Source: an uncultured Planctomycetaceae bacterium (GTDB taxonomy: Bacteria > Planctomycetota > Planctomycetia > Planctomycetales > Planctomycetaceae). Taken from it: a stretch of 64,000 bases of DNA. The translations under genes and the position numbers were made by a program. Below are positions 1 to 64,000 of the stretch, piece by piece. The stretch spans positions 160,001 through 224,000 of the forward strand of contig CAWFGE010000007.1 of the NCBI GenBank assembly GCA_963815195.1, read 5' to 3'. A model generated the notes under the pieces. The model saw only the letters and a program-made list of their open reading frames with translations, was not told the origin of the DNA and ran no database searches. Numbering within the stretch: position 1 is the first letter of the stretch; each line of letters begins with the position of its first letter.

Positions 1-122
1 CCCTGGCCATCATCTGGCACAATCGCCAAATCACCCGCAAGAAAGCCTTCATCCTCTGCGGGCTGTATTTAATCTTCATCGGCTATGCCGTGCTCGGGTC
101 CCTGGGCATCCTGTTTGATTAA
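1..122 (+). CDS. 3' end of a membrane protein, possibly a Ca2+/Na+ antiporter (partial)
   Basis: Frame from position 3 reads LAIIWHNRQITRKKAFILCGLYLIFIGYAVLGSLGILFD*, stop at 120-122; the final TM helix resembles CaCA-family C-termini. Confidence 0.45.
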   Translation, partial: LAIIWHNRQITRKKAFILCGLYLIFIGYAVLGSLGILFD

Positions 123-148
123 ACCCGCCGGAATTGAGATACTACGCT

Positions 149-303
149 GTGAGCGGAAGGGCGCTAGCCCCCGGTCTTTTCAAAGCAAAACTCATATTCC
201 AAGACCGGCGGCTAGCGCCGTGCCGTTCACGTTTTCCAAGACCGGCGGCTAGCGCCGTGCCGTTCACGTTTTCCAAGACCGGCGGCTAGCGCCGTGCCGC
301 TCA
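149..303. repeat. REP-like cluster (GCTAGCGC family): one inverted arm plus about 2.9 tandem 37-bp units
   Basis: TTCCAAGACCGGCGGCTAGCGCCGTGCCGTTCACGTT starts at 197, 234 and 271 (third copy partial); 149-178 is an imperfect reverse complement of the unit core. Confidence 0.9.
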
Positions 304-326
304 AAGCCCCCAACCCCTGCGGATGG

Positions 327-2555
327 ATGATGTCTTCAAAGCTCTCCACGCTCGCCGTTTGCGTATTTGTGTTTTCCGTCCCCGCGATGGCCGACGAAAA
401 ACCATCGCCGGCGGTCAGTTTTCAGAACGACGTGATGGCGGTGCTTTCCAAAGCCGGCTGCAACCTGGGCACCTGCCACGGGAACAAGAACGGCAAAGGC
501 GGGTTTCATCTGTCGCTCCGCGGCCAATCGCCGAGCGAAGACTTCTTCGCCCTCACGCACGATTATTCCGCCCGGCGGGTCAATCCGCTCCGGCCCGCGC
601 AAAGTTTGATCCTCTTAAAACCCACACTCGACGTGCCCCATGAAGGCGGCAAGCGGTTCGACGTGGGATCGCAGGAATACGAAATCTTGAAAACCTGGAT
701 CGCCGCGGGTTTGCCGGCCGATCCCGCCGATGTGCCCCGGCTGACCGACCTGATCGTCACGCCGAAAGAGCAAATCCTGTTCGATCCGGCCGACCGCGTC
801 CAGATCCACGCCGAGGCGGTGTTCTCCGATGACAGCCGGCGGGATGTGACGTCGCTCGCCGTTTACGAACCGGCTCATCCGTTTGTCACCCCGAAACCGA
901 ACGGGGAAATTCATCGCGAAGGGCACGGCGAAACGACGGTGACCGTGCGGTTCCTCGATCGGCAAGTCCCCGTGCGGTTGGCGTTCTTGCCGAGCCGGCC
1001 GGATTTTCAGTGGAAGGAGATTGCCCCCGCGAACGAGATCGACGAGTTCATCTTCGCCAAACTCCGCCGGTTGCGGATCAATCCCTCGCCGGTTTCAGGC
1101 GACACCGTTTTCCTGCGGCGGGCGTATTTGGATCTCACCGGCCGGATTCCCACGGCGGAAGAAGCCCGAACGTTCCTGGCGGACGAAGACACCGGAAAAC
1201 GTTCCAAGCTGATCGACGACCTGCTCCAGCGGCCGGACTTTGCGGATTTCTGGGCGCTCAAATGGTCGGACCTGTTGCGGAACGAAGAGAAAACCTTGGA
1301 CCGCAAGGGCGTGCAGAATTTTCATGCGTGGATTCGCAATTCGATCGCGCAGGGCAAGCCGCTGGATGCGTTCGCGCGGGAACTGATCGCCGCCCGCGGC
1401 AGCACGTACAAAAACCCGCCGGCGAATTATTACCGGGCGATGCGCGATCCGCTCACGCGGGCCGAGACGACGGCCCAGTTGTTTCTAGGCGTCAGGTTGC
1501 AATGCGCCAAATGCCACAATCATCCGTTCGACCGCTGGACGCAGGCCGACTATTACGGCTGGAGCAATCTGTTCGCCCGCGTGGATTACAAAATCCTCGA
1601 AAACAAACGCCGGGACAAAAACGACAAGCACGAGTTCGCCGGCGAGCAGATCGTGTTTATGGCCAAAGCCGGGGAAGTCAAAAATCCGCAAACGGGAAAT
1701 CCCGCGCCGCCCCAGTTCCTCGGTGCCCAAACCCTTGACGAAAAGGATGAAACCGATCGGCTGTTGGAGCTTTCGGAATGGCTCACGAGTTCCGGCAACG
1801 ACCGCTTCGCCCGCATGCAGGTCAACCGGATCTGGTATCACCTGATGGGCCGGGGTTTGATCGATCCGATCGATGATTTCCGCTCGACGAACCCGCCGAG
1901 CCATCCGGAATTGCTCGACTGGCTGGCGAAAGATTTCGTCGAGCATGGGTTTGATCTCCGGCATACGATTCGGCTCATCATGCAGTCGAAAACTTATCAG
2001 CTCGCCTCCGAACCCACCGCGGAGAACCGGGACGATTTGAATTTTTCGCACGCCCTGATCCGCCGATTGACGGCCGAGCAGATTTTGGATTCCTTGAGCC
2101 GAGTCGCCGGAACGCCGGTGGCCTTTAATGGGTATCCCAAGGACGTTCGCGCCGCCCAGATCCCGGGCGTGGAAGCCGTGCGTGCCCGCGATCAGAAGCC
2201 GAGCCTGGGCGATCAATTCTTAAAGCTATTCGGCAAGCCGCCCCGCCTGCAAAGCTGCGAATGCGAACGTTCCGAAGAGACGACCCTCAATCAGGCCTTT
2301 CAAATGGTGAGCGGTCCGCTGATCAACAATCTGCTCACTGAGCCGGAGAATCAACTCTCTAAACTCCTGGGCGAGTCGGATTCTGCCGCCGAGTGGGCGG
2401 ACGCTCTGTATTGGTCGGCCCTCAGCCGCGCCCCCACGGACCGCGAAAAAGAACTCGCCGTTCAAAACTTGAACCAGGCGAAGGACAAACGCGAAGCCCT
2501 CGAAGATTTGGCGTGGGCCTTATTGAACTCGCACGAGTTCATGCTCCGCAGGTAA
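327..2555 (+). CDS. DUF1549/DUF1553 (PSD1-type) planctomycete protein with signal peptide
   Basis: Signal peptide, GCNLGTCHG, FLRRAYLDLTGRIPT, QCAKCHNHPF, NRIWYHLMGRGL and PSHPELLDWLA motifs; ATG at 327/330 preferred over GTG 294, which lies in the repeat. Confidence 0.9.
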   Translation: MMSSKLSTLAVCVFVFSVPAMADEKPSPAVSFQNDVMAVLSKAGCNLGTCHGNKNGKGGFHLSLRGQSPSEDFFALTHDYSARRVNPLRPAQSLILLKPTLDVPHEGGKRFDVGSQEYEILKTWIAAGLPADPADVPRLTDLIVTPKEQILFDPADRVQIHAEAVFSDDSRRDVTSLAVYEPAHPFVTPKPNGEIHREGHGETTVTVRFLDRQVPVRLAFLPSRPDFQWKEIAPANEIDEFIFAKLRRLRINPSPVSGDTVFLRRAYLDLTGRIPTAEEARTFLADEDTGKRSKLIDDLLQRPDFADFWALKWSDLLRNEEKTLDRKGVQNFHAWIRNSIAQGKPLDAFARELIAARGSTYKNPPANYYRAMRDPLTRAETTAQLFLGVRLQCAKCHNHPFDRWTQADYYGWSNLFARVDYKILENKRRDKNDKHEFAGEQIVFMAKAGEVKNPQTGNPAPPQFLGAQTLDEKDETDRLLELSEWLTSSGNDRFARMQVNRIWYHLMGRGLIDPIDDFRSTNPPSHPELLDWLAKDFVEHGFDLRHTIRLIMQSKTYQLASEPTAENRDDLNFSHALIRRLTAEQILDSLSRVAGTPVAFNGYPKDVRAAQIPGVEAVRARDQKPSLGDQFLKLFGKPPRLQSCECERSEETTLNQAFQMVSGPLINNLLTEPENQLSKLLGESDSAAEWADALYWSALSRAPTDREKELAVQNLNQAKDKREALEDLAWALLNSHEFMLRR

Positions 2556-2669
2556 GTCGCTGATCGCTCCGCGATCGTAGCGGATTTCTCGTGCGACAAT
2601 GGAGGAAAGTGGCACTGGGATTGGAAATCGCCTCTTCACGCGCGACGTGCGCGGAGCGAACGGCGACAT

Positions 2670-3782
2670 TTACGGCTGCAGGGGTTCGAGGTCGAGATCG
2701 ACCGCGTTCCCCTGGAAGTCGATGTCTTCGGCGTGAAACAGCCCGTTGTTGAGGGATTTCTCCGGGTTTTGGACGTAGTCATTTAAGAACTCCGGCATCG
2801 GTTCTTGGCCCGTGCCGGATTTGCGGCTGGAACACACGAGGATGTGGTAGCGGCCGGGGCGGATCAAGCGGAGTTCAAACCGGCCCTCTTTGCCGGCGGG
2901 GACGGCGTTGCCCCCCAAGAGCCGCAGCGCTTGGGTCAAGGTCTTCCGATCCGCAGCCGCGAACCATTCGGCGGGGATTTGTTCCTCGCCCGCAGGATTT
3001 TGCGGAAACGCATAGATCCAGGCGTTTTCATCGGACGCGATGGCGCTTCCCGCCTGGCCGGTGCTGGTTTTCACGGCGCCGCGAACGGCGGGGCGGCCGA
3101 GGCGGAGCATGGGATCGACCGGCTGCGGCCCCGGTGTCGGCGAGCCGGCGGATTGCCCGGGGTTCGTTTCGGGCGAGGAGTTTTCCGAGTGATTCTTTCC
3201 GTCCCAGCGCCCCACGGCAAAGCCGACGGCAATCGCCACGAATCCGACCATGAGAAACGCCAGCCAAAGTCTCCAGGGCAGTTCGTTGGTCCAAGCGAAC
3301 TGGCCGAACGGGGGCGGGATGGTTGGCCGCGAAGGAGCGTCGGGAGATTCCGACTGGGCGAGGGTCGCCAACTCCGCGAGCGCCGAGTGGGCGCAGAGCG
3401 TTTCCTCGTCTTCATCCACGGGAGGTTCGCTCGGCGGTTCGATGGGTTCGGCCGGCGGTTGCGGGTCGGCGGGGATGACCTTGGGCGGCGGGGCGTGCAC
3501 TTCGCGGGTCTCCCGCACATCGCCCGAGCGCTGATACCGGGGCGGAAGCTCGGGCAACGCCACCGAGGACGATTGGGCGATCGCGGCCACTTCGTTCAAA
3601 GCTTTCGCGAGCTGCGAGTCCTCGTGGTCCAAGGCCGGCACCCCCACCCGCTCGGCCTGGCCGTCTTTCTGCGGAACCTTGACCGATCGCCCGCACGTCG
3701 GACAATCCACGACCATTCCCGCCTTGGAATGCGAGATGCCTAGATATTGTCCGCAATGGATGCAACGAAATTTAATTGGCAT
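2670..3782 (-). CDS. Hypothetical membrane protein with N-terminal zinc ribbon and Pro-rich linker
   Basis: MPIKFRCIHCG...CPTCG, Pro-rich region, one TM helix, extracytoplasmic beta-domain. Confidence 0.75.
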   Translation of the reverse strand: MPIKFRCIHCGQYLGISHSKAGMVVDCPTCGRSVKVPQKDGQAERVGVPALDHEDSQLAKALNEVAAIAQSSSVALPELPPRYQRSGDVRETREVHAPPPKVIPADPQPPAEPIEPPSEPPVDEDEETLCAHSALAELATLAQSESPDAPSRPTIPPPFGQFAWTNELPWRLWLAFLMVGFVAIAVGFAVGRWDGKNHSENSSPETNPGQSAGSPTPGPQPVDPMLRLGRPAVRGAVKTSTGQAGSAIASDENAWIYAFPQNPAGEEQIPAEWFAAADRKTLTQALRLLGGNAVPAGKEGRFELRLIRPGRYHILVCSSRKSGTGQEPMPEFLNDYVQNPEKSLNNGLFHAEDIDFQGNAVDLDLEPLQP

Positions 3783-3849
3783 GATTCAGAACGGGAAACG
3801 GGAATCTCGGAACGCTAAGAACCATTCGAGAAACAACCGTCCAATTATC

Positions 3850-3910
3850 AGCCGGAACGCGCTAGCGTCCGGTTCTTCCCATGAACCGGGGCTAGCGCCC
3901 TGCGGCTAAT
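3850..3910. repeat. REP-like inverted doublet (GCTAGCGC family)
   Basis: AGCCGGAACGCGCTAGCGTCCGGTTC followed by GAACCGGGGCTAGCGCCCTGCGGCTAAT. Confidence 0.85.
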
Positions 3911-3938
3911 AAATGCGACAATTATTGATCGAGCGATC

Positions 3939-4178
3939 CTAATCTTGTCTTTCGTCCTCCAGATGCATCATACATGTGGTCAGCAATCCGATCCAGGCGA
4001 TGGCGTTTACGCCCCAGCAGGCGGCGAGTCCCCAGAACACGCCCAGGCAGAATCTCGCTCCCGCTACATCGCCCAACGCGGACAATCCGCTCCACAGGCT
4101 GCCGAAGATGGCACAGCCCAACGCCAACACCGCCGCCAACCAAACGCAGCGGATGATCCTTTCCCGCGTGTGCTCCAT
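3939..4178 (-). CDS. Small two-TM hypothetical protein
   Basis: GGAGG RBS before ATG 4178; two hydrophobic segments. Confidence 0.6.
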   Translation of the reverse strand: MEHTRERIIRCVWLAAVLALGCAIFGSLWSGLSALGDVAGARFCLGVFWGLAACWGVNAIAWIGLLTTCMMHLEDERQD

Positions 4179-4335
4179 TGCGATCGGCCTCCTTGCCAAA
4201 ACGATTTCGTGACAGTTTCCATGCAGGAATCCGGAAGAAAAAACTTTTCACGGATTCTGTTTAGACTCTGATTATTGTACAATAAAGGAGAGATTCACCC
4301 ATTCCAATTTTTTGGGAAAGTTTCCTGATTTTGCG

Positions 4336-5700
4336 ATGAACGCGTCCGATTTTCTCAGGCGGGAGATCAACCGCCGGCAATTTTTAGGCTCCTCGGCGAA
4401 AAACGCCGCCGGAGTGGCGGCGGGTTTGGTCGGCGTGGGCCTCGCGGCGCAGGCGGCCCACGCCGCCCCTAATGAACGCGTGAACCTTGGGGTCATCGGC
4501 GTTCGCGGGCAGGGAAAAGCGCTGGCGGAGAGCTTTGCGGCGCTTCCGGATGCCGAGGTCGTGGCGGTTTGCGATATTGACGAAACCATCGCCCGCGAAA
4601 CGGCGAATACGGTTGCGGAAATCCAGGGCCGGGCACCGAAGCGCGTGCACGATTTCCGCAAGGTCTTGGACGATCCCCGGGTGGATGCGGTCGTGATCGC
4701 GACGCCGGACCATTGGCACGCCCTGATGATGATCCTCGCCTGCCAGGCCGGGAAAGATGTGTATATTGAAAAGCCGGTTTCGCATAACTTGGCGGAAGGC
4801 GAACGCATGCTCGCCGCGGCCCGGCACACGGGGCGGATCGTGCAATGCGGCCTCCAACAGCGGAGCCAGTCGCATTTCCGCTCGGCGATCGAGTTCGTGC
4901 AGAGCGGAAAACTCGGTCAGGTCCCGCTCGCCAAGGCGTGGTGCGTCAACCGCCGAAAGTCGATCGGCTTCAAGTCCGAATGCGAAGTGCCGCCGGGCGT
5001 CGATTACAATCTCTGGCTCGGCCCCGCGCCCGAGCGACAGTTCCAGCCGAATCGCTTTCATCACAACTGGCATTGGTTCTGGGATTATGGCACGGGCGAA
5101 TTGGGCAACTGGGGCGTGCACATGGTCGATGTCGCCCGCTGGGGCCTGGGCGTCGATTGGCCGGAGCAAGTGACCGCGAGCGGCGGCAAGCACGCTTTTT
5201 ACGACGACCAGGAAACGCCGGACACGTTGTTCGTCAACTACCACTTCCAGCCCGCGGCCAAAACCCAGAGACCCCAACACATCGCCGCCCCCAAAACGAT
5301 CGTCTGGGAACATCGCCTGTGGAGCCATCACGGCATCGAAGGCCGGAGCACCGCGGTTGCATTCTACGGCGAGCGCGGCACGCTGATTCTCGATCGCGGC
5401 GGCTGGAAAGTTTACGGCACGCGGGAAGCCCCTTCCTCCGAACCGGGCGACGGGCTCACACCGCACCTCCGGAATTTTATTGACGCCATCAAAGGCCAGG
5501 CCCCGCTCGCCTGCAATTTGGCGGCCGGTCACATGAGCTCGGGGCTTTGTCACCTCGGCAACATCGCCTACCGCACCAGCGGCCATCTGGCGGTGGACGC
5601 TCGGCGGCCGGACTTCGGATTGACAGGCGACGCCTTGAACCTCATCAGCCGCGAATACCGTTCCCCGTGGCAGTTGCCCGATCTCTCACCCAAAAGTTAA
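4336..5700 (+). CDS. Tat-exported Gfo/Idh/MocA family oxidoreductase
   Basis: NRRQFL twin-arginine motif, GVIGVRGQG, ATPDHWH, KDVYIEKP. Confidence 0.92.
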   Translation: MNASDFLRREINRRQFLGSSAKNAAGVAAGLVGVGLAAQAAHAAPNERVNLGVIGVRGQGKALAESFAALPDAEVVAVCDIDETIARETANTVAEIQGRAPKRVHDFRKVLDDPRVDAVVIATPDHWHALMMILACQAGKDVYIEKPVSHNLAEGERMLAAARHTGRIVQCGLQQRSQSHFRSAIEFVQSGKLGQVPLAKAWCVNRRKSIGFKSECEVPPGVDYNLWLGPAPERQFQPNRFHHNWHWFWDYGTGELGNWGVHMVDVARWGLGVDWPEQVTASGGKHAFYDDQETPDTLFVNYHFQPAAKTQRPQHIAAPKTIVWEHRLWSHHGIEGRSTAVAFYGERGTLILDRGGWKVYGTREAPSSEPGDGLTPHLRNFIDAIKGQAPLACNLAAGHMSSGLCHLGNIAYRTSGHLAVDARRPDFGLTGDALNLISREYRSPWQLPDLSPKS

Positions 5701-5740
5701 CCGCCTCGAGGAAATGCACCAAGAAGGGATGCCGGGTGCC

Positions 5741-7345
5741 ATGTATGATTGTATTGTGATCGGGGCGGGACATAACGGGCTGGTCTGTGCCAATTACCTG
5801 GCGGCGGCCGGTTGGAAAGTCCTGGTGCTCGAACGCCGGCATGTGTTGGGCGGGGCCTGTGTGACGGAGGAACTCTGGCCGGGCTACAAAGTCTCGACCG
5901 CGGCTTATGTCGTCAGCCTTTTGCTCCCCGAGATCGAACGCGACCTGGACCTGGCCCGGCACGGCTACCGCGTGCTGCCTCGAAATCCCTCGTCGTTCAC
6001 GCCGCTCGAAAACGGGCAATCTCTCTTATTGGGCCGGGACCGCGAGTTCAATCAACAAGAGATCGCGAAGTTCTCGGAAAAAGACGCCGGCGCCTTTCCG
6101 CAATATGAAGCCTTGTTGGAACGCATCGCCGAGGTTTTGGAACCGACGCTCAGCGACACGCCGCCGGACTTTTTGCCGCTGCCCAAGTCCTGGCGGCCGC
6201 CTTCGTGGAAACGGCGGTTCCGCGACCTGAAGCGGGGCTTGAAGTTGACCCGCGCTCTCAAAAAGCTGGGCAGCGATTTGCCGGAGGCGATCGAAATCCT
6301 CACCGGCTCCGCCCGCACGATTTTGGACCGCTGGTTCGAATCGGACGTTTTGAAAGCCACGCTCGCGACCGATGCCGTCATCGGCACCTTCCAGCCGATT
6401 TCCGCGCCGGGAACCGCGTATGTGCTTTTGCATCACGTGATGGGCTCCGCCGGCGGCGCGCGGGGCGTGTGGGGCTATGTGGAAGGTGGGATGGGAGCGC
6501 TCTCGAATGCCCTGGCGAAGTCGGCCCGCGAACGGGGCGTGGAAATCCGCACCGAAACGCCCGTCGAGGAAATCTGCGTCGCCGGCGGCCGGGTCGCGGG
6601 CGTTCGCATCGCTGGCGGAGAAGTCCTCCCGGCCCGAAACGTGGCATCCAATGTGGATCCGCACTTAACCTTCGAGCGTTTGTTGAACTCCGAGCATCTG
6701 CCGGAGAATTTCCGCAAAGCCGTCGCGAGGATCGATTACGCGAGCGCCAGCTTGAAGATCAATCTCGGCGTGAAAGAACTCCCCAACTTCACTTGCCTGC
6801 CGAATACCGATTCCGAACCGCAGCCGCATCACCGCGGGACGATTCACATCGGGGCGAGCAGCGAGTATCTGGAGCGGGCTTACGATGATGCCAAGTACGG
6901 CCGGCCGTCCTCGCGTCCGATTGTGGAGATGACGATTCCCTCCGCGGTGGACCGCACGATCAGTCCGGACGGCGAGCACATTCTTTCGCTGTTCGTGCAG
7001 TATGCGCCGTATCATCTGGCCGAGGGAAATTGGGACGACATCAAGGAATCGTTCGCGGACCGTTGCCTGGAAGAAGTCGCCCGCTACGCCCCGAACGTGC
7101 CGGGCTCGGTGCTGTATCGGCAGGTGCTTTCGCCGGTGGATTTGGAGCGGACCTTCGGGCTCACGGGCGGAAACATCTTTCAAGGGGCGATGCCACTGCA
7201 TCAGTTGTTCAATCTCCGCCCCGTGCCCGGCTGGAGCGACTACCGCACGCCCATCGAAGGCCTGTTCCTCTGCGGGAGCGCGGCCCATCCCGGCGGCGGC
7301 GTGATGGGCGCCTGCGGCAAAAACGCCGCCCACGAAATGCTTTAA
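5741..7345 (+). CDS. Phytoene desaturase family FAD-dependent oxidoreductase
   Basis: IVIGAGHNGL dinucleotide-binding motif; C-terminal GLFLCGSAAHPGGGVMG. Confidence 0.9.
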   Translation: MYDCIVIGAGHNGLVCANYLAAAGWKVLVLERRHVLGGACVTEELWPGYKVSTAAYVVSLLLPEIERDLDLARHGYRVLPRNPSSFTPLENGQSLLLGRDREFNQQEIAKFSEKDAGAFPQYEALLERIAEVLEPTLSDTPPDFLPLPKSWRPPSWKRRFRDLKRGLKLTRALKKLGSDLPEAIEILTGSARTILDRWFESDVLKATLATDAVIGTFQPISAPGTAYVLLHHVMGSAGGARGVWGYVEGGMGALSNALAKSARERGVEIRTETPVEEICVAGGRVAGVRIAGGEVLPARNVASNVDPHLTFERLLNSEHLPENFRKAVARIDYASASLKINLGVKELPNFTCLPNTDSEPQPHHRGTIHIGASSEYLERAYDDAKYGRPSSRPIVEMTIPSAVDRTISPDGEHILSLFVQYAPYHLAEGNWDDIKESFADRCLEEVARYAPNVPGSVLYRQVLSPVDLERTFGLTGGNIFQGAMPLHQLFNLRPVPGWSDYRTPIEGLFLCGSAAHPGGGVMGACGKNAAHEML

Positions 7346-7581
7346 ACCGGTGGCGCCGCCAATTCAAAAAACCGAAGCCGCGAAACCCTTTTTCTCCGCG
7401 GATTCGGTCCTGTTGATCGCTTTCTCTTAAGCCGGTTTTTGTAAGCGGCTGGGCGCTACCACCTAACACCGTGCCGCTCGGGCCCGACGCAAAAAGCCTC
7501 CGATGGGCAAATGCCAATCGGAGGCCGGGCTGCGGGGAATGTTGTTTGGTTTTGCTTTATGGGTTTGATTTTCCCAGACGA

Positions 7582-7812
7582 TCAGGCGGCGTCGGAAAAC
7601 GGCAGAATCGATTGGTCCTCGTCTTCCGCGTCTTCGTAAACCAACGCGTATACGTTGTTGATCGCTTCATCCAAATACGCTTGGATGTTCAGGCTTTCCA
7701 CCGTATCTCGCAATTCTTCCAACGAGGCGCACACGCGGTCCACTTCGTCATAAGAGATTTCTTCATATTCGGTTTCGTCTGTGGGATTCGGGGGCAGTTG
7801 TTCGTCCGCCAT
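7582..7812 (-). CDS. Small acidic hypothetical protein
   Basis: 76-aa ORF, purine-rich RBS, D/E-rich. Confidence 0.7.
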   Translation of the reverse strand: MADEQLPPNPTDETEYEEISYDEVDRVCASLEELRDTVESLNIQAYLDEAINNVYALVYEDAEDEDQSILPFSDAA

Positions 7813-8026
7813 GACTGCTTCCTTCCACTCTGAGAATCAAAGGGACACGACCAGAACCACATATCGGCCGGCAGCGCGGGAATTCCTCACCCCACCTGCC
7901 CGCGTCCGCAGAGTTTTCCCAGTTTGAAATAACGTTCCCAAAAACCCCGCCTTGAGACGCCGGGGCGCAAAAAAACGGCAGCGGAAAGCCTCTGCTCTCC
8001 GTTGCCGTTCATCCGGTGATTTCAGG

Positions 8027-8093
8027 GAACCGGGGCTAGCGCCCTGCGGCAAATGAGGAATCATCAGCCGCAGCAGGATGGCGTCCGGTTCAT
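8027..8093. repeat. REP-like element (GCTAGCGC family) with degenerate partner
   Basis: GAACCGGGGCTAGCGCCCTGCGGC at 8027-8050; decayed opposite arm at about 8065-8093. Confidence 0.75.
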
Positions 8094-8099
8094 CGGTCG

Positions 8100-8621
8100 T
8101 TAATTGCCCAGCGCTTCCCGGAAGGTGAAGGTGTGCAGCGGGGCCAAGGGAATGGGGGTGATGGCGCGGTTGGTGTCGTTATACGGGAAACCATACGCGG
8201 CCACTTTTCCGCTGGTCAATTCGCCGATGTAGATCACGCCCGTGGCCATCGTGAGCCGGCCTTGGCTGGGAAGCTGGGCGTTTCCGGTGACGAAGGCATA
8301 ATGCGGCGTGGCGGCCGGGTCCACGGAAAAGTCGGCGGCGATATTCCGATAATAAAAGTTCGTGAACTTGCCCGTCTTGCCCAGAACCGCCCCTTTGAGC
8401 TGCCCGGTCAGAAAGTCCAGAACGAACACGCCTTCCAAGTGGTCGCGGACGCCCCCGAAGGTCACGTCTTTCACCGGCACCGTCACCATCGCAAACTTGT
8501 CGTCCCGATCGGAAACCCCCGCGTGCATAGGTTCTTGCGGCCAAAACCACGACACGGCCACGCCCACCGCCACACCCGCCATTAACCACAAATACCGATT
8601 TCCAGATTGCAATGAAGTCAC
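8100..8621 (-). CDS. Exported or membrane-anchored hypothetical protein
   Basis: GGAGG RBS before GTG 8621; N-terminal hydrophobic helix. Confidence 0.7.
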   Translation of the reverse strand: MTSLQSGNRYLWLMAGVAVGVAVSWFWPQEPMHAGVSDRDDKFAMVTVPVKDVTFGGVRDHLEGVFVLDFLTGQLKGAVLGKTGKFTNFYYRNIAADFSVDPAATPHYAFVTGNAQLPSQGRLTMATGVIYIGELTSGKVAAYGFPYNDTNRAITPIPLAPLHTFTFREALGN

Positions 8622-8836
8622 CGCAAATCCCTCCAAATGTGTTTCGAGAAAAAGCCATCCCGCAGGTGGGGCGAAGCAAGTCGATTCCCCACCTGACGAT
8701 ACCAAAATCCGACCCAAACCACCAGAGGCATTTTGCACAGGTTAAAGAGTTGAGTTTCGCCGTTCCCGTGCGTCGCGCGAATCTGCGATAGACTGATGTG
8801 CCAACCGATTTTCTATCCAAACTTGGGGGAGACGTC

Positions 8837-10213
8837 ATGTTGCGATTTGCCGCTGTGTGGGCCGTCCTGTTTTGGATGATCGTCGGCACGTCCGCCGCGC
8901 GGGGCGAGACCGCCCGTTCCGAATTTCGCCTGGCCGTGTTTTCAACCGACGTGACGATTCCCCTCGGGCATCGCTGCATGGGCATCTTGCCGACGAAGGC
9001 CAAGGTCATCGAAGACCCCTTGGAGGCGCGCGGCTTCGTGCTGCTCGGCCCGGATAAGCCGCTGGTGCTCTGCGCCCTCGATTGGTGCGAAGTGCGAAAC
9101 GGCGCCTACGACGAATGGCGGGATGCGCTCGCCCAGGCGGCGGGAACAACCCGCGAACGGGTGCTCGTCAGTTGCCTGCATCAGCACGATGCCCCCGTCG
9201 CGGACAGCGGGGCCCAGAAACTTTTGGATCAAGTCGGCCTGAAGAAAGAACTCTACAATCCCGAGTTTCATGCCGAGTGCATCCGGCGAACGACGCTGGC
9301 TCTCAAAGAGAGTCTCGAGTCGGCCCGCCCCGTCACGCATTTGGGCCTCGGGCAAGCCAAAGCCCTAAAGGTCGCGTCCAATCGCCGGGTCGTCGCGGAG
9401 GACGGCCGCGTAGATTACAACCGCTATAGCCGGTCCGGCGGCGATCCCTTTCACAGCCAGGCTGCCGACGGTTTGATCGATCCCTACCTCAAGACGATCA
9501 GCTTTTGGAACGGCGACGAGCCTCTGCTCGCGCTCTCCGCGTATGCCACGCATCCCATGAGTTATTACGGCCGAGGCGGAGTGAGCGCGGATTTTGTCGG
9601 CCTCGCCCGCCGGCGCGGGCAGCGGGAGCATCCCAAGGTCTTTCAGATCTACGTCACGGGTTGCAGCGGCAATATCACCGCCGGCAAATACAACGACGGC
9701 TCCCCCGCGATGCGGCCGCTGTTGGCCGAGCGGATCTATCGCGCAATGAAACAAGCCTGGACCGACACGAAACGGCAACCGCTCGAGACCGTCAACTTTC
9801 GCAGCGCAAAACTCGATCTGCCCTTCCACGACGGCCCCGACTTCACTCGCGAGGCCCTGACGAAAACCCTGAATGACCCGAAGGCCAAAACGGAAGACCG
9901 CATCCTGGCCGCGATGAGCCTCAGCAGCCGAGACCGCATCGACCGCGGGGAAAAGATCGATCTGCCCTGTATCGACTTCGGTCCGGCTCAAATCGTCGTC
10001 TTCCCCGGCGAAGCTTTTGTGGGCTATCAACTGCTCGCCCAAAAGCTCCGGCCCGATTCGTTCGTCCTCTCCATAGGCTACGGGGAATGCTGGCCCGGTT
10101 ATATCCCCACCAAATCCGCGTTTGCAGACGGCTTCAACCACGACTGGCGCTGGGTCGCCCCCGGCTGCGAAGAAAAAATCCAAAACGCCCTCAAGGAAGT
10201 GCTTAAGCCATAG
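8837..10213 (+). CDS. Secreted neutral/alkaline ceramidase-like hydrolase
   Basis: Signal peptide, DVTIPLG, DPLEARG, HQHDAP, YATHP, GCSGNI and FPGEAF motifs. Confidence 0.7.
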   Translation: MLRFAAVWAVLFWMIVGTSAARGETARSEFRLAVFSTDVTIPLGHRCMGILPTKAKVIEDPLEARGFVLLGPDKPLVLCALDWCEVRNGAYDEWRDALAQAAGTTRERVLVSCLHQHDAPVADSGAQKLLDQVGLKKELYNPEFHAECIRRTTLALKESLESARPVTHLGLGQAKALKVASNRRVVAEDGRVDYNRYSRSGGDPFHSQAADGLIDPYLKTISFWNGDEPLLALSAYATHPMSYYGRGGVSADFVGLARRRGQREHPKVFQIYVTGCSGNITAGKYNDGSPAMRPLLAERIYRAMKQAWTDTKRQPLETVNFRSAKLDLPFHDGPDFTREALTKTLNDPKAKTEDRILAAMSLSSRDRIDRGEKIDLPCIDFGPAQIVVFPGEAFVGYQLLAQKLRPDSFVLSIGYGECWPGYIPTKSAFADGFNHDWRWVAPGCEEKIQNALKEVLKP

Positions 10214-10243
10214 ACGACAAAGGATGGCAATGCGACGATAAAC

Positions 10244-10299
10244 AGCCGCGCACACAGTAAGCGGTCAATCATTGGCTCCCGCTTACGGCTTGCGAGGCT
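10244..10299. repeat. Degenerate REP-like doublet (GCCGCGCACGAAGTAAGCGG family) between convergent genes
   Basis: AGCCGCGCACACAGTAAGCGG ... CCGCTTACGGCTTGCGAGGCT. Confidence 0.65.
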
Positions 10300-10317
10300 C
10301 TTTTCCACGAGCGATCC

Positions 10318-11202
10318 CTATTCCCCGGACATCTGCCGGCGGATGACGTCCCACGCAGTGAGGGCGTCGCGGACGGCGCGCACGTCGTGAACGCGAAGAA
10401 TGTCGGCATGCTGCATGGCGAGAGCGACGGAGACTCCAATCGTGCCGCTCGATCGTTCTTCAACAGGCCGGCCTAGGAGTGTTTTCAAAAACCCTTTGCG
10501 GGAATGACCGACCAACACCGGCCGGCCGAGGCTGCGAAACTGTTTAATGTGCGAGAGGATCTCCAGGTTATGTTGAGCGGTCTTTCCAAACCCCACGCCG
10601 GGATCGAGCACAACGCGGCTTCGCTCGATCCCCGCTTGCTCCAGAGCATGGAGGCGCTCTAGGAAATAGTCGTTAACCTCTCGAACGACATCGTCGTATT
10701 GCGGGTTGTCCTGCATGGTTTGAGGCGTCCCCAGAATGTGCATGCACACAATCCCCGCATTGTTCGTTTGACAAAGGGGAAGCATCTCCGGATCAAACCT
10801 TAATCCGGAAATATCGTTCACAATCTGTGCCCCGTGATCGATCGCCTGCCGAGCGACGTCCGACTTGGTGGTGTCGATCGAAAGCGGCACACCGGTTCGC
10901 CGGGCGAGTTCCTTGACAACAGGGACAACCCGCCCCAGTTCCTCTTCCAACTCGACGAGCCTGGCACCGGGGCGGGTGGACTCGCCGCCGATGTCCAGAA
11001 TGTCGGCGCCTTCCTCAACGAGTTGGAGGCCATGCTCGACGGCGGCCTCCGCAGCTCGAAACAGCCCGCCGTCGGAAAAACTGTCCGGCGTGACGTTCAC
11101 GATCCCCATGATTTTCGGGAACGCCCCCAGCTCCCAACTCTGCCCGCAAAACTCCCAAGGGCAGAGCGTCGCTTCAGAAACCGGTTGTTGTTCAGCGCTC
11201 AT
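10318..11202 (-). CDS. folP: Dihydropteroate synthase
   Basis: MGIVNVTPDSFSDGG, DIGGESTRPG, DPGVGFGK, SRK and LRVHDV motifs. Confidence 0.97.
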   Translation of the reverse strand: MSAEQQPVSEATLCPWEFCGQSWELGAFPKIMGIVNVTPDSFSDGGLFRAAEAAVEHGLQLVEEGADILDIGGESTRPGARLVELEEELGRVVPVVKELARRTGVPLSIDTTKSDVARQAIDHGAQIVNDISGLRFDPEMLPLCQTNNAGIVCMHILGTPQTMQDNPQYDDVVREVNDYFLERLHALEQAGIERSRVVLDPGVGFGKTAQHNLEILSHIKQFRSLGRPVLVGHSRKGFLKTLLGRPVEERSSGTIGVSVALAMQHADILRVHDVRAVRDALTAWDVIRRQMSGE

Positions 11203-13301
11203 TTCGATTTTGATTCCGCCTTGGCAGTGGATGAATCGACGCGATAGACAACCGCCGTTCCTGAGACCAACCGCTGTTCAGAAATCCGCACAAACCGGAC
11301 GCCCGAAAACCGGCCCATTAGGATCTTCTTTTCGATACTGGGATCCAGAACCACAGCGTACACACTGCGATCGGGAAAGGCTTCGAGGACTTTATTCAGC
11401 GGGGCGAGTTCAGATCGAAATCGGCCGCGCAGGATCGGCCGATCGAGCGGCGGTATGTTTGTCACATAGTCAATATGCCGATCCGCGGGGTTGTTGGCAA
11501 TTAGCACAAGGGCCGGCCGCTGTTTGATGGTGCGATCCAACAGGTCATTAAACACGGCATAGTTTCGCCGCGCCCAAATATCCTCCTCAATCGCGGCCTG
11601 AAAGCGGGAAACATCCCACAGCGGCGGCAGCGAAACATAGGCAACAAGTAGGGAACAACCTGCCAGGCTAATCCACCAAACCACTAGGCCAATCCGTCCC
11701 GATTGCCGCCAGGCATTCATAAAATAGCAGGACACGCCGGCATAGATCAGCAAAACAAACGGAGCCGCCTCGAACACATAGTGCCAATAGCGGATGCCCA
11801 CATACCAATAGGGGATGTGGGCGATATGCAAAGAGAGAACCGCGAGGAACACGAGCCACCACCTGCCGTCTGACAAACTCGCACCCGATCGGCTTCGACC
11901 CGCCACAAATGGAAATACCGCGATCACCATCGCCAAGGGAACAACGCCTAGCACCCACTCGCCCGTGGCGACGAGCCGCTGTTGGACATTCCTTGCCGCG
12001 AGCGTCGGCGTAAGATTCTCCGCCCATTTGTCATAGTTTTCAACGACTTTTTTACTCGGATTGGACGCGGCCCGCTCGACGTTATTAAACCCATAGACAT
12101 GGCGGGGCGTGTAGATCTTAGTATAGAGTTCATAGGGCGTCGTCCAGGGGCTGCCCGTGAGTCGATAATCATAGACCAACATGGCCAGCAGGCCCAAGCC
12201 AATCGGCAAGCCTACGTTCAGTATGAGCAGCGACCGGCGGCGGAAGTTCCATCTCTTTTGCAGATCTTGATCCGAGTTTCGCAAACCGCGAATCCACCAA
12301 TAAACGAGCCAAATTCCGAACGGGAAGCCGATGCCGGCCGCCGTCATCGGCCGGCACAGCGTGGCGAAAATGAGGCCTAACCCGGCGAGAAAGGCATTCG
12401 CAAAGGACAATGTTCGCATCATGCGGAGAAACATCCAGGCGAAAAACGTCAGCCCGACCATTGTCGGATGATGCGCGAGCAACAACTGCGCGAAGAGTTG
12501 AATTCCCGGTGAAACCGCCGCCAATAAGCCGGCGAACAGGCCCGGGGCATTTCCCGCGAGTTCGCGGCCGATGGAAAACACGAACGCCGCGCTCAATGCG
12601 CCCGCGAGCCAATGCCCCCAATAGGGTTTGCCGAGGGCGACAAACGGGGCCATCCATAACGCCGTTCCGGGAAAATACCGGCCCGCGTGAACGCCGTTGT
12701 CGTTGAGCACGTGCATCTGATCGAAAAGCTGCGGGTATTGCGGATGGCTTGCATACGCCGCTCGGCCCGCGAGGAATGTCTGCGATTGAAATAAATAGCT
12801 ATATTCATCGTGCAAGGCGGGCGGCAGTTTGCACAACGGCATAACCCGTCTGGCAGACGGAGTATTGACCGCCACCCCAGTCGCCCCGATGCGAACGCTC
12901 ACGCTCCAAGACGTCAGTCCAACCAATGCCGCGAGAATGACTGCCCGGACAATTTCCGCGCGGGTTGTTGCTTCATGGGGTTTGGTTTCCGGGCCGAACC
13001 ACGTCCGCCAGAATCCGCGAGGCTCTCGTGGTTTGTGTTGTCTGATAAACCAGAATAGAGGCAGCAACAGAAATACGAAAAGCGGGAGGGTCGTGTCCAG
13101 ATTGATCGGCGTAAACCAACTCGCCCAGCCCGCCTTGGAATCGACCGCCTCGCGCAGCCGGAGAATTTCGATCGGCACGAAAATCGCCAGCCCGACAGCA
13201 ATTGCCCAAATAGTCAACGAGAGCGTCACGCGCTCGCTGGCAGGGCGGGAATGGTTGTCGGGCCGGGACGGGGTCTTAGTGGGATCGTTCGACATGCTCA
13301 T
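11199..13301 (-). CDS. Polytopic GT-C fold (ArnT/PMT-like) glycosyltransferase
   Basis: HDEYSYLFQ acidic motif after the N-terminal TMs; many TM helices; 4-bp overlap with folP. Confidence 0.65.
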   Translation of the reverse strand: MSMSNDPTKTPSRPDNHSRPASERVTLSLTIWAIAVGLAIFVPIEILRLREAVDSKAGWASWFTPINLDTTLPLFVFLLLPLFWFIRQHKPREPRGFWRTWFGPETKPHEATTRAEIVRAVILAALVGLTSWSVSVRIGATGVAVNTPSARRVMPLCKLPPALHDEYSYLFQSQTFLAGRAAYASHPQYPQLFDQMHVLNDNGVHAGRYFPGTALWMAPFVALGKPYWGHWLAGALSAAFVFSIGRELAGNAPGLFAGLLAAVSPGIQLFAQLLLAHHPTMVGLTFFAWMFLRMMRTLSFANAFLAGLGLIFATLCRPMTAAGIGFPFGIWLVYWWIRGLRNSDQDLQKRWNFRRRSLLILNVGLPIGLGLLAMLVYDYRLTGSPWTTPYELYTKIYTPRHVYGFNNVERAASNPSKKVVENYDKWAENLTPTLAARNVQQRLVATGEWVLGVVPLAMVIAVFPFVAGRSRSGASLSDGRWWLVFLAVLSLHIAHIPYWYVGIRYWHYVFEAAPFVLLIYAGVSCYFMNAWRQSGRIGLVVWWISLAGCSLLVAYVSLPPLWDVSRFQAAIEEDIWARRNYAVFNDLLDRTIKQRPALVLIANNPADRHIDYVTNIPPLDRPILRGRFRSELAPLNKVLEAFPDRSVYAVVLDPSIEKKILMGRFSGVRFVRISEQRLVSGTAVVYRVDSSTAKAESKSK

Positions 13302-13352
13302 GCGGCGGTCGCCGAGTCACTTCTCTTATATATATATGTTCGACTGGCGCCG

Positions 13353-14102
13353 TCACTCCTTCTCGAGTCCCGCTTCGTCGAGGATCTTTTGGGCCTCGTC
13401 CGGGCCGATCTCGTGGACATAGATGTTACGCCAGCGAATCTCGCCGCCGTGGGTTTGCAGCATAATTGGACCTTTTGCGGGCAGCGGCATTTTCCTTTGC
13501 GGGTCCCAGTAGTTTTCCATCACGGCCCCGTCCACGACGAGTTTGTCGTTGAGCCAAACCCATGTCCGCGAACCGACCTGGCGAATGCGGAAATTGTTCC
13601 ATTCGCCGAAGGGGCGGTCAGCGTGCATGAGGGGCAATTGGCCGGGGGCGTTTTTGGAATTATTGAACAGGCCGCCCGAGCCTTTGTCGGCGTTGCGGTC
13701 CCATTTGCCGCCTTCTTTGGTGGTGTCCCAAATCTGCACTTGGGGCGTGCCTCGCAGATAGATTCCGCTGTCGGCCTTGGCGACGGTTTTATAGTCGATC
13801 CGCAATTCGATGTCGCCGAACTCTTCGTTGGTCGTCGCATAAGGTCCCGTGCCTGAATTGACGAGTTCGCCGTTGTCGACGGACCAATGTTTCGCAAACT
13901 CGTCGCGCATTTTTTTGAGGGCGGCCGCTTTCTTTTCGCCTTCGAGCTTAGTGACGGAATGCGGATTCAAGCCGTACCAACCCGTGAGATCCCGGCCGTT
14001 AAACAGGGCGCGAAAGCCCTTGGGCGGCATCGGCGCGGCGGCCTCGACATCCCACACCGGAACAACAGCCAACGCGACCAAAAGTAACCAAACATTTTTC
14101 AT
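13353..14102 (-). CDS. DUF1080 (3-keto-disaccharide hydrolase-like) protein
   Basis: Signal peptide, LFNGRDLTGW, DSGIYLRG, GEWN, LQTHGGEIRWRNI. Confidence 0.92.
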   Translation of the reverse strand: MKNVWLLLVALAVVPVWDVEAAAPMPPKGFRALFNGRDLTGWYGLNPHSVTKLEGEKKAAALKKMRDEFAKHWSVDNGELVNSGTGPYATTNEEFGDIELRIDYKTVAKADSGIYLRGTPQVQIWDTTKEGGKWDRNADKGSGGLFNNSKNAPGQLPLMHADRPFGEWNNFRIRQVGSRTWVWLNDKLVVDGAVMENYWDPQRKMPLPAKGPIMLQTHGGEIRWRNIYVHEIGPDEAQKILDEAGLEKE

Positions 14103-14196
14103 AGTGGAGCCTTTGCAAGTTTTGGTGGATGAATAGGAATCGGACCACAGCCTATCATGGCCGGTTTTGGCGGCGGGATCAAGTTGACGCGTCCGG

Positions 14197-16644
14197 TCAC
14201 TGGGACCGGCTTGGCCGGCCGGGCGGAGGCGGCGGCGGTTGTTGCCAATTCCAGTCCGATTGGTAATGGATATCAAGATGCGGCGTGGGCAGCAGTCGGC
14301 CCCCGTTCTTTTTGGAGGTGAGCAGGGCGTCGAGCGTTCCGGTGGTCAAGAGCGTCCGCTCGACCGGCCAGGTCGGAACGCCGGTTTGCATCATCTTTTC
14401 GATGCCCCGGAGCAGATAGTTGAAATGATGATAAGGCCTCGCTTCCTGCGTCCAAAAAACGGTCGATTGAATCTCGGGCTCGTCTTCCGACCGCCAGGCG
14501 ACCGCCCATTCCGCAATCGCGGGGTTTAACGTGAAGATATTGGCTTTTAATCCATCTTGATATTGGATGGTAAACAGCACCGGTTCGGGAACGAGATCTT
14601 CAATGCGCTTGCCGGGCTTAAGGGGACGTTCCTTGAGTCGCGACAGGGCCTCGTCCAGGAGTTTCGGGTCGTAGACGCCTTCCTTTTCCGCTTCCCAGAC
14701 CGCGGCACCCACTCGGCACTGCACAGACTTGACGCCGGTCTCTCCGCCGTGCCGGCGCTCCACGAGCGATTGCACCATCTCCAAAGCATGAAAGCCGTAG
14801 GTGTCGAGCCGATGGTAAGACACCGCGACGATTTCTTTGAGCTTCGCATCGCGTTTGACATCGATCGGCGGATAACGCCAAAGCACGGGCAGCGAAGAAC
14901 CGGCCATCATCGGAATCTTCATCTCTTGGGCGGTGTCATAGATCCACTTGGCATCGGTCCAATTGTCCGAAAGATGTTTATCCGAGAACACCGGCACGAC
15001 GCGGCCGGTCTCGCGAAAGGTTTTAGCAATTTCCCCAAACAGCCGCCGCTTGGGATATTGAATCTGCCCGGTGTCGGATTCGGGATACTTGCCGTGCTCG
15101 GCAATCATCATCACGCCATCGACGGCTAAGGTATTCGTTCCGCCTGTTAAGGCACTCGGTATGTTCTTATACACAGGGATGCGGGATTCCATTGCAAGAC
15201 TGCGGCCTATATCGTTTTGCGGGATTTGATCGATATAGAGACTGCTGAGATCGAGCGGCGGCGTGTCGCCCTCGAAGTCGAGCGTATCGGTTTGCATCAA
15301 CCGGCTGAGCAGCACATCGGCATGGGAGTTGTGATAGTAAACCGTGGTGACGCCGGCGACGCGGGGAATTCGCAGGGCGTGCACGGTGAGAGGATAGATC
15401 GTCGTGACATAAACCGTGCCGTCTTTCGCGGCGCAGATGCCCATCACCACATAACGCGGCTGCAAAGGTTCGCCCGCGGGTTGATGGACGCCATGATGCC
15501 AGGGCAGCGTTTTGCCGCTACCATCGTTGAATTCCGTGTAATCGGGATTGGAAATCGCCAGCGGTCCGTGATCGGTGGGAGCTTTGTCGCCGGGATGATA
15601 GCTCACGACGCAGAGCCGCTGTTTGCCATCCGGATAGGTCGCCGCCACGCCGGCCCAGACCGTTTTGTCCGGGGCGACGCACATGGCCCGGCAATCGGTT
15701 TTTTTGGCTTTGGGAACGAGCGGCCCGAGCGAAACGCCGTGGAGGGTTTCGCCTTCCTGGGTCAGATCGTAGCGGTAGAGTTGGTTGCCGCTCATCGCGA
15801 CGGCATAGAGCGTTTTGCGGTCGGGCGAGATGTCCCAGTTGATGGGATGCCCCGTAGGATGGGCTAATAGAGAATCCTTACCTAGAGGTTTGCCGTCGAT
15901 GGTTTGCTTGAGGCGGTCTAGTTTTTTCGCATCCGGGTTATAACGGGCGATGTCGCCGCCCAGGATTGGATGATAGGCCCGGCCGAGGTAATCGACGACG
16001 ATAAAGGCATACATATGCCGGCAGTCTAGGAGATCGGTGTACTTGCCGGTCTTCAGGTCGAGCACCATAAAGTGCGTGCTGTCGGTGGGCCGCTCGTCGG
16101 AGCTTGTGCTGATATAGGCGATGCCTCGATCTTCGTCCGGCGTGACGCTGATAACGCCTTGATGCGGAACGGGAATATCATAGACGCGGGTGGTTTTGGT
16201 TTTCGGGTCGTAGACCATCGGGTATCCGCCGGGGTAGTCGCCCCGCGATTCGCCGTCTTTGGGATAGCCCTGCTTGGTGCCGAAGTAGATCTTGCCGCTT
16301 TTGCCGACGTTGTTTCTGGTATGGATTTTGGCCTGGGCGGCGAACCCGGTGGCGGTGGTGCCGATTTCTTTATGGGCATCGACCACGACCTCCATTTTCT
16401 CCGTCGGTGGATCGTAGGCGACGAGGTAGGCATTGTGCCGGTACTTGGCGGTGCCGATGTAGATCTTGCCGTCCTGGCCTTCGATGATCGAGAAATATCC
16501 GCTGCCTTCGCTGGTGGTGTGCTTGGGCACGGCATGGGCTTTCGTCCAGACCCAATGCGGCATCAAGGGCTCCGCGCACTCGACCGCAGAAATCATGAGC
16601 GAAAAGAGAATCCCCAAGCCCGCCAGCCATGTTCTTGATAACAT
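14197..16644 (-). CDS. Secreted two-domain protein: beta-propeller plus Gfo/Idh/MocA-like domain
   Basis: Signal peptide; repeated GKIY(I/F)GT blades; C-terminal half with EHGKYP, FSDKHLS, MAGSSLP, YGFHALE. Confidence 0.7.
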   Translation of the reverse strand: MLSRTWLAGLGILFSLMISAVECAEPLMPHWVWTKAHAVPKHTTSEGSGYFSIIEGQDGKIYIGTAKYRHNAYLVAYDPPTEKMEVVVDAHKEIGTTATGFAAQAKIHTRNNVGKSGKIYFGTKQGYPKDGESRGDYPGGYPMVYDPKTKTTRVYDIPVPHQGVISVTPDEDRGIAYISTSSDERPTDSTHFMVLDLKTGKYTDLLDCRHMYAFIVVDYLGRAYHPILGGDIARYNPDAKKLDRLKQTIDGKPLGKDSLLAHPTGHPINWDISPDRKTLYAVAMSGNQLYRYDLTQEGETLHGVSLGPLVPKAKKTDCRAMCVAPDKTVWAGVAATYPDGKQRLCVVSYHPGDKAPTDHGPLAISNPDYTEFNDGSGKTLPWHHGVHQPAGEPLQPRYVVMGICAAKDGTVYVTTIYPLTVHALRIPRVAGVTTVYYHNSHADVLLSRLMQTDTLDFEGDTPPLDLSSLYIDQIPQNDIGRSLAMESRIPVYKNIPSALTGGTNTLAVDGVMMIAEHGKYPESDTGQIQYPKRRLFGEIAKTFRETGRVVPVFSDKHLSDNWTDAKWIYDTAQEMKIPMMAGSSLPVLWRYPPIDVKRDAKLKEIVAVSYHRLDTYGFHALEMVQSLVERRHGGETGVKSVQCRVGAAVWEAEKEGVYDPKLLDEALSRLKERPLKPGKRIEDLVPEPVLFTIQYQDGLKANIFTLNPAIAEWAVAWRSEDEPEIQSTVFWTQEARPYHHFNYLLRGIEKMMQTGVPTWPVERTLLTTGTLDALLTSKKNGGRLLPTPHLDIHYQSDWNWQQPPPPPPGRPSRSQ

Positions 16645-16784
16645 CGTCCACCTCGTCTTAACGAAATCGTTGAGTGCCCGCCTGCCACGATGTTCGCTTT
16701 GGGGACAAAGTGCAAGTCCACGCGATCTTCTTTTTCCGCGGACGTCGCCTCACACCTTTGAAATGCGGACGGGGGGATGCTTCA

Positions 16785-17420
16785 ATGAAAGTGGAAGTCC
16801 GTGGCCCATTTCAGGGAAAGCAATTTATGGGAGAATATCAGGCGTGCCTTTGTTGCGGGCAGATTCATCGCGTGCCCGCGCTCGAACCGGCGCAGGTCGC
16901 GGCGTGCGTGCGGTGCGGGGCGAGATTGACGAATCCCCGCGAAGCCGACCGCGCCGCGATGCAAACCGCGGCGGCGGCCTTGGGGGCGTTCATCCTGTTC
17001 TGGCCCGCGGTCTTGTTGCCGATCCTCGAAATCGAACGCCTCGGCCATCATCACAAATCCAGTTTGCTCGGGGGCATTTTTGAGATGCTCGGCCACGGCG
17101 AGTGGTTCGTGGGCGCGATCGTGCTCTTGTTTTCGATCGTGTTTCCCCTGGTCAAAATCGCGCTGTTATTGGAACTCAGCCTCGTGAAACTTTTGCACCG
17201 CCGGCATCGCGCCTTGACCTATCGGCTTATGGAAGGCACCGGCCGCTGGAGCATGATGGATGTGATGCTGCTTGCGTTTCTGGTGATGCTCGTCAAACTC
17301 GGCGGGATTGTTGCCTTCCACATCGGGCCGGGGGTGGTGGCGTTCAGTTTGTGCGTGATCCTGAGCCTCGCGGCGTCGATGCGGTTTCACCCCGAGCAGA
17401 TTTGGGAGGACGGCCAATGA
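16785..17420 (+). CDS. pqiA: Paraquat-inducible protein A family membrane protein (single domain)
   Basis: CLCC...CVRCG zinc knuckle; GRWSMMDV motif; alternative start 16827. Confidence 0.88.
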   Translation: MKVEVRGPFQGKQFMGEYQACLCCGQIHRVPALEPAQVAACVRCGARLTNPREADRAAMQTAAAALGAFILFWPAVLLPILEIERLGHHHKSSLLGGIFEMLGHGEWFVGAIVLLFSIVFPLVKIALLLELSLVKLLHRRHRALTYRLMEGTGRWSMMDVMLLAFLVMLVKLGGIVAFHIGPGVVAFSLCVILSLAASMRFHPEQIWEDGQ

Positions 17421-19243
17421 CCGAGGGTGCGCCCCCGCCGCCGACCGGCGAAGCGGATTTTCCCGTGGCGGAGGTTCAGCCGGCCGGCTGGTCCTTCGGG
17501 CGTTGGCTCAGGCGAACGTGGCCGATCTGGGTCATTGGCCTGGCGTCGTTGGGCGTGGCGGCGGCGCTTGTGATGATCTCACAGGGTTCGTCGGGGCCGC
17601 GAATTGTTGTGAAATTCGCGGAGGGGCACGGGATCAAGCCAGGCGACCGGTTGCGGCATCGCGGCATCGATGTCGGCGAGGTGACCGGCGTCGAACTCGG
17701 CCCGCGGCTCGAAGACGTGCTGATTACCGTGGAACTCGCGCCGGCCGCCCACGGCATCGCCCGCCAAGGCAGCCGGTTTTGGATCGAACGGCCGCGGATC
17801 AGCCTTTCGCGAATCAGCGGCTTGGAGACCGTCGTCGGCGCGAAGTACGTGGGCGTGTTGCCGGGGCCGCCCGACGCGGCGCCGCAGTTCGAGTTCGAGG
17901 GTATGGACACGCCGCCCTTGTTCCACAATGCCGACTCGGTGGAAATCACGGTGCAATTTCAGAACGGCTACGGACTCGCGGCGGGGGATGTGGTGAAGCA
18001 TCGCGGCATCGTCGTCGGCGAAGTTGCGAGCGTGGAGCCCGATCCGAAGTTTCAAAGCATCGAAGTCCGCGTGCGGCTTATCGGGCGGGCCACGGGTTTC
18101 GCCCGCGCCGGCAGCCAGTTTTGGATCGAACGGCCCCGATTGAGCATCGCGGAAGTGCGCGGCCTCGAAACATTGATCGGCGGGCGTTTTCTCGCCGTGT
18201 TGCCCGGTTCGCCCAACGGAAAACCGCAGCGTTCGTTCGTCGGTTTGGAATCGGCCCCGCAAGGCGAACTTCCCGCGGGCGGATTGGAGATCCTGCTGCA
18301 AGGCTCCATCAAGCACGGCCTGGCCCCCGGCACGCCGGTGCTCTACCGCGGCCAGCACGTGGGGCGGATTCTCTCCGTGGGACTCGCCCATGACGCGGCC
18401 AGCGTCGATGCCCGCGCGTATATCCAGCCCGACTATCGCAACCTGATCCGCGACAACACGCAGTTCTGGAGCAACAGCGGCCTGCAACTTCGCTTGGGGC
18501 TTTCGGGGCTGGAGTTCAACACCGAAACGCTTTCCAGCCTCGCACTTGGCGGCGTGACGTTTGCGACGCCGACCTCGCCGGGCAAACCCGTCACGACGGG
18601 CCACCGGTTTCCCATCGCGGCGAAGCCCGATTCCGATTGGCTGGAATGGCAGCCCCGCATCGCCGTGGGCGCGGGCTTGATCGGCAATGGAGTTTCCATG
18701 CCATCGCCCCAGCGAGCCAGCCTGCGGTGGTCGGAATCGTTCCTGGGCATCGGCCGCACCAAACGCCGGCAAGGCTGGGTCTTGGTGCTCGACAAGGGCC
18801 GCGAACTGCTTGGCCCTGCCGACTTGCTGACGCCGGCCCAAGAGGCCGATGATGAGACGATCCTGGAAGTCAGCGGGCGAGAGATCAAGATCACCAAAGG
18901 AAAAGCGAAAGTCGTCGACGGCATCGCATTCTATTCCATCGAGGGCGAGCCGATTTCGCCGGAATCCGCCTGGCCGATCAAACGTTTGCGGTCGCCGGAG
19001 GAGTTGGAATCTTCGCTGTTGATTGCCGACCCGCAAACGCCGAAAGTTCCGCTGGCTGCCGCGAGGCTTTCCCCCAGCGAAGATCAAAAGACCTGGTTGA
19101 TCGATTCGTCCGTGCCGATCGATGGCAGCTGGCATGGCGCGTGTTTGATCTCCGTCAAAGACGGGGACCTGATCGGCATCGTGCTCGCCGACGAAACCCC
19201 GGCCCGCGTCGCGGTGATCCCGCCGAAGTTGGAAATTCCATAG
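17417..19243 (+). CDS. pqiB: PqiB/MlaD (MCE) family protein with three MCE domains and a C-terminal extension
   Basis: ATGA overlap with pqiA; TM helix; three repeats of G(L/I)xxG..v.(H/Y)RG..VG plus (S/T)xFW. Confidence 0.85.
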   Translation: MTEGAPPPPTGEADFPVAEVQPAGWSFGRWLRRTWPIWVIGLASLGVAAALVMISQGSSGPRIVVKFAEGHGIKPGDRLRHRGIDVGEVTGVELGPRLEDVLITVELAPAAHGIARQGSRFWIERPRISLSRISGLETVVGAKYVGVLPGPPDAAPQFEFEGMDTPPLFHNADSVEITVQFQNGYGLAAGDVVKHRGIVVGEVASVEPDPKFQSIEVRVRLIGRATGFARAGSQFWIERPRLSIAEVRGLETLIGGRFLAVLPGSPNGKPQRSFVGLESAPQGELPAGGLEILLQGSIKHGLAPGTPVLYRGQHVGRILSVGLAHDAASVDARAYIQPDYRNLIRDNTQFWSNSGLQLRLGLSGLEFNTETLSSLALGGVTFATPTSPGKPVTTGHRFPIAAKPDSDWLEWQPRIAVGAGLIGNGVSMPSPQRASLRWSESFLGIGRTKRRQGWVLVLDKGRELLGPADLLTPAQEADDETILEVSGREIKITKGKAKVVDGIAFYSIEGEPISPESAWPIKRLRSPEELESSLLIADPQTPKVPLAAARLSPSEDQKTWLIDSSVPIDGSWHGACLISVKDGDLIGIVLADETPARVAVIPPKLEIP

Positions 19244-19249
19244 TGCCGA

Positions 19250-19409
19250 ACGCCGGAGGGGGATTCCTACCGGTTCCCACATTCGGCCCCACCCAAGACC
19301 TTCGGCACCATCGGCCTTCGATTTCAGAATGTTGGATAAATTGGGACAACAAAGTTCCTATATTTATGAGCTATTCGGCGGCGGACTGACTAAGTTCTTT
19401 AAAAAGTGA
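19250..19409 (+). pseudogene. Possible orphan toxin C-terminal fragment (JAB/MPN-like)
   Basis: Start-less frame ...HIRPHPRPSAPSAFDFRMLDKLGQQSSYIYELFGGGLTKFFKK*, stopping 11 bp before the next ATG. Confidence 0.3.
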
Positions 19410-19611
19410 GGGAGTTTGTCATGGCTATACTGATAGGCGGAAAGACTAGGTGCGTCCTTTGTGGTGGCGTGATCGGAACGTCTGCAGAAGCGTTGGGGTT
19501 TCCTGCATTTGTACCCAACGGGCATAAATTTTCGAAATTCTCCGACAGTGCATTTCACCGAACCTGCTTTGTAGAATGGCAACACCATGAGGAGTTCGAA
19601 GAACTATTCAA

Positions 19612-21390
19612 CCCGGATTATTCATCAGGTCCGTGCGTGGTGAGTATTTCCGTGGCGGAAAGTGCACCGGGTGGTTGGGGAGCGGAGGATGGGCGGACCG
19701 CCCCCTTTCCCCCTGGGGCCTGGCGATCGTTGGGTGAGTGAAGGAAAGAAACAGAAAGGCGGATGCCACGATGGCGAACTGCTCAGTCCCGAAGAACCAG
19801 TTGCTCATGGGCGTGACGTGGGAGAGGTGTGTAGGGCCGCGGGCGAGCTCCGCGCGGACGTGGCCAGAGGTTGGCCAGACGCAGCGATCGGATGCGGGAA
19901 GACATCGCGGCCCAAAACGCGCTCACGCTTTCCTCAATGTAAATCACGAGGCGGCGGGAGTGCTTCACGACCCGCGCTCCTGTCCGCAGCACCGACTGCT
20001 GGAAACGATGCAAGTCCCAGCAACCGCCCAACTCGTCCTCGAACTCGATCCGCAGCATCGACGCCAGGTTGAACGCCAGCAGGCCCAACAGCAACGTCAC
20101 TTCGTTCTCCGCAAACACCGATGACGAAAGACGGCAGCCAATCACCGCGTTGAATTCGCCCAGCCGGTCCTCGAACGTGCCGCGCTTGCGGTAGTGCGAC
20201 AACACCTCATCCGCCGAGCGTTGCTCCTCGGTCCAGTTTGTGATCAGGAAGAAGTAACGCGGAAACAGAGCCAGTTGGCCCGTCTTCGCCTCCGGCTTGT
20301 CGACGATGACCAGAATCACCCGCTGCGGATGACGCCAGCCCTCGGCTTGGTACTTTCCGAGTTCGATCACGTCCTCATATCCGCCTTTGGGCGGCCGGCC
20401 TACGGGACGTGTCAGATAGGGCGCGGCCATCTCTTCCAGCACGTTGTTCTTCTTGATTCTCCCGCAAAAACGGATGTTTTCGTCGGTCAACTCATCCAAC
20501 ACCGGGCCGGCGATGAAACCCGCATCGATCCGGAGGTCGAAGCTCCACGCCAGTTGCCGGGCCTTGCCGACCACGTTGCGAATAAACCGCCGGATGCCAT
20601 TGGCCGTATGCACGCTGCCTTGCCGCAGGATGGCATGAATGAAGCCGTTGCCCAGCCGCTGGCCTTCCCGCGTGCTATCGTAGTCGCCGCCGACCGAGAA
20701 ACTAGCGACCAGCGGATGATAGACGGTCTCCTTGTAGTAACCGTTGTAGCGGGCCCCCGGCTGCTGGCCATAAACCTGCATCGGGAAACTGTCGATGTCG
20801 ATGGTGGCGTAGCGGACGCGGCGGTCGCTGTCGCCGGTGCTTTTGATGTGCCGATGGATCCAGTCGAACAAGGCGCTCCGCACGGCCTCGAGATTCGTCT
20901 TGCAGTCGGCCAGCCAATCGATGAGCCGGGATTGAGTGGGTTGGCTGGCCAGGCGTTGGTTGAGCACTTCTTCGCCGGGCCGGTCCCACGCGGCCATCTT
21001 CATAGCGGGATCATGGGCGAGCCGGTCGAGATCATCCTGATCGGACTCTCCCAGGGCCATGGCGTAGATTCTTTCCCGCAGCAGTTCGACGCCTTGATAG
21101 CGGACGCGGTCTTGCTGGCGAGGATCGATCAGTTGATCCGCGAGCGATTCGGTGAGTCCGAGCCGATGATCGAAGTCCCGCAGCAGAACGGCACCGGAGT
21201 GTGACGTGAGCCGCCCATCGACGGCCTTGACCTTGATGGAACGATTGAAATCGGGCTCGAAAATGTTAGGCTGAACTTCACCCATCGCGTGATTCCTCCG
21301 TTTGGTTTCGGGATTGCGGTATACCACTTAAACGCAGAGGGTCACGCGATGGTTCCTTCTTTTTTCATCTTTTTTGGTGAATAATCCGGG
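19612..21390 (-). mobile_element. IS1380-family insertion sequence, 1779 bp
   Basis: Terminal IRs CCCGGATTATTCA(T/C)CA (15/16 match); 5-bp target duplication TTCAA at 19607-19611 and 21391-21395. Confidence 0.93.
19783..21285 (-). CDS. IS1380-family DDE transposase
   Basis: LTSHSGAVLL, LASQPTQSR, IDIDS, YHPL, RIDAGF, YRKRGTFE; GGAGG RBS before ATG 21285. Confidence 0.92.
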   Translation of the reverse strand: MGEVQPNIFEPDFNRSIKVKAVDGRLTSHSGAVLLRDFDHRLGLTESLADQLIDPRQQDRVRYQGVELLRERIYAMALGESDQDDLDRLAHDPAMKMAAWDRPGEEVLNQRLASQPTQSRLIDWLADCKTNLEAVRSALFDWIHRHIKSTGDSDRRVRYATIDIDSFPMQVYGQQPGARYNGYYKETVYHPLVASFSVGGDYDSTREGQRLGNGFIHAILRQGSVHTANGIRRFIRNVVGKARQLAWSFDLRIDAGFIAGPVLDELTDENIRFCGRIKKNNVLEEMAAPYLTRPVGRPPKGGYEDVIELGKYQAEGWRHPQRVILVIVDKPEAKTGQLALFPRYFFLITNWTEEQRSADEVLSHYRKRGTFEDRLGEFNAVIGCRLSSSVFAENEVTLLLGLLAFNLASMLRIEFEDELGGCWDLHRFQQSVLRTGARVVKHSRRLVIYIEESVSAFWAAMSSRIRSLRLANLWPRPRGARPRPYTPLPRHAHEQLVLRD

Positions 21391-21599
21391 TTCAAAGCAT
21401 ATCAGGAGATTTGGAAGTCGCGGCCGAAAGACGTTGGATTGGAAGCGGCAGAGGATTGGGGGAGAACCGCATTTTCCGATTTATTCGCCTCTGGCATGGA
21501 AAAGACATCATGATCACCCCGTTCAGCGATCATTTTCTGTGTTGCCCCAAATAGGAGACTGACGGTTCTCGATGACGTGACCCCTGGTCAGCCAGCGAT

Positions 21600-21659
21600 G
21601 TAGGGTCCGCTGTGCGGACCGAAATTGATGGTTCACTGTTTCAATTAAAGGTCCGCTAC
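21600..21659. repeat. GTAG-type REP doublet with internally deleted second arm
   Basis: GTAGGGTCCGCTGTGCGGACC at 21600-21620; GGTCCGC-TAC at 21650-21659 retains both ends of the expected reverse complement. Confidence 0.65.
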
Positions 21660-21670
21660 GCTGCTTTGTC

Positions 21671-22142
21671 TTCACGGGCGGGGATTTTCACGGGGAGGTG
21701 ACGGCCGGGGGCGATGCGGTGCTCGCGTCGTTCGGGAACGTCAAGGGACACCTCGCGGCCGGTGGCTATGCGTTTCTGGCGTCGTGGGCCGATGTGGATA
21801 ACATGGTCGTGGAGGGTCCGGCCGGGGTGGGCGTTTGGGCCGTCGGCCATATCGAGGGGCTGGCGTCTTCCCGCGTAACCTCCACGCAGGGAGAAGTCAA
21901 TATCCTGGCTTTGGGCAATGTCTCGGCCCGCGTGGAAGCCGCCGCCGATGCCACGATCCTCAGCGAAGGCGATGTGAATGCTTCACTCGACGCCGGCAAG
22001 GATGCCTTTGTCTTAGCCTATGGAGACGTCACAGGCAATTACTCCGCCGACCGCGATGCGTCCGTGATCACCTACGGCAACTTCAACGCCGGTCTGCACG
22101 CGGGCCGGGACATCGGCCGCCGACCGTTCGGCGGGAATGCGC
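21671..22142 (+). repeat. 472-bp direct repeat, copy 1 (copy 2 at 26263-26734)
   Basis: Ungapped match at offset 4592; about 13 mismatches by manual count. Confidence 0.95.
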
Positions 22143-23183
22143 TGCCGGGCGTGTGGGCGCGGGGGAACATCTCCGGCGCGATCACGGCGGACCGGAACAT
22201 CGGCTACGAGGACCAGCAGGCCATCCAGGATGACTACGATTATGTCATCTTCAGCTATGGCTCAATTGACGCGGCGATCCTCGCCTATAACACCGCCAAT
22301 ACATCGAACGGCGGCTACGTGGGCAGCATCGGAGCCTTGGGCGCGATCGGCGGCACAATCATCGGCCAGCGGGCCGTCTCGCTCGTCCAATCCGGCGATG
22401 CGGTGACCGCTTTCATCCAGGCCCCCAACCTGCCCACCGTCATCGAGTTCGATTCCACGATGGCGACAAACTACCCGCTTCCCGCGGTGCCGGATTCGAT
22501 CTTGAACGAAGTGCTGGCCGACCTGCAAGCCGCGCGGGACCAACTATTTGCCGACAAGGACCAATATGAGCAAATCCTCGATGCGGGCCGCAGCGATTTT
22601 GGGGCCACCCGCCAACAGGCCCTGAGTGACTTGGCTCAAGCGGTCGCGCAATGGTCGGCAGACAACTCAGAGACGAAGGCCGACGCGGAAAGCTCGCTCA
22701 AAGACGACCAGGACGCGGCCATCAAAGGGCTTCGCCAGAAGCAACAAGAAGAGCACGAGTTTATGCTCGCCGCGGTGGATGGAAAGGTCGACGCTTCCAA
22801 AAAGGAAGCGGCGGCAAATCACAACCGCGACCAGGCCCAGCGAAAGGCGGCCCGGCAAGCCAAGGAGGCGGCCGATCGAGTCAAGGCTGTGAACAACACC
22901 ATCGCCCAAACCGACAACGAGTTGGCCCAAGCCCGCGTCGCCGTGCAGCAAAACAGCGATTGGAAGATGACCGAGCACATCATGGCCTTCCAGGAGACTC
23001 CGAAAAATGTGGTCGAAACCTGGAACTGGGGCGGCTTCTTTGATGGTTTGGGGACGGGCTTCAAAGCGTTGGGTAACAGCGGCGTTGATACGGTTGTCGG
23101 CTTCGTGTCGCTGGGCGGACTCCTGTTTGATGCGGAGCCACTGCATGTGTTCGGCGGGGAAGATGAACTGGGGTATGATGCAT

Positions 23184-24653
23184 CCACCCCTTTCAACATG
23201 TCACTTACCCCTGGATTTGGCCAGAGTTCGCGCGGTGGAGATATGGTGATTCCGTTTGCCGCTCTTTTTTCGAGGCTGTGGTTTTTTCGGCCCGCGTTTC
23301 TTTTTGGGGTAACGCGTCAGGTCGATGCGTTTCGCGAGTCGCACCAACTCGATCGCGAGTTTTCGAGGTGGCATGATTTGATAGCCCTCCCAGATTTCCG
23401 CGTCCACGGCGATGTTCATGCCCACCGTCGTGGCAGTCACGTCCTGCGTCAGGTGGTAGTCCGACAGTTCTTCATCGATCGTTTCTTCACCGTGAACCGA
23501 TCGCAGCGCCGCTTTCACCACGGCATAGGTGTTATAAGCCAAAACCGCCGTGGCGAAGGCGAACAGCGCCGCCTTGGGGTAGCCCAGCGTCTCCACTTCG
23601 CAGCGCAACACCTCGGTCAGAGTTTGGAAGGCTTCTTCAATCGTCCAGCGCTTGCGATACAGAAAAGCCACTTTTCGCGCATTGGCGACTTTGACAGGCA
23701 AGTTGGTCAGGATGTGAATCTCAGTGTCACCATTCTCTGTGGGCGTATCCAATTGGATGGTGATCCGCCGGACTCGCAACGTCTCTTCACCCTGGGACAG
23801 CTCGGCCGACTGCTCGAAAACAACACCCGTTTCGATGCGTCCGATGCGTTTCCGGCGACCGACGAGTTTCCAGGTGAGTGTCGAAGCGTGTTGGCGAATG
23901 ACAAAGTAGGCCGACTGCTTGACAATTCCAAACAGAAACTTGGTCGTGCAGAAGTTCCGGTCGGCGATTGTCACCGTCTCGGCCCGGATCCATTCCAGAA
24001 GCTCCGGCAGAAGCGAACGTTCCTGAGCATGCCCGTCTTCACACGGGAGCAGTTCCGAAATCAGATCCCGCTGCGCGTCCAGAAGCGCCAAGGTCTGGCC
24101 GGGCAAAGGGCCTTCCCGCGTGACGCGCAATTCCGCCAGCCGATGCTCAGTCGCCGCCAAATGATTCCCGTCCAAATACTGCACGTGATAGCCCGGCAAA
24201 AGTTCGCGGCATGCTCCCGGCATGGCATCGATGACTTGAGCCGCGTCCTGGCTCGTTTCCCGGATCATCGTCGCCGAAAGACCGGGTTCCAGACGGTTCA
24301 ACTTGCCATAAAGTGCGGCCGGCGAAACCGCCAGTTGCTCCTTGGCCGCCAAGTACCCGGCATGGACCGACGTGTGCGTCCGCGTCGCCACGCCCATCAT
24401 CAGGGCCACCACTTGCGAAAACAGCAATTCTTTCTCGTATTGTCTCTGCGAAGCGTCGGCGAAAATCTCATCCAGGCGATCCGGCGACACAAGATTCTCG
24501 AGCGTCGCTCGAACCATCACTGCCGCTGGACATTCTTCCACAAAACGATCAAGCACAGCGTCGGGCCACATCCTTGCCGCCTCCATAAGGTTTGATACAA
24601 CAATCCCTGTAGAAGCGACTTATAGCAAAAAACTAACATGTTGAAAGGGGTGG
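23184..24653 (-). mobile_element. IS4-family insertion sequence, about 1470 bp
   Basis: 18-bp IRs CCACCCCTTTCAACATGT; target duplication GTATGATGCAT at 23173-23183 and 24654-24664 (11-15 bp depending on where the IR end is placed). Confidence 0.92.
23201..24586 (-). CDS. IS4-family DDE transposase
   Basis: YLDGN, IADRNF and YRKRWTIEEAF (Y-2-R-3-E signature). Confidence 0.93.
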   Translation of the reverse strand: MEAARMWPDAVLDRFVEECPAAVMVRATLENLVSPDRLDEIFADASQRQYEKELLFSQVVALMMGVATRTHTSVHAGYLAAKEQLAVSPAALYGKLNRLEPGLSATMIRETSQDAAQVIDAMPGACRELLPGYHVQYLDGNHLAATEHRLAELRVTREGPLPGQTLALLDAQRDLISELLPCEDGHAQERSLLPELLEWIRAETVTIADRNFCTTKFLFGIVKQSAYFVIRQHASTLTWKLVGRRKRIGRIETGVVFEQSAELSQGEETLRVRRITIQLDTPTENGDTEIHILTNLPVKVANARKVAFLYRKRWTIEEAFQTLTEVLRCEVETLGYPKAALFAFATAVLAYNTYAVVKAALRSVHGEETIDEELSDYHLTQDVTATTVGMNIAVDAEIWEGYQIMPPRKLAIELVRLAKRIDLTRYPKKKRGPKKPQPRKKSGKRNHHISTARTLAKSRGK

Positions 24654-25330
24654 GTATGATGCATCCTATATGATAAATCGCTTCTCGGTGGAGTTTTTGT
24701 TTGGGGTGGGAACGGGAGGTTTATCGACCGTATCCAAAGTGGGCTGGGTGGGAAAAGTCGGCAAAGGGGTTTTCTTGTGGGATACGCTGGGCAACGGGGC
24801 AGCCATGATCCGAGGCGGCAGCGACATTGCCGAAAACGGCTTCACCTGGCAAAATAGCATCCAGTTCTTCGGCGGCACCTTCGGCCTCGCCGGCAACTGG
24901 GTCGGCCGCACGCACTTCTTTGATGATGTGCCTGTTGCCCCTGTCCCAAAAAGTGGACCGGGACGGTTTGAACGCGTTATCGAAAGTATGCCTGACCGAG
25001 CGGCTCGCTATCAAAGTCGCATAACGGGAAGATTGCCTGATGTCGGATACAGGGTGAATGGCGTCAAATTTGATGGATTCGATGAGATTGCAGGAGTTCT
25101 TCTTGACGCAAAAGGGCCGGGTTACGCAAAATTCGTTCGAAACGGTGAGTTTCAACCGTGGTTCCGTGGCGCTGATGAACTCGTAGAGCAAGCCCAACGG
25201 CAGTTGGGAGTGCGGGCGGGACTGCGCATTCAGTGGCACTTTGCGGAGGAAGCGGCTGCTGAAGCCACCCGCAATCTGTTCCGATTTGAAAATATTGAGG
25301 GAATTGAGATTATCTTCACGCCTTAGCAAT

Positions 25331-25912
25331 GTGAGAATCGGCATGTTTGTAGGTGCATATTGGGGAAAGCGAAAGGAAACACGCGACGAATGCGCAAAGC
25401 GCATCGCTGATGTCTTGCAACGACTTGGACAATGTCATCCAGCACTGAGGACTTGGTATCTGAAGGGCCGTAGTAAAAGTGAGGCGCTAAAGAACCCAAT
25501 TGAGTTATCGGGAGATTTTCTTGGCCGGATTCTGAGGACGAACAATCGCGACACCGACGGTTCAGCGATAGTGGAACTTGGTTTCAATATCGGTGTTTGG
25601 AATGGAAACAACAACCTACCTGTATCGTTTCGTGCGACGTGTGGAGGGTACTCGGATTTCGTTAGAAACTCCGTGGTGCTACAGCTGCCATCGAACTGCG
25701 ACGATTGCGACTTTTTGTCCTCTAAACGAGTCCGAACAATGTTGCTCGATTTCGTTGAAACGTTTGACCCAGACAAGGCAGTGGTAACAAGTAATGAATA
25801 CCTTGACCGTGCTGGTGTTAACCACCCGTGTGATGCTGGATGGTTAGTGTATGAGCGAAGCCGCGGCGTCGATCAGATCATTGAACAGGGGACAGTCGGG
25901 CAGGTCGATTGA
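25331..25912 (+). CDS. Imm52-like immunity protein
   Basis: GAYWGKRKETRDECAKRI...L..L...HP...W and ELGFNIGVWNG motifs; starts 4 bp after the toxin stop (GTG 25331, or ATG 25343); lower GC. Confidence 0.8.
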   Translation: MRIGMFVGAYWGKRKETRDECAKRIADVLQRLGQCHPALRTWYLKGRSKSEALKNPIELSGDFLGRILRTNNRDTDGSAIVELGFNIGVWNGNNNLPVSFRATCGGYSDFVRNSVVLQLPSNCDDCDFLSSKRVRTMLLDFVETFDPDKAVVTSNEYLDRAGVNHPCDAGWLVYERSRGVDQIIEQGTVGQVD

Positions 25913-26734
25913 ATGCCGGCGGTTCGGCCCTGGTGACCACTTGGGGCGATTTGAACGGCTCCGTCACCGCCGGGGACGCGGCGTTGGTGTTTTCCGGCGG
26001 GGAATCCACCGATTTCGACATCGATGCCGGGAGCGATGCCCTCCTGCAAACGGCGGGATTCACCATCACCAACGTGCACGCGGGCGAAGACGCCCTCATC
26101 ATCGCGGGCGGGGTTTTGGCCGGCAGCGTGTACACCGACCGGGACGCGGCGGTGTTGACGTATGATTTTTCCACGATCCTGGTCGATGCCGACCGGTATG
26201 CGTCCGTCTCGATTTTCAGCAAGTATCAGGGCACGGTGTCTGCCGGGGCGGTTGCCTTCGTGTTCACGGGCGGAGATTTTCACGGGGAGGTGACGGCCGG
26301 GGGCGATGCGGTGCTCGCGTCGTTCGGGAACGTCAAGGGACACCTCGCGGCCGGTGGCTATGCGTTTCTGGCGTCGTGGGCCGATGTGGATAACATGGTC
26401 GTGGAGGGTCCGGCCGGGGTGGGCGTTTGGGCCGTCGGCCATATCGAGGGGCCGGCGTCTTCCCGGGTAACCTCCACCGGGGGAGAAGTCGATATCCTGG
26501 CTTTGGGCAACGTCTCGGCCCGTGTGGAAGCCGCCGCCGATGCCACGATTCTCAGCGAAGGCGATGTGAATGCTTCACTCGACGCCGGCAAAGATGCCTT
26601 TGTCTTAGCCTATGGAGACGTCACAGGCAATTACTCCGCCGACCGCGATGCGTCCGTGATCACCTACGGCAACTTTAACGCCGGTCTGCACGCGGGCCGG
26701 GACATCGGCCGCCGGCCGTTCGGCGGGAATGCGC
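25909..26734 (+). pseudogene. Second toxin-stalk fragment, truncated at both ends, no toxin tip
   Basis: About 19-aa AGxDAxV..xGd repeats; contains copy 2 of the 472-bp repeat; homology stops at a REP-like element. Confidence 0.8.
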
Positions 26735-26771
26735 CCCTCACCCTAACCCTCTCCCCCGAGGGGAGAGGGGA
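26734..26771. repeat. CCCCTCACCCTAACCCTCTCCC-type REP-like hairpin
   Basis: CCCCTCACCCTAACCCTCTCCCCCGAGGGGAGAGGGGA with stem CCCTCTCCCC/GGGGAGAGGG. Confidence 0.8.
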
Positions 26772-26787
26772 CAAATCCACGGACGAT

Positions 26788-29535
26788 CTACTTCGCGTCG
26801 TCCTGCTTCGCGTCGTCCTTCATCATCTTGAAGTCGCCGGCGACGACGGTGAAGAGCTGTTTGGGTGCGATGTGCTGTTTGAGGGCTTCGTGCACCTCGT
26901 CCGTCGCGACTTTGGGAATCGCGGATTCCAACTCTTGGTAATACTCCATCGTGCGGCCGATGTGCAGGTTTTGCGAGAGGAGGCGGGCCAGGCCACTGTC
27001 GCTGCTGCGGGCAACGGTTTGCTTTTGCAGGTAGCCGGTCTTGGCCTCGTTGAGTTCCGCTTCGGTCACGCCGTCTTTGAGGAGTTTTTCCAATTCCTCG
27101 GAGATGACTTTGCGGACTTTGGGGATGTTGTCCGGATTGGAGATTGCGTAGATATAAAACGAGGACCGCTCGTCCAGCGCGGAGGCATTAAAACCGCAGC
27201 CCACGCCGTAGGACAGGCCTTCCTTCTGACGGACGCGGTTTCCGAGCCGCGACGAAAGCGACCCGCCGCCGAAAATGAAATCGCCCAGTACGAGCGCGGG
27301 ATAATCGGAGGCGGTGTCCTTCATGGGGAAGGTCATTGCGGAGAAATAGACGGCGTTTTTCTTGTCCGGGGTGTTGATGTCTTCAAACCCGCCGGGCTTT
27401 TGGGAGGCTTTGTCCGCGAGGCGTTCGTAGGGCTGTTTGGCTTTCCAACCGGCGAGGACCTTATCGCAGAGGGGCACGATCTCGTCCGGATCGAAATCGC
27501 CGACGATCGCCAGCTCCGCGTGCTCGGGCGTCAAATAGTTCTCGAAGAGTTTGACCATTTGATCGCGGGTGACATCTTTGGTCCGCTGGATCTCTTCTTC
27601 GATCGAAGGCACGTACCGCGGATCGCCCTTGGGCCATGCCGACATGTGCTGCCGGACCAAGGTGGTCGCCAGGGACTGGGGCTCGACAAGTTCCTTTTCC
27701 CAGCCGGCGAGTTGAGCCCGCTGGATGATGCCCAACTCCTCTTCCGGGAACGTCGGTTTGCGGAGGACTTCTTGGAGGAGTTTGAGCACGGCGGGGAGGT
27801 TTTCCCGCTTGGTTTCGAGGGAGAAGGTGGCCACGCCGGGCGAGCCGCTCGCCGCGAGTTGGGCCTTCTCCTTGTCCAAAGCGTCCTGGAGTTCCTGGCG
27901 GGTGAAGTTCATGGTGCCGCGAGTCATCATGCTCGGCAACAGCTCGGTCGCCTTTTCCAATCCCGCCAAACTCTCGGCGGTCCCGTAGCGGAGCGTGAGC
28001 CGGAGGTTGACGGCTTCGCCGCGGGTCTTTTTGGGCAATAACGCGGCCTCCGTGCCGCATTTCAACATGACCCGCGTCGTGCGGGCCTGGATGTTTTTGG
28101 GCGACACGTCGAACGCTTCGCCTTGGGCGATTTGCTCCCGGCCTTCGTAGTTGCCGATCATCTCGGCCAGGTTGGGGATTTCCGGGATGACGGTTTTCTC
28201 AGGCTGTTTGGTGGGCAGATACAAACCCACGGTGCGGTTGCTGCGGGTGAGGTATTCTTTGGCCGCTTTGTCGACGTCCTCGGCCGTGACTTTTTCCAAG
28301 CGGTCGCGGTAGACGAAGTACAACCGCCAATCGCCCATCGAGGCCCATTCGCTGAGCTCGATGGCGATGCGGTCGGACTTGGACGCCGCGAGTTCGCGGT
28401 ATTTCAAGAGCTTCAGTTTGATGCGGTCCACTTCTTCCTGCTTGACGCCCTTTTCCACGACCTCTTCGATCGTGTCGAGCATGGTGCCGAGCACCAGGTC
28501 GGGTTCGTTGCCTTCGGAGACCTCGGCCATGATCCGCAGGATGCCCGGATCATGCCAGGCGAAGGCCGCCCCGGAGACGCTCGCGGCTTTTTTGGTTTCC
28601 ACGAGCGACTTGTACAACCGCCCGGACGGGGAAGAGGTCAAGATGCCTTCCAGCACGTCCATCGCGGGATATTCGGGATGGGGACCGGCGGGGATGTGGT
28701 ACAGCACGCCGACCAAAGGCACTTCGCCGACCCGCCGGAGCGTGACGATTTTCTCGCCGTCTTGCGGGGGCTCTTCGGTGTAGGTCTGGCCGAGCTCGCG
28801 CTTCGGTTTGGGCAGCGTCCCGAAATATTTGCCCGCGAGCGAGAGCGCGGCATCGGGATCGAAATTTCCGGCGATGACCAGCATGGCGTTATCGGGCTGG
28901 TAGTATTTTTTGTAGAACTCTTTGAGCTTGGAGACCGGCACGCGTTCGATGTCGGCCTTGTTGCCGATGGTCGATTGCCCGTAGTTGTGCCATTGGAACG
29001 CGGCCGACATCATCCGCTGGCCGAGGATCGACGAAGGGCTGTTTTCGCCGCGCTCGAACTCGTTCCGCACGACCGTCATTTCCGAGGCGAGGTCTTCGCC
29101 TTTGATGTAGCTGTTGATCATGCGGTCGGCTTCGAGCTTGAGGGCGAACTCCAGGTTCTCGTCGGACGCGGGCAGGGTTTCGTAATAGTTCGTGCGATCG
29201 ACCCAGGTCGTGCCGTTGAACCGCGCCCCGCGTTCGGTGAGCAGCTTGGGAATCTTCTCGTGCGTGGGCGTGCCTTTGAAGACCATGTGCTCCAAAAGGT
29301 GAGCCATGCCCGCTTCGCCGTAGCCTTCGTGCCGGGATCCGACGAAAATGGTGAGGTTCACCGTGACGACGGGCTTGGAGTCGTCCGGGAACAACAAGAG
29401 GCGGAATCCGTTTTCCAATTTGTATTCCGTGATCCCTTCGATCGAGGTCACCTTTTCGGCGGTCGGTTCTTCGGCGGACAAGACGGGGTTCGACATACAC
29501 ATCACCAAGGCGGTAAAGACGAAAACTCGCAGCAT
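26788..29535 (-). CDS. Secreted M16 family zinc peptidase (pitrilysin/PqqL-like)
   Basis: Signal peptide; GMAHLLEHMVFKG inverted zincin motif; second half with VRQKEGLSYG. Confidence 0.95.
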   Translation of the reverse strand: MLRVFVFTALVMCMSNPVLSAEEPTAEKVTSIEGITEYKLENGFRLLLFPDDSKPVVTVNLTIFVGSRHEGYGEAGMAHLLEHMVFKGTPTHEKIPKLLTERGARFNGTTWVDRTNYYETLPASDENLEFALKLEADRMINSYIKGEDLASEMTVVRNEFERGENSPSSILGQRMMSAAFQWHNYGQSTIGNKADIERVPVSKLKEFYKKYYQPDNAMLVIAGNFDPDAALSLAGKYFGTLPKPKRELGQTYTEEPPQDGEKIVTLRRVGEVPLVGVLYHIPAGPHPEYPAMDVLEGILTSSPSGRLYKSLVETKKAASVSGAAFAWHDPGILRIMAEVSEGNEPDLVLGTMLDTIEEVVEKGVKQEEVDRIKLKLLKYRELAASKSDRIAIELSEWASMGDWRLYFVYRDRLEKVTAEDVDKAAKEYLTRSNRTVGLYLPTKQPEKTVIPEIPNLAEMIGNYEGREQIAQGEAFDVSPKNIQARTTRVMLKCGTEAALLPKKTRGEAVNLRLTLRYGTAESLAGLEKATELLPSMMTRGTMNFTRQELQDALDKEKAQLAASGSPGVATFSLETKRENLPAVLKLLQEVLRKPTFPEEELGIIQRAQLAGWEKELVEPQSLATTLVRQHMSAWPKGDPRYVPSIEEEIQRTKDVTRDQMVKLFENYLTPEHAELAIVGDFDPDEIVPLCDKVLAGWKAKQPYERLADKASQKPGGFEDINTPDKKNAVYFSAMTFPMKDTASDYPALVLGDFIFGGGSLSSRLGNRVRQKEGLSYGVGCGFNASALDERSSFYIYAISNPDNIPKVRKVISEELEKLLKDGVTEAELNEAKTGYLQKQTVARSSDSGLARLLSQNLHIGRTMEYYQELESAIPKVATDEVHEALKQHIAPKQLFTVVAGDFKMMKDDAKQDDAK

Positions 29536-29736
29536 CGGTCGCTCCTAATTCCGTTGGAAGGAGACCCGTGAATGGGGCGACGATTCGCTTCCCATTCGCG
29601 TGGACGATCGCCGGCCGGATTGACTCGACATCAAAGGCTGGGCGATTTGGGCAAATACATTGCCGAGATCCTAGCAACCGCGCCCGCCGAATGGAACCGT
29701 GCCTTCGGTGGATCCGTCTCGGCGATCCGGCCGGCG

Positions 29737-30551
29737 TCAACTTTTGGCCAAGGCGATGATGAACATCGCCATCAGGACCAAGAATCCCAGGATCAGCACG
29801 GCATATCCGAGAACGAGGCCGGTGAGCGCCATGCCTTCGCCGCTGTAGGCCTGCCGGTTGGCTTTGATCTCCCGCAGCGCCAAATGCCCGAAGATGACGG
29901 CCAGGAGACTCCCCACGCCCAAGAGGACGTTGGTTCCCAAAATGCCCAGGATCAAACTGGCCGAGGCCAACGGCGGCGTGGGCCGCTCTCCGGCGGGCCG
30001 CCGCGGGAGAACTTCGTCGCGACCGATGATGATCGGCTCGGGTTCGGGGTCGAACGCGGGCGCGGAACGCTGGGCGCTTGAACCGCGGACGCCGCTCCGC
30101 GGAAGCCCGGGATGCGGTCGGCTTCCACCCAATCGGGGAAGGTCTCGTTCCAGACCAGCGTGTCCAAGGGCAACCGCCCGTTCTGAAAATACTGCCGCAA
30201 CTGGGCCTCCGTCACCGGCCCGCGGGTTTCCTCCGCTCCCTGGAGGCAGAAGTGCCATTCCAACTCGTCGTCCGCGGACACCACTTCCAGGTCGTCGAGC
30301 AACTGGACTTCGATGATCTCCGGCTCGGCGGGCGCCGGCACCGCAGAAGGCTGCTCTTTTCTTGCCGGCTGCGGCGGTTTGGGCGGCGGAAACAGCCCTT
30401 CGACTTTGCGGGCCGGCTGCCAGCGCTCTTTGTCGGTCGAGACCTGGTGCGTCTTTTTCAGGTGCCCCCGCTCGGCCTTGGATTTCAAGTCCTCGAACGA
30501 AAACGGCCCATGGACCTTGCCCTGTGACCGAATGTAATAGGTGTCGCTCAT
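29737..30551 (-). CDS. Two GYF_2 (DUF4339) domains plus a DUF4190 membrane domain, one frameshift near 30075
   Basis: YYIRSQGKVHGPFS and WHF...RGPVT..L....G.L...TLVW in one frame; LASASLILGI...AVIFGHLALREI...GEGMALTGLVLG in the next. Confidence 0.8.
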
Positions 30552-30671
30552 CGCGGTAAGTCCCGGCCCTCCGATTGGGATTGGTCGTGTCAGATAAGGC
30601 TCATCAAAGGTTAATCGAGGAACAAGCGTCGCATTCCAGTCCCATTCCATTAGCCGCAAGTTCGCGAATTC

Positions 30672-30756
30672 ATTAGCCGCAGGGCGCTAGCCCCGGTTCA
30701 TTGAGACACCCGGACGAATGAACCGAATGAACCGGGGCTAGCGCCCTGCGGCTAAT
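30672..30756. repeat. REP-like doublet with perfect 31-bp inverted arms
   Basis: 30672-30702 is the exact reverse complement of 30726-30756 (AATGAACCGGGGCTAGCGCCCTGCGGCTAAT). Confidence 0.92.
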
Positions 30757-30900
30757 CAATTTGACGAACCTTTCGGATCATCAGCCGGAACGCGCTGGCG
30801 GACAACCGAACGCTCGCTTTTCCAAATCTTCATAGTAATCCGATGCAGAACCGGAATCGAGAGGCCGGGGGGAGTTTTTTGAGAATGCCGCGATCGAGGC

Positions 30901-32697
30901 TCAATGCTGTTCCTGAAGTTTCCACGCCACGTACAACCGGTGGAACGTCGTGCCTTCGCGTTCGAGATCTCGGAACCGGCCGGTCTCCACAATCCGGCCG
31001 CGGTCGAGCACCAGAATCTGATCGGCCCGCTCGAGCGTGGCCGGGCGATGCGTGACCAAGAGCGTCGTGCACTCCGGCCGGTCTTTTGACAGACGCTCCC
31101 AGAGAGCCGCTTCGGTCTCGGCGTCCAGACTGGCTGTGCAATCGTCCAGAAGCAACACCCGCGGGCGGCCGGCCAAAGCGCGGGCCAAGGCGACCCGCTG
31201 TTTCTGCCCGCCGGACAACCGCACGCCCCGCGAACCGACAACGGTCCCGAGCCCCTTCGGCCAACCGGCGAAATCACTTTGAAGCTGGGCCGTCTCGATC
31301 GCGGCCCCAATCGCCTCGTCCGTCACGTCCTTCCGCCCGAAGCGGATGTTTTCTTCCAGCGTCCCCGAAAGCAAATGCGGCTCCTGCGGCACGTAGCCCA
31401 ACCGCCTGCGCAGAAGATCGGCCGGCCAGTCGCGGGCATCCCGGCCGCCGATCGACACCCGGCCGGCCGCGGGATCCATCAGGCGTGGCGCGAGGTTCAA
31501 GAGTGTGCTTTTGCCGGCACCGACTTCCCCGGCCATCGCGGTGAGCGTGCCCGGCTCGGCGGCGAAGTTGATGTCCTCAATCGCCCATCGTTCGCTGCCC
31601 GGATAGCGGTAACTCACGCGTTCAAACTGCACCAGAAGCGGCTGCGGAAACTCGCCGGCGGCGTTTTCCTCGTCCGGCAGAGCCGAGGCAATGTGCCGGG
31701 CCGAGGGCGGCGGGGATTCGGGGATCAGAACCTCCGGCGGAAACCGCTCGACTTCCGCCACGCGGTCGATGCTGACCGCGCACAATTTCCCGCGCACGAA
31801 GAACTGCCCGATGTCGAACATCGGCCACACGAGCATCAAAACGTAAGTATCGAACGCGATCAAATCCCCCAGCGTCACATCGCCCGCGATCACCATCATC
31901 CCGCCCGCCAGCAGCACCGCCACGATCGCGAGCTGCCAGATGTTGCCGTAGAGCGAATCAATGACGGTCTGCCAGCGGACGGCTTTGATTTCCGCCCGCC
32001 GCTGCTCTTCGATCGTGTGCTCGACGAGGCGCTGCTGGTTCTCTTCCACCGCGAAGGCTTTAATCACGCGAATCCCGCTGAAGCAGCTTTCCAGCGAATC
32101 GTTGAGTTCGGAAATCGATTGCTGCACGGCTTCGTAGCGCTGATGCAGCCGATCCCCGGTCACCACGAACAAGGCGACCAGAATGGGTAAAGGCGTGGCG
32201 GTATAAAACGTGAGCGCCGGGTTGATGACCAGCATCATCGCGACGCCGAACAGAATCAGCAGCGCCGCCTCGACGACGCGAAACACCCCCGAGCACAAGA
32301 ACCAGGAAATTTTCTCAGTCACATCGTCGTTCAGCCGGGTGACCACGTCCCCGGTGCGGAACTTGGAAAAAAACAAAGGCCCGAGCCGCAGCACATATTC
32401 AAATGCGCGCAGGCGGACGCCAAATTCAAACCGCATATTCAAAAGGGCCCGGCGGTATTGCATCACCGCGTAGATAAAGAAGTGCAGAATCCCCACGCCC
32501 ATTAAAAACCCGACCTGCCGCCACAGAAAGCCCGGCGTGAGCGACTCCTGAATCCCATCGATAATCCGCTTGAGCAAAAACGGATAGGCGACGAGGACCG
32601 CGGCATTCGCGACCGAGAGCCCGAGCAACAACGGCACCTCCCCGCGGTAAACCGCCCAATGCTCCAGAATCCACCGCAACCGTTCGCGGAACGTCAA
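30901..32697 (-). CDS. ABC exporter, fused permease and ATPase
   Basis: Six-TM domain, GEVGAGKS, LSGGQKQR, LLLDD; the true start may be ATG 32719 with a 1-nt indel. Confidence 0.93.
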   Translation of the reverse strand: MTFRERLRWILEHWAVYRGEVPLLLGLSVANAAVLVAYPFLLKRIIDGIQESLTPGFLWRQVGFLMGVGILHFFIYAVMQYRRALLNMRFEFGVRLRAFEYVLRLGPLFFSKFRTGDVVTRLNDDVTEKISWFLCSGVFRVVEAALLILFGVAMMLVINPALTFYTATPLPILVALFVVTGDRLHQRYEAVQQSISELNDSLESCFSGIRVIKAFAVEENQQRLVEHTIEEQRRAEIKAVRWQTVIDSLYGNIWQLAIVAVLLAGGMMVIAGDVTLGDLIAFDTYVLMLVWPMFDIGQFFVRGKLCAVSIDRVAEVERFPPEVLIPESPPPSARHIASALPDEENAAGEFPQPLLVQFERVSYRYPGSERWAIEDINFAAEPGTLTAMAGEVGAGKSTLLNLAPRLMDPAAGRVSIGGRDARDWPADLLRRRLGYVPQEPHLLSGTLEENIRFGRKDVTDEAIGAAIETAQLQSDFAGWPKGLGTVVGSRGVRLSGGQKQRVALARALAGRPRVLLLDDCTASLDAETEAALWERLSKDRPECTTLLVTHRPATLERADQILVLDRGRIVETGRFRDLEREGTTFHRLYVAWKLQEQH

Positions 32698-32750
32698 AGT
32701 CTGCCGCGGAGGTTGTCATGGTCTTTAACCCTTCGATGGTCTTTAACCCT

Positions 32751-34653
32751 TCAATTGACGAAGCGGTACACTCGCAGGCGGTGCTTCCAGAGAATCTGCG
32801 GCGTGCCCACGGGCGTCAACTCGATCGCGTGGGACTCTCCCGCCTCGTCCGTCGCGCGGAGCGTCGGAGCCCGCGTGTCCCGGTCGTTCCAATCCACGAT
32901 GAGTTCCACCCCGCGCGGCTTCCCGCTTTCGGCCGCGCCCTTCGTGAGCCGCTCGTCCCACCACGATTCCACTTCGAGCGATTCCGCTCCGGGCCACAGG
33001 GACGTCAGCACGTACCGCAGCATCAAGGGACTCCGGTCCGGTGCCACGATGATCCAGCGATCGACCGGCGATTGCCCGGCGAGTTCGCTGCGGAGCGCGG
33101 CGAGGGCCCGATCGTCCGGCGTGGATTCGCGGACGCCGAAGGACCCGATCAAGCCATGCGCCACGACCAACAGCGCGATCGCCACATCAAGAAAAATCCG
33201 CTGGCGAAGGTCGTCGGCTTTGAGCGTCCGCCACAGCAGCCAACCCATCCCCCCGCCGGCCAAAACCAGGAACAACAGCGTCCACAACAGCGACAAGACG
33301 GGATGGATCTCCGGCTGCGAAAACGCGCGGAGCAGCGGACCCGCCGAGGACCAAAGCGCCGGCGACTTTCATGCCCGCCATCCCGAAGCCGACCTCCACG
33401 GGCGCGGCGATCAGCACGAAAACCGTGATGCCGAGGGCCGTCAACACGCTGGCATAACCCAGCCGCCGGATGCCGATCTGCTCGATGGCGAGCGCCGCCA
33501 GCATCGTGGCCGGCACGAGACAGAAGCCTCGCCAGACCACGGTGAAGGCGTCCGAACGGTGCGGCCCCACCCGCAGGCTCAGCCACACGATCCCCGCGCA
33601 CGCGCCCCAGCCCAGCATCAGCACCAACGACCGCCGTTGCGATTTCGCCGCCGGCTGCCTCAACAGCCAAATCCCGGCCCCGGCGCCCAGAAACATCAAT
33701 CCGCAAATCGCTCCCGTCATCTGCGACAGGTCCCACAAAATCTCCCAGCCCCAGCCCGCATCCGGCGCGGCGGGCACCGGCAGCGAAGCCGATCCGACAA
33801 ACCAACTGCTCAAGAACGGCCAGCCGTGCCGGGCGAACATCCAGACTTCCCACCACCCGCCGACGACGAACCCGATCAGACACAAAATGCCCAGCGACCC
33901 GAGCGCGGGCCGGCTTTTCCAGGACTTGCGGGCCGCGGCGCTTTCGACTTTGAGCGAAGGTTTGAGCTCCGGCCGTTGCACCAACACATACAGAAGCAAG
34001 ATCGCAACAAGCACCACGGCCACCGGACCGCCCGCCAAGAGGCACAAGCCCCACGCGACGCCCGCCCCGCCCAGCGGCCAGGAAGAGGGACGCTTCGATT
34101 CCTGGCAGTGCACCGCGAAGCCCCAGCACGCCGCCACCGCAAACGCCAGCGTCAGCGACACGGGAGCCGGCGTCTGCGCGCCCTGCAGAATCGGCCCGCC
34201 GAACGCCGTCAGCAAGGTCGCCCACCACGCGAACTGCGGGCCGCGGAGCCGATCGCAAAACCCGAACATCAATCCGATCAAGACCGCCGTCGCCAGGTAC
34301 GACGTCAGCACCAACGCCAAGGGATGATCCGTCCCCGTCAACGACATCACCCCCGCCCGCAGCCAACTCGACAAAGGCGGCTGCCACTTGAGAGGCACCT
34401 CGACCGCCCCGGTGATCGTCGAAGGATCGAGCCAGCCCGTCGCCGAGTCCGCCGTCGTCATCGCGACCGCTTTCAGTCCCCACAGCGCATCGAGTGGCGT
34501 GAGCGTGCGGTTCATCAACACATAAAGCGGAGGCAAAAGCGCCAGAAGCGCAATCAAAGGCGACATCGCCTCCGCCCGGTTCAACAGCGGAAACAGCGAC
34601 TTCTTAGGCGATACAGACAACTCCAAAAGTTGCCGATCCTCAACAAACGCCAA
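32751..34653 (-). CDS. ArnT/GT39-like polytopic glycosyltransferase, frameshift near 33300-33340
   Basis: KWQPPLSSWL motif and many TMs in 33187-34653; continuation in 32751-33296. Confidence 0.7.
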
Positions 34654-34677
34654 TCTCGATCTCCCTCTGAGGTTTAT

Positions 34678-35359
34678 TTTTTAACGCAAAGGTGCAAAGA
34701 GGGGCAAAGGATCGCAAAGAGTCGAATCTTGCAAGAGCACGCCTTGAATCTTTTCATGTCCCTTAACCAAAGCGGTGACGGTTTTATGCAATCCATAGGG
34801 GTGTACGATCGCCTCATTTTTCATTTGCATCGAATAACTCAGACGTCCACTGGATTGGTCCATTCAATAGGCCGCTTTCTAGCCAACCACGAACTGTTTC
34901 AAAGGCTGCTTTGCGCATCACCACGTATTTCCGCGAGAAGGGGTAATTTTGATCGTAGAATGCCTCGAAGCACCCAATCGCATGACGATCTCCCAAACTC
35001 GTCAGTTGCTCGCCAACAAGTGAGCCGGGATAGTACATCAGGACGCATTCGGTCTCGTCCAGGAAGGCCGTGATCGTCTCAATCTCATCTGCCTGCCGCG
35101 TGTCAATCATTTCCTCAAGGGACACAACCACTGCTTCGACGCGGTTCCTTTCTCGGCGCAGCCTGTCTGCGGAATTGCACAAGATTCGGATCGAATCCTC
35201 GACCGATCTTGGAGAGATTCTGTAGAAGCCATCGCTGGCCTGGAAAGAGATGATGTGCGTGCGCATTTCAGCCGAAAAAAAGTGGACATCCCATGTGCGA
35301 CGTGGTCAATAAGAATCCTTTGCGTTCCTTTGCCCCTCTTTGCTCCTTTGCGTTAAAAA
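34678..35359. mobile_element. 682-bp cassette bounded by 42-bp terminal inverted repeats
   Basis: 34678-34719 matches the reverse complement of 35318-35359 at 40/42; arms are built of GCAAAG units at 9-bp period; no transposase. Confidence 0.7.
34814..35266 (-). CDS. Orphan Imm1-like immunity protein (hypothetical)
   Basis: 150-aa lower-GC ORF; C-terminus SLGD...F......YP....V....A..TV..W..SG.L...IQW resembles the Imm1 family. Confidence 0.55.
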   Translation of the reverse strand: MRTHIISFQASDGFYRISPRSVEDSIRILCNSADRLRRERNRVEAVVVSLEEMIDTRQADEIETITAFLDETECVLMYYPGSLVGEQLTSLGDRHAIGCFEAFYDQNYPFSRKYVVMRKAAFETVRGWLESGLLNGPIQWTSELFDANEK

Positions 35360-35363
35360 CCAA

Positions 35364-36334
35364 TCATTTCGATGAGCTTTTCTTCCACGCGATCACGTCA
35401 TCCAAAATTTGCCCCAAGGTCATGCTCGGTTTGCTGCCTAGAGTTTGCTCGAGCCGGTCCAAACACGGCACCCGGCGGCGGACGTCTTCGAAATCCTCGC
35501 CGTAGGCTTTGTTGTACGGCAGATATTCGATTTTGAGCTCCGGGTTCACGCGGGCGATGACTTCCTCGGCCAGCCGGCGAATCGTCACCGCCTGGTCGCT
35601 GCCGATGTTATACACTTGCCCGTTCGCGGCCGGGGTGTCCATCAGGCGGACCACGCAATCGACCACTTCGCGGACGTGGGCAAAGCAGCGGACCTGCTCT
35701 CCATCATCATAAACCACCACGGGGCCGCCTGCGAGGGCTTGATCGACGAACCGCGGAATGACCATCCCATAATGCCCGACCTGCCGAGGTCCCACCACGT
35801 TGAAAAACCGCCCGACCACCGCCTGGACGCCGAACTTCCGATGATAAGCGAGCACAAAAACTCATCGATGGCCTTCGAGCACCCGTAAGCCCACCGCGGC
35901 CGGGAGGTCGGTCCCAGGTGCAGATCGTCCTCTTCGGTCCACTCTTCCTTGGGGTTCTTGCCGTAAACTTCGCTGGTGGACGCGAGGAACACCCGCTGCT
36001 TGCCCTGGGCCGCCATCTGCAGGAGCATCTCGGTGGGATAGATGTTCGTCTCGATCGTCCGTACCGGATCGTCCGCCACCAGCTTCACGCCCACCGCGGC
36101 GGCGAGATGATAGACCACATCGATCCCCGGCATCACCAGCCCCAAAGCCACGTTGTCGGTAATCGACCCCGATTGAAACGACAGCCGGGGATGCGATTGG
36201 GCCTCCGCCAAATTCTCCCGCCGGCCCGTGGAGAGATCATCGAGCACGACAACGTCATGCCCCATCTCCAACAGCCGCTCGACAAGATGGCTCCCAATAA
36301 ACCCCGCCCCCCCGGTCACCAAACACCGCGCCAT
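35364..36334 (-). CDS. NAD-dependent nucleotide-sugar epimerase/dehydratase, frameshift near 35857
   Basis: [24 protein letters not shown], then [10 protein letters not shown] in the shifted frame. Confidence 0.92.
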
Positions 36335-36490
36335 AAAACACCATCCCAAACTCAGCACCCCAAAAAAAACGCACGCCAGCAAACGCGCTCGAGAGTAGTG
36401 AATCCGCAAACGAAACAACAGGCCCGCGGGTCGTGAATCGCACACTCGCGAGGGGTGGAATCTAGCGAGCAGCGAAACGAAAAATTGTTC

Positions 36491-37348
36491 TCAGAAAGTG
36501 AGCAACAGTCGGTCGGTTACCACTTCACTTTCCAGGGTTCGTCCGTTCATTTGAAAGCGTTTGAGCATGGATCGGCCGCAATTCAGGAAAACCTCTCTCT
36601 CAAAAAGTCCGTCGGGAATGGGAATTTCGCAGAGGTGGTCTCCCGATTTTTTGGTGCCATCAATGCTCAGAGCCACCATCACGCCGCGATCCTTGCACTC
36701 CGCGATGACCTCTAGGAGGTGCTGCAATTGGAACGATTGGGCACCGTAGAGGATCCCCTGGCTCTGGGAATACGGCGGATCGCAATAGACCACGTCGCCC
36801 GCTTCCGCCATGCCCATGGCCTCGTCGTAACTAAAGAGCTGAAATTCCGTTCCTTGAGTTCGTCGCGACCATTCGTCAACTCGGTTGCTGAAGGACTTCG
36901 GGGGAATTGGCTTGTGCGGACCGCAGGGGGTGGACATGTATCCGTCCGCCTTGCGGAATCGAACCACCCCTCCGTAACAAGACCGGCACAAAAAGAGCAA
37001 ATCGGCACCATTGGGGTTCGCATTGTAGGCCGCTTTGATGCGTTCGTATTCTTCGACTTTGTCGCCACTCGCCACGGCATTCCATCGTTTCGCATACCAC
37101 TCCTTAAGCAAATCGGAGTCGCGGTGTAACGTTTGCCAGATTTCGACCAAAGGCGGAAACGCGTCGGAGGCCAACGCCCGCTTGGGAGCCAACGTCGCAA
37201 GAACGCCCCCGCTGCCCAGGAAGGGTTCAAAATAGCGGCCGAAGTTTTGAGGAAAAAAAGACGCGATTTCGTGTGCAAACCTCTGTTTGTTGCCGATCCA
37301 TTTCAGCAACTGGAGTTTAAATGGCTTCACGCACCAGGCCATCGGCAT
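36491..37348 (-). CDS. Dam-like (D12 class) DNA adenine methyltransferase
   Basis: LLKWIGNK, YFEPFLGSG and YCDPPY in alpha-class order; start uncertain (37399, 37348 or 37342). Confidence 0.92.
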   Translation of the reverse strand: MPMAWCVKPFKLQLLKWIGNKQRFAHEIASFFPQNFGRYFEPFLGSGGVLATLAPKRALASDAFPPLVEIWQTLHRDSDLLKEWYAKRWNAVASGDKVEEYERIKAAYNANPNGADLLFLCRSCYGGVVRFRKADGYMSTPCGPHKPIPPKSFSNRVDEWSRRTQGTEFQLFSYDEAMGMAEAGDVVYCDPPYSQSQGILYGAQSFQLQHLLEVIAECKDRGVMVALSIDGTKKSGDHLCEIPIPDGLFEREVFLNCGRSMLKRFQMNGRTLESEVVTDRLLLTF

Positions 37349-37415
37349 CAAAGAGTTCGAGTTGCATTGGTTTCCCGTCAAGTGGATAAATTCTTTCATC
37401 CGAACGTCCACACGA

Positions 37416-37438
37416 CAATATCCGAATTTGGGATATTG
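37416..37438. promoter_or_regulatory. Putative operator of the HTH controller
   Basis: CAATATCC-N7-GGATATTG, 24 bp upstream of the HTH start, between the divergent genes. Confidence 0.65.
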
Positions 37439-37462
37439 GTCAACCACCCGCACACTCCGGCA

Positions 37463-37711
37463 ATGGAAAAAAGCATTTTCACATCCCGAAGCGAGAAATT
37501 ACAATCCCTCCTCCGTGAGATTCGGGTAGGAGCGGGGTTGCGCCAATTTGATCTCGCGGAGCGATTAGGGCAGCCCCAGTCATTCGTGAGCAAATACGAA
37601 CTCGGCGAACGACGTCTCGATCTCCCGGAACTCCAACAGATTTGCGAAGCTTGCGGTACCTCCCTCGTCGAGTTTGTCCGGCGGTACGAGGAGGCGACCC
37701 ATGCAGCCTGA
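37463..37711 (+). CDS. XRE-family HTH regulator (R-M controller-like)
   Basis: LREIRVGAGLRQFDLAERLGQPQSFVSKYELGERRLD; overlaps the next gene. Confidence 0.9.
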   Translation: MEKSIFTSRSEKLQSLLREIRVGAGLRQFDLAERLGQPQSFVSKYELGERRLDLPELQQICEACGTSLVEFVRRYEEATHAA

Positions 37712-38579
37712 CACGAGGTTTCTCAAACAGCCAAGATACTTTTGGGCCAATGTTCGCAGCATCAGCCAAAAGTTTGGATACACCGAACGGGCGAAAAAGG
37801 GAGAGCCGAAAACGAACGGGCACATCAAGGTGCCTTCGATACAGCAAATGGCTGAAGTGATGACCACGCTCGGACTGGGCCGCGAGCATCTTGTTAGCAA
37901 AGGAAAATCCACAGAATTGGCAAAACAACTCCTTGCGTATTTTCAGCATCGAGCCGAAGCCTTGAACAACTACGTTCAGCCGCGGTTGATGGATAAAGAC
38001 AGAGCTTCGAAGGTTTTTAACAATTTGAGGAGGCGATTGAAACCGTCTTGTCCGATTCCCATGAACAAACAGAAAGGCGAGAAGAAGGCTGAGGCGTTCT
38101 TCACTGGTATTATCAACATGCTTATCGAGTCGAACGCCAAGGGGATGCCCTGCGACTACAATCCCAGGGAATTGACGACGGTGACTCTCAACGGAGTACC
38201 GCTGCGAACGCTCGCCCGTTGGGTGGACGGAGCATTTCCCAGTCCGGTGAATCCGATCGCGGTTTGGGAAATAAAGGAATACTATTACACCACAACGTTT
38301 GGCAGCCGCGTTGCGGACGGCGTTTATGAAACTCTTCTTGATGGAATGGAACTAGAGGAGCTTCGAGAACACGAGCAAATCGACGTCAAACATTATCTCA
38401 TGGTGGATGATCGATATACTTGGTGGGATTGCGGGCGATCCTATTTGTGCCGAATTATTGACATGCTTCACATGGGATATGTTGATGAGGTGCTTTTTGG
38501 GTATGAGGTTGTCGAACGCTTGCCGAAGATCGCGAAGGAATGGGTTTCCTTGGCGAAGAAGCGCAGCGACCTGGTGTAG
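37701..38579 (+). CDS. Putative type II restriction endonuclease (PD-(D/E)XK)
   Basis: VDGAFP...WEIKEY catalytic-like motif; linked to the MTase and HTH genes; lower GC. Confidence 0.72.
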   Translation: MQPDTRFLKQPRYFWANVRSISQKFGYTERAKKGEPKTNGHIKVPSIQQMAEVMTTLGLGREHLVSKGKSTELAKQLLAYFQHRAEALNNYVQPRLMDKDRASKVFNNLRRRLKPSCPIPMNKQKGEKKAEAFFTGIINMLIESNAKGMPCDYNPRELTTVTLNGVPLRTLARWVDGAFPSPVNPIAVWEIKEYYYTTTFGSRVADGVYETLLDGMELEELREHEQIDVKHYLMVDDRYTWWDCGRSYLCRIIDMLHMGYVDEVLFGYEVVERLPKIAKEWVSLAKKRSDLV

Positions 38580-38728
38580 TGTGTGATCAATGGTGGATTT
38601 CACCTCCCGGTGGGAAGGTGAAACAGCGCTGACAACGAATTCTTTCACACCGTCGTCGTTCCCCCTGTTTAGCCGGAAGAACCATTTTCAGGCCCTTTGC
38701 TGCGAGTAGACACGCGAAAATCCGGGCG

Positions 38729-40426
38729 TTAGCGCGACGGCTTCTCGGCCACGGCGGGCGCAGGCAAGGGCGGCCGGGCAGTGGGGGTTTGGGGGTTCGG
38801 TTCGGCCGGCTTGGTTGCGGGGGCGTCGGCTGTCTCCGGACGGGCCCAAGCTCGCTGGAGGAACGCGGCCGCCTCCGATTCCGGCGACGCGGTTTTGATC
38901 GGCTGGAGCACTTCGAGCGCTTTGGGCACTGCTCGAGTTGGGCGAGGCAACGGGCCAAGAGCATCCGGCAATGATCGGTGTGCCGGCCGTCCAAGAACTG
39001 TTCCGCCTTGGCGAGGTACGTCTCAAACTGCCGGGCGGCTCCCGGGACGTTGTCCTTTTCCATGTGGCAAACGCCCGCCCAAAACAGGGCGTCCTCGGCG
39101 GCCTCGGCATACATCGTCCGCACCGCCGGCGGCAACGGGGCGGCGGCCGGAATGTTTTTGTAGTCCAACTGGACCCGCAAATACCCCTGGACCGCCTCGT
39201 CCCGCCGGCCCATCAGTTGTTGGGTCCGGGTTTTGAGTTCGAGTTGAGTCGGCACCTGAAACGGCGCCCAACGCTCTTGGAGCCGGCCCGGGTCGAGGTC
39301 GTCAAATCCCTTCAGGCGGTTTTCAGGATGCGGCCAGACGCCGATGCTCTCCCGCGTCCACTGCGGACCGACGACCGCAGCCACCCGGTTCACGACGGAC
39401 GTCGTTTCCCGTGAAGCGGCCATCAGATTCTCGGAAATCACCAGGGAGGATTTCCCAGTCAAAAAGCGTTCGAGCCGAGCCATCCGCGGCGCCCACAGCT
39501 CGGAATTGCCGATGATCTCGATCCGCACTTTCTGAAACAGCGGCGGGAACTTTCGAGCGTCTTCACCCGCGAGAGCGTCCCAGACGTTGGCTTGGGAGAG
39601 ATCGGCAATTGTCGCGGGGATCGTTCTGTCCGGGGCCGCTTGACGGTTTTGCGGAACCGGAGTGGACCGCAGCGGATCGAACAGACGGACGTCCTCATTG
39701 ATGATCGCCCCCACAAACCAAGGCGACGACTCCCCGGCCGATTGCGGGCGGACGATCACCGCATCGAGCTTGAGACTGCCTGAGCAGCCCGGCGAAGATC
39801 CAGGCGCGGTCCGCCGCCGTGCCTTCGCCGAAGACGAGCATTTCATAAGGCGTCAGCGGCAGGGCGTTTTCGTCGGCGACGAGCTGCACGTTCCGCGTCA
39901 CATAATCGAACAAAACGCCCGCCCGCTCCAAATCATTGTCGAGACCCTGCGTCACATCATCGACGATCGCCTTCATCAAGAGGCTCGTGCGAATATGCCC
40001 CACGTCCCGCTGCGTGAATTGATCGCCCTCGGCTTCTTTCAAGGCCTCGGCGGACAGGCGGGTCTCGAGGTATTTTCTCGCCTCCTCGGACAGCCGCGGA
40101 CTGAATCGAGCGTTCTTGGAGCCGTTCTCGGATGTTTGAACCTGGGCCAGCCGCCATTGGTTGAGCACGCTCGCAGCGCGTTCCGGCGGGGAGTCGATCC
40201 CCAACCGCTCGGGCTGCATCATGTTCATGGCGACATCGAGCAAATCCAATCCGCTCGCTGGAGCCCCAGACCCGTCGCCTCCATTGGACGACGCGGTTTT
40301 GGAATCGGAGGAATTGCACCCATAAAACCCGGCGAGCACGACGGCCAAAAGGATCAAAAGAAACACGGACACCCGCATCCAACGCATCGGCGACGCGGGA
40401 CGTTCTGGAGAAGACTCATCAAACAT
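38729..40426 (-). CDS. Hypothetical lipoprotein with transglutaminase-like and TPR regions, frameshifts near 39770 and 38930
   Basis: FYGC lipobox-like; LFDYVTRN...TPYEMLVFGEGTAADRAW; TPR-like ALFWAGVCH; three consecutive frames. Confidence 0.65.
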
Positions 40427-40562
40427 TGGGGAGACACCTGAGATAAAGATATGATTTCGGAAAACGGATCGCCATTTTAAGTATACCGCGATCGTCATGG
40501 CGGTGAAGATGGGGGATCGTGATTGATCAAACGCCATCCTCGATCTTCCATTTTCCATCATC

Positions 40563-41402
40563 TCACGTCAGCCAGGAATTGACCAGGGTTCGGAGGGCGA
40601 TCAGTTGCTCGAGCAGCCGGGGAACTTCGTCCAGGCGGACCATGTTGGGGCCGTCGCTTTTGGCTTCGTCGGGATTGGGATGCGTCTCGAAGAACACCGC
40701 ATCGCTGCCCGCGGCAACCGCGGCCCGCGCCAGAATCGGCACCATCTCCCGCTGCCCGCCCGTGGTGCTGCCGCCGGGCAGTTGCACGCTGTGCGTGGCA
40801 TCGAACACCACCGGCACGCCCAAGGACTTCATAATCGGAATCGCCCGCATGTCGTTCACCAGCCGCCCGTAGCCAAATGTCGTCCCCCGTTCGGTCAAAA
40901 GGATGTTCGGATTGCCGGCCTCTTCGCATTTGCGGACGACATGCACCATGTCCTCCGGCGCGACGAACTGCGGCTTCTTCACGTTGACCACGCCTTGCCG
41001 TTTCGCGGTGGCCTCGGCGGCGGCTTGGATCAAATCCGTCTGCCGGGCCAGAAACGCCGGGATTTGCAAAATGTCGCAAACCTCCGCCGCGGGTTCGCAC
41101 TGGTGCGGCTCGTGTACGTCGGTCGTCACGGCGAGGCCCGTCGCTTCGCGGGCTTTGGCGAGAATCTCCAAGCCACGCTCCAAACCCGGCCCGCGAAAAC
41201 TTTTGAGGCTCGTGCGGTTGGCTTTGTCAAAACTCGATTTGAACACCAACGAGACCCCCGCCTCGGCCGCGATGTCCGCCAACCGCTGGGAGACCTCGAG
41301 AATGAGCGATTCGCTCTCAATCACACAAGGCCCGGCAATCACCAACAACGGCCGGCCCGTCCCGCAAGCCATCCCCCGCACGCTCACCGGATTGTTCGGC
41401 AT
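40563..41402 (-). CDS. kdsA: 3-deoxy-8-phosphooctulonate (KDO8P) synthase
   Basis: [45 protein letters not shown]. Confidence 0.97.
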
Positions 41403-41524
41403 GTCACACTCCCTTTCCACATCGCTTCAAAAGCTCCAAATCGAACCGCGTTCCGTACGAGGATAGAGGATAGAGAATCGAGGATAGAAAAACGATAGCG
41501 AACCGCCTCGCGTTCTTCCTGTCC

Positions 41525-42406
41525 TCAGGCCAAAGGCGGAACGAGAAGTTGGAAACCCTGCGGCTGCACCTGGATGACGGCCGGCGTAAACCCGGCGGGG
41601 TCGCCGTCGACTTGCGCGGGGACTTCCACATCGCATTCCACACGAATCCGCTTCGCCCGCAGGCGTTGAACCAGGTCGCCCGTTTCGTGCCGGCCGCAGA
41701 CGACGCCCGCAAAATGCCGGGCGAACTCGAGCCGGGATTTCGGCGGAAACAACCGCACATCGAGCAGCCCGTCGGTGGGATCCGCGGAGCGGGCGATCGG
41801 CAGGCGAAATCCATAGACCGGCATGTTGACGACAAACCCTAAGGACGCCAACCGCGGCTCGGGGTCGTCATCAATATAAAACCGCATCTCGGGGTAGTTA
41901 TAATTCCAGAACGCCTGCCACAGCGGGCGGGCGTAGGACCAATGGCGGATGTGGCCTTGGCGGGCGCTGTCCACGAGCCGCACCACCTCCGCATCGAAGC
42001 CGAAGCCGGCCATCAGCGTAAACCGCCGCTCGCCCATGGTGCACAAGTCGAAGCTCTTCGCCTGCCCGGCGGCGATCATGTCGGCCACGAACTGCCCGGA
42101 CCGGCGAATGCCCAGATACCTGGCGAGCAGGTTCTCGGTCCCCAAAGGCAAAACCGCGATGGGATACCGGGGGCAGCGGTTGATCAAATCCCCGACCGTG
42201 CCATCGCCTCCCGCCGCGACGATGCAGCGGGGCGGGTCGTCGGGATCGAGCACCCGCAGCCGTTCGTCGCAGCGCTCGCGTTTGGAAAACAACATCGGCC
42301 GCAGCCCGTGCCGTTTCAGCCCGGCAATGAGGTCCAAAAGAATCCTCGCGCGCGGCCCCGACCCCGAACGCGGATTCCGCTGAATGGCCACCCAGGGTCG
42401 CTTCAT
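41525..42406 (-). CDS. Diacylglycerol/lipid kinase family protein
   Basis: NPRSG, AGGDGT, LPLGTEN, GFDA, QVDGD; ATGA overlap with the HAD gene. Confidence 0.92.
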   Translation of the reverse strand: MKRPWVAIQRNPRSGSGPRARILLDLIAGLKRHGLRPMLFSKRERCDERLRVLDPDDPPRCIVAAGGDGTVGDLINRCPRYPIAVLPLGTENLLARYLGIRRSGQFVADMIAAGQAKSFDLCTMGERRFTLMAGFGFDAEVVRLVDSARQGHIRHWSYARPLWQAFWNYNYPEMRFYIDDDPEPRLASLGFVVNMPVYGFRLPIARSADPTDGLLDVRLFPPKSRLEFARHFAGVVCGRHETGDLVQRLRAKRIRVECDVEVPAQVDGDPAGFTPAVIQVQPQGFQLLVPPLA

Positions 42407-43101
42407 GGCAAGAGGTCGAGGAGTTCCGTCAGAGTGAAAATGGTGGGAATGGTCTCGTCTTTGTTGATGATATTCGATTGGAGCCGATCGAGATACGCCG
42501 CGCGGATTCCCGCTTCGCCCGCCCCCCGAATGTCGTTGATCCAATCGTCGCCTACCATGAGGATGTCACGCTTCTCGAATCGCGACAAATCGAGCAAGGC
42601 GTCGTAAAAAGCCGGCGATGGTTTTGACGAACCGACTTCCGAGGAAATCACGCGCGTGGAGATATTTTTGAGCTCCGGATGGCCGTCGCAGACGGCGTGC
42701 AATCGCCGATCGAAATTGGACGCGATCGCCGTGTCGTATCCCCTCGCCGCAAGTTCACTCAACGTCTCGGCGACATCCGGGAAACACCGCCACGAATCCG
42801 CCTTCCCGAAGTGGGCGAACAATTCCTCGAAGCAGGCCTCGAAGTTTTCAACATCATGAAACACCGAGCGCACGATAAACGACCATCGACGTCGCTCGTT
42901 ATTTTCGTCGGTCGTGCCGGCTGACCATTCTTCCGTCGTTGCCAAACGAAATACGTCGCGGAACCGCGTGCGAATCTCCTCTTCGGAAAGTTCCGAGCCG
43001 AATTTTCTCCCCACGCGCGCATACACCTCGGCCACGGGCGGCTCGGGATAAACCAGCGTGCCCACGGCATCAAACGCGACGCATTGAATGTGAAACAGCA
43101 T
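42403..43101 (-). CDS. HAD-IA family hydrolase
   Basis: FDAVGTL, SNFD, KP, MVGDDWINDI. Confidence 0.92.
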   Translation of the reverse strand: MLFHIQCVAFDAVGTLVYPEPPVAEVYARVGRKFGSELSEEEIRTRFRDVFRLATTEEWSAGTTDENNERRRWSFIVRSVFHDVENFEACFEELFAHFGKADSWRCFPDVAETLSELAARGYDTAIASNFDRRLHAVCDGHPELKNISTRVISSEVGSSKPSPAFYDALLDLSRFEKRDILMVGDDWINDIRGAGEAGIRAAYLDRLQSNIINKDETIPTIFTLTELLDLLP

Positions 43102-43298
43102 AGCGGGCGGCGTTAGAAAATCGACCGAATCAGAACAGAAGGCACACCCATTGTCCGTTCATTAGCGACAAAACCTGTGCACAGATTCATTTTGCAGCAG
43201 GATTTTGTGCCCCATGATTCTGCGATTTCGATTGTCGATTGGGTGATTACCAACTTCAGTACTTCCAAAAAAGCTCGAGAAAATGTTTTCGCCGTCAA

Positions 43299-43368
43299 GA
43301 GCCGCGCACGAAGTAAGCGGTTTTGAGGGATTCAGAGAACGCAAGACCGCTTACTTCGTGCGCGGCTC
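43299..43368. repeat. REP-like doublet, perfect 22-bp arms
   Basis: GAGCCGCGCACGAAGTAAGCGG at 43299-43320 and its reverse complement at 43347-43368. Confidence 0.9.
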
Positions 43369-43439
43369 AGGCCTTTTTTTGGCATTACTGAAATTGTTGA
43401 ACTTACTTCGATCTTTCATAATTCAACCGCCGCCGCGCA

Positions 43440-44369
43440 TCAATCGCCAGCCGATTTGGGGTTCTTGACGGTCTCGGCTTCGATGAAGATCTGCTTGACC
43501 TCCGGGTGCCTTTCCTGGATCTGTTTTTCCATGCGGTCCACGGCGGCTTCGATGTCGTCGGACGACAGCGAATCTTTGAATTGAATGTCCAGATTCAAAA
43601 GCACCTGATCGGGCCCCATGTGCAACGTCAGGGTGCGTCCGATGCGTTCCACGCCAGGATCGCTTTGGGCGAGTTTGCGGATGTCGGCCACGGTTTCGGG
43701 GGCGGCACTTTCGCCGATCAACAGCCCCCGCGTCTCATAAATCAGAATCGCCGAGACCCCCGCGAGGAGCAAACCGATCAAAATCGAGGCCACCGCATCC
43801 AAGCGAGGCATCTGCAAAAGTTCGCCCAGATAGATTCCCAAAAACGCAAACAACAGCCCCAACAGCGCGGCGGAGTCCTCAAACAGCACGACAAAGGTCG
43901 TCGGATCCTTGCTGGCGCGGATTTCCTGCCAGAAGGATTCGTCCCCTTTGACCTGGAGAAACGTGCGAAGTGCAAACACCCAGGTGACGCCCTCGAACAC
44001 GGCCGAGATGCCGATGACGAGATAGTTGGTGAGCGGGCTGACGACTTCCGGAGGCGTCTTCAAGTGCAAAATGCCTTCGTAAGTGGAGATGCCTCCGCCG
44101 ACGCCGAAGATCATGATCCCGACGATCAAGCTCCAGAAATACACTTCCGATCCGTAGCCGAAGGGGTGCTTTTCATTGGGCGGACGCTTGCTGAGCCGCA
44201 TCCCCAGGAGCAAGAGCAGACCATCGCCCGTGTCCACAGTGGAATGAATTCCCTCCGAGAGCATCGCCGAACTCCCGGTGATCGCGGCGGCCACGAATTT
44301 GGTGACGGCGATGGCGAGATTTCCAATAATCGCCGCCACGACGGTCAAGGTCGACGAAGTCTGGGCCAC
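43440..44369 (-). CDS. Cation diffusion facilitator family transporter
   Basis: SEGIHSTVD, HPFGYG, FEDSAA, C-terminal dimerisation domain. Confidence 0.93.
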   Translation of the reverse strand: MAQTSSTLTVVAAIIGNLAIAVTKFVAAAITGSSAMLSEGIHSTVDTGDGLLLLLGMRLSKRPPNEKHPFGYGSEVYFWSLIVGIMIFGVGGGISTYEGILHLKTPPEVVSPLTNYLVIGISAVFEGVTWVFALRTFLQVKGDESFWQEIRASKDPTTFVVLFEDSAALLGLLFAFLGIYLGELLQMPRLDAVASILIGLLLAGVSAILIYETRGLLIGESAAPETVADIRKLAQSDPGVERIGRTLTLHMGPDQVLLNLDIQFKDSLSSDDIEAAVDRMEKQIQERHPEVKQIFIEAETVKNPKSAGD

Positions 44370-44813
44370 GGATTGATCCTTTCATTGTTTACTCCCATTA
44401 GGGCAACGTGGCTCGCGGTTTGATTTGGTTATAGAGAGTTGGAACTGGAATGCGAGAGCAATTCCGCCGGCTTGATGGTCGGCGGAACGCGATAAGTTTC
44501 TGGCCGAGAACGATTCCTTCTGGATTGAGGAACTTGTGGATCGGACGGCTTTCCCTCCGACTGGAGAAAACAGGGAAAAAGTGCGGTTCCCGGTGGGGGG
44601 AACGGTTGGGGAAGGAAGTCGGGGAACGTCTGATTTCTCTCGGATGGTCCGGTTCTGCCGCCGATTTTTTGTTTTCAAGGCCGGCCGAGCGTGTTATGTT
44701 AGAATTTGTGAAAATTTTTCCGTGGTATCCTTGCGATTCATTTCACATCATGTCAAAACATATCAGCCACGTCTTTCGAACATCAACAAACCTCCACTGT
44801 TGATTCGCGTTCT

Positions 44814-46568
44814 ATGAACAAACCCCAAGTGACCGACTCCTTCCTCGAGCTTTTGGAAAAGAGTCAACTGCTCTCCGCCGAGAAATTCGAGGCGGCCTGT
44901 GAAGAGTACGGTCTCCGGGAGTTGCCCTCCGCCAAGCACGCCGCCCAGCGGCTCGTGCGGGCCAGGCTGCTGACGGCCTATCAAGCCGAGCGTTTGCTCA
45001 TGGGGCGGTCGCGGGGGTTTTTGATCGACCGCTTCAAGGTGTTGGCGATTTTGGGATTCGGCGGGATGGGCCGGATCTACGTGGCCGAGGACACCACCAC
45101 CGGGAAACAAGTCGCCCTCAAGGTGTTGACCGAACGGCACGAAGTCGATGCGAGCATGCTCGAGCGGTTGAAGCTCGAAGCCCGCGCGGGGCTGCGGCTC
45201 GATCATCCGCATGTCGTCCGCACGCTCGAAATCGGCCACACTGGGGCGGTGACCTATGTGGTCATGGAATATGTCGAAGGCCTGACGTTGCACGAAGTGA
45301 TCGCCACGCGGGGGAAGATGCCCTGGCCGCAGGCGTGCAACGTCATCGCCCAAGCCGCCCTGGGCCTCCACCACGCGCACGAGGCGGGGCTGGTGCATCG
45401 CGACATCAAGCCGGCGAACTTGTTGGTGATGAACGACGGGCAGTCGAAGGTGCTGGACTTCGGGTTGGCCCTCCTCAAAGACGATGAGGAATCGGAATTT
45501 GCGCTGGCGATGATTTTCGGCCACGATTGCCTGGGCACGGCGGATTACATCTCACCGGAGCAGTCGCTGCACAGCCACGATGTGGATGCCCGCGCGGACG
45601 TTTACAGCCTGGGCTGCACGCTGTATTTCGTTTTGACGGGACAGGTGCCGTTCCCGCTCAATACGGTGGCGGAAAAACTGGTGGCCCAGCGGATGAAAGT
45701 CCCGCCGCCGATTTCGACCTATGCGCCGGACGTGCCCCAGGGCGTGATCGATCTGGTCGCGAAGATGATGGCCAAAAAGCCGGAGGACCGCTTCCAGACC
45801 GCCGGCGAGGTGGCGGAGGCGCTCAAGCCTTACGCAAAGCAATTGCCGATCCCCTTTGATTTCCAAACCATCCTCGTGGCGCGGGCCCGCGAAGCCTCCC
45901 GGCGGATGCGGGCGAACCTCAAAGCCAAGCAGGCGTCTTCGGGCAACTCTTCGACCACCGCCCAATCGCCCAGCCGGACGGCGTCGAGTTCGGTCACGTC
46001 CGGGGCCTCGGCGAGCATCTCCACCCAGCGCTTGCAGAACCAGATTGAAACCGAGATCGACGTGCATCGGCAACGGTCTCCCCAGCCGGCCGCCCGGCCC
46101 GAACCGCCCGAGACGCAAGTGGACAACCTCGGCCGCACCGCGACCATGCGGGCCGCCGAGTCTTCGCTGCCCGCCCCGGTTCCCGCCGTGCTCGTGCCTC
46201 TGGGCGGCGGGCCGCCGATTGTGCTCGATCGGCAGCGGATGCAGTTCGGCCGCTCGTCCGCGTGCGACATCCAATGGGACCACCAGGGCGTCTCCTCCAA
46301 GCACTGCGAGTTTTGCTTCGAGGGAAGCTGGTGGAAAGTCACCGACCTGGGCAGCAAAAACGGCGTGCAAATCAACGGGACGGACGTCACCAGCCGGATG
46401 CTGATGCCCGGCGACCGCTTGACCATCGCCCGCAAATACCACTTCCGCATCGAAGACCCGAACGCGGAACCCGCCCGCGTCGGTTCGCTCCGCTTTTGGT
46501 TGTGGATCCTCGCCCTGCTCGCGTTCACGACCCTGGGCGGCCTCTTGGCCTGGTGGCTCTCTTCCTAA
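44814..46568 (+). CDS. Ser/Thr protein kinase with FHA domain and C-terminal TM anchor
   Basis: GFGGMG, VALK, HRDIKPAN, DFG, SPE; FHA motifs GR, SSKH, SKNG; terminal TM helix. Confidence 0.95.
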   Translation: MNKPQVTDSFLELLEKSQLLSAEKFEAACEEYGLRELPSAKHAAQRLVRARLLTAYQAERLLMGRSRGFLIDRFKVLAILGFGGMGRIYVAEDTTTGKQVALKVLTERHEVDASMLERLKLEARAGLRLDHPHVVRTLEIGHTGAVTYVVMEYVEGLTLHEVIATRGKMPWPQACNVIAQAALGLHHAHEAGLVHRDIKPANLLVMNDGQSKVLDFGLALLKDDEESEFALAMIFGHDCLGTADYISPEQSLHSHDVDARADVYSLGCTLYFVLTGQVPFPLNTVAEKLVAQRMKVPPPISTYAPDVPQGVIDLVAKMMAKKPEDRFQTAGEVAEALKPYAKQLPIPFDFQTILVARAREASRRMRANLKAKQASSGNSSTTAQSPSRTASSSVTSGASASISTQRLQNQIETEIDVHRQRSPQPAARPEPPETQVDNLGRTATMRAAESSLPAPVPAVLVPLGGGPPIVLDRQRMQFGRSSACDIQWDHQGVSSKHCEFCFEGSWWKVTDLGSKNGVQINGTDVTSRMLMPGDRLTIARKYHFRIEDPNAEPARVGSLRFWLWILALLAFTTLGGLLAWWLSS

Positions 46569-46789
46569 TCCAAAACGCCGCGTCCGCATTGCCCGAACCA
46601 ACCGCAGCGTTGACAGGATCCGCCGCCCGCGGTTTGACCTGTTTTTCCCAGGCGCGGATTGCCGATGATTCTTGAAAACGGCAAGATATTTCGATAAGAT
46701 TTAGTCGTGGGAGATTGCGGATCATCCGGATTTGGCAATCTCCTCCCCGCCCCCCGCCCGAAAAACCCCTCCCACCTTCGGCTCCTGCC

Positions 46790-49129
46790 ATGCGACAGTT
46801 TTCGATTGCTTCATGTCTTGCGATTGCGCTTTATGCGGTTTGGGAATCGTCCCCTTCCGCCCATGCCGCTGACAAGCCGAGCCCCGGACAGCAAATTTAC
46901 GCCAAAACTTGCGCCGAATGCCACGGCAAAGAGGGCGCAGGCGGCGATGGCTACGAAAAACCGCTCGCGGGCGATCTTTCCGTGCCGCAGCTCGCCAAAT
47001 TGGTCAAAAAGACGATGCCGCAGGACGAGCCCGGCACGCTGTCCGCCGAGCAGTCGCAGCAGGTCGCCCAGTACGTTTACGATGCGTTTTACTCCGCGAT
47101 CGCCCGTTCGCGGAACCAGCCCGCGCGGATCGAATTGGCCCGGTTGACCGTCCGCCAATATCGGCTGGCGCTCGCCGACTTGATCGGCAGCTTCCGCCAA
47201 CCGCCGGTGTGGGATGAGAAGCGCGGCCTGGGTGGGGAATATTACGAAGGCCGCCGCCCGGGCGATCGCCGCAAGCGGAAAGAAACCCGCGTCGATCCGC
47301 AGGTGAATTTCGACTTCGGCAAAGAGGCCGCGGTGCCGGACATCAAAACGCCCTACGAGTTTTCCATCCGCTGGGATGGTTCGGTCTTGGCTCCGGAAAC
47401 CGGGGACTACCGGTTTGTCGTCCACACCGAGCACGCCGCCCGCTTGTGGCTGAACGACAAGGAGCAACCCGTGATCGATGCCTGGGTCAAGTCGGGCGAC
47501 GACACCGATTATGAAGCCGAGGTGTTCCTGGTCGCCGGGCGGGTTTATCCGCTGAAGCTCGAGTTCACCAAAGCCAAGCAGGGCGTGGACGATTCCGAAA
47601 AAACGCAAAGGGCCGCCGCCCTCGAAGCCGGCTTCGATCAAGCTGCTCTGGAAACGTCCCCGCGGCGCATTGGAGCCGATCCCCGCCCGCCACATGGCTC
47701 CGCACGAAGTCCGACGAGGTGTTCGTGTGCGATACGCCGTTCCCGCCGGACGACCGCAGCTACGGCTGGGAACGGGGCACGGCGATTTCCGAAGCCTGGG
47801 AACGAGCGACAACCGATGGGGCGATCCAGGCGGCGCGTTATGTGGCCGAGCATCTCGATCGATTGACCAGCACAAAGCCCGGCGACAAGAACCGCGACGA
47901 GCGGGTGAAAGCCTTCTGCCGGACCTTCGCCGACCGCGCCTTCCGCCGGCCGCTCACGGATAAAGAGTCCCAGTGGCTGATCGACAAACAATTCGCCGAA
48001 GCCGGTTCGACCGAAGCCGCGGTCAAGCGCGTGGTGCTGTTGACCCTCAAGACGCCGCAGTTTCTGTATCGGGAAATCGGCGGCCCGGACCAGTTCGACG
48101 TGGCTTCGCGGTTGTCGTTCGGGCTCTGGGATTCCCTCCCCGATGAAACTCTCATGAACGCCGCGAAAGCCGGGGAGTTGGCGAATGAAGACCAAGTCGC
48201 CCGCCAGGCCGAGCGGATGCTCGCCGACCCGCGGGCCAAGATCAAGATTCGCGAATTTCTGCTGAATTGGCTGCGGGCGAACTCGGAAATGGATCTCAGC
48301 AAAGATGCCGAGAAGTTCCCCGGTTTCGATGAGCACCTCGTCGCGGATTTGCGCACGTCGCTGGAATGGTTCCTGGACGAAGTCGTGTGGTCCGAAGAAT
48401 CCGATTACCGCAAGCTGCTTCTGTCCGATGAAGTTTATGTCAATCCCCGGCTCGAGGAATTCTTCAAAGTCAGCGTGGACGGGAAATCGGTGTTCGCGCC
48501 GGTCAAGCTCGACGACGGCCAGCGGGCGGGGATTTTGACGCACCCCTACCTGATGGCTCAGTTCGCCCACGAAAGCGAGACCTCGCCGATTCATCGCGGG
48601 GTGTTTGTGCTCCGGGGGTTGATGGGCCACACGCTGCGTCCGCCGCCCGAGGCCGTCACTCCGCTGCCCGCGAAACTGCATCCCGATTTGACGACGCGGG
48701 AGCGGGTCGCTCTTCAGACCAATTCCAAAACTTGCATGACCTGCCACGCGATGATCAACCCGCTGGGCTTTTCGATGGAGAAGTTCGACGCCGTCGGCCG
48801 CTACCGCGAGAAGGACCGCGAGAAACCCATCGACGACACCGGCAGCTATCAGACCCGCGCCGGCAGCGAAAAAACCTTCCACGGCCCCCGCGAGCTCGCG
48901 GAGTTCATCGCCAACAGCGAAGAAGCCCACGCCGCGTTCGCGGAGCAGTTTTTCCATCACCTCGTGCAGCAATCCATCGGAGCCTACGGCCCCAATGTCG
49001 CAGAAAGAACTCACCAAACAATTTGCCGCCGACAAGTTCCACATCCGCAAACTCGCGGTTAACATCATGGCGAAGTCGGCGTTGATCGGCAGAGAAACCC
49101 AATTGGCGGATATTCTTTCTAATCCATAA
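46790..49129 (+). CDS. Cytochrome c / PA14 / DUF1592-DUF1588 family protein, three frameshifts (near 47605, 47712, 49003)
   Basis: CAECHG, PA14-like FSIRWDG, ASRLSFGLWDSLPD, SPIHRG, CMTCH; last frame ELTKQF...LSNP* ends at 49129. Confidence 0.85.
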
Positions 49130-49172
49130 GTTTAAGGATCTCGGCAACGCGTCAGCCGTAAAGACGCCGTTC

Positions 49173-49430
49173 ATGACAATTCGAGTTGAAATTCGAGAAG
49201 GTGAAAATCTCAAGGAAGCCGTTAACAAATTACATCAACGCGTTAACATGATGTTTGGACGCGCTTGGTACAAATCGCGGATCGGATATTACGAAAAACC
49301 GAGTGAGCGTCGAAGAAGGAAACGAAATCTGCGCAAACGAAACTTGAAACTGATTGAACAGCACGGCCCTCCTGTCCGGATGCGTCATGGCCTCAAAACC
49401 ATTCACCAGAGGGAGAAGGGGTTTCCGTAA
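49173..49430 (+). CDS. Divergent 30S ribosomal protein bS21 homolog
   Basis: IRVEIREGENLKEAV..L...V and YYEKPSERRRRK match the bS21 pattern; 85 aa, basic, lower GC. Confidence 0.75.
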   Translation: MTIRVEIREGENLKEAVNKLHQRVNMMFGRAWYKSRIGYYEKPSERRRRKRNLRKRNLKLIEQHGPPVRMRHGLKTIHQREKGFP

Positions 49431-49458
49431 GGCAAACTCATCACGAGGCGATGTTCGC

Positions 49459-49493
49459 TAAACCTTAAACCTTAAACTGGAAACTTGAAACAC
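49459..49493. repeat. Five-unit heptamer array
   Basis: TAAACCT TAAACCT TAAACTG GAAACTT GAAACAC. Confidence 0.8.
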
Positions 49494-49509
49494 CTAGCGG
49501 AGAACTCCT

Positions 49510-50821
49510 ATGACATCCCCGAAAAGCCGGCGTGATTTTCTGCGTGACCTGGGCCTGTCCGCGGCGGCGACGCCGTTTATTTTGAACCTGCCCAGCCTGG
49601 GTTTCGCCAACCAGGGGCAGCCCAAGAAACGGCTCGTGGTGATGTTCAGCCCCAACGGCGTTGTGCCCGAATACGTTTTGGCCGGATGAGGAAGGCCCGG
49701 AGTTCACCTTGAAGGAAAGCCTCAAGCCGCTCGAACCGTTTAAGGACAAAACCCTGACTCTGCACGGCGTCTGCGATCGGGTTCGCGGCGACGGCGACAG
49801 CCACATGCGCGGCATCGGCTGTTTGCTCACCGGGATCGAACTGTTCCCCGGCAACATCCAAGGCGGCTCGGACACGCCCGCCGGCTGGGCCAGCGGCATT
49901 TCCATCGATCAGGAAATCAAAAACCACCTTCAAAAAGACCCCGCGACCAAAACGCGGTTCGGCTCGCTGGAGTTCGGCGTGATGGTTCCCGACCGGGCCG
50001 ATACCTGGACCCGCATGGTCTATGCCGACGCCAACCGCCCCATCGCCCCCATCGACGATCCCTATCAGATGTTCTCCAAGCTCTACGGCCAGATGAAAGA
50101 CCGCGAAACGCTGGTGAGCATCCTCGACGACCTCAAGGACGACCTCAACAAGGTCAAGGGCAGCATCAGCAGCGAAGACCGCCAGCTCCTGGAAGAGCAC
50201 GCGACCTTCGTGCGGGAGATGGAAGAGGAAATGCAGGCGGCCAAAGGCCCGGTGCACGCCGTGCCCAAGCTCGAACCGGGCGTGAAGGAAGACAACGACA
50301 ACATTCCCACGATCAGCAAAATGCAGATCGAATTGATGGTCAACAGCTTCGTCAACGATTTCAGCCGCGTCGCCACGCTGCAATACACGAACTCCGTGGG
50401 CGGGGCCAGAATGCGCTGGCTGGGCATCGATGAGGGCCATCACAGCCTGTCCCACTCGCCGGACTCCAAAACCGAGGACATGGAAAAGCTCACCAAGATC
50501 AACAAGTGGTTCTGCGAGCAACTCGCCCATCTCGCCAAGCGCCTCGCCGAGACCCCGGAGCCCGGCGGCCAAGGCAGCCTGCTCGATAACACGCTCATCC
50601 TCTGGACCAACGAGCTCGGCAAGGGCAGCTCGCATACGCTGAACGATATTCCCTTCGTGCTCGTCGGAAACGGTTTGGGCTTCAAGATGGGCCAATCCAA
50701 AAAGCTCGGCCGCGTCCCGCACAACCGCCTGTTGATGGCCCTCGCCCACGGCTTCGGCCATCCCGTCAAAACCTTCGGCAACCCCGCCTTCTGCGGCGAC
50801 GGCCCGCTCGATTTGAGCTAA
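49510..50821 (+). CDS. Tat-exported DUF1552 protein, frameshift near 49665
   Basis: [11 protein letters not shown]...[11 protein letters not shown], then PNTFWP...SIDQ...HHSLSH...SLLDNT. Confidence 0.88.
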
Positions 50822-50846
50822 GGTTCATTCGGCGCATCGGTGTCAC

Positions 50847-50905
50847 ATGAACCGGGGCTAGCGCCCTGCGGCTAATGAATCGGATGCTAGCGCGTTCCGG
50901 CTAAT
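50847..50905. repeat. Two tandem REP-like units (GCTAGCGC family) between convergent genes
   Basis: ATGAACCGGGGCTAGCGCCCTGCGGCTAAT then GAATCGGATGCTAGCGCGTTCCGGCTAAT. Confidence 0.85.
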
Positions 50906-50931
50906 CGTTCAAAACCCATCCGGGGCCGCGA

Positions 50932-53900
50932 TCAGAACAGGGCCCTGGCCTCGTCTTTTTCGGCGGGGGGCGGGGTTTTCTTCTTGCGGCCGCGCTTGGA
51001 TTCGTCGAGGCGATGCATGACCAACACGCCGGAAGACAGATGCGCCTCGGCGAGTTCCACCAGGTGCTGGTGATGCGTGAAGAAGATCACCTGTGTCCGC
51101 CGGGATAAGTCGGCGAGCACGTCGAGGGCCGCGACCGCCCGCTGGTCGTCGAAGTTGATCAGCACATCGTCGACAATGAAGGGCATCGGCGGGTGATGAT
51201 CGAGCCAGTCTTCCAGGCTGGCGATCCGGAGGGCGAGATACAACTGGTCCGCGGTGCCGTCGCTCATGCCTTTGACTTCGATGGACTCGTCGATGTCGCC
51301 GTGCCTCCGCACGCCGACGAGCCGGGGCCGGCCCTGGTCGTCGGCGTCGTTTTGCAGGCGAAGAAACGAGCTGCAGGTCAGCTTTCGGAACAATTTGCTG
51401 GCCCGCCCCAGCACCGGGCCCTGGTGTTTCTTGCGGTATCGCTCCGCCCCTTCCCGCAGCACGTCCGAGGCCAATCGCAGTTGGATGTAGCGTTCCAGGT
51501 GCTGGCTGATGTCCGCGAGGATCGCTTGTTTTTCCTCGGCGGCTTCCGCCGCCTGGCTGCCGCCGCTCTTGGCTTCGAGTTGATTTCGTTCCCGCTCGGC
51601 CGTCTCGATTTGCTGGGTCAGTTGCTGCTCGACCTCCGCGATGTGCCGATTCAAATCGGACAACTGCCCGCCGAGGTCGTCGGTCTCCTCGGCGTCGGCT
51701 TCCTGGAGAAACTCCTCGAACAAAGCGTCCCCCGCGAACCGCAGGATGTCCTCCCGCGTCTCGCTTTGAACCTGCTCGAGCTGAACGCGCCGCGCGGAAT
51801 TCTTTTCCGCCTGCGGGAGTTCTTCGACGAGCGCGCAGCCCGCCTGCCGGCACATTTGTTCGAGGGCCGTTTGATGACTTTGAATCTCCCGTGAGACGTC
51901 CTCCAAAGCGTGCTTCTGGGCTTCGTGGTCTTGTTGCAATGCGCGGAGTTTGTTGTCCGCTTCCTTGGCTTTCGCCCGTTCCGCGTGAAGCTGGCCGACC
52001 AGCTGCGTGGGCGAGAAATCGCCCGCGTCCCAGGCAAGCGATTGGACCACCGCCCGCACCCGCTCTTCAAATTGCGAATTGAAATCCTGCATATCACGAA
52101 CGCGGAGGGCTTCCTTGTCTCTGCTATTTCGCTGCTCAATCATCTGGTTGAGTGTTGTCAGATATGCGTTAGCCTGTGCGGACGTGGCATCATCCGGCAA
52201 GCCAAGTTTTGCCATCAGCGTGGCCCAACGCTCTTGCCATTTAGAGAACTCTTGTTTCGCATCTTTGGCGTCTTGCTCCAATGTCGGCAAATGGAGTTCG
52301 GTCTGGGCGATGTCTTCCTCCAAGCGATCCGACGAATTCTGCCGCTCGCTTAAGTCTTCCAACACCGCTTCCGCCTCCTCGACCAATTCGGCAAGCGGCC
52401 GCGTTTCTAGGCTCTTTCCATTCAGGCGAACGGACGTCAGACAAGAAATCAAGCGGTCGCGGTGTTCCTCGATCAGTTCGTCCAATCGCCCGGCTTGCGA
52501 ACGCTGCAGGTGCAAATCCTTGACTTTGAGCATCAAGTTCAGATGGCTTTGCAGCCATTCCCGCATCTCGGCGGGCGTTCCGGGTTCGATGCCCAGCGGC
52601 CGCCAGAGATTCTGCCACTCTTCGCCAATCCCTTTCCGCGTTTGTTCGCTTACCGCGATTTGTTTTTCGAGCCCCGGCTGCCGGGATTCGATCTTTGTTC
52701 GCTCGGCGAGCAGGCGTTGTTTTTCGCTGACGCGCCCGGCTTCCCGGCGGAGCTGATCGGACAACCCGTCCGCCTTTTCCACGGCGTGCGAAAACGCAGC
52801 CGCCAAATCAGCGGCGCCCCATGGCGCGACGAATTTCTCGACCTCCTTGGGGCAATCCTCGCCGTCCCGCCAATGGCGAACGATTAAATTCCAACCGGCG
52901 TCCCGCAGTTTGCGGGCGGCGGCGAGGTCCGCTTCCGTCGGCACCTCGCCTTCCTGTTCGAGCACCAGAAAGGTGTCTGCGATCTCGCGAAGCGCTTGGT
53001 GATCCCGCAACTGCTCCGATTCGAGTTCTTGAATCCGCTTGCCGGCCTCGCTGAAGCGGGAGTCGAACTGATTGACCGTCTCCCGCAGCGGCACGGTGAC
53101 TTGTTCGAGTTCCTCCAATGTCCGCGACCAGAACGGCAGCCGCCGGCAGTCGAGGGCCGCTTGCTTCTCGGCTTGCTCGAGCGCATGCTGTTTTTCCGTG
53201 CGCTCGGCTTCGAGTTGGCCGCGTTCCATCGCCCGTTTGAGAGCGGACTTGAGGGCCGAGAGATCGGGAACCGCCGGTTGCGTTTCGCGACGTTGCTTGA
53301 GCTCTTTCAGCTGCCGCTTGGTTTCCCCCAAATCACGTTCCGCGGACTGCAGTTTCTGCTCCAGCGCTTTTTGGTCTGGCCCCAATTCACCAACCAGCGT
53401 TCGGTCGGCGACTGAGATACGCAAATCCTCCGCATCCTTCAAAGAGGCACCGGGCCTGAGTTCCTTGAGCAATCGCCGGGCTTCGTTTTCGGCTGCCTGA
53501 CGGTTGGCTTCAATATCGGGACAGTCCTGCATGGATTGCCGATACTTTTCGATCTGCTGGTTGAGCGATTCAATCTCCGCCGCCTGTTCGAGGAGTGCTC
53601 GGTTGAACGTGATCGCCTCCAATTCGCCCGCGATGTGCTTCAAGTCGGCTTGAATCGTTTGATGAGATTGTTGCGATTTCAGAAGGTCATCGCGGACTTG
53701 CAGCCGGCGTTCGGAAAAGCCCGGCTCCAGGATCACCGCGTCTTTTAGCGTTTCTAAGTCCTTTTGGATCTCGCGGTATTTTTTGATGGGGTGCTTGGCG
53801 TTTTGGATCCGTTCGAGCCGGCTTCGTTCCCGCTCCCATTGTTTTTTTTGATCGATGAGCCCTTGCTTGCGCCGCTCGGCTTCTTCGAGCGCCTCGGCAT

Positions 53901-54525
53901 GCTGCCGCCATTCGTCGCTGCTGAGCCGGACCATTCGCAACCGCTCCTCGACGGTTTTGTATTTCTCGACGAGCGCATTGATCGTCGGATTGCTGCCCGT
54001 CAGGAGAAACAATTCCCGCATCTCGATTTCGATCGCGGTTTGCACTTCGGTGAGGGCCGAGAGGCCCGAGCCGGCGGCGAACAGGATGTGGGCCATCTCG
54101 CCTTCCGAGCGGATCATCTCTTCCCCGCCTCTCTTGAGCATTTCCCAATCCAAACCGAACTCGTGCTTAAAGCGGTTTTCATCGACGTGTCCCAAAAACC
54201 GGTCAAGGCAGTCGTCATTCAGAATCTCATTCTCCACCGTTCGCAGCGGGTGTTTGTCTTTCTTGAGCCGGGTGAAGCACAACTGCTCGCCGTGGTGATC
54301 TTCGAGCGTGGCTCCGAGTTTGAGTTGGTGATAGGGGATGCGAAAGTTATCGGCCGTTTGGCGTTCGATGCCGTAGAGCACCTGCCTGAGGGCCCGCAGC
54401 GCCGAGCTTTTGCCGGCTTCGTTGGGGCCGTAGATCAGATGCAAACCGAACTGCCCTTCGCGGAAGTCGAGCGTCTTCTTCGTAAACGGGCCGAAGGCGG
54501 CAAGGTCGAGTTCGAGGATTTTCAT
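50932..54525 (-). CDS. YhaN-like SMC/Rad50-type coiled-coil ATPase
   Basis: YGPNEAGKS, long coiled coil, MSDGTADQLYLALR, PFIVDD, FTHH. Confidence 0.92.
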   Translation of the reverse strand: MKILELDLAAFGPFTKKTLDFREGQFGLHLIYGPNEAGKSSALRALRQVLYGIERQTADNFRIPYHQLKLGATLEDHHGEQLCFTRLKKDKHPLRTVENEILNDDCLDRFLGHVDENRFKHEFGLDWEMLKRGGEEMIRSEGEMAHILFAAGSGLSALTEVQTAIEIEMRELFLLTGSNPTINALVEKYKTVEERLRMVRLSSDEWRQHAEALEEAERRKQGLIDQKKQWERERSRLERIQNAKHPIKKYREIQKDLETLKDAVILEPGFSERRLQVRDDLLKSQQSHQTIQADLKHIAGELEAITFNRALLEQAAEIESLNQQIEKYRQSMQDCPDIEANRQAAENEARRLLKELRPGASLKDAEDLRISVADRTLVGELGPDQKALEQKLQSAERDLGETKRQLKELKQRRETQPAVPDLSALKSALKRAMERGQLEAERTEKQHALEQAEKQAALDCRRLPFWSRTLEELEQVTVPLRETVNQFDSRFSEAGKRIQELESEQLRDHQALREIADTFLVLEQEGEVPTEADLAAARKLRDAGWNLIVRHWRDGEDCPKEVEKFVAPWGAADLAAAFSHAVEKADGLSDQLRREAGRVSEKQRLLAERTKIESRQPGLEKQIAVSEQTRKGIGEEWQNLWRPLGIEPGTPAEMREWLQSHLNLMLKVKDLHLQRSQAGRLDELIEEHRDRLISCLTSVRLNGKSLETRPLAELVEEAEAVLEDLSERQNSSDRLEEDIAQTELHLPTLEQDAKDAKQEFSKWQERWATLMAKLGLPDDATSAQANAYLTTLNQMIEQRNSRDKEALRVRDMQDFNSQFEERVRAVVQSLAWDAGDFSPTQLVGQLHAERAKAKEADNKLRALQQDHEAQKHALEDVSREIQSHQTALEQMCRQAGCALVEELPQAEKNSARRVQLEQVQSETREDILRFAGDALFEEFLQEADAEETDDLGGQLSDLNRHIAEVEQQLTQQIETAERERNQLEAKSGGSQAAEAAEEKQAILADISQHLERYIQLRLASDVLREGAERYRKKHQGPVLGRASKLFRKLTCSSFLRLQNDADDQGRPRLVGVRRHGDIDESIEVKGMSDGTADQLYLALRIASLEDWLDHHPPMPFIVDDVLINFDDQRAVAALDVLADLSRRTQVIFFTHHQHLVELAEAHLSSGVLVMHRLDESKRGRKKKTPPPAEKDEARALF

Positions 54526-55793
54526 GAGCCTTCCTCCTGGCTCAAGAGGCGGCCGATGACCAGGTTTTCCACGTCCTGCAAGGTCTTCTTGAGCCAATCC
54601 GGGTCGTCCACAAGGGCGCCGTCGGCGCCCTCGAAGACTTCCGCGGGGATCCGGCGTTTGAGGTCGTGAAAGCTCTCGCGGAGGGTTTCGAGCCTCTCCT
54701 CATCGCGGGACCATTCGCGCAGGCACGCCGAGAGCTCCGCAATCGGGCCGTCGAGTTCGCTCACATCCCGCGCGGCTTTCAGCGGCGTGGTCTGGAATTT
54801 GACTTTCTCGATCCACAACGCTTCCCCGGCTTGCTGAATGGCGGCGGCGCGGATTTGCTCGGTCCAATGGATCGGCTTTCCGAACAGCGAATCGTGGAGC
54901 GCGCACGCCCCGGAGAAGACCACCCGCACCGCGGCGGGGCGGTTGTCCGTGCGGCTTAATACATCATCCAACGCCTCGGCCAGGCGCTTGAGAATGTCGT
55001 CGGCTTCCTCAGTTCCCGCAACATCGACTTCGCAAATTTCCCAGCGGAAGGCGTCGAGCGCGTGAAAACTGTGGCCCGCGATTTGACGGTTGTCGCCCAC
55101 TTCCACGAGCAGGCAGCCTTTGGGGCCGGATTCGCGAACGTGCCGGCCCTGGATGTTGCCGGGGAAGGCGATCATCGGATTCCGCTCGTGCAGAATCTCC
55201 CGCTGATGGATATGCCCGAGGGCCCAATAGTCGTAGCCCTTGGCGATCAATCCGCCATGCGTGCAGGGGGCGTAATTCGCATGCCCTTCGCGGCCGTCCA
55301 CGCTCGTGTGCAATAGCCCGATGTTGAACCGCCCCGGCTCGGCGGCGGGATATTTCAACGAGAGATCCTGCTTGACGCTCGCGGATGCAAAGCCTTGGCC
55401 GTGGAGCGTCACCGGGAAACCCGGCACGCGATCGGAGGCGGGGGCATCGGTGGGAAACGGATGCACATTCGCGGGCAGCTTGAGGTTCTTGGTCATTTTG
55501 TTGGCGGCGTCGTGATTTCCCGAAATCAGGTACACCGGAATGCCCGCGTCGTTCAACTTCGCCATTTGCGAATTGAAATAGTGCCCGGTGTTGTAGTCGT
55601 CCCAATCGCCGTCGTAAACGTCGCCCGCGATGACCACGAACGCCACGCTTTCGTCGATCGCAAGCCGGACGAGATTGGCCAAAGCTTCCCGCGTGGCGAG
55701 GCGGATTTTCTCGACGGGGGCTCCGGGATATTGGCTGAGCTTGGTGAGCGGACTGTCCAAATGCAGATCCGCGGCATGCAAAAATTTAAACAC
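54522..55793 (-). CDS. YhaO-like SbcD/Mre11 metallophosphoesterase nuclease
   Basis: HAADLHLDSP, AGDVYD, GNHD, ALGHIH; ATGA overlap with the ATPase gene. Confidence 0.93.
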   Translation of the reverse strand: MFKFLHAADLHLDSPLTKLSQYPGAPVEKIRLATREALANLVRLAIDESVAFVVIAGDVYDGDWDDYNTGHYFNSQMAKLNDAGIPVYLISGNHDAANKMTKNLKLPANVHPFPTDAPASDRVPGFPVTLHGQGFASASVKQDLSLKYPAAEPGRFNIGLLHTSVDGREGHANYAPCTHGGLIAKGYDYWALGHIHQREILHERNPMIAFPGNIQGRHVRESGPKGCLLVEVGDNRQIAGHSFHALDAFRWEICEVDVAGTEEADDILKRLAEALDDVLSRTDNRPAAVRVVFSGACALHDSLFGKPIHWTEQIRAAAIQQAGEALWIEKVKFQTTPLKAARDVSELDGPIAELSACLREWSRDEERLETLRESFHDLKRRIPAEVFEGADGALVDDPDWLKKTLQDVENLVIGRLLSQEEGS

Positions 55794-56008
55794 GGTTGTC
55801 CTTTATGAATCCATACGTTTCGCCAGAAAACAACTGGCACTCCTGTCATACTCGAATGTACATTCTTCGCCGCATGGGGGGAACCGGCAGGGGGCGAAAA
55901 ATCTGGCTCTTCCGTCGGGGTTAGACTTTCCGCGGCCTGTGGCATTAAAATTGGGACACTCGAAGAATCTTCCGCATCTTGCCGCCGACATGGAAAGCCC
56001 GACGATCG

Positions 56009-58988
56009 ATGAGATGGACTCCCGCCCTCACCCGAAGCTCCCGGCTTGGATGGATGACTGTCTGCATTGTGCTGGGGGTTTGCCAGGATCCCGCGGGGCG
56101 AGTTTTCGCGGAAGAGGATCGGTATTCGGCGGAACTCGCCGACGGCAGCCGAATTTCCGGCGGCGAGATCCAGAACTGGAACGATCCCAAGCAGCGGCCG
56201 GCGCTCGGCGGGCGGGCCGTGTTCGACGAGAAGAACCCGTTCCGCTGGCTGATCGATCATTCGCTGTCGCCCGCTGCGAAGCCGGAGGCGTTCGTCGAGT
56301 TCTTTGGCGGCGATCAGTTGCCCGGCGAAGTTGTGGAATCTCGCAGCGGAGAGGAAGCGGAGTTCCTCGCGTTTGCCAAGCATCTCGTCGTCAATCCGAC
56401 GATCCCGCTGCATTCGCCGCGGGTTCAACAGAATTCGCCGCTGCGGGTGGAGACGCGGTGGCTCAAGCGGGTCGTGTGGGAGCCGCGGACGCTCGATCTG
56501 TATCAGCCGAGCACTTTGTTTTTGAAGGACGGGCGCGAAATTGGTTTTCGCTCGCTCCGGTGGATGAGCAAATCGGTCACGCTGCTGTTGGAAGAGGGGA
56601 TCGAGGAGTTTGCGTTTGACGACATCAAGGAAATCCATCTCCCGCTGCCGGATGTGTGGGCGATGTATTACGAGCGGATGGCGGTGCTCTCGCCGCGGTC
56701 GGCGCTGACAATCGAAAACCCGGCCCGCATCGTGCAGTTGGAAACGACGGACGGTTTAAAGGCGACGGTTTCGACGGAGCGGCTCGAGCCGTTCGTCCAC
56801 GGCAACAAGAACAAATCCGAAAGCTGGTATCATCAATGTCAGCCGGCGTGGAGCCTGGACCCGTTTTGGGTGCGGTTTGACAGCGTGTGGAGCCGGCGGT
56901 TTTTCTGGCCGCACGAGGTGCCGCTGACGAACATCGCCCCCGTCTCCGCCCGGCAGAATTCGCCCTTGGGCAACAGTTGGTATTGGCAGCGCGACCGCAA
57001 CGTGTATCGGCAGCCGCTCGAAGCCGGGGGCAAGGATTACGGCTGGGGCTTCGGCGTGCATGCCGAGCACGAGATGGTCTTTCCGCTGCCGGCGTCCGCG
57101 CGGGTCTTCCGCACGCGGGCGGGGCTGGATCAATCGGTTGGCGACGGCGGCTCGGTCAAGTGGCAGGTCGCGATCCATGGTGCCGAGGACAAAACGCTCT
57201 ATCAAAGCCCGGCCGTCATCGGCACCAATCAAGTCTTGGACACCGGCCGCTTGAACCTCGGCGCGCCCCAAAGCGAAAGCCCGTCCCGTCAGTTGGTGTT
57301 GTCGGTCGATCCGTTGTTGAACTCGGCCCCGGCGGGGGCGGATCCGTTGGACATCCGCGATTCGCTCAACTGGCTCGAGCCGGAGTTGGAGCTCGACCGC
57401 GAGGAGTTAAAGAAAGAAATCGCCCGCCATGCGGTTTCGCAGATTCCCGCGCTCGCGGATTGGACCTTGGAAACCGGCGCGGGAGGCGTTGTGTTAGGCA
57501 ATCAGTGGGACGAGTACGACCGGCAGGATCCCAGGTATCGGGTGTTGCTGGGACCTGCGGGGCGGTTTTGCTCGCTGACAAAATCGCTGACCATCGGCAC
57601 GCAGGACCGCTGGCTGATGCTCGCGGTCAATCGCACCGATGACAAGGCTCCGCCCGTGCGGCTCCAGGTGCAGATCGAGGGGGCGGTGCTCGCGGATTTG
57701 GAAATCCCCGCCGCCCGCGATGCCAAGGGGCCGGATCCGCTGCTGGTTCCGCTCAGAGATTTCCGCGGCCAAACCGTCAACCTGCGGCTGGTGCAATATA
57801 CCGATCCCAAAGCCCAGCCCAAAACTCCGGAAGAAACGCAGGCCGACTGCGTGGACTGGCGGGGGATTGCCACGAGTCCCCATCGTCCCGGTTTGTTGCC
57901 TTTGCTCCACGAAAACGCCAAGTTTTTGGAGAAGCTCACCGAAGGCGAAGGCGTGGCGGAACTCGATGCGGCCGAGCCGTTTTCCGGGAAGACGAGCCTC
58001 AAGGTTACGCCGTCGGAGCGCGGGAGTTCGCGAATCCCCGGCCTGCGAATCCCGATCCGCGCGCTGCCCCGCTTGGGCGAATATCGCTTTATTTCCTTCG
58101 CCTGGAAAAAGACCGACGGGCAGGACGTCGCGCTCGCGTCTGGCGCATCAGGGCGTGTTGGGCGGCGATGAATTTGGAAGGCCCCGCATCCGCAAGGCTC
58201 CGAATCCGCTTCGCCCGCCGCTCCGCGCGAGACGTCCGCTGGATTCTGCCGGGCGCGGATTGCAGTATGGCTATCGCTATCTCCGCGGGAAGGGCGATCC
58301 CGAACAAGGTGCTGCGATGCGGTTGGAACGCAAGCTCCCCACAGACTGGCAGCGGGTCGAGCGGGACTTGTTCGGCGATTTCGGCGAGTTCACGCTGACG
58401 GGCTTTTCGCTGTTGTGCCCCGACGGATCGGCCGCGTGGTTTGATGAAATCTATCTCGCCCGCGACCGGCAGGATTTAGCGCATCTTCCCTCCCGCCAGC
58501 CCAAGAAACCGCCGGCCGATCCCAACGTCTTAGCGGCCGAGATTTCGCCGGAACGTCTCGGTTCGGCGAGCCGGCCGGTCGCGCCGCAGTTCGGAATCTC
58601 CAATACCAACGCCGGGGAAGGCGTCCAGCTTTTGAAAGAATACCAAGGCCGGCAGAACGTGCTGCGGACGCTGCCGCTCAATCAGCAAACGCCCTGCGTG
58701 TTGCGGGCGGCGGTGGTCTTGCCGGCCAAACAAAAAAGCCGGTTGGAGCTGGAAGTCCACCGCCATGCCGAGGGCGATTGGAATTTGATCGTCACCGCCA
58801 ACGGCGAGAAGCTCCAGGAGACGTTGATCAATAAAGACAACGCGGGCGAGACATGGTTCCAGGCTGCGGTGGACTTGACGAAATTCGCCGGGCAGCCGGT
58901 GCTCTTGGAAGTTCAAAACGCCGCCAACAACTGGAGCCACGAGGACGCGTATTGGAGCCGGTTGGAAATCGTCCACGAGAAAAAATAG
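56009..58988 (+). CDS. Large secreted NPCBM/NEW2-domain protein, frameshift near 58140
   Basis: Signal-like N-terminus; GKDYGWGFGVHA...FRTRAGLD...GGSVKW NPCBM pattern; continuation frame ends at 58988. Confidence 0.7.
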
Positions 58989-59006
58989 AGTGAAAACAGG
59001 AAAAAA

Positions 59007-59069
59007 GAGCCGCGCACGAAGTAAGCGGAAGCGAGGCGAAAGACGACCCGCTTACTTCGTGCGCGGCTC
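59007..59069. repeat. REP-like doublet, perfect 22-bp arms identical to 43299-43368
   Basis: GAGCCGCGCACGAAGTAAGCGG at 59007-59028; reverse complement at 59048-59069; different spacer. Confidence 0.9.
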
Positions 59070-59147
59070 CTGAGCGGTTCCTGCTCCGGCCGGTTTGCTT
59101 CTCTGTGATTTGTAAAAGCTCATCGATCGATATTCGGAGCGTGTATT

Positions 59148-59693
59148 TTGGCCGAGTTCCCTGCCCAGGCGGAAAATTCTCCAAACCGCTCTTGCGACGG
59201 CGGGCGAAAACCACTAAGACACCGCCCTCTCTCACAAAATCTCCCAAATCCAAATTCCAATCCTCAAACGACAACGACCCTCTGCCTCCGTCCCGCGGCT
59301 CGCGCGGCGTGGGGACTTTGGTGCGTGTTGCTCATTGGGGGCTTTTTCGTGGCGACGCGGTTGGAACCGGACCCCGAAGGGTTCGGCACCCATCGGCAAT
59401 TGGGATTGCCGCCGTGCACGGTGCGGGAAGCCCTCGGTGTGCCTTGTCCGAGTTGCGGCATGACGACCAGCTTCGCCCATTTTGTTCGCGGACAATGGAT
59501 TCAGGCGGCCCAGGCCAACGCGGCGGGCCTCTTGCTCGCGGTGCTGTGCGCGGTGCAGATCCCGTTTGCCCTCAAGTTTTGCATCACGGGCCGGTTTCGT
59601 TCGGTGGATTCCGCGTCGGAAATTTTTCTTGCATGTCTCGCGGCCGTGACTCTGGCCGCGGTGATCCAATGGGGCGTTCGGCTTTGCCTGTGA
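59148..59693 (+). CDS. DUF2752 membrane protein
   Basis: GTHRQLGLPPC...PCPSCGMTTSF; three TMs; start uncertain. Confidence 0.85.
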   Translation: MAEFPAQAENSPNRSCDGGRKPLRHRPLSQNLPNPNSNPQTTTTLCLRPAARAAWGLWCVLLIGGFFVATRLEPDPEGFGTHRQLGLPPCTVREALGVPCPSCGMTTSFAHFVRGQWIQAAQANAAGLLLAVLCAVQIPFALKFCITGRFRSVDSASEIFLACLAAVTLAAVIQWGVRLCL

Positions 59694-59756
59694 ACGGCGG
59701 CCGGCTCCTCAATCATCCCGAAAACTCGATTCCTTTAACGAAAGGTTCGCTCCGTC

Positions 59757-60473
59757 ATGGATGACGTGCGACGGCCGGCATCTCCGTCTCCCCGGTTGGG
59801 AGCAACCCCGTGGCGGGCCTTGGGGCAGTCGCTGTGCCTGGCGGCTTGCCTGTTGGGGCTCGCGGGGTGTTCGCTGTTCGTGATCGCGGGAAAGGTGCTG
59901 TTCGGCGACCCCACGCTCGTCTCCGCCTTCCATGAAGGCACCGGCGTGGACCTGGCCGACGGCGAGAAAAAAGTCGTCGTGTTGTGCTCCGCGCCGAGCA
60001 TGATCGAAGAAGGCGGCGAGCTTTCCGTGAATTACGAAATCGTGGAGGGGGTGTCCCGCCTGCTGAAGCGGGAAGGCATCCGGCTCATCGACAGCAACGA
60101 CGTCCGCACCTGGATGGACGACAACGGCGGACGGTTGGACGATCCTCGCGACCTCGCCGACGATTTCGATGTGGACTACATCCTCTACATCTCCCTGGGC
60201 CGGGTCAACTTCCACGAACCGAACAGCCCGGACTTGTACCGCGGCTCGGCCAGCGGCGACATATTCGTCTACCAGGTCAAAAAACGCGACGGCGAGACCC
60301 AGACGCACGAGGTGTTTTCCAAAGCGTTCACTTCGACTTATCCCGAATTCAATCCGGTGTCGGCGGACCAGATCGACTCCCTGCGGATTTTTCAAAAGAA
60401 ATTCCTGGACCGCGTCTCCGGACAATTGTCCCAACTGTTTTACGATCACAAAGTCAGCGAGGAGATTCAGTAA
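59757..60473 (+). CDS. Hypothetical lipoprotein
   Basis: LAGC lipobox; paralog of the next gene. Confidence 0.8.
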   Translation: MDDVRRPASPSPRLGATPWRALGQSLCLAACLLGLAGCSLFVIAGKVLFGDPTLVSAFHEGTGVDLADGEKKVVVLCSAPSMIEEGGELSVNYEIVEGVSRLLKREGIRLIDSNDVRTWMDDNGGRLDDPRDLADDFDVDYILYISLGRVNFHEPNSPDLYRGSASGDIFVYQVKKRDGETQTHEVFSKAFTSTYPEFNPVSADQIDSLRIFQKKFLDRVSGQLSQLFYDHKVSEEIQ

Positions 60474-60534
60474 TCCCGCTCGCTGTCTTGGACCGGACTC
60501 ACGTAGGAATCGTTTCCCCTATAGGGATCGTGTG

Positions 60535-61218
60535 ATGAAACTCAAAGAAAAATCGTTCCGCCGCGGGGTTCCCGCGGGATGGTTGGTCCTGTCCGTCGCC
60601 CTCATGGCGGGGACGCTCACGGGCTGCAATTACCTGCTGTTTGCCGGATATCTCATCGGGGGGCCGCCGTCGATTGCGCCGGCCTTCGACACGGAAACGG
60701 GCCTGTCCATGACCGACAAGGAGGTGACGGTGGCCGTCGTCTGCTTTGCGCCCAAGGAAGTCAAATGGGACTTTGCCAACATCGATTACGACCTGGCGAA
60801 GTACGTTTCCAACCGCATGTTTCTGAAGAAGATCAAAGTCATCAATCCGGACCGCATCCGGGCCTGGCTCGACAAACATCCCGACTGGGATTCGCCCGAC
60901 GAAATCGGGGCGGCGTTCGGCGCGAGCTACGTGGTCCATATCGAAGTCAACGATTTCAGCCTGTACGAGAAGAACAGCTCGGACCTGTTCCGCGGCCGGT
61001 CGGACGTGCTGGTGACGGTGTGGCAGATGGACGGCGAAACCGGCGAGCAGGTCTTTACGCGCAACCTGGAGTCCGTCTATCCCCGGGCCGTGCCCCGCTC
61101 GACGTACGACACCAAATACACGACCTTCAAACGCGAATACTTTGAAGTGCTCAGCGAGGACATCGGACAGTTGTTCTATGAGCATTACAACGGCGACGAC
61201 CTTATCAACGTCTACTGA
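60535..61218 (+). CDS. Hypothetical lipoprotein
   Basis: LTGC lipobox; shares E.NS.DL(Y/F)RG, YP and QLFY(D/E)H with the upstream gene. Confidence 0.8.
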   Translation: MKLKEKSFRRGVPAGWLVLSVALMAGTLTGCNYLLFAGYLIGGPPSIAPAFDTETGLSMTDKEVTVAVVCFAPKEVKWDFANIDYDLAKYVSNRMFLKKIKVINPDRIRAWLDKHPDWDSPDEIGAAFGASYVVHIEVNDFSLYEKNSSDLFRGRSDVLVTVWQMDGETGEQVFTRNLESVYPRAVPRSTYDTKYTTFKREYFEVLSEDIGQLFYEHYNGDDLINVY

Positions 61219-61232
61219 TTTCGGAGCGCCGA

Positions 61233-61291
61233 CGTAGCCGCGGCAGCTTGCCGCCGGCGCTCGATTTCGGCGGCTGGAATCCGCCGCTACG
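61233..61291. repeat. GTAG-type REP-like doublet
   Basis: CGTAGCCGCGGCAGCTTGCCGCCG ... CGGCGGCTGGAATCCGCCGCTACG. Confidence 0.65.
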
Positions 61292-61489
61292 GACGTGGAA
61301 TCTTGACGGTGCGGCAAGGCCGAGCGTCTGAGGAAAAACGGGAAGAGAGAACGAACGTGCGGGCGATCATCCCCCGCGCGTTCGTTTTTCTTCGGGCGGG
61401 AAGTTTTGTGCGTGAAACGAGGGGAGCGTTCGGTTTAAGATGATGGATGGTCTACCGTGCTTTCCATCCCCCGTGGCCGCCCGTTTTTC

Positions 61490-62464
61490 ATGCCTGCCGA
61501 ATCTGCTTTCATCGACGCCATCCGCGACACGCCCGACGACCTGACGTTGCGGCTCGTGTATGCGGATTGGCTGGACGAAGCCGGCGATTCGCGGGGCGAA
61601 TTGATTCGGCTGCAATGCGAACTCGACGGTGTCCCGCTGGGCGATCCCCGGCGGAACGTCCTGCGGGAATCGATTCAGCGATTGATCCTCGAACACCAAT
61701 CGGAATGGCTCGCACCGCTCCGCAAGCGTGTGTTGGGCTGGCAGCAGGCGCGGTTGGAGTTCGGCCTGGCGGAGAACGTCGCGATGTCGCCGGCGGCGTT
61801 TGTCAAACACGCCGAGACCGGCTTGTTCGAAGAGATGCCCCACCTCGTCGGCGTATGGCTCCAAGGGGCTGAAAAACCGCTGCTCAAAGCCGTGGACTCG
61901 CCCGGTCTCTCGCGGCTGATGTCTCTGACCTTGAGCGTTTTTGGTCCCCTCCGCACCGAAACGCTCTTAGACCGCCTGGCTTCGACGCCCGGCGTTCGCC
62001 ATCTCACGACGCTCAACCTGGGCAACGGGCGGTATGGCGACGAGGGAATCGCCCGGTTGCTCGGGTCGCCTCATTTGCCCCGGCTCAGGCGGCTGAACCT
62101 TCAGAACAATTCCCTCACCGCGCGCACGGCGGCAGCCCTGGTCGAGTCGCCGATCTTGCCAGAACTCCGGCTGTTGGCTTTGGGGTCGCGGTGGGAGCAC
62201 GGCACGAACGGCCTGGGCGACGCGGGCGTGCGGCTGTTGGCGGAATGTCGTTCAAAGCTCCCGCTCCGCTGGCTGGATTTGATGGGCAACCATCTCAGCG
62301 ATTCGAGCGCCTGGGACCTGGCTCACTCTTCCTGCTTCGACGATCTCGAATGCTTGTACCTGGGTGGCAACCGCTTCGGCAACGCGAGCCGCACGGCTTT
62401 GGACGCCCGGTTCCCGAACCGCGTGTATTACGCCGTCTGCGAACCTGAATGCGGCTGCCGCTGA
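61490..62464 (+). CDS. TIGR02996-domain leucine-rich repeat protein
   Basis: AFIDAIRDTPDDLTLRLVYADWLDEAGDSRGELIRLQ followed by LxxLxLxxN repeats. Confidence 0.92.
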   Translation: MPAESAFIDAIRDTPDDLTLRLVYADWLDEAGDSRGELIRLQCELDGVPLGDPRRNVLRESIQRLILEHQSEWLAPLRKRVLGWQQARLEFGLAENVAMSPAAFVKHAETGLFEEMPHLVGVWLQGAEKPLLKAVDSPGLSRLMSLTLSVFGPLRTETLLDRLASTPGVRHLTTLNLGNGRYGDEGIARLLGSPHLPRLRRLNLQNNSLTARTAAALVESPILPELRLLALGSRWEHGTNGLGDAGVRLLAECRSKLPLRWLDLMGNHLSDSSAWDLAHSSCFDDLECLYLGGNRFGNASRTALDARFPNRVYYAVCEPECGCR

Positions 62465-62473
62465 GATCCAAAG

Positions 62474-62533
62474 AAAAACCGCACCGGGCGCGCGGATGAG
62501 GCGCGGCGGTGCGGCGACCGTTCGGTTTTTTTT
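62474..62533 (+). terminator. Probable intrinsic terminator
   Basis: CCGCACCG...CGGTGCGG stem and a short CCG-TT-CGG hairpin followed by a T8 run. Confidence 0.5.
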
Positions 62534-62985
62534 CACGCCGATTGCGAACCTTTTTGAAAAGCCCGCGGGCGTGCTGCCTGGATTCGTTGACCTTATAAGC
62601 CCTTTCCGAATCGAGGCCCGGATATCCGGTGGAGGGAGGTTTTTCGGGAGGAGGACAGTCTCGAATCCGGGCCGCCAATGATTGCGCAATCGTTTCTTTG
62701 CTGCCCTAACCTGCCGCAGCAAAGGGGCCGGCGAACCGGAAACCCACATCAAGGTGGAGTTCCCAAAAATCGTCCCTCTAATCTATAGGAGGGACTTTGC
62801 GCCACAAGGGGAAAAATCGGCGTAAGCCCCGGGGCGGAAACGATTACGGAGAGGAAAACCTTTGCGGAAGCGAAGTCGCGGCCAGGCCGCTTTCATGGGG
62901 CGAACGCTGGGACTGGGACTGCGGCCGGTCTCCGCTTAGAATGGACTTTGCATCGATTTCTCCGAACCCGTTGGGAGCGAGCGGC

Positions 62986-64000
62986 ATGTTGCGATCCACG
63001 CCCGGACGAATCCTCATCGTCATCGGCCTTGTCTCGTGTGCGGGACTTGCCATCGGGGACAAACCCGCCGCGGAGAAATCGGGGCCCCGCCTCAAAACCC
63101 AGCGGCGGGAGCCCGCGGCCCTTGTCGTTCAGGGAAATTACCTGCTCGCGGCGAATCGGCAAAGCGGCACGATCACCGTCATCGATCGCAGCCGCGGAAC
63201 GATCCTGGCGGAACATGCCATCGCCGATCGGATTTCGGACGTGGCCTCCGTGCCCGGGGCTTCATGTCTGCTCGTCGTCGACGACCAGCGGCGGCAGTTG
63301 TTTTGCGTTCGTTGGGAAGAGGACCGACCCGCGGTTCGGAACATCGCTGAGCTGCCGATCGCCGGCTCCCAACTGGTTTTCGATGAAGACCGGCGAATCG
63401 CGTATATCACCGCGAAGTGGTCCCATCGGCTGTTGGCGGTGACGCTGAATGACGATCTGGAGCAAGCGGGCCCGATTCAATCGCTCGAACTTCCATTGGC
63501 TCCGCGGGAACTTTTGCTGCTTCCCGAACAGAAAACGCTGATTGTCGCGGACGCTTTCGGAGGACGCCTCGCCGTTGTGGATGCGGAGAAACTGGCTCTC
63601 GCAGGCGTTCGCGAAACCCAAGGCCACAACATTCGCGGCCTGGCTTTGAGTGCGGATGGAAAGAGCGTGTTGATCGCACATCAACAGATTCCGGACGGGG
63701 CCTTGGCGGATTACGAGGAAGTCCATTGGGGGCGGATGATCTCCAACGCGGTCGAAGTCGTGGGCATCTCCAAATTGATCAACGGCGACGACTCCAAGAC
63801 GGTTGAAGGCTGGCTGGACAGGTTCGGAGACGTGGGCAGTGCGATGGCGGATCCCAGCGGCGTGCTCGCCGGGCCGGGCGGTTTGACGGCGGTCGCGTTC
63901 TCGGGCGTCGGCGAAGTTGCGGTCGATTACAAGGGCTATAAAAAACGCATTCCCGTGGGAACTTTCCCCGCCGCAATGACGGCCGCGGGCGGCCGGCTGT
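62986..64000 (+). CDS. Secreted YVTN-like beta-propeller protein (partial; such proteins often end in a cytochrome c peroxidase domain)
   Basis: Open frame to the window end, absent from the ORF track: MLRSTPGRILIVIGLVSCAGLA...AANRQSGTITVID...VADAFGGRLAVVD...GHNIRGLALSADG. Confidence 0.75.
   Translation, partial: MLRSTPGRILIVIGLVSCAGLAIGDKPAAEKSGPRLKTQRREPAALVVQGNYLLAANRQSGTITVIDRSRGTILAEHAIADRISDVASVPGASCLLVVDDQRRQLFCVRWEEDRPAVRNIAELPIAGSQLVFDEDRRIAYITAKWSHRLLAVTLNDDLEQAGPIQSLELPLAPRELLLLPEQKTLIVADAFGGRLAVVDAEKLALAGVRETQGHNIRGLALSADGKSVLIAHQQIPDGALADYEEVHWGRMISNAVEVVGISKLINGDDSKTVEGWLDRFGDVGSAMADPSGVLAGPGGLTAVAFSGVGEVAVDYKGYKKRIPVGTFPAAMTAAGGRL

Follow-up and report, generated by a model that had tools for sequence, protein, structure and literature searches.

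An Imm1/DddI-type immunity gene between inverted phased-repeat arms in a planctomycete operon: a possible gene-exchange slot linked to GxxExxY genes

Integron gene cassettes, which go with an integrase and attC sites, are single promoter-poor ORFs that lie in one orientation and borrow their transcription, and many of their genes are orphans. MITEs, like TIMEs and other composite non-autonomous transposons, have terminal inverted repeats, lack a transposase and can enclose passenger DNA. In the REPIN–RAYT system, as set out by Bertels and Rainey (2011, PMC3116915), repeats form inward doublets with variable, poorly conserved spacers and no target duplication. Tandem repeats of another kind, classes 1 and 2 of Geobacter metallireducens, are listed by Aklujkar et al. 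(2009, PMC2700814) as ‘predicted global regulator binding sites’. Here we compare with these systems a repeat-bounded unit that lies within an operon of an uncultured Planctomycetaceae bacterium. On our best reading, it is a non-autonomous representative of a family in which pairs of phased-repeat arms face inward, a family tied to GxxExxY genes (PD-(D/E)XK-fold, PF13366).

The window, that is, the whole 64,000-nt stretch of DNA that was analysed, contains the unit as a segment of 682 bp whose inverted arms are 598 nt apart. The unit and its two host genes comprise the following features.

32751..34653, minus strand: host gene on the downstream side, encoding a membrane glycosyltransferase of PMT_2 (GT-C) type, two ORFs here
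34678..34719, plus strand: left arm, a T-run, AAC and then four GCAAAG words spaced 8, 10 and 10 nt; member of the dispersed arm family
34720..34813, no strand: spacer of 94 nt, from cargo stop codon to arm
34814..35266, minus strand: cargo gene, 150-aa divergent Imm1/DddI-type immunity protein
35267..35317, no strand: leader of 51 nt, from arm to cargo ATG
35318..35359, minus strand: right arm, complementary to the left arm at 40/42
35364..36334, minus strand: host gene on the upstream side, encoding an NAD-dependent epimerase/dehydratase and interrupted near 35854

Much of this layout had been noted in a preliminary description made from the letters of the window, and most of it stands. The arms (34678–34719 and 35318–35359) do pair at 40 of 42 positions; the unit begins 4 nt past the epimerase TGA and ends 24 nt ahead of the downstream gene's TTG; and the single cargo ORF, on the minus strand, is co-oriented with both operon neighbours. 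One detail needed correction: GCAAAG was said to recur every 9 bp, but the words start at arm positions 9, 17, 27 and 37, giving spacings of 8, 10 and 10. The unit is transposase-free, as claimed, since no frame within it exceeds 163 codons. Nor is there a clear target duplication, with no direct repeats seen outside the arms of this unit or of 20 further pairs (21 pairs inspected). As RNA, the arms base-pair with a z-score of −4.3 (versus 20 shuffles). GC content inside the unit is 50.5%, compared to 59.7% for the genome, and no match to a sigma-70-type promoter was found in window positions 34500–36600. Both unit junctions are covered without differences by contigs of run X1, which may be the source sample, and an X3 contig from a separate study spans the cargo, right arm and epimerase. 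The unit is genuine sequence and not an assembly artefact.

The glycosyltransferase gene itself has no Pfam, NCBIfam or PDB match; 6 of 8 aligned homologues match PMT_2, and hence ‘glycosyltransferase’ (GT-C type) is a fair name for it. Both host genes are interrupted in the window, the epimerase at 35854 and the glycosyltransferase at about 33300–33400. Near 35854 the X1 contig has one base changed and one extra base, and in two congeners the glycosyltransferase is a single ORF of 654 and 636 aa. Because X1 differs at the epimerase break and congeners have both genes whole, these splits are likely assembly errors. Two other gene pairs lie nearby. About 9 kb from the unit, at 24670–25912, an ORF with a Tox-REase-5 domain is followed by Imm52, a toxin–immunity pair. 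Just upstream of the operon, at 36491–38579, a D12-class adenine methyltransferase gene stands with a gene for a low-GC DUF7690/DUF7687 protein, probably as a restriction–modification pair.

How does the unit compare with the described systems? Like REPIN–RAYT systems and TIRtrons, the latter as portrayed in PMC3733652, it is an intergenic doublet of inward-facing repeats able to form a hairpin, and a putative cognate enzyme gene is flanked by repeats of the same type. Of the three tests that define REPIN–RAYT systems, over-representation of inward doublets gives a positive result, and short palindromic REP arms and a RAYT flanked by the same repeat are both absent. The arms here are instead phased tandem words of 6–8 nt with no internal palindrome, the flanked gene encodes a PD-(D/E)XK-fold GxxExxY protein rather than an HUH transposase, and the spacers, gene-sized at most, are exchanged at one site. 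These data bear on the idea of a REPIN-like doublet that one of the genome's HUH (RAYT-type) transposases moves and whose spacer carries a gene by chance. The inward doublets, poorly conserved spacers and lack of target duplication are indeed REPIN traits (PMC3116915), and the genome has six Y1_Tnp matches. However, CGCAAAG arms are missing within 10 kb of all six, the repeats consist of phased tandem words instead of short palindromes, and it is a GxxExxY gene that such arms are seen to enclose, all of which makes this idea improbable.

MITEs and TIMEs resemble the unit in having terminal inverted repeats, lacking a transposase and being able to enclose passenger DNA. Unlike them, the arm pairs here show no target duplication (21 pairs) and no conserved body (43 fillers unrelated), and no IS with ends matching the unit arms was identified. 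In sum, the layout is REPIN–RAYT-like but departs from that system in two of its three defining tests, and it does not conform to MITEs in the tests applied. With integron cassettes the unit shares a single promoter-poor ORF, little flanking DNA, one orientation and presumably borrowed transcription; it differs in that the slots here are dispersed, two-armed and limited to one ORF each. No integron-integrase-like long ORF was recognised among the ORFs of window positions 25000–45000. The Geobacter sites likewise come in pairs between genes, one site on each strand and separated by a variable gap, with three or four tandem words per site, but their words are others, their reading is regulatory, and neither GxxExxY nor gene cargo is connected with them in the portion of PMC2700814 compared.

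The preliminary description had proposed a search for the arm consensus. A profile from 44 arms of this genome yielded 65 matches, compared to 1 in the reversed genome, mostly as inward pairs around short unrelated fillers. Neighbouring arms within 300 bp face inward in 18 of 19 cases, and those at 301–1200 bp in 2 of 3; random placement would be expected to give ∼0.14 such neighbours. For 28 hand-listed inward pairs, the inside length (unit minus 96 nt) ranges from 40 to 586 nt, with a median of 75.5, and the window unit is the longest. Its 94-nt spacer is about as long as the filler typical of units that have no gene (median 75.5 nt). Most arm pairs enclose only short filler or other REP-type repeats, and among 43 fillers (28 of this genome, 15 of two congeners) homology is confined to places where another repeat family is nested.

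Each of the unit's two arms finds its best match in the genome in its partner, with a score of 32 compared to at most 23 with any other paired arm. Because they share a variant unique in the genome, the window unit appears to be one piece, formed or imported as such. That the arms of a pair evolve together in general was rejected, as within-pair versus between-pair likeness gave a P value of 0.11 with the window unit and 0.42 without it. The exact window arm variant occurs in none of the GTDB genomes, and the arms have no Rfam match. A paired-arm pattern of 564–594 bp was found at two loci in GTDB genomes, both gene-less; these (L086, L087) are nested CGCAAAG-arm palindromes of ∼590 bp in a MAG titled Parachlamydiaceae. 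A pattern of 434–464 bp was absent from 301 family genomes, although it is strict and its absence says little, and no convincing gene was seen in 14 further inward pairs from other genera.

Some arm loci of this genome (G000) have arrangements of their own. At C13:137438–137956 (L142), a 23S rRNA IVP four-helix-bundle gene (PF05635) lies inside GCCACAAAG-type arms, with a second PF05635 gene right beside it. At C12:332375 (L143), a lone arm is followed by ∼650 nt of lower-GC DNA that carries an orphan membrane-protein-like ORF, and the closing arm is absent. At C7:293506–293934 (L144), the closing arm is duplicated along with 12 nt of flank, and a short gene-end-like fragment lies between the copies.

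We then considered the host junction in relatives, using 16 loci around glycosyltransferase homologues. Nine of these keep the epimerase directly upstream, and in all nine both the unit and the cargo are absent. It follows that the unit is a recent, lineage-specific addition to an old epimerase–glycosyltransferase junction. In the congener G002 this junction holds a different short repeat, and in G001 and G003 the adjacency of the two genes is lost, with no CGCAAAG arm behind the epimerase. The preliminary description had suggested aligning the operon to find the empty site; this succeeded in so far as the unit is missing from 9/9 relatives, but an empty CGCAAAG arm pair at the junction was not found in the relatives compared. 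In G001, where the epimerase is elsewhere, a degenerate inward pair of arm-like words precedes the glycosyltransferase start (L030).

The contents of the slots can be compared more directly at other loci. At five other sites in the genus, what lies in one arm-bounded slot varies between genomes, being one gene, another gene or short filler, in agreement with the earlier proposal of repeat-bounded slots with variable contents. In the C17 GxxExxY locus, the slot ahead of the gene has a 294-nt filler here and a 100-aa gene in G001, between flanks that are 86–92% alike; in G002 collapsed arms are all that the block consists of, and GxxExxY is absent. Seven further homologues of the G001 100-aa cargo were found, at 55–84%, and a search for the context of this family in 401 phylum genomes, a set without a positive control, returned none. 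L067 in G001 and L068 in G002 represent one junction, with flanks 79% alike, at which units of 454 and 562 bp have unrelated contents. A second arm type, with 129 matches in the genome compared to 6 in the control, bounds the site at C6:154930–155794, where a 259-aa DUF1963 gene is present here and the arm pair is empty in G001. This gene exactly separates the left arm from the filler that is seen in the empty form, such that the short filler of G001 recurs here directly past the gene's stop codon. At C13:110749–111556 there is a gene here (split in the assembly), ∼100 nt of other filler in the arm pairs of G001 and G002, and a different REP in G003. C18 has, between GxxExxY and the closing arm, a 127-aa ORF and an additional arm, both of which G001 lacks. 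Two of the five variable slots adjoin GxxExxY genes. DUF1963 as an immunity family was considered and found to be unsupported by the accessible part of PMC4275035.

In 7 of 8 units with gene-sized cargo, the cargo is co-oriented with its neighbours on either side; the eighth unit lies between convergent genes. Among these eight cargo ORFs, three of which (in L067, L068 and L079) are hand-picked candidates without confirmed homologues, the window cargo is the only recognisable immunity protein. No homologues of the 143-aa cargo of G002 were found, and Atlas gave no usable match for the L079 ORF. As judged from alleles of the same sites, arms outlast their contents, and inner DNA is gained, lost or exchanged at the inner arm edges. 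The outcome is a unique short filler in most arm pairs and a tightly fitting foreign ORF in a few.

One could explain such turnover without any dedicated enzyme, if the arms were protein-binding or RNA-structure repeats residing in tolerant gaps that are subject to illegitimate recombination. Consistent with this, other repeat families are often enclosed by arms, G002 carries yet another repeat at the epimerase–glycosyltransferase junction, and intergenic gaps turn over fast, 59 of 115 sampled G002 junctions being non-syntenic here. Moreover, paired tandem-repeat sites at variable distance are read as regulator binding sites in PMC2700814. What this explanation does not predict is that ORFs occupy most of the slot, that the old filler begins exactly where the C6 gene stops, that the extra ORF of C18 arrives together with an extra arm, or that both window arms have a private variant in common; two-sided arms at 22 of 34 GxxExxY loci also argue against it, subject to a post hoc word list with no control. 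We therefore regard it as rather unlikely. A distinct notion, that the arms are rearrangement hot spots, was rejected, because only ∼7 of 20 arm units of G001 and G002 lie at synteny breaks, compared to 59 of 115 background junctions.

The cargo of the window unit can be assigned with the help of its distant relatives. It has a single close cluster, P0002, which matches it at 77% over 99% of its length, and neither of the two has a direct match to PF14430. All 12 distant homologues match Imm1 (PF14430), 9 of them above the cut-off, and the top Atlas clusters for the cargo are Imm1 at 0.92, with recognition below the Atlas threshold. For the predicted model (pLDDT 86.8), Foldseek ranks 1–3 are chains of 6u08 (DddI; E 1.4e-4), and comparison with DddI (PDB 6U08) gives a TM of 0.61 by query and 0.73 by target, at 14% identity. 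One caveat here is that Imm1 homologues are included in the model's alignment, and hence the fold match is not fully independent. These data uphold the earlier view of the cargo as immunity-like and its suggested comparison with Imm1.

DddI blocks the DNA deaminase DddA through DNA mimicry (PMC10442228). The cargo is similar to DddI/Imm1 in its predicted fold, in its acidity (24 D+E, 17 K+R) and in having a homologue, in G075, directly behind a HINT/DddA-like toxin gene, there without arms. It is dissimilar in that it has no PF14430 match of its own, is only 14% identical to DddI, and has no toxin gene adjacent to it or found elsewhere in the genome. For a DddA-like toxin, neither PF14428 (positive control G075, 1.3e-17) nor tblastn gave a match in this genome, which is 94.6% complete, and searches of G000–G003 with PF14430 and PF14428 produced no matches. 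Given that no DddA-like toxin was found in the genome, the cargo is taken to be an orphan DddI-type immunity gene. Its codon use is foreign, with a GC3 of 0.60 compared to 0.74–0.83 in neighbouring genes. Homologues of the cargo are present in 4 of 300 family genomes; in all four, the surroundings of the homologue lack arms of each of the four types looked for. No DNA around close cargo homologues was found in metagenome contigs, viral contigs, phages or plasmids. In G099 (C220, L065), two co-oriented genes enclose an orphan Imm1-like gene, upstream of which stands a short tandem repeat of a different type.

The connection between arms and GxxExxY genes had been put forward in the preliminary description. 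In this genome there are five GxxExxY genes, each of which adjoins phased arms of some type, and arms of the unit's own CGCAAAG type flank one of them (C17:18804–19157), as they do in the congener G001 (L066) and in G040. Across 34 GxxExxY loci, arms were seen on both sides in 22, but this count is not a test, as the word list was chosen after viewing the loci and lacks a control. G002 has many arms and a single GxxExxY match, which is without the CGCAAAG arm type. The function of PF13366 is given as unknown in PMC3424549.

Did the unit itself once hold a GxxExxY gene? The preliminary description suggested as much, seeing in the peptides MSLNQSG...SIGVYDRL and DVVN a weak resemblance to its termini, in which case the immunity gene would have replaced the middle of a GxxExxY gene whose ends remain inside the arms. 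That GxxExxY is flanked by such arms at C17, in G001 and in G040 is in line with this scenario, and in one shuffle test the 94-nt spacer resembled GxxExxY 5′ ends at the DNA level (P = 0.01). The peptides do exist in a plus-strand frame, but they do not score as remnants. Against a profile of 33 GxxExxY proteins, the unit scores −1.7 bits (E 0.91), nhmmer returned no match, and the other three shuffle tests gave P values of 0.06 and 0.21 (protein) and 0.74 (DNA). Furthermore, the unit's best DNA match to GxxExxY is a gene with a different arm type. On the profile score, the nhmmer result and the shuffle tests, remnants of GxxExxY in the unit are not supported, and we give little credence to replacement in place. 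As no GxxExxY gene or remnant was found in it, the only form left for the unit is one that bears cargo and is non-autonomous.

For this non-autonomous arm pair, we lean towards an explanation in which GxxExxY-linked uptake and loss of cargo take place between the arms. The unit would have come or formed as one piece, judging by its private arm variant. A GxxExxY protein, as a putative nuclease acting in trans, would bind the phased words and cut at the arm's inner edge, and repair after the cut would take in or drop DNA. Loss of GxxExxY between two same-direction arms could generate the arm–cargo–arm arrangement, which the C18 and G001 layouts would allow. Promoter-less cargo might then be retained when it runs with the host operon, and the cargo retained here may protect the cell from a neighbour's DNA deaminase toxin.

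A broader form of this explanation, which is possible but which we offer tentatively, is that GxxExxY and the phased arms constitute a dispersed, integrase-free gene-capture system. Uptake in such a system would be near ORF-exact, useless captures would shrink to fillers, and useful ones, orphan immunity genes for instance, would be kept under the host operon promoter. If this holds, each arm pair is a one-gene cassette slot, and its filler is a record of past capture.

Our data point to the unit type as a small gene-capture or gene-exchange slot. It is apparently undescribed, in that no description of cargo exchange between such arms, or of a GxxExxY-plus-arms element, was found in the literature searched, the coverage of which excludes subscription journals. 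New here are an immunity cargo that is defined and, from congeners, alleles in which one and the same slot is full or empty; these alleles make the capture idea directly testable. If the idea is correct, there would be a role for PF13366, a large nuclease-fold family, and for intergenic repeats that have so far been read as regulator sites. It would also offer one way for bacteria to acquire orphan immunity genes and have them expressed although these lack a promoter.

Follow-up and report, generated by a model that had tools for sequence, protein, structure and literature searches.

Clear cases of ribosome heterogeneity are few in bacteria, and accessory copies of the ribosomal protein bS21, with examples in Francisella, Flavobacterium and phages, belong to them. 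The locus described here, in an uncultured Planctomycetaceae bacterium, raises the question whether a small low-GC gene lodged between two usually adjacent genes encodes such a copy, how its expression might be controlled and how it reached its place. We analysed a stretch of 64 kb, hereafter the window, in which an intact ORF of 85 aa occupies positions 49173..49430 of the + strand (stop included) with no frame break. The host is a soil planctomycete.

Profile matches lead us to assign window positions 49173-49430 to a very divergent homolog of bS21, as the original prediction had proposed. The Pfam model PF01165 aligned ORF residues 5-58 with profile positions 2-54 of 55, and TIGR00030 aligned residues 4-58 with positions 2-56 of 58, so that the HMM comparison covered the whole S21 domain, although the score of the single sequence stayed under both curated cut-offs (18.6 bits against 27 for PF01165; 27.3 bits, E 2.3e-6, against 28.95 for TIGR00030). 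A PDB search with a profile of the clade to which the protein belongs returned bS21 chains of bacterial, mitochondrial or plastid ribosomes in 37 of the 38 rows at E <=1 (best E 1.8e-8), the sole non-S21 row having an E of 0.22. Foldseek with the AF2 model (pLDDT 74, pTM 0.38) likewise gave bS21 chains in seven of eight rows, with weak matches (E 0.2-2.9, TM 0.26-0.43), and a homology search with the protein as single query matched nothing but itself. As in canonical bS21, the N-terminal strand, the first helix and the Y-E-K-P-S motif with its arginine run are kept, the YEKPS/basic stretch being contained in YYEKPSERRRRK. The protein differs from canonical bS21 in the scores under both cut-offs, in the segment FGRAWYKSRIG that precedes YEKPS, in a 25-residue C-terminal extension and in being a second copy. 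The predicted length, both motifs and the extension proved to be present, and the extension is common to the nearest relatives only. The ORF is collinear end to end with relatives of about 50% identity, in which a C-terminal R-M-x-x-G-L-K...H-x-R...F-P stretch is kept. Furthermore, a search elsewhere in the genome located the canonical rpsU, of 66 aa, on another contig (G000:C15, 56.5 bits), with which the S21-like protein shares about 30% identity. The S21-like gene is a paralog beside this canonical gene and not the sole rpsU.

The S21-like gene is linked to a conserved leader. A covariance model (R1) of this element matched the + strand of the window only once, at 49133..49176 (39.6 bits, E 5.9e-7), and the motif occurs once in the whole genome. 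Its core, GGC-AAC-GCGTC-A-GCCG-T-AA-AGACGC at 49142..49167 (+), is conserved across loci. It holds a predicted hairpin of GCGTC (49149-49153) with GACGC (49163-49167), ending 5 nt before the ATG, and a possible second helix of CGGC (49141-49144) with GCCG (49155-49158), which, if formed, would make a pseudoknot. In the clade the leader is about 27 nt long and nearly invariant (19 invariant columns across 18 loci) and its end lies 0-6 nt ahead of the start codon at those loci that were read. Among 151 genomes the model found 23 matches in 19, and an S21-like ORF lies directly downstream of 22 of the 23. Some genomes carry several matches (five in G442, two each in G791 and G701), and the second copies in the latter two also stand ahead of S21-like ORFs. 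G791 is a complete genome, and one of its proteins is identical to a protein listed by NCBI under Limnoglobus roseus. The leader is common to at least three planctomycete families (the window's own, f4 and f5); within the window's own family none of 35 further genomes was matched, as against 12 of 30 and 6 of 35 genomes in two other families. A plain pattern search of 401 genomes of the phylum added three matches, none with an S21-like ORF behind it, which we rejected as chance.

Evidence for the structure of the leader is uneven. All 31 distinct sequences can pair in the hairpin, which shows two compensatory changes (G-C to A-U and U-A to G-C) and one G-U pair, a level of covariation reached by 5 of 500 shuffles in an alignment that was fitted to the model; since the leader is mostly invariant, the covariation rests on two sequences. 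The second helix has one-sided changes only, and the leader in the window does not fold more stably than its shuffles, 160 of 200 of which equal or surpass it (z 0.88). Rfam 15 gave no credible match for this stretch of the window and for four related loci, and 'S21' occurs nowhere in a survey of ribosomal leaders (PMC7247131). Mimicry of rRNA was rejected as an explanation of the leader, as the rrn operon of this genome gave only chance-level matches: the best hit of the model there reached 15 bits on the opposite strand, and blastn gave only matches of 7-13 nt with E of about 1 or worse. The leader is a candidate new RNA motif. No Shine-Dalgarno-like pairing was seen at the window's S21-like gene.

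Extra bS21 copies are already known elsewhere; the planctomycete clade of S21-like proteins with a shared leader is new here. Francisella tularensis is described as having three bS21 paralogs (bS21-1, -2 and -3), of which bS21-2 is repressed via its own mRNA leader (PMC13374519). The resemblance to the planctomycete case lies in extra copies beside a main one and in the leader of an accessory copy as the likely control point, whereas the lineage is another, at least three planctomycete families share a leader that hardly varies and is predicted to form a hairpin or pseudoknot, and incorporation into ribosomes is here a prediction. In Flavobacterium johnsoniae, according to PMC9976891, rpsU autoregulation works through an extended Shine-Dalgarno sequence and ribosomes without bS21. 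There too the supply of S21 would be coupled to translation of its own mRNA by an element acting in cis from the Shine-Dalgarno position; in the planctomycete locus, by contrast, a putatively structured element replaces the Shine-Dalgarno pairing and the gene is an accessory paralog rather than the sole rpsU. To these cases the clade adds a lineage whose accessory bS21 moves together with a nearly invariant cis element of its own.

Taken together, the reading that we favour, and hold to be rather probable, is that of a horizontally acquired bS21 paralog which is predicted to be present on part of the 30S subunits and is preceded by a predicted autoregulatory leader. Leader and ORF would have arrived together as a self-contained unit by horizontal transfer, and the protein would take the place of bS21 on a share of 30S subunits. 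Judged from sequence, binding to the ribosome is a prediction and the system is likely autoregulatory: at the Shine-Dalgarno position the leader would be the operator through which translation of the S21-like ORF is repressed, the putative repressor being either the S21-like protein itself or ribosomes that already carry it. The protein of 85-110 aa and the RNA of 44 nt form a directly testable pair, which opens the questions of how the supply of S21 is sensed and whether S21 variants affect which mRNAs initiate. More tentatively, and with clearly less confidence, Planctomycetia might possess undescribed specialised ribosomes, in which leader-gated S21-like paralogs would swap onto the 30S platform as portable modules of operator and ORF and a compact pseudoknot would replace the Shine-Dalgarno helix. 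Only ribosomes with a vacant bS21 site, or with the canonical protein in it, would then read the pseudoknot, and the window would represent a module freshly transferred into a family mostly devoid of such modules.

The same observations could be read differently if the protein had kept the S21 fold and left the ribosome, acting as a small RNA-binding regulator or a component of a ribonucleoprotein, with the leader as its best binding site. Its central helix region and C-terminus are strongly unlike canonical bS21, multiple copies exist in some genomes as listed above, and a proposal exists that the OLE ribonucleoprotein complex includes bS21 (PMC12054373). Nevertheless, both features that define S21, the N-terminal strand-helix part and the YEKPS-RRRR stretch, are retained, and since the motif occurs once in the genome, no regulon is visible; we consider such a role unlikely.

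The preferred reading, a transferred ribosomal paralog, also has to account for the site. Upstream lies a gene of the + strand (46715..49129), to which family models assign cytochrome c, PA14, PSD5/DUF1595, PSD4/DUF1592 and PSCyt3/DUF1588 domains and which is read across three frames owing to single-base indels. Downstream is a DUF1552 (HXXSHH) gene (49510..50821, +), also assigned by family models, with one frame change near 49665. The two genes are usually adjacent, as predicted: a co-oriented PSCyt3 gene lies directly upstream in 12 of the 15 DUF1552 loci of this genome. In the closest relative (G001), whose flanks are 88-92% identical with those of the window, they lie 75 bp apart and the S21-like gene is absent from the orthologous site. 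Compared with this empty site, 75 unrelated bp are replaced in the window by a variable segment of 348 bp (49112..49459), which starts within the final codons of the gene upstream and provides that gene's stop codon. The low GC noted in the original prediction was confirmed, at 46.1% for the ORF and 46.8% for the segment against 60.8-61.1% for the flanking genes and 59.7% for the genome. The same slot holds other cargo in two further genomes, a DUF4274 gene in G002 and another small gene in G003; the S21-like gene is not syntenic, and the window documents one intergenic slot with contents that vary among four congeners. Contigs of three metagenome runs covered parts of the flanking genes but not the insert.

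The original prediction had the gene delivered by a repeat-bounded cassette. On this reading the cassette would be small and mobile, would end in inverted units of a heptamer array and would have been inserted by recombination at such arrays. The sequence elements on which the prediction drew are all present: a five-unit AAACNNN array on the 5' side of the DUF1552 gene (49460..49494, +; units AAACCTT, AAACCTT, AAACTGG, AAACTTG and AAACACC), and a 9-mer, AGTTTAAGG, at 49129..49137, whose complement, CCTTAAACT, lies within that array at 49470..49478. This inverted pair flanks the S21-like gene and occupies the only two places of the 9-mer in the window, against 0.16 expected (two occurrences were reached in 1 of 100 shuffles of the window). 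In addition, the S21-like ORF itself contains 12 nt of the array in exact copy (GAAACTTGAAAC), and inspection by eye shows array-like GAAAACT units flanking the cargo in both G002 and G003. Another DUF1592-type/DUF1552 pair of this genome contains, in the equivalent slot, a gene of the PF05635 family ('23S rRNA-intervening sequence protein') between inverted heptamer arrays of 62 nt that are 90% complementary; therefore array-bounded inserts of small genes do exist in this genome, which speaks for the original prediction. The PF05635 insert resembles the S21-like gene in being a small low-GC gene in the same kind of slot and differs from it in its unrelated protein family and in its long arrays, as opposed to a 9-nt pair.

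For the S21-like gene itself the evidence does not support a cassette with the two 9-mers as its ends. The array belongs natively to the region 5' of the DUF1552 gene: the empty site of G001 has it too, in the form CCTTAAACA, and the right 9-mer falls within the stretch that aligns at 92% with that site. The left arm consists of only one 9-nt unit. We found no direct repeats or target duplication at the junctions 49111/49112 and 49459/49460, and no recombinase among the neighbours checked (a kinase, two operon genes and a 1221-aa gene that is ATPase-like by eye). Similar arrays elsewhere in the genome lie 0-17 nt ahead of ORF starts and after genes of normal GC, and 9 of the 11 arrays come after DNA of ordinary GC. 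Moreover, the relatives of the S21-like gene are located in unrelated contexts. Insertion as an array-ended cassette is in our estimate quite improbable.

A more prosaic view takes the ORF to be a recent, non-functional hitchhiker in a decaying operon. Both flanking genes carry single-base frame changes, which may reflect decay of the locus or indel errors in the assembly, and the S21-like gene has neither a promoter nor a terminator of its own, as no sigma-70-like promoter was found before it and no terminator-like site after it on the same strand. Frame changes in the same gene of G001, however, point to assembly indels, the ORF is intact and, with its C-terminal stretch, collinear with the relatives at about 50% identity, and the leader core is intact as well. 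We give this view little weight.

A transferred paralog with its leader, the reading favoured above, agrees with the distribution of the gene, which is sporadic. Of 40 relatives searched, 1 carries a full-length relative, and the same holds for 1 of 53 loci from genome contigs, and a search of families f16 and f29 with a 100-aa profile found no member. Because of its low GC, the empty site in G001, the other cargo in G002 and G003, this sparse distribution and the lack of leader matches in 35 further genomes of its family, the gene was probably acquired by horizontal transfer. An origin from phages, whose bS21 genes are described as common and repeatedly exchanged with hosts (Mizuno et al. 2019, PMC6375957) and which offer the parallel of a horizontally moving S21 gene that could alter the host ribosome, is very remote, as the window's clade is chromosomal, no phage genes adjoin the S21-like gene, tblastn against 50,697 phage records and 72,556 plasmids gave no match at E 0.01, and a search of IMG/VR with a two-sequence alignment gave no relative on a viral contig.

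The gene is instead part of a Planctomycetia clade of S21-like paralogs. In a quick IQ-TREE tree it grouped with chromosomal planctomycete S21-like genes, the groups being defined by motifs and their clustering therefore descriptive only. The clade proteins that follow a leader (18 loci) are 25-52% identical with the window's protein. The neighbours of 15 S21-like loci have no family in common, though many of the ORFs scanned in this high-GC DNA may be spurious. The top non-self match of the profile search was G137, a clade member without the leader that has an ordinary Shine-Dalgarno sequence; the remaining matches of that search, at 33-49 bits, were taken as canonical S21.

The window, G000:C7:160001-224000, carries an intact ORF of 85 codons at 49173-49430 on the + strand, which aligned full-length with both S21 models at scores slightly below their curated cut-offs. 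It reached 18.6 bits with PF01165 (cut-off 27; residues 5-58 on profile positions 2-54 of 55) and 27.3 bits with TIGR00030 (cut-off 28.95; E 2.3e-6). A profile built on 26 members of its clade, a Planctomycetia group of S21-like paralogs, was run against the PDB and matched bS21 chains in 37 of 38 rows at E <=1 (best E 1.8e-8). The AlphaFold2 model of the protein has five helices (pLDDT 74, pTM 0.38), and a Foldseek search with this model returned bS21 chains in 7 of 8 rows, as weak matches (E 0.2-2.9, TM 0.26-0.43). On the basis of these model, profile and structure matches we conclude that the ORF encodes a true, very divergent bS21 homolog, in line with the original prediction. The canonical rpsU was found elsewhere: in the PF01165 search of the whole assembly the only match above cut-off lies on contig C15 (56.5 bits) and encodes an ordinary S21 sequence of 66 aa, the window copy scored 16.4 bits and two more matches had E values of 0.33 and 0.73. 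The window ORF, approximately 30% identical to the C15 protein, is thus not the sole rpsU but a divergent, accessory bS21 paralog.

Among 40 relatives, a full-length homolog was found in one, of the same family but another genus (51% identity, 86 aa, different context); with the window protein as query, three genomes of the same genus (85-94% complete) yielded the canonical rpsU only. A word-indexed search with the single window protein gave no match except itself, and a search with a five-member alignment gave 194 proteins at E <=1e-3, some carrying the source name "30S ribosomal protein S21", including one of Limnoglobus roseus. The best 120 of these 194 comprise a large group of ~100-aa proteins (GPPGAG-KRPKWHK...YYLKPSE), several smaller groups and that of the window, with the motif W-Y/H-K-x-R-x-G-Y-Y-E-K-P-S and a C-terminal R-M-x-x-G-L-K..H-x-R..F-P. 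A quick IQ-TREE tree was computed on 122 rows, with groups defined by these motifs. In it a branch with SH-aLRT 85 separates the window group (9 rows), which joins the 100-aa group; canonical S21, including the genome's own, stands apart.

A leader just 5' of the S21-like genes is linked to them across the clade, and this non-coding motif is more conserved than the proteins: 19 of its columns are invariant across 18 loci whose proteins are 25-52% identical to that of the window. In the loci read it runs CCGGC-A-NN-GCGTC-A-GCCG-T-(N1-3)-AGACGC and stops 0-6 nt short of the start codon. When 151 genomes of the class were searched with a covariance model of the leader, 23 matches came up in 19 of them, distributed over two other planctomycete families (12 of 30 genomes in f5, 6 of 35 in f4), with none in the 35 genomes of the window's own family besides the window's genome, which has one copy. 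Directly after 22 of the 23 matches stands an S21-like ORF, with clade-profile E values from 3.6e-40 to 4.9e-9; the lone exception lies inside an unrelated ORF. Second leader copies in two genomes, G791 and G701, are also followed by S21-like ORFs, of which that of G791 (locus L162) has an in-frame stop after ~8 codons and may be a pseudogene. Genome G442 holds four identical copies of leader and gene in repeat-rich regions of contig C1 (near 1.34, 1.36, 5.19 and 5.21 Mb; L186-L189) and a fifth, different one. One clade member, in G137, has no such leader, and an ordinary Shine-Dalgarno, AAGGAGG, takes its place; this 95-aa protein (L120 1426-1713) belongs to the window's subgroup, its locus has 38% GC and it adjoins a Fic-type gene (HPFxDGNGR, by eye).

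The leader contains a 5-bp hairpin, GCGTC/GACGC, and a second 4-bp helix between CGGC and the hairpin-loop GCCG would make it an H-type pseudoknot. Covariation was assessed on 31 distinct sequences from 34 sources; the false match (L182) was excluded, as were redundant entries for a given locus. The hairpin pairs fully in each of them; compensatory changes occur twice (G476 has A-U in place of G-C, G442 has G-C in place of U-A) and a G-U once. In the second helix substitutions affect only one partner of a pair and preserve the pairing. As many double changes as observed arose in 5 of 500 shuffles; since the sequences had been aligned to the model itself, this gives modest support to the hairpin. 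Folding of the window's leader was no better than that of shuffles (z 0.88), and neither an Rfam match nor a look-alike in the genome's own rrn operon was found. A survey of ribosomal leaders (PMC7247131) has no occurrence of "S21", and full-text literature searches on S21 paralogs in planctomycetes or Gemmataceae turned up nothing relevant.

The leader stands exactly where a Shine-Dalgarno would. The S21-like protein is predicted to bind the bS21 site of the 30S subunit and would control its own translation via the leader. Precedents for such control are Francisella bS21-2, whose leader is sufficient for repression (PMC13374519), and Flavobacterium rpsU, translated by ribosomes without bS21 (PMC9976891).

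The S21-like gene, proposed to be an insert between the DUF1592-type and DUF1552 genes, is missing from the orthologous site in G001, the nearest relative. The G001 operon aligns with window 46660-49111 (88%) and 49460-50805 (92%), and the rest of the 64 kb has a single 90-nt match to that contig. Between the blocks lie 348 bp in the window (49112-49459) and a dissimilar 75 bp in G001, and the variable stretch begins within the final codons of the upstream gene (...LADILSNP* in the window, ...LADRTQAKK* in G001). The same slot holds a 160-aa DUF4274 gene in the congener G002 (39.4 bits; L103 210-692); in G003 it holds a distinct acidic ORF of 60 aa (L104 340-522) for which Pfam gave no match. 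One variable intergenic slot thus occurs in four states across four congeners. By eye, both of these genes are flanked by array-like GAAAACT units. No direct repeat was found at the insert junctions, no recombinase gene near the ORF, and neither a sigma-70-like promoter 5' of it nor a terminator-like site 3' on its own strand; we infer co-transcription with the DUF1592/DUF1552 operon. The contigs of three metagenome runs do not cover the insert. At its left edge, CTTTCTAA (49115-49122) is by eye identical to the final bases in the 3' tail of the genome's 16S rRNA, a match that may be chance; other clade members have CTTTCAA immediately 5' of the leader core.

The gene had further been taken for the cargo of a cassette bounded by two 9-mers (49129-49137 and 49470-49478). 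Both are present, as the sole two copies in the 64-kb window (0.16 expected; two reached in 1 of 100 shuffles), but the right one lies within a heptamer array (49460-49494) that is part of the block shared with G001, whose empty site has ...GAAACCTTAAACATGAAACTTGAAACC at this point. The genome has 17 strict arrays of three or more AAACNNN units, of which 11 pass when TG/TT-type units are required; in 7 of these 11 an ORF of 60 aa or more starts 0-17 nt after the array, and in 9 the preceding DNA has ordinary GC. A hairpin element, CCGGCCGCTNACGCGGCTCGGCTCGCC, stands ahead of several arrays and is present in G001's 75 bp. Since the array is shared with the empty site and recurs before ORFs genome-wide, it belongs natively to the 5' side of the DUF1552 gene and does not mark an insert end. 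Arrays of the form (T/G)(T/G)AAACN, at this site and 10 other places in the genome, constitute a genus-level 5' element. The cassette idea is kept alive by a second DUF1592-type/DUF1552 pair in this genome, outside the window (G000:C7:8100-9500; L191), whose intergenic slot is occupied by a gene of PF05635, "23S rRNA-intervening sequence protein" (48 bits). Heptamer arrays on either side of this gene, ~240 bp of the 14-nt repeat AAATGCAAAGTGAC upstream and a TTTGCAC array downstream, make up inverted arms of 62 nt with 90% complementarity. Two exact copies of the 12-mer GAAACTTGAAAC lie in direct orientation, one within the S21-like ORF (49339-49350, codons R-N-L-K-L) and one in the native array (49480-49491), either by chance or as a recombination trace.

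Three features point to horizontal acquisition from a lower-GC lineage: composition (46.8% GC at 49112-49459, against 59.7% in the genome and ~61% in both flanking genes), sporadic occurrence, and a family centred on two other planctomycete families. Phage bS21 genes are otherwise common (PMC6375957), but searches of phages, plasmids and viral contigs found no relative and a phage origin is without support.

Relative to G001, single-base indels (window 47596, 47710, 47971, 48885, 48999 and 49665) interrupt both flanking genes, so that the DUF1592-type gene is read in three frames and the DUF1552 gene in two. These might possibly reflect decay; as the upstream gene is also broken in G001 and two further DUF1552 loci of the window's genome are split, they suggest assembly indels instead. 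The base at 48999 is absent from a metagenome contig.
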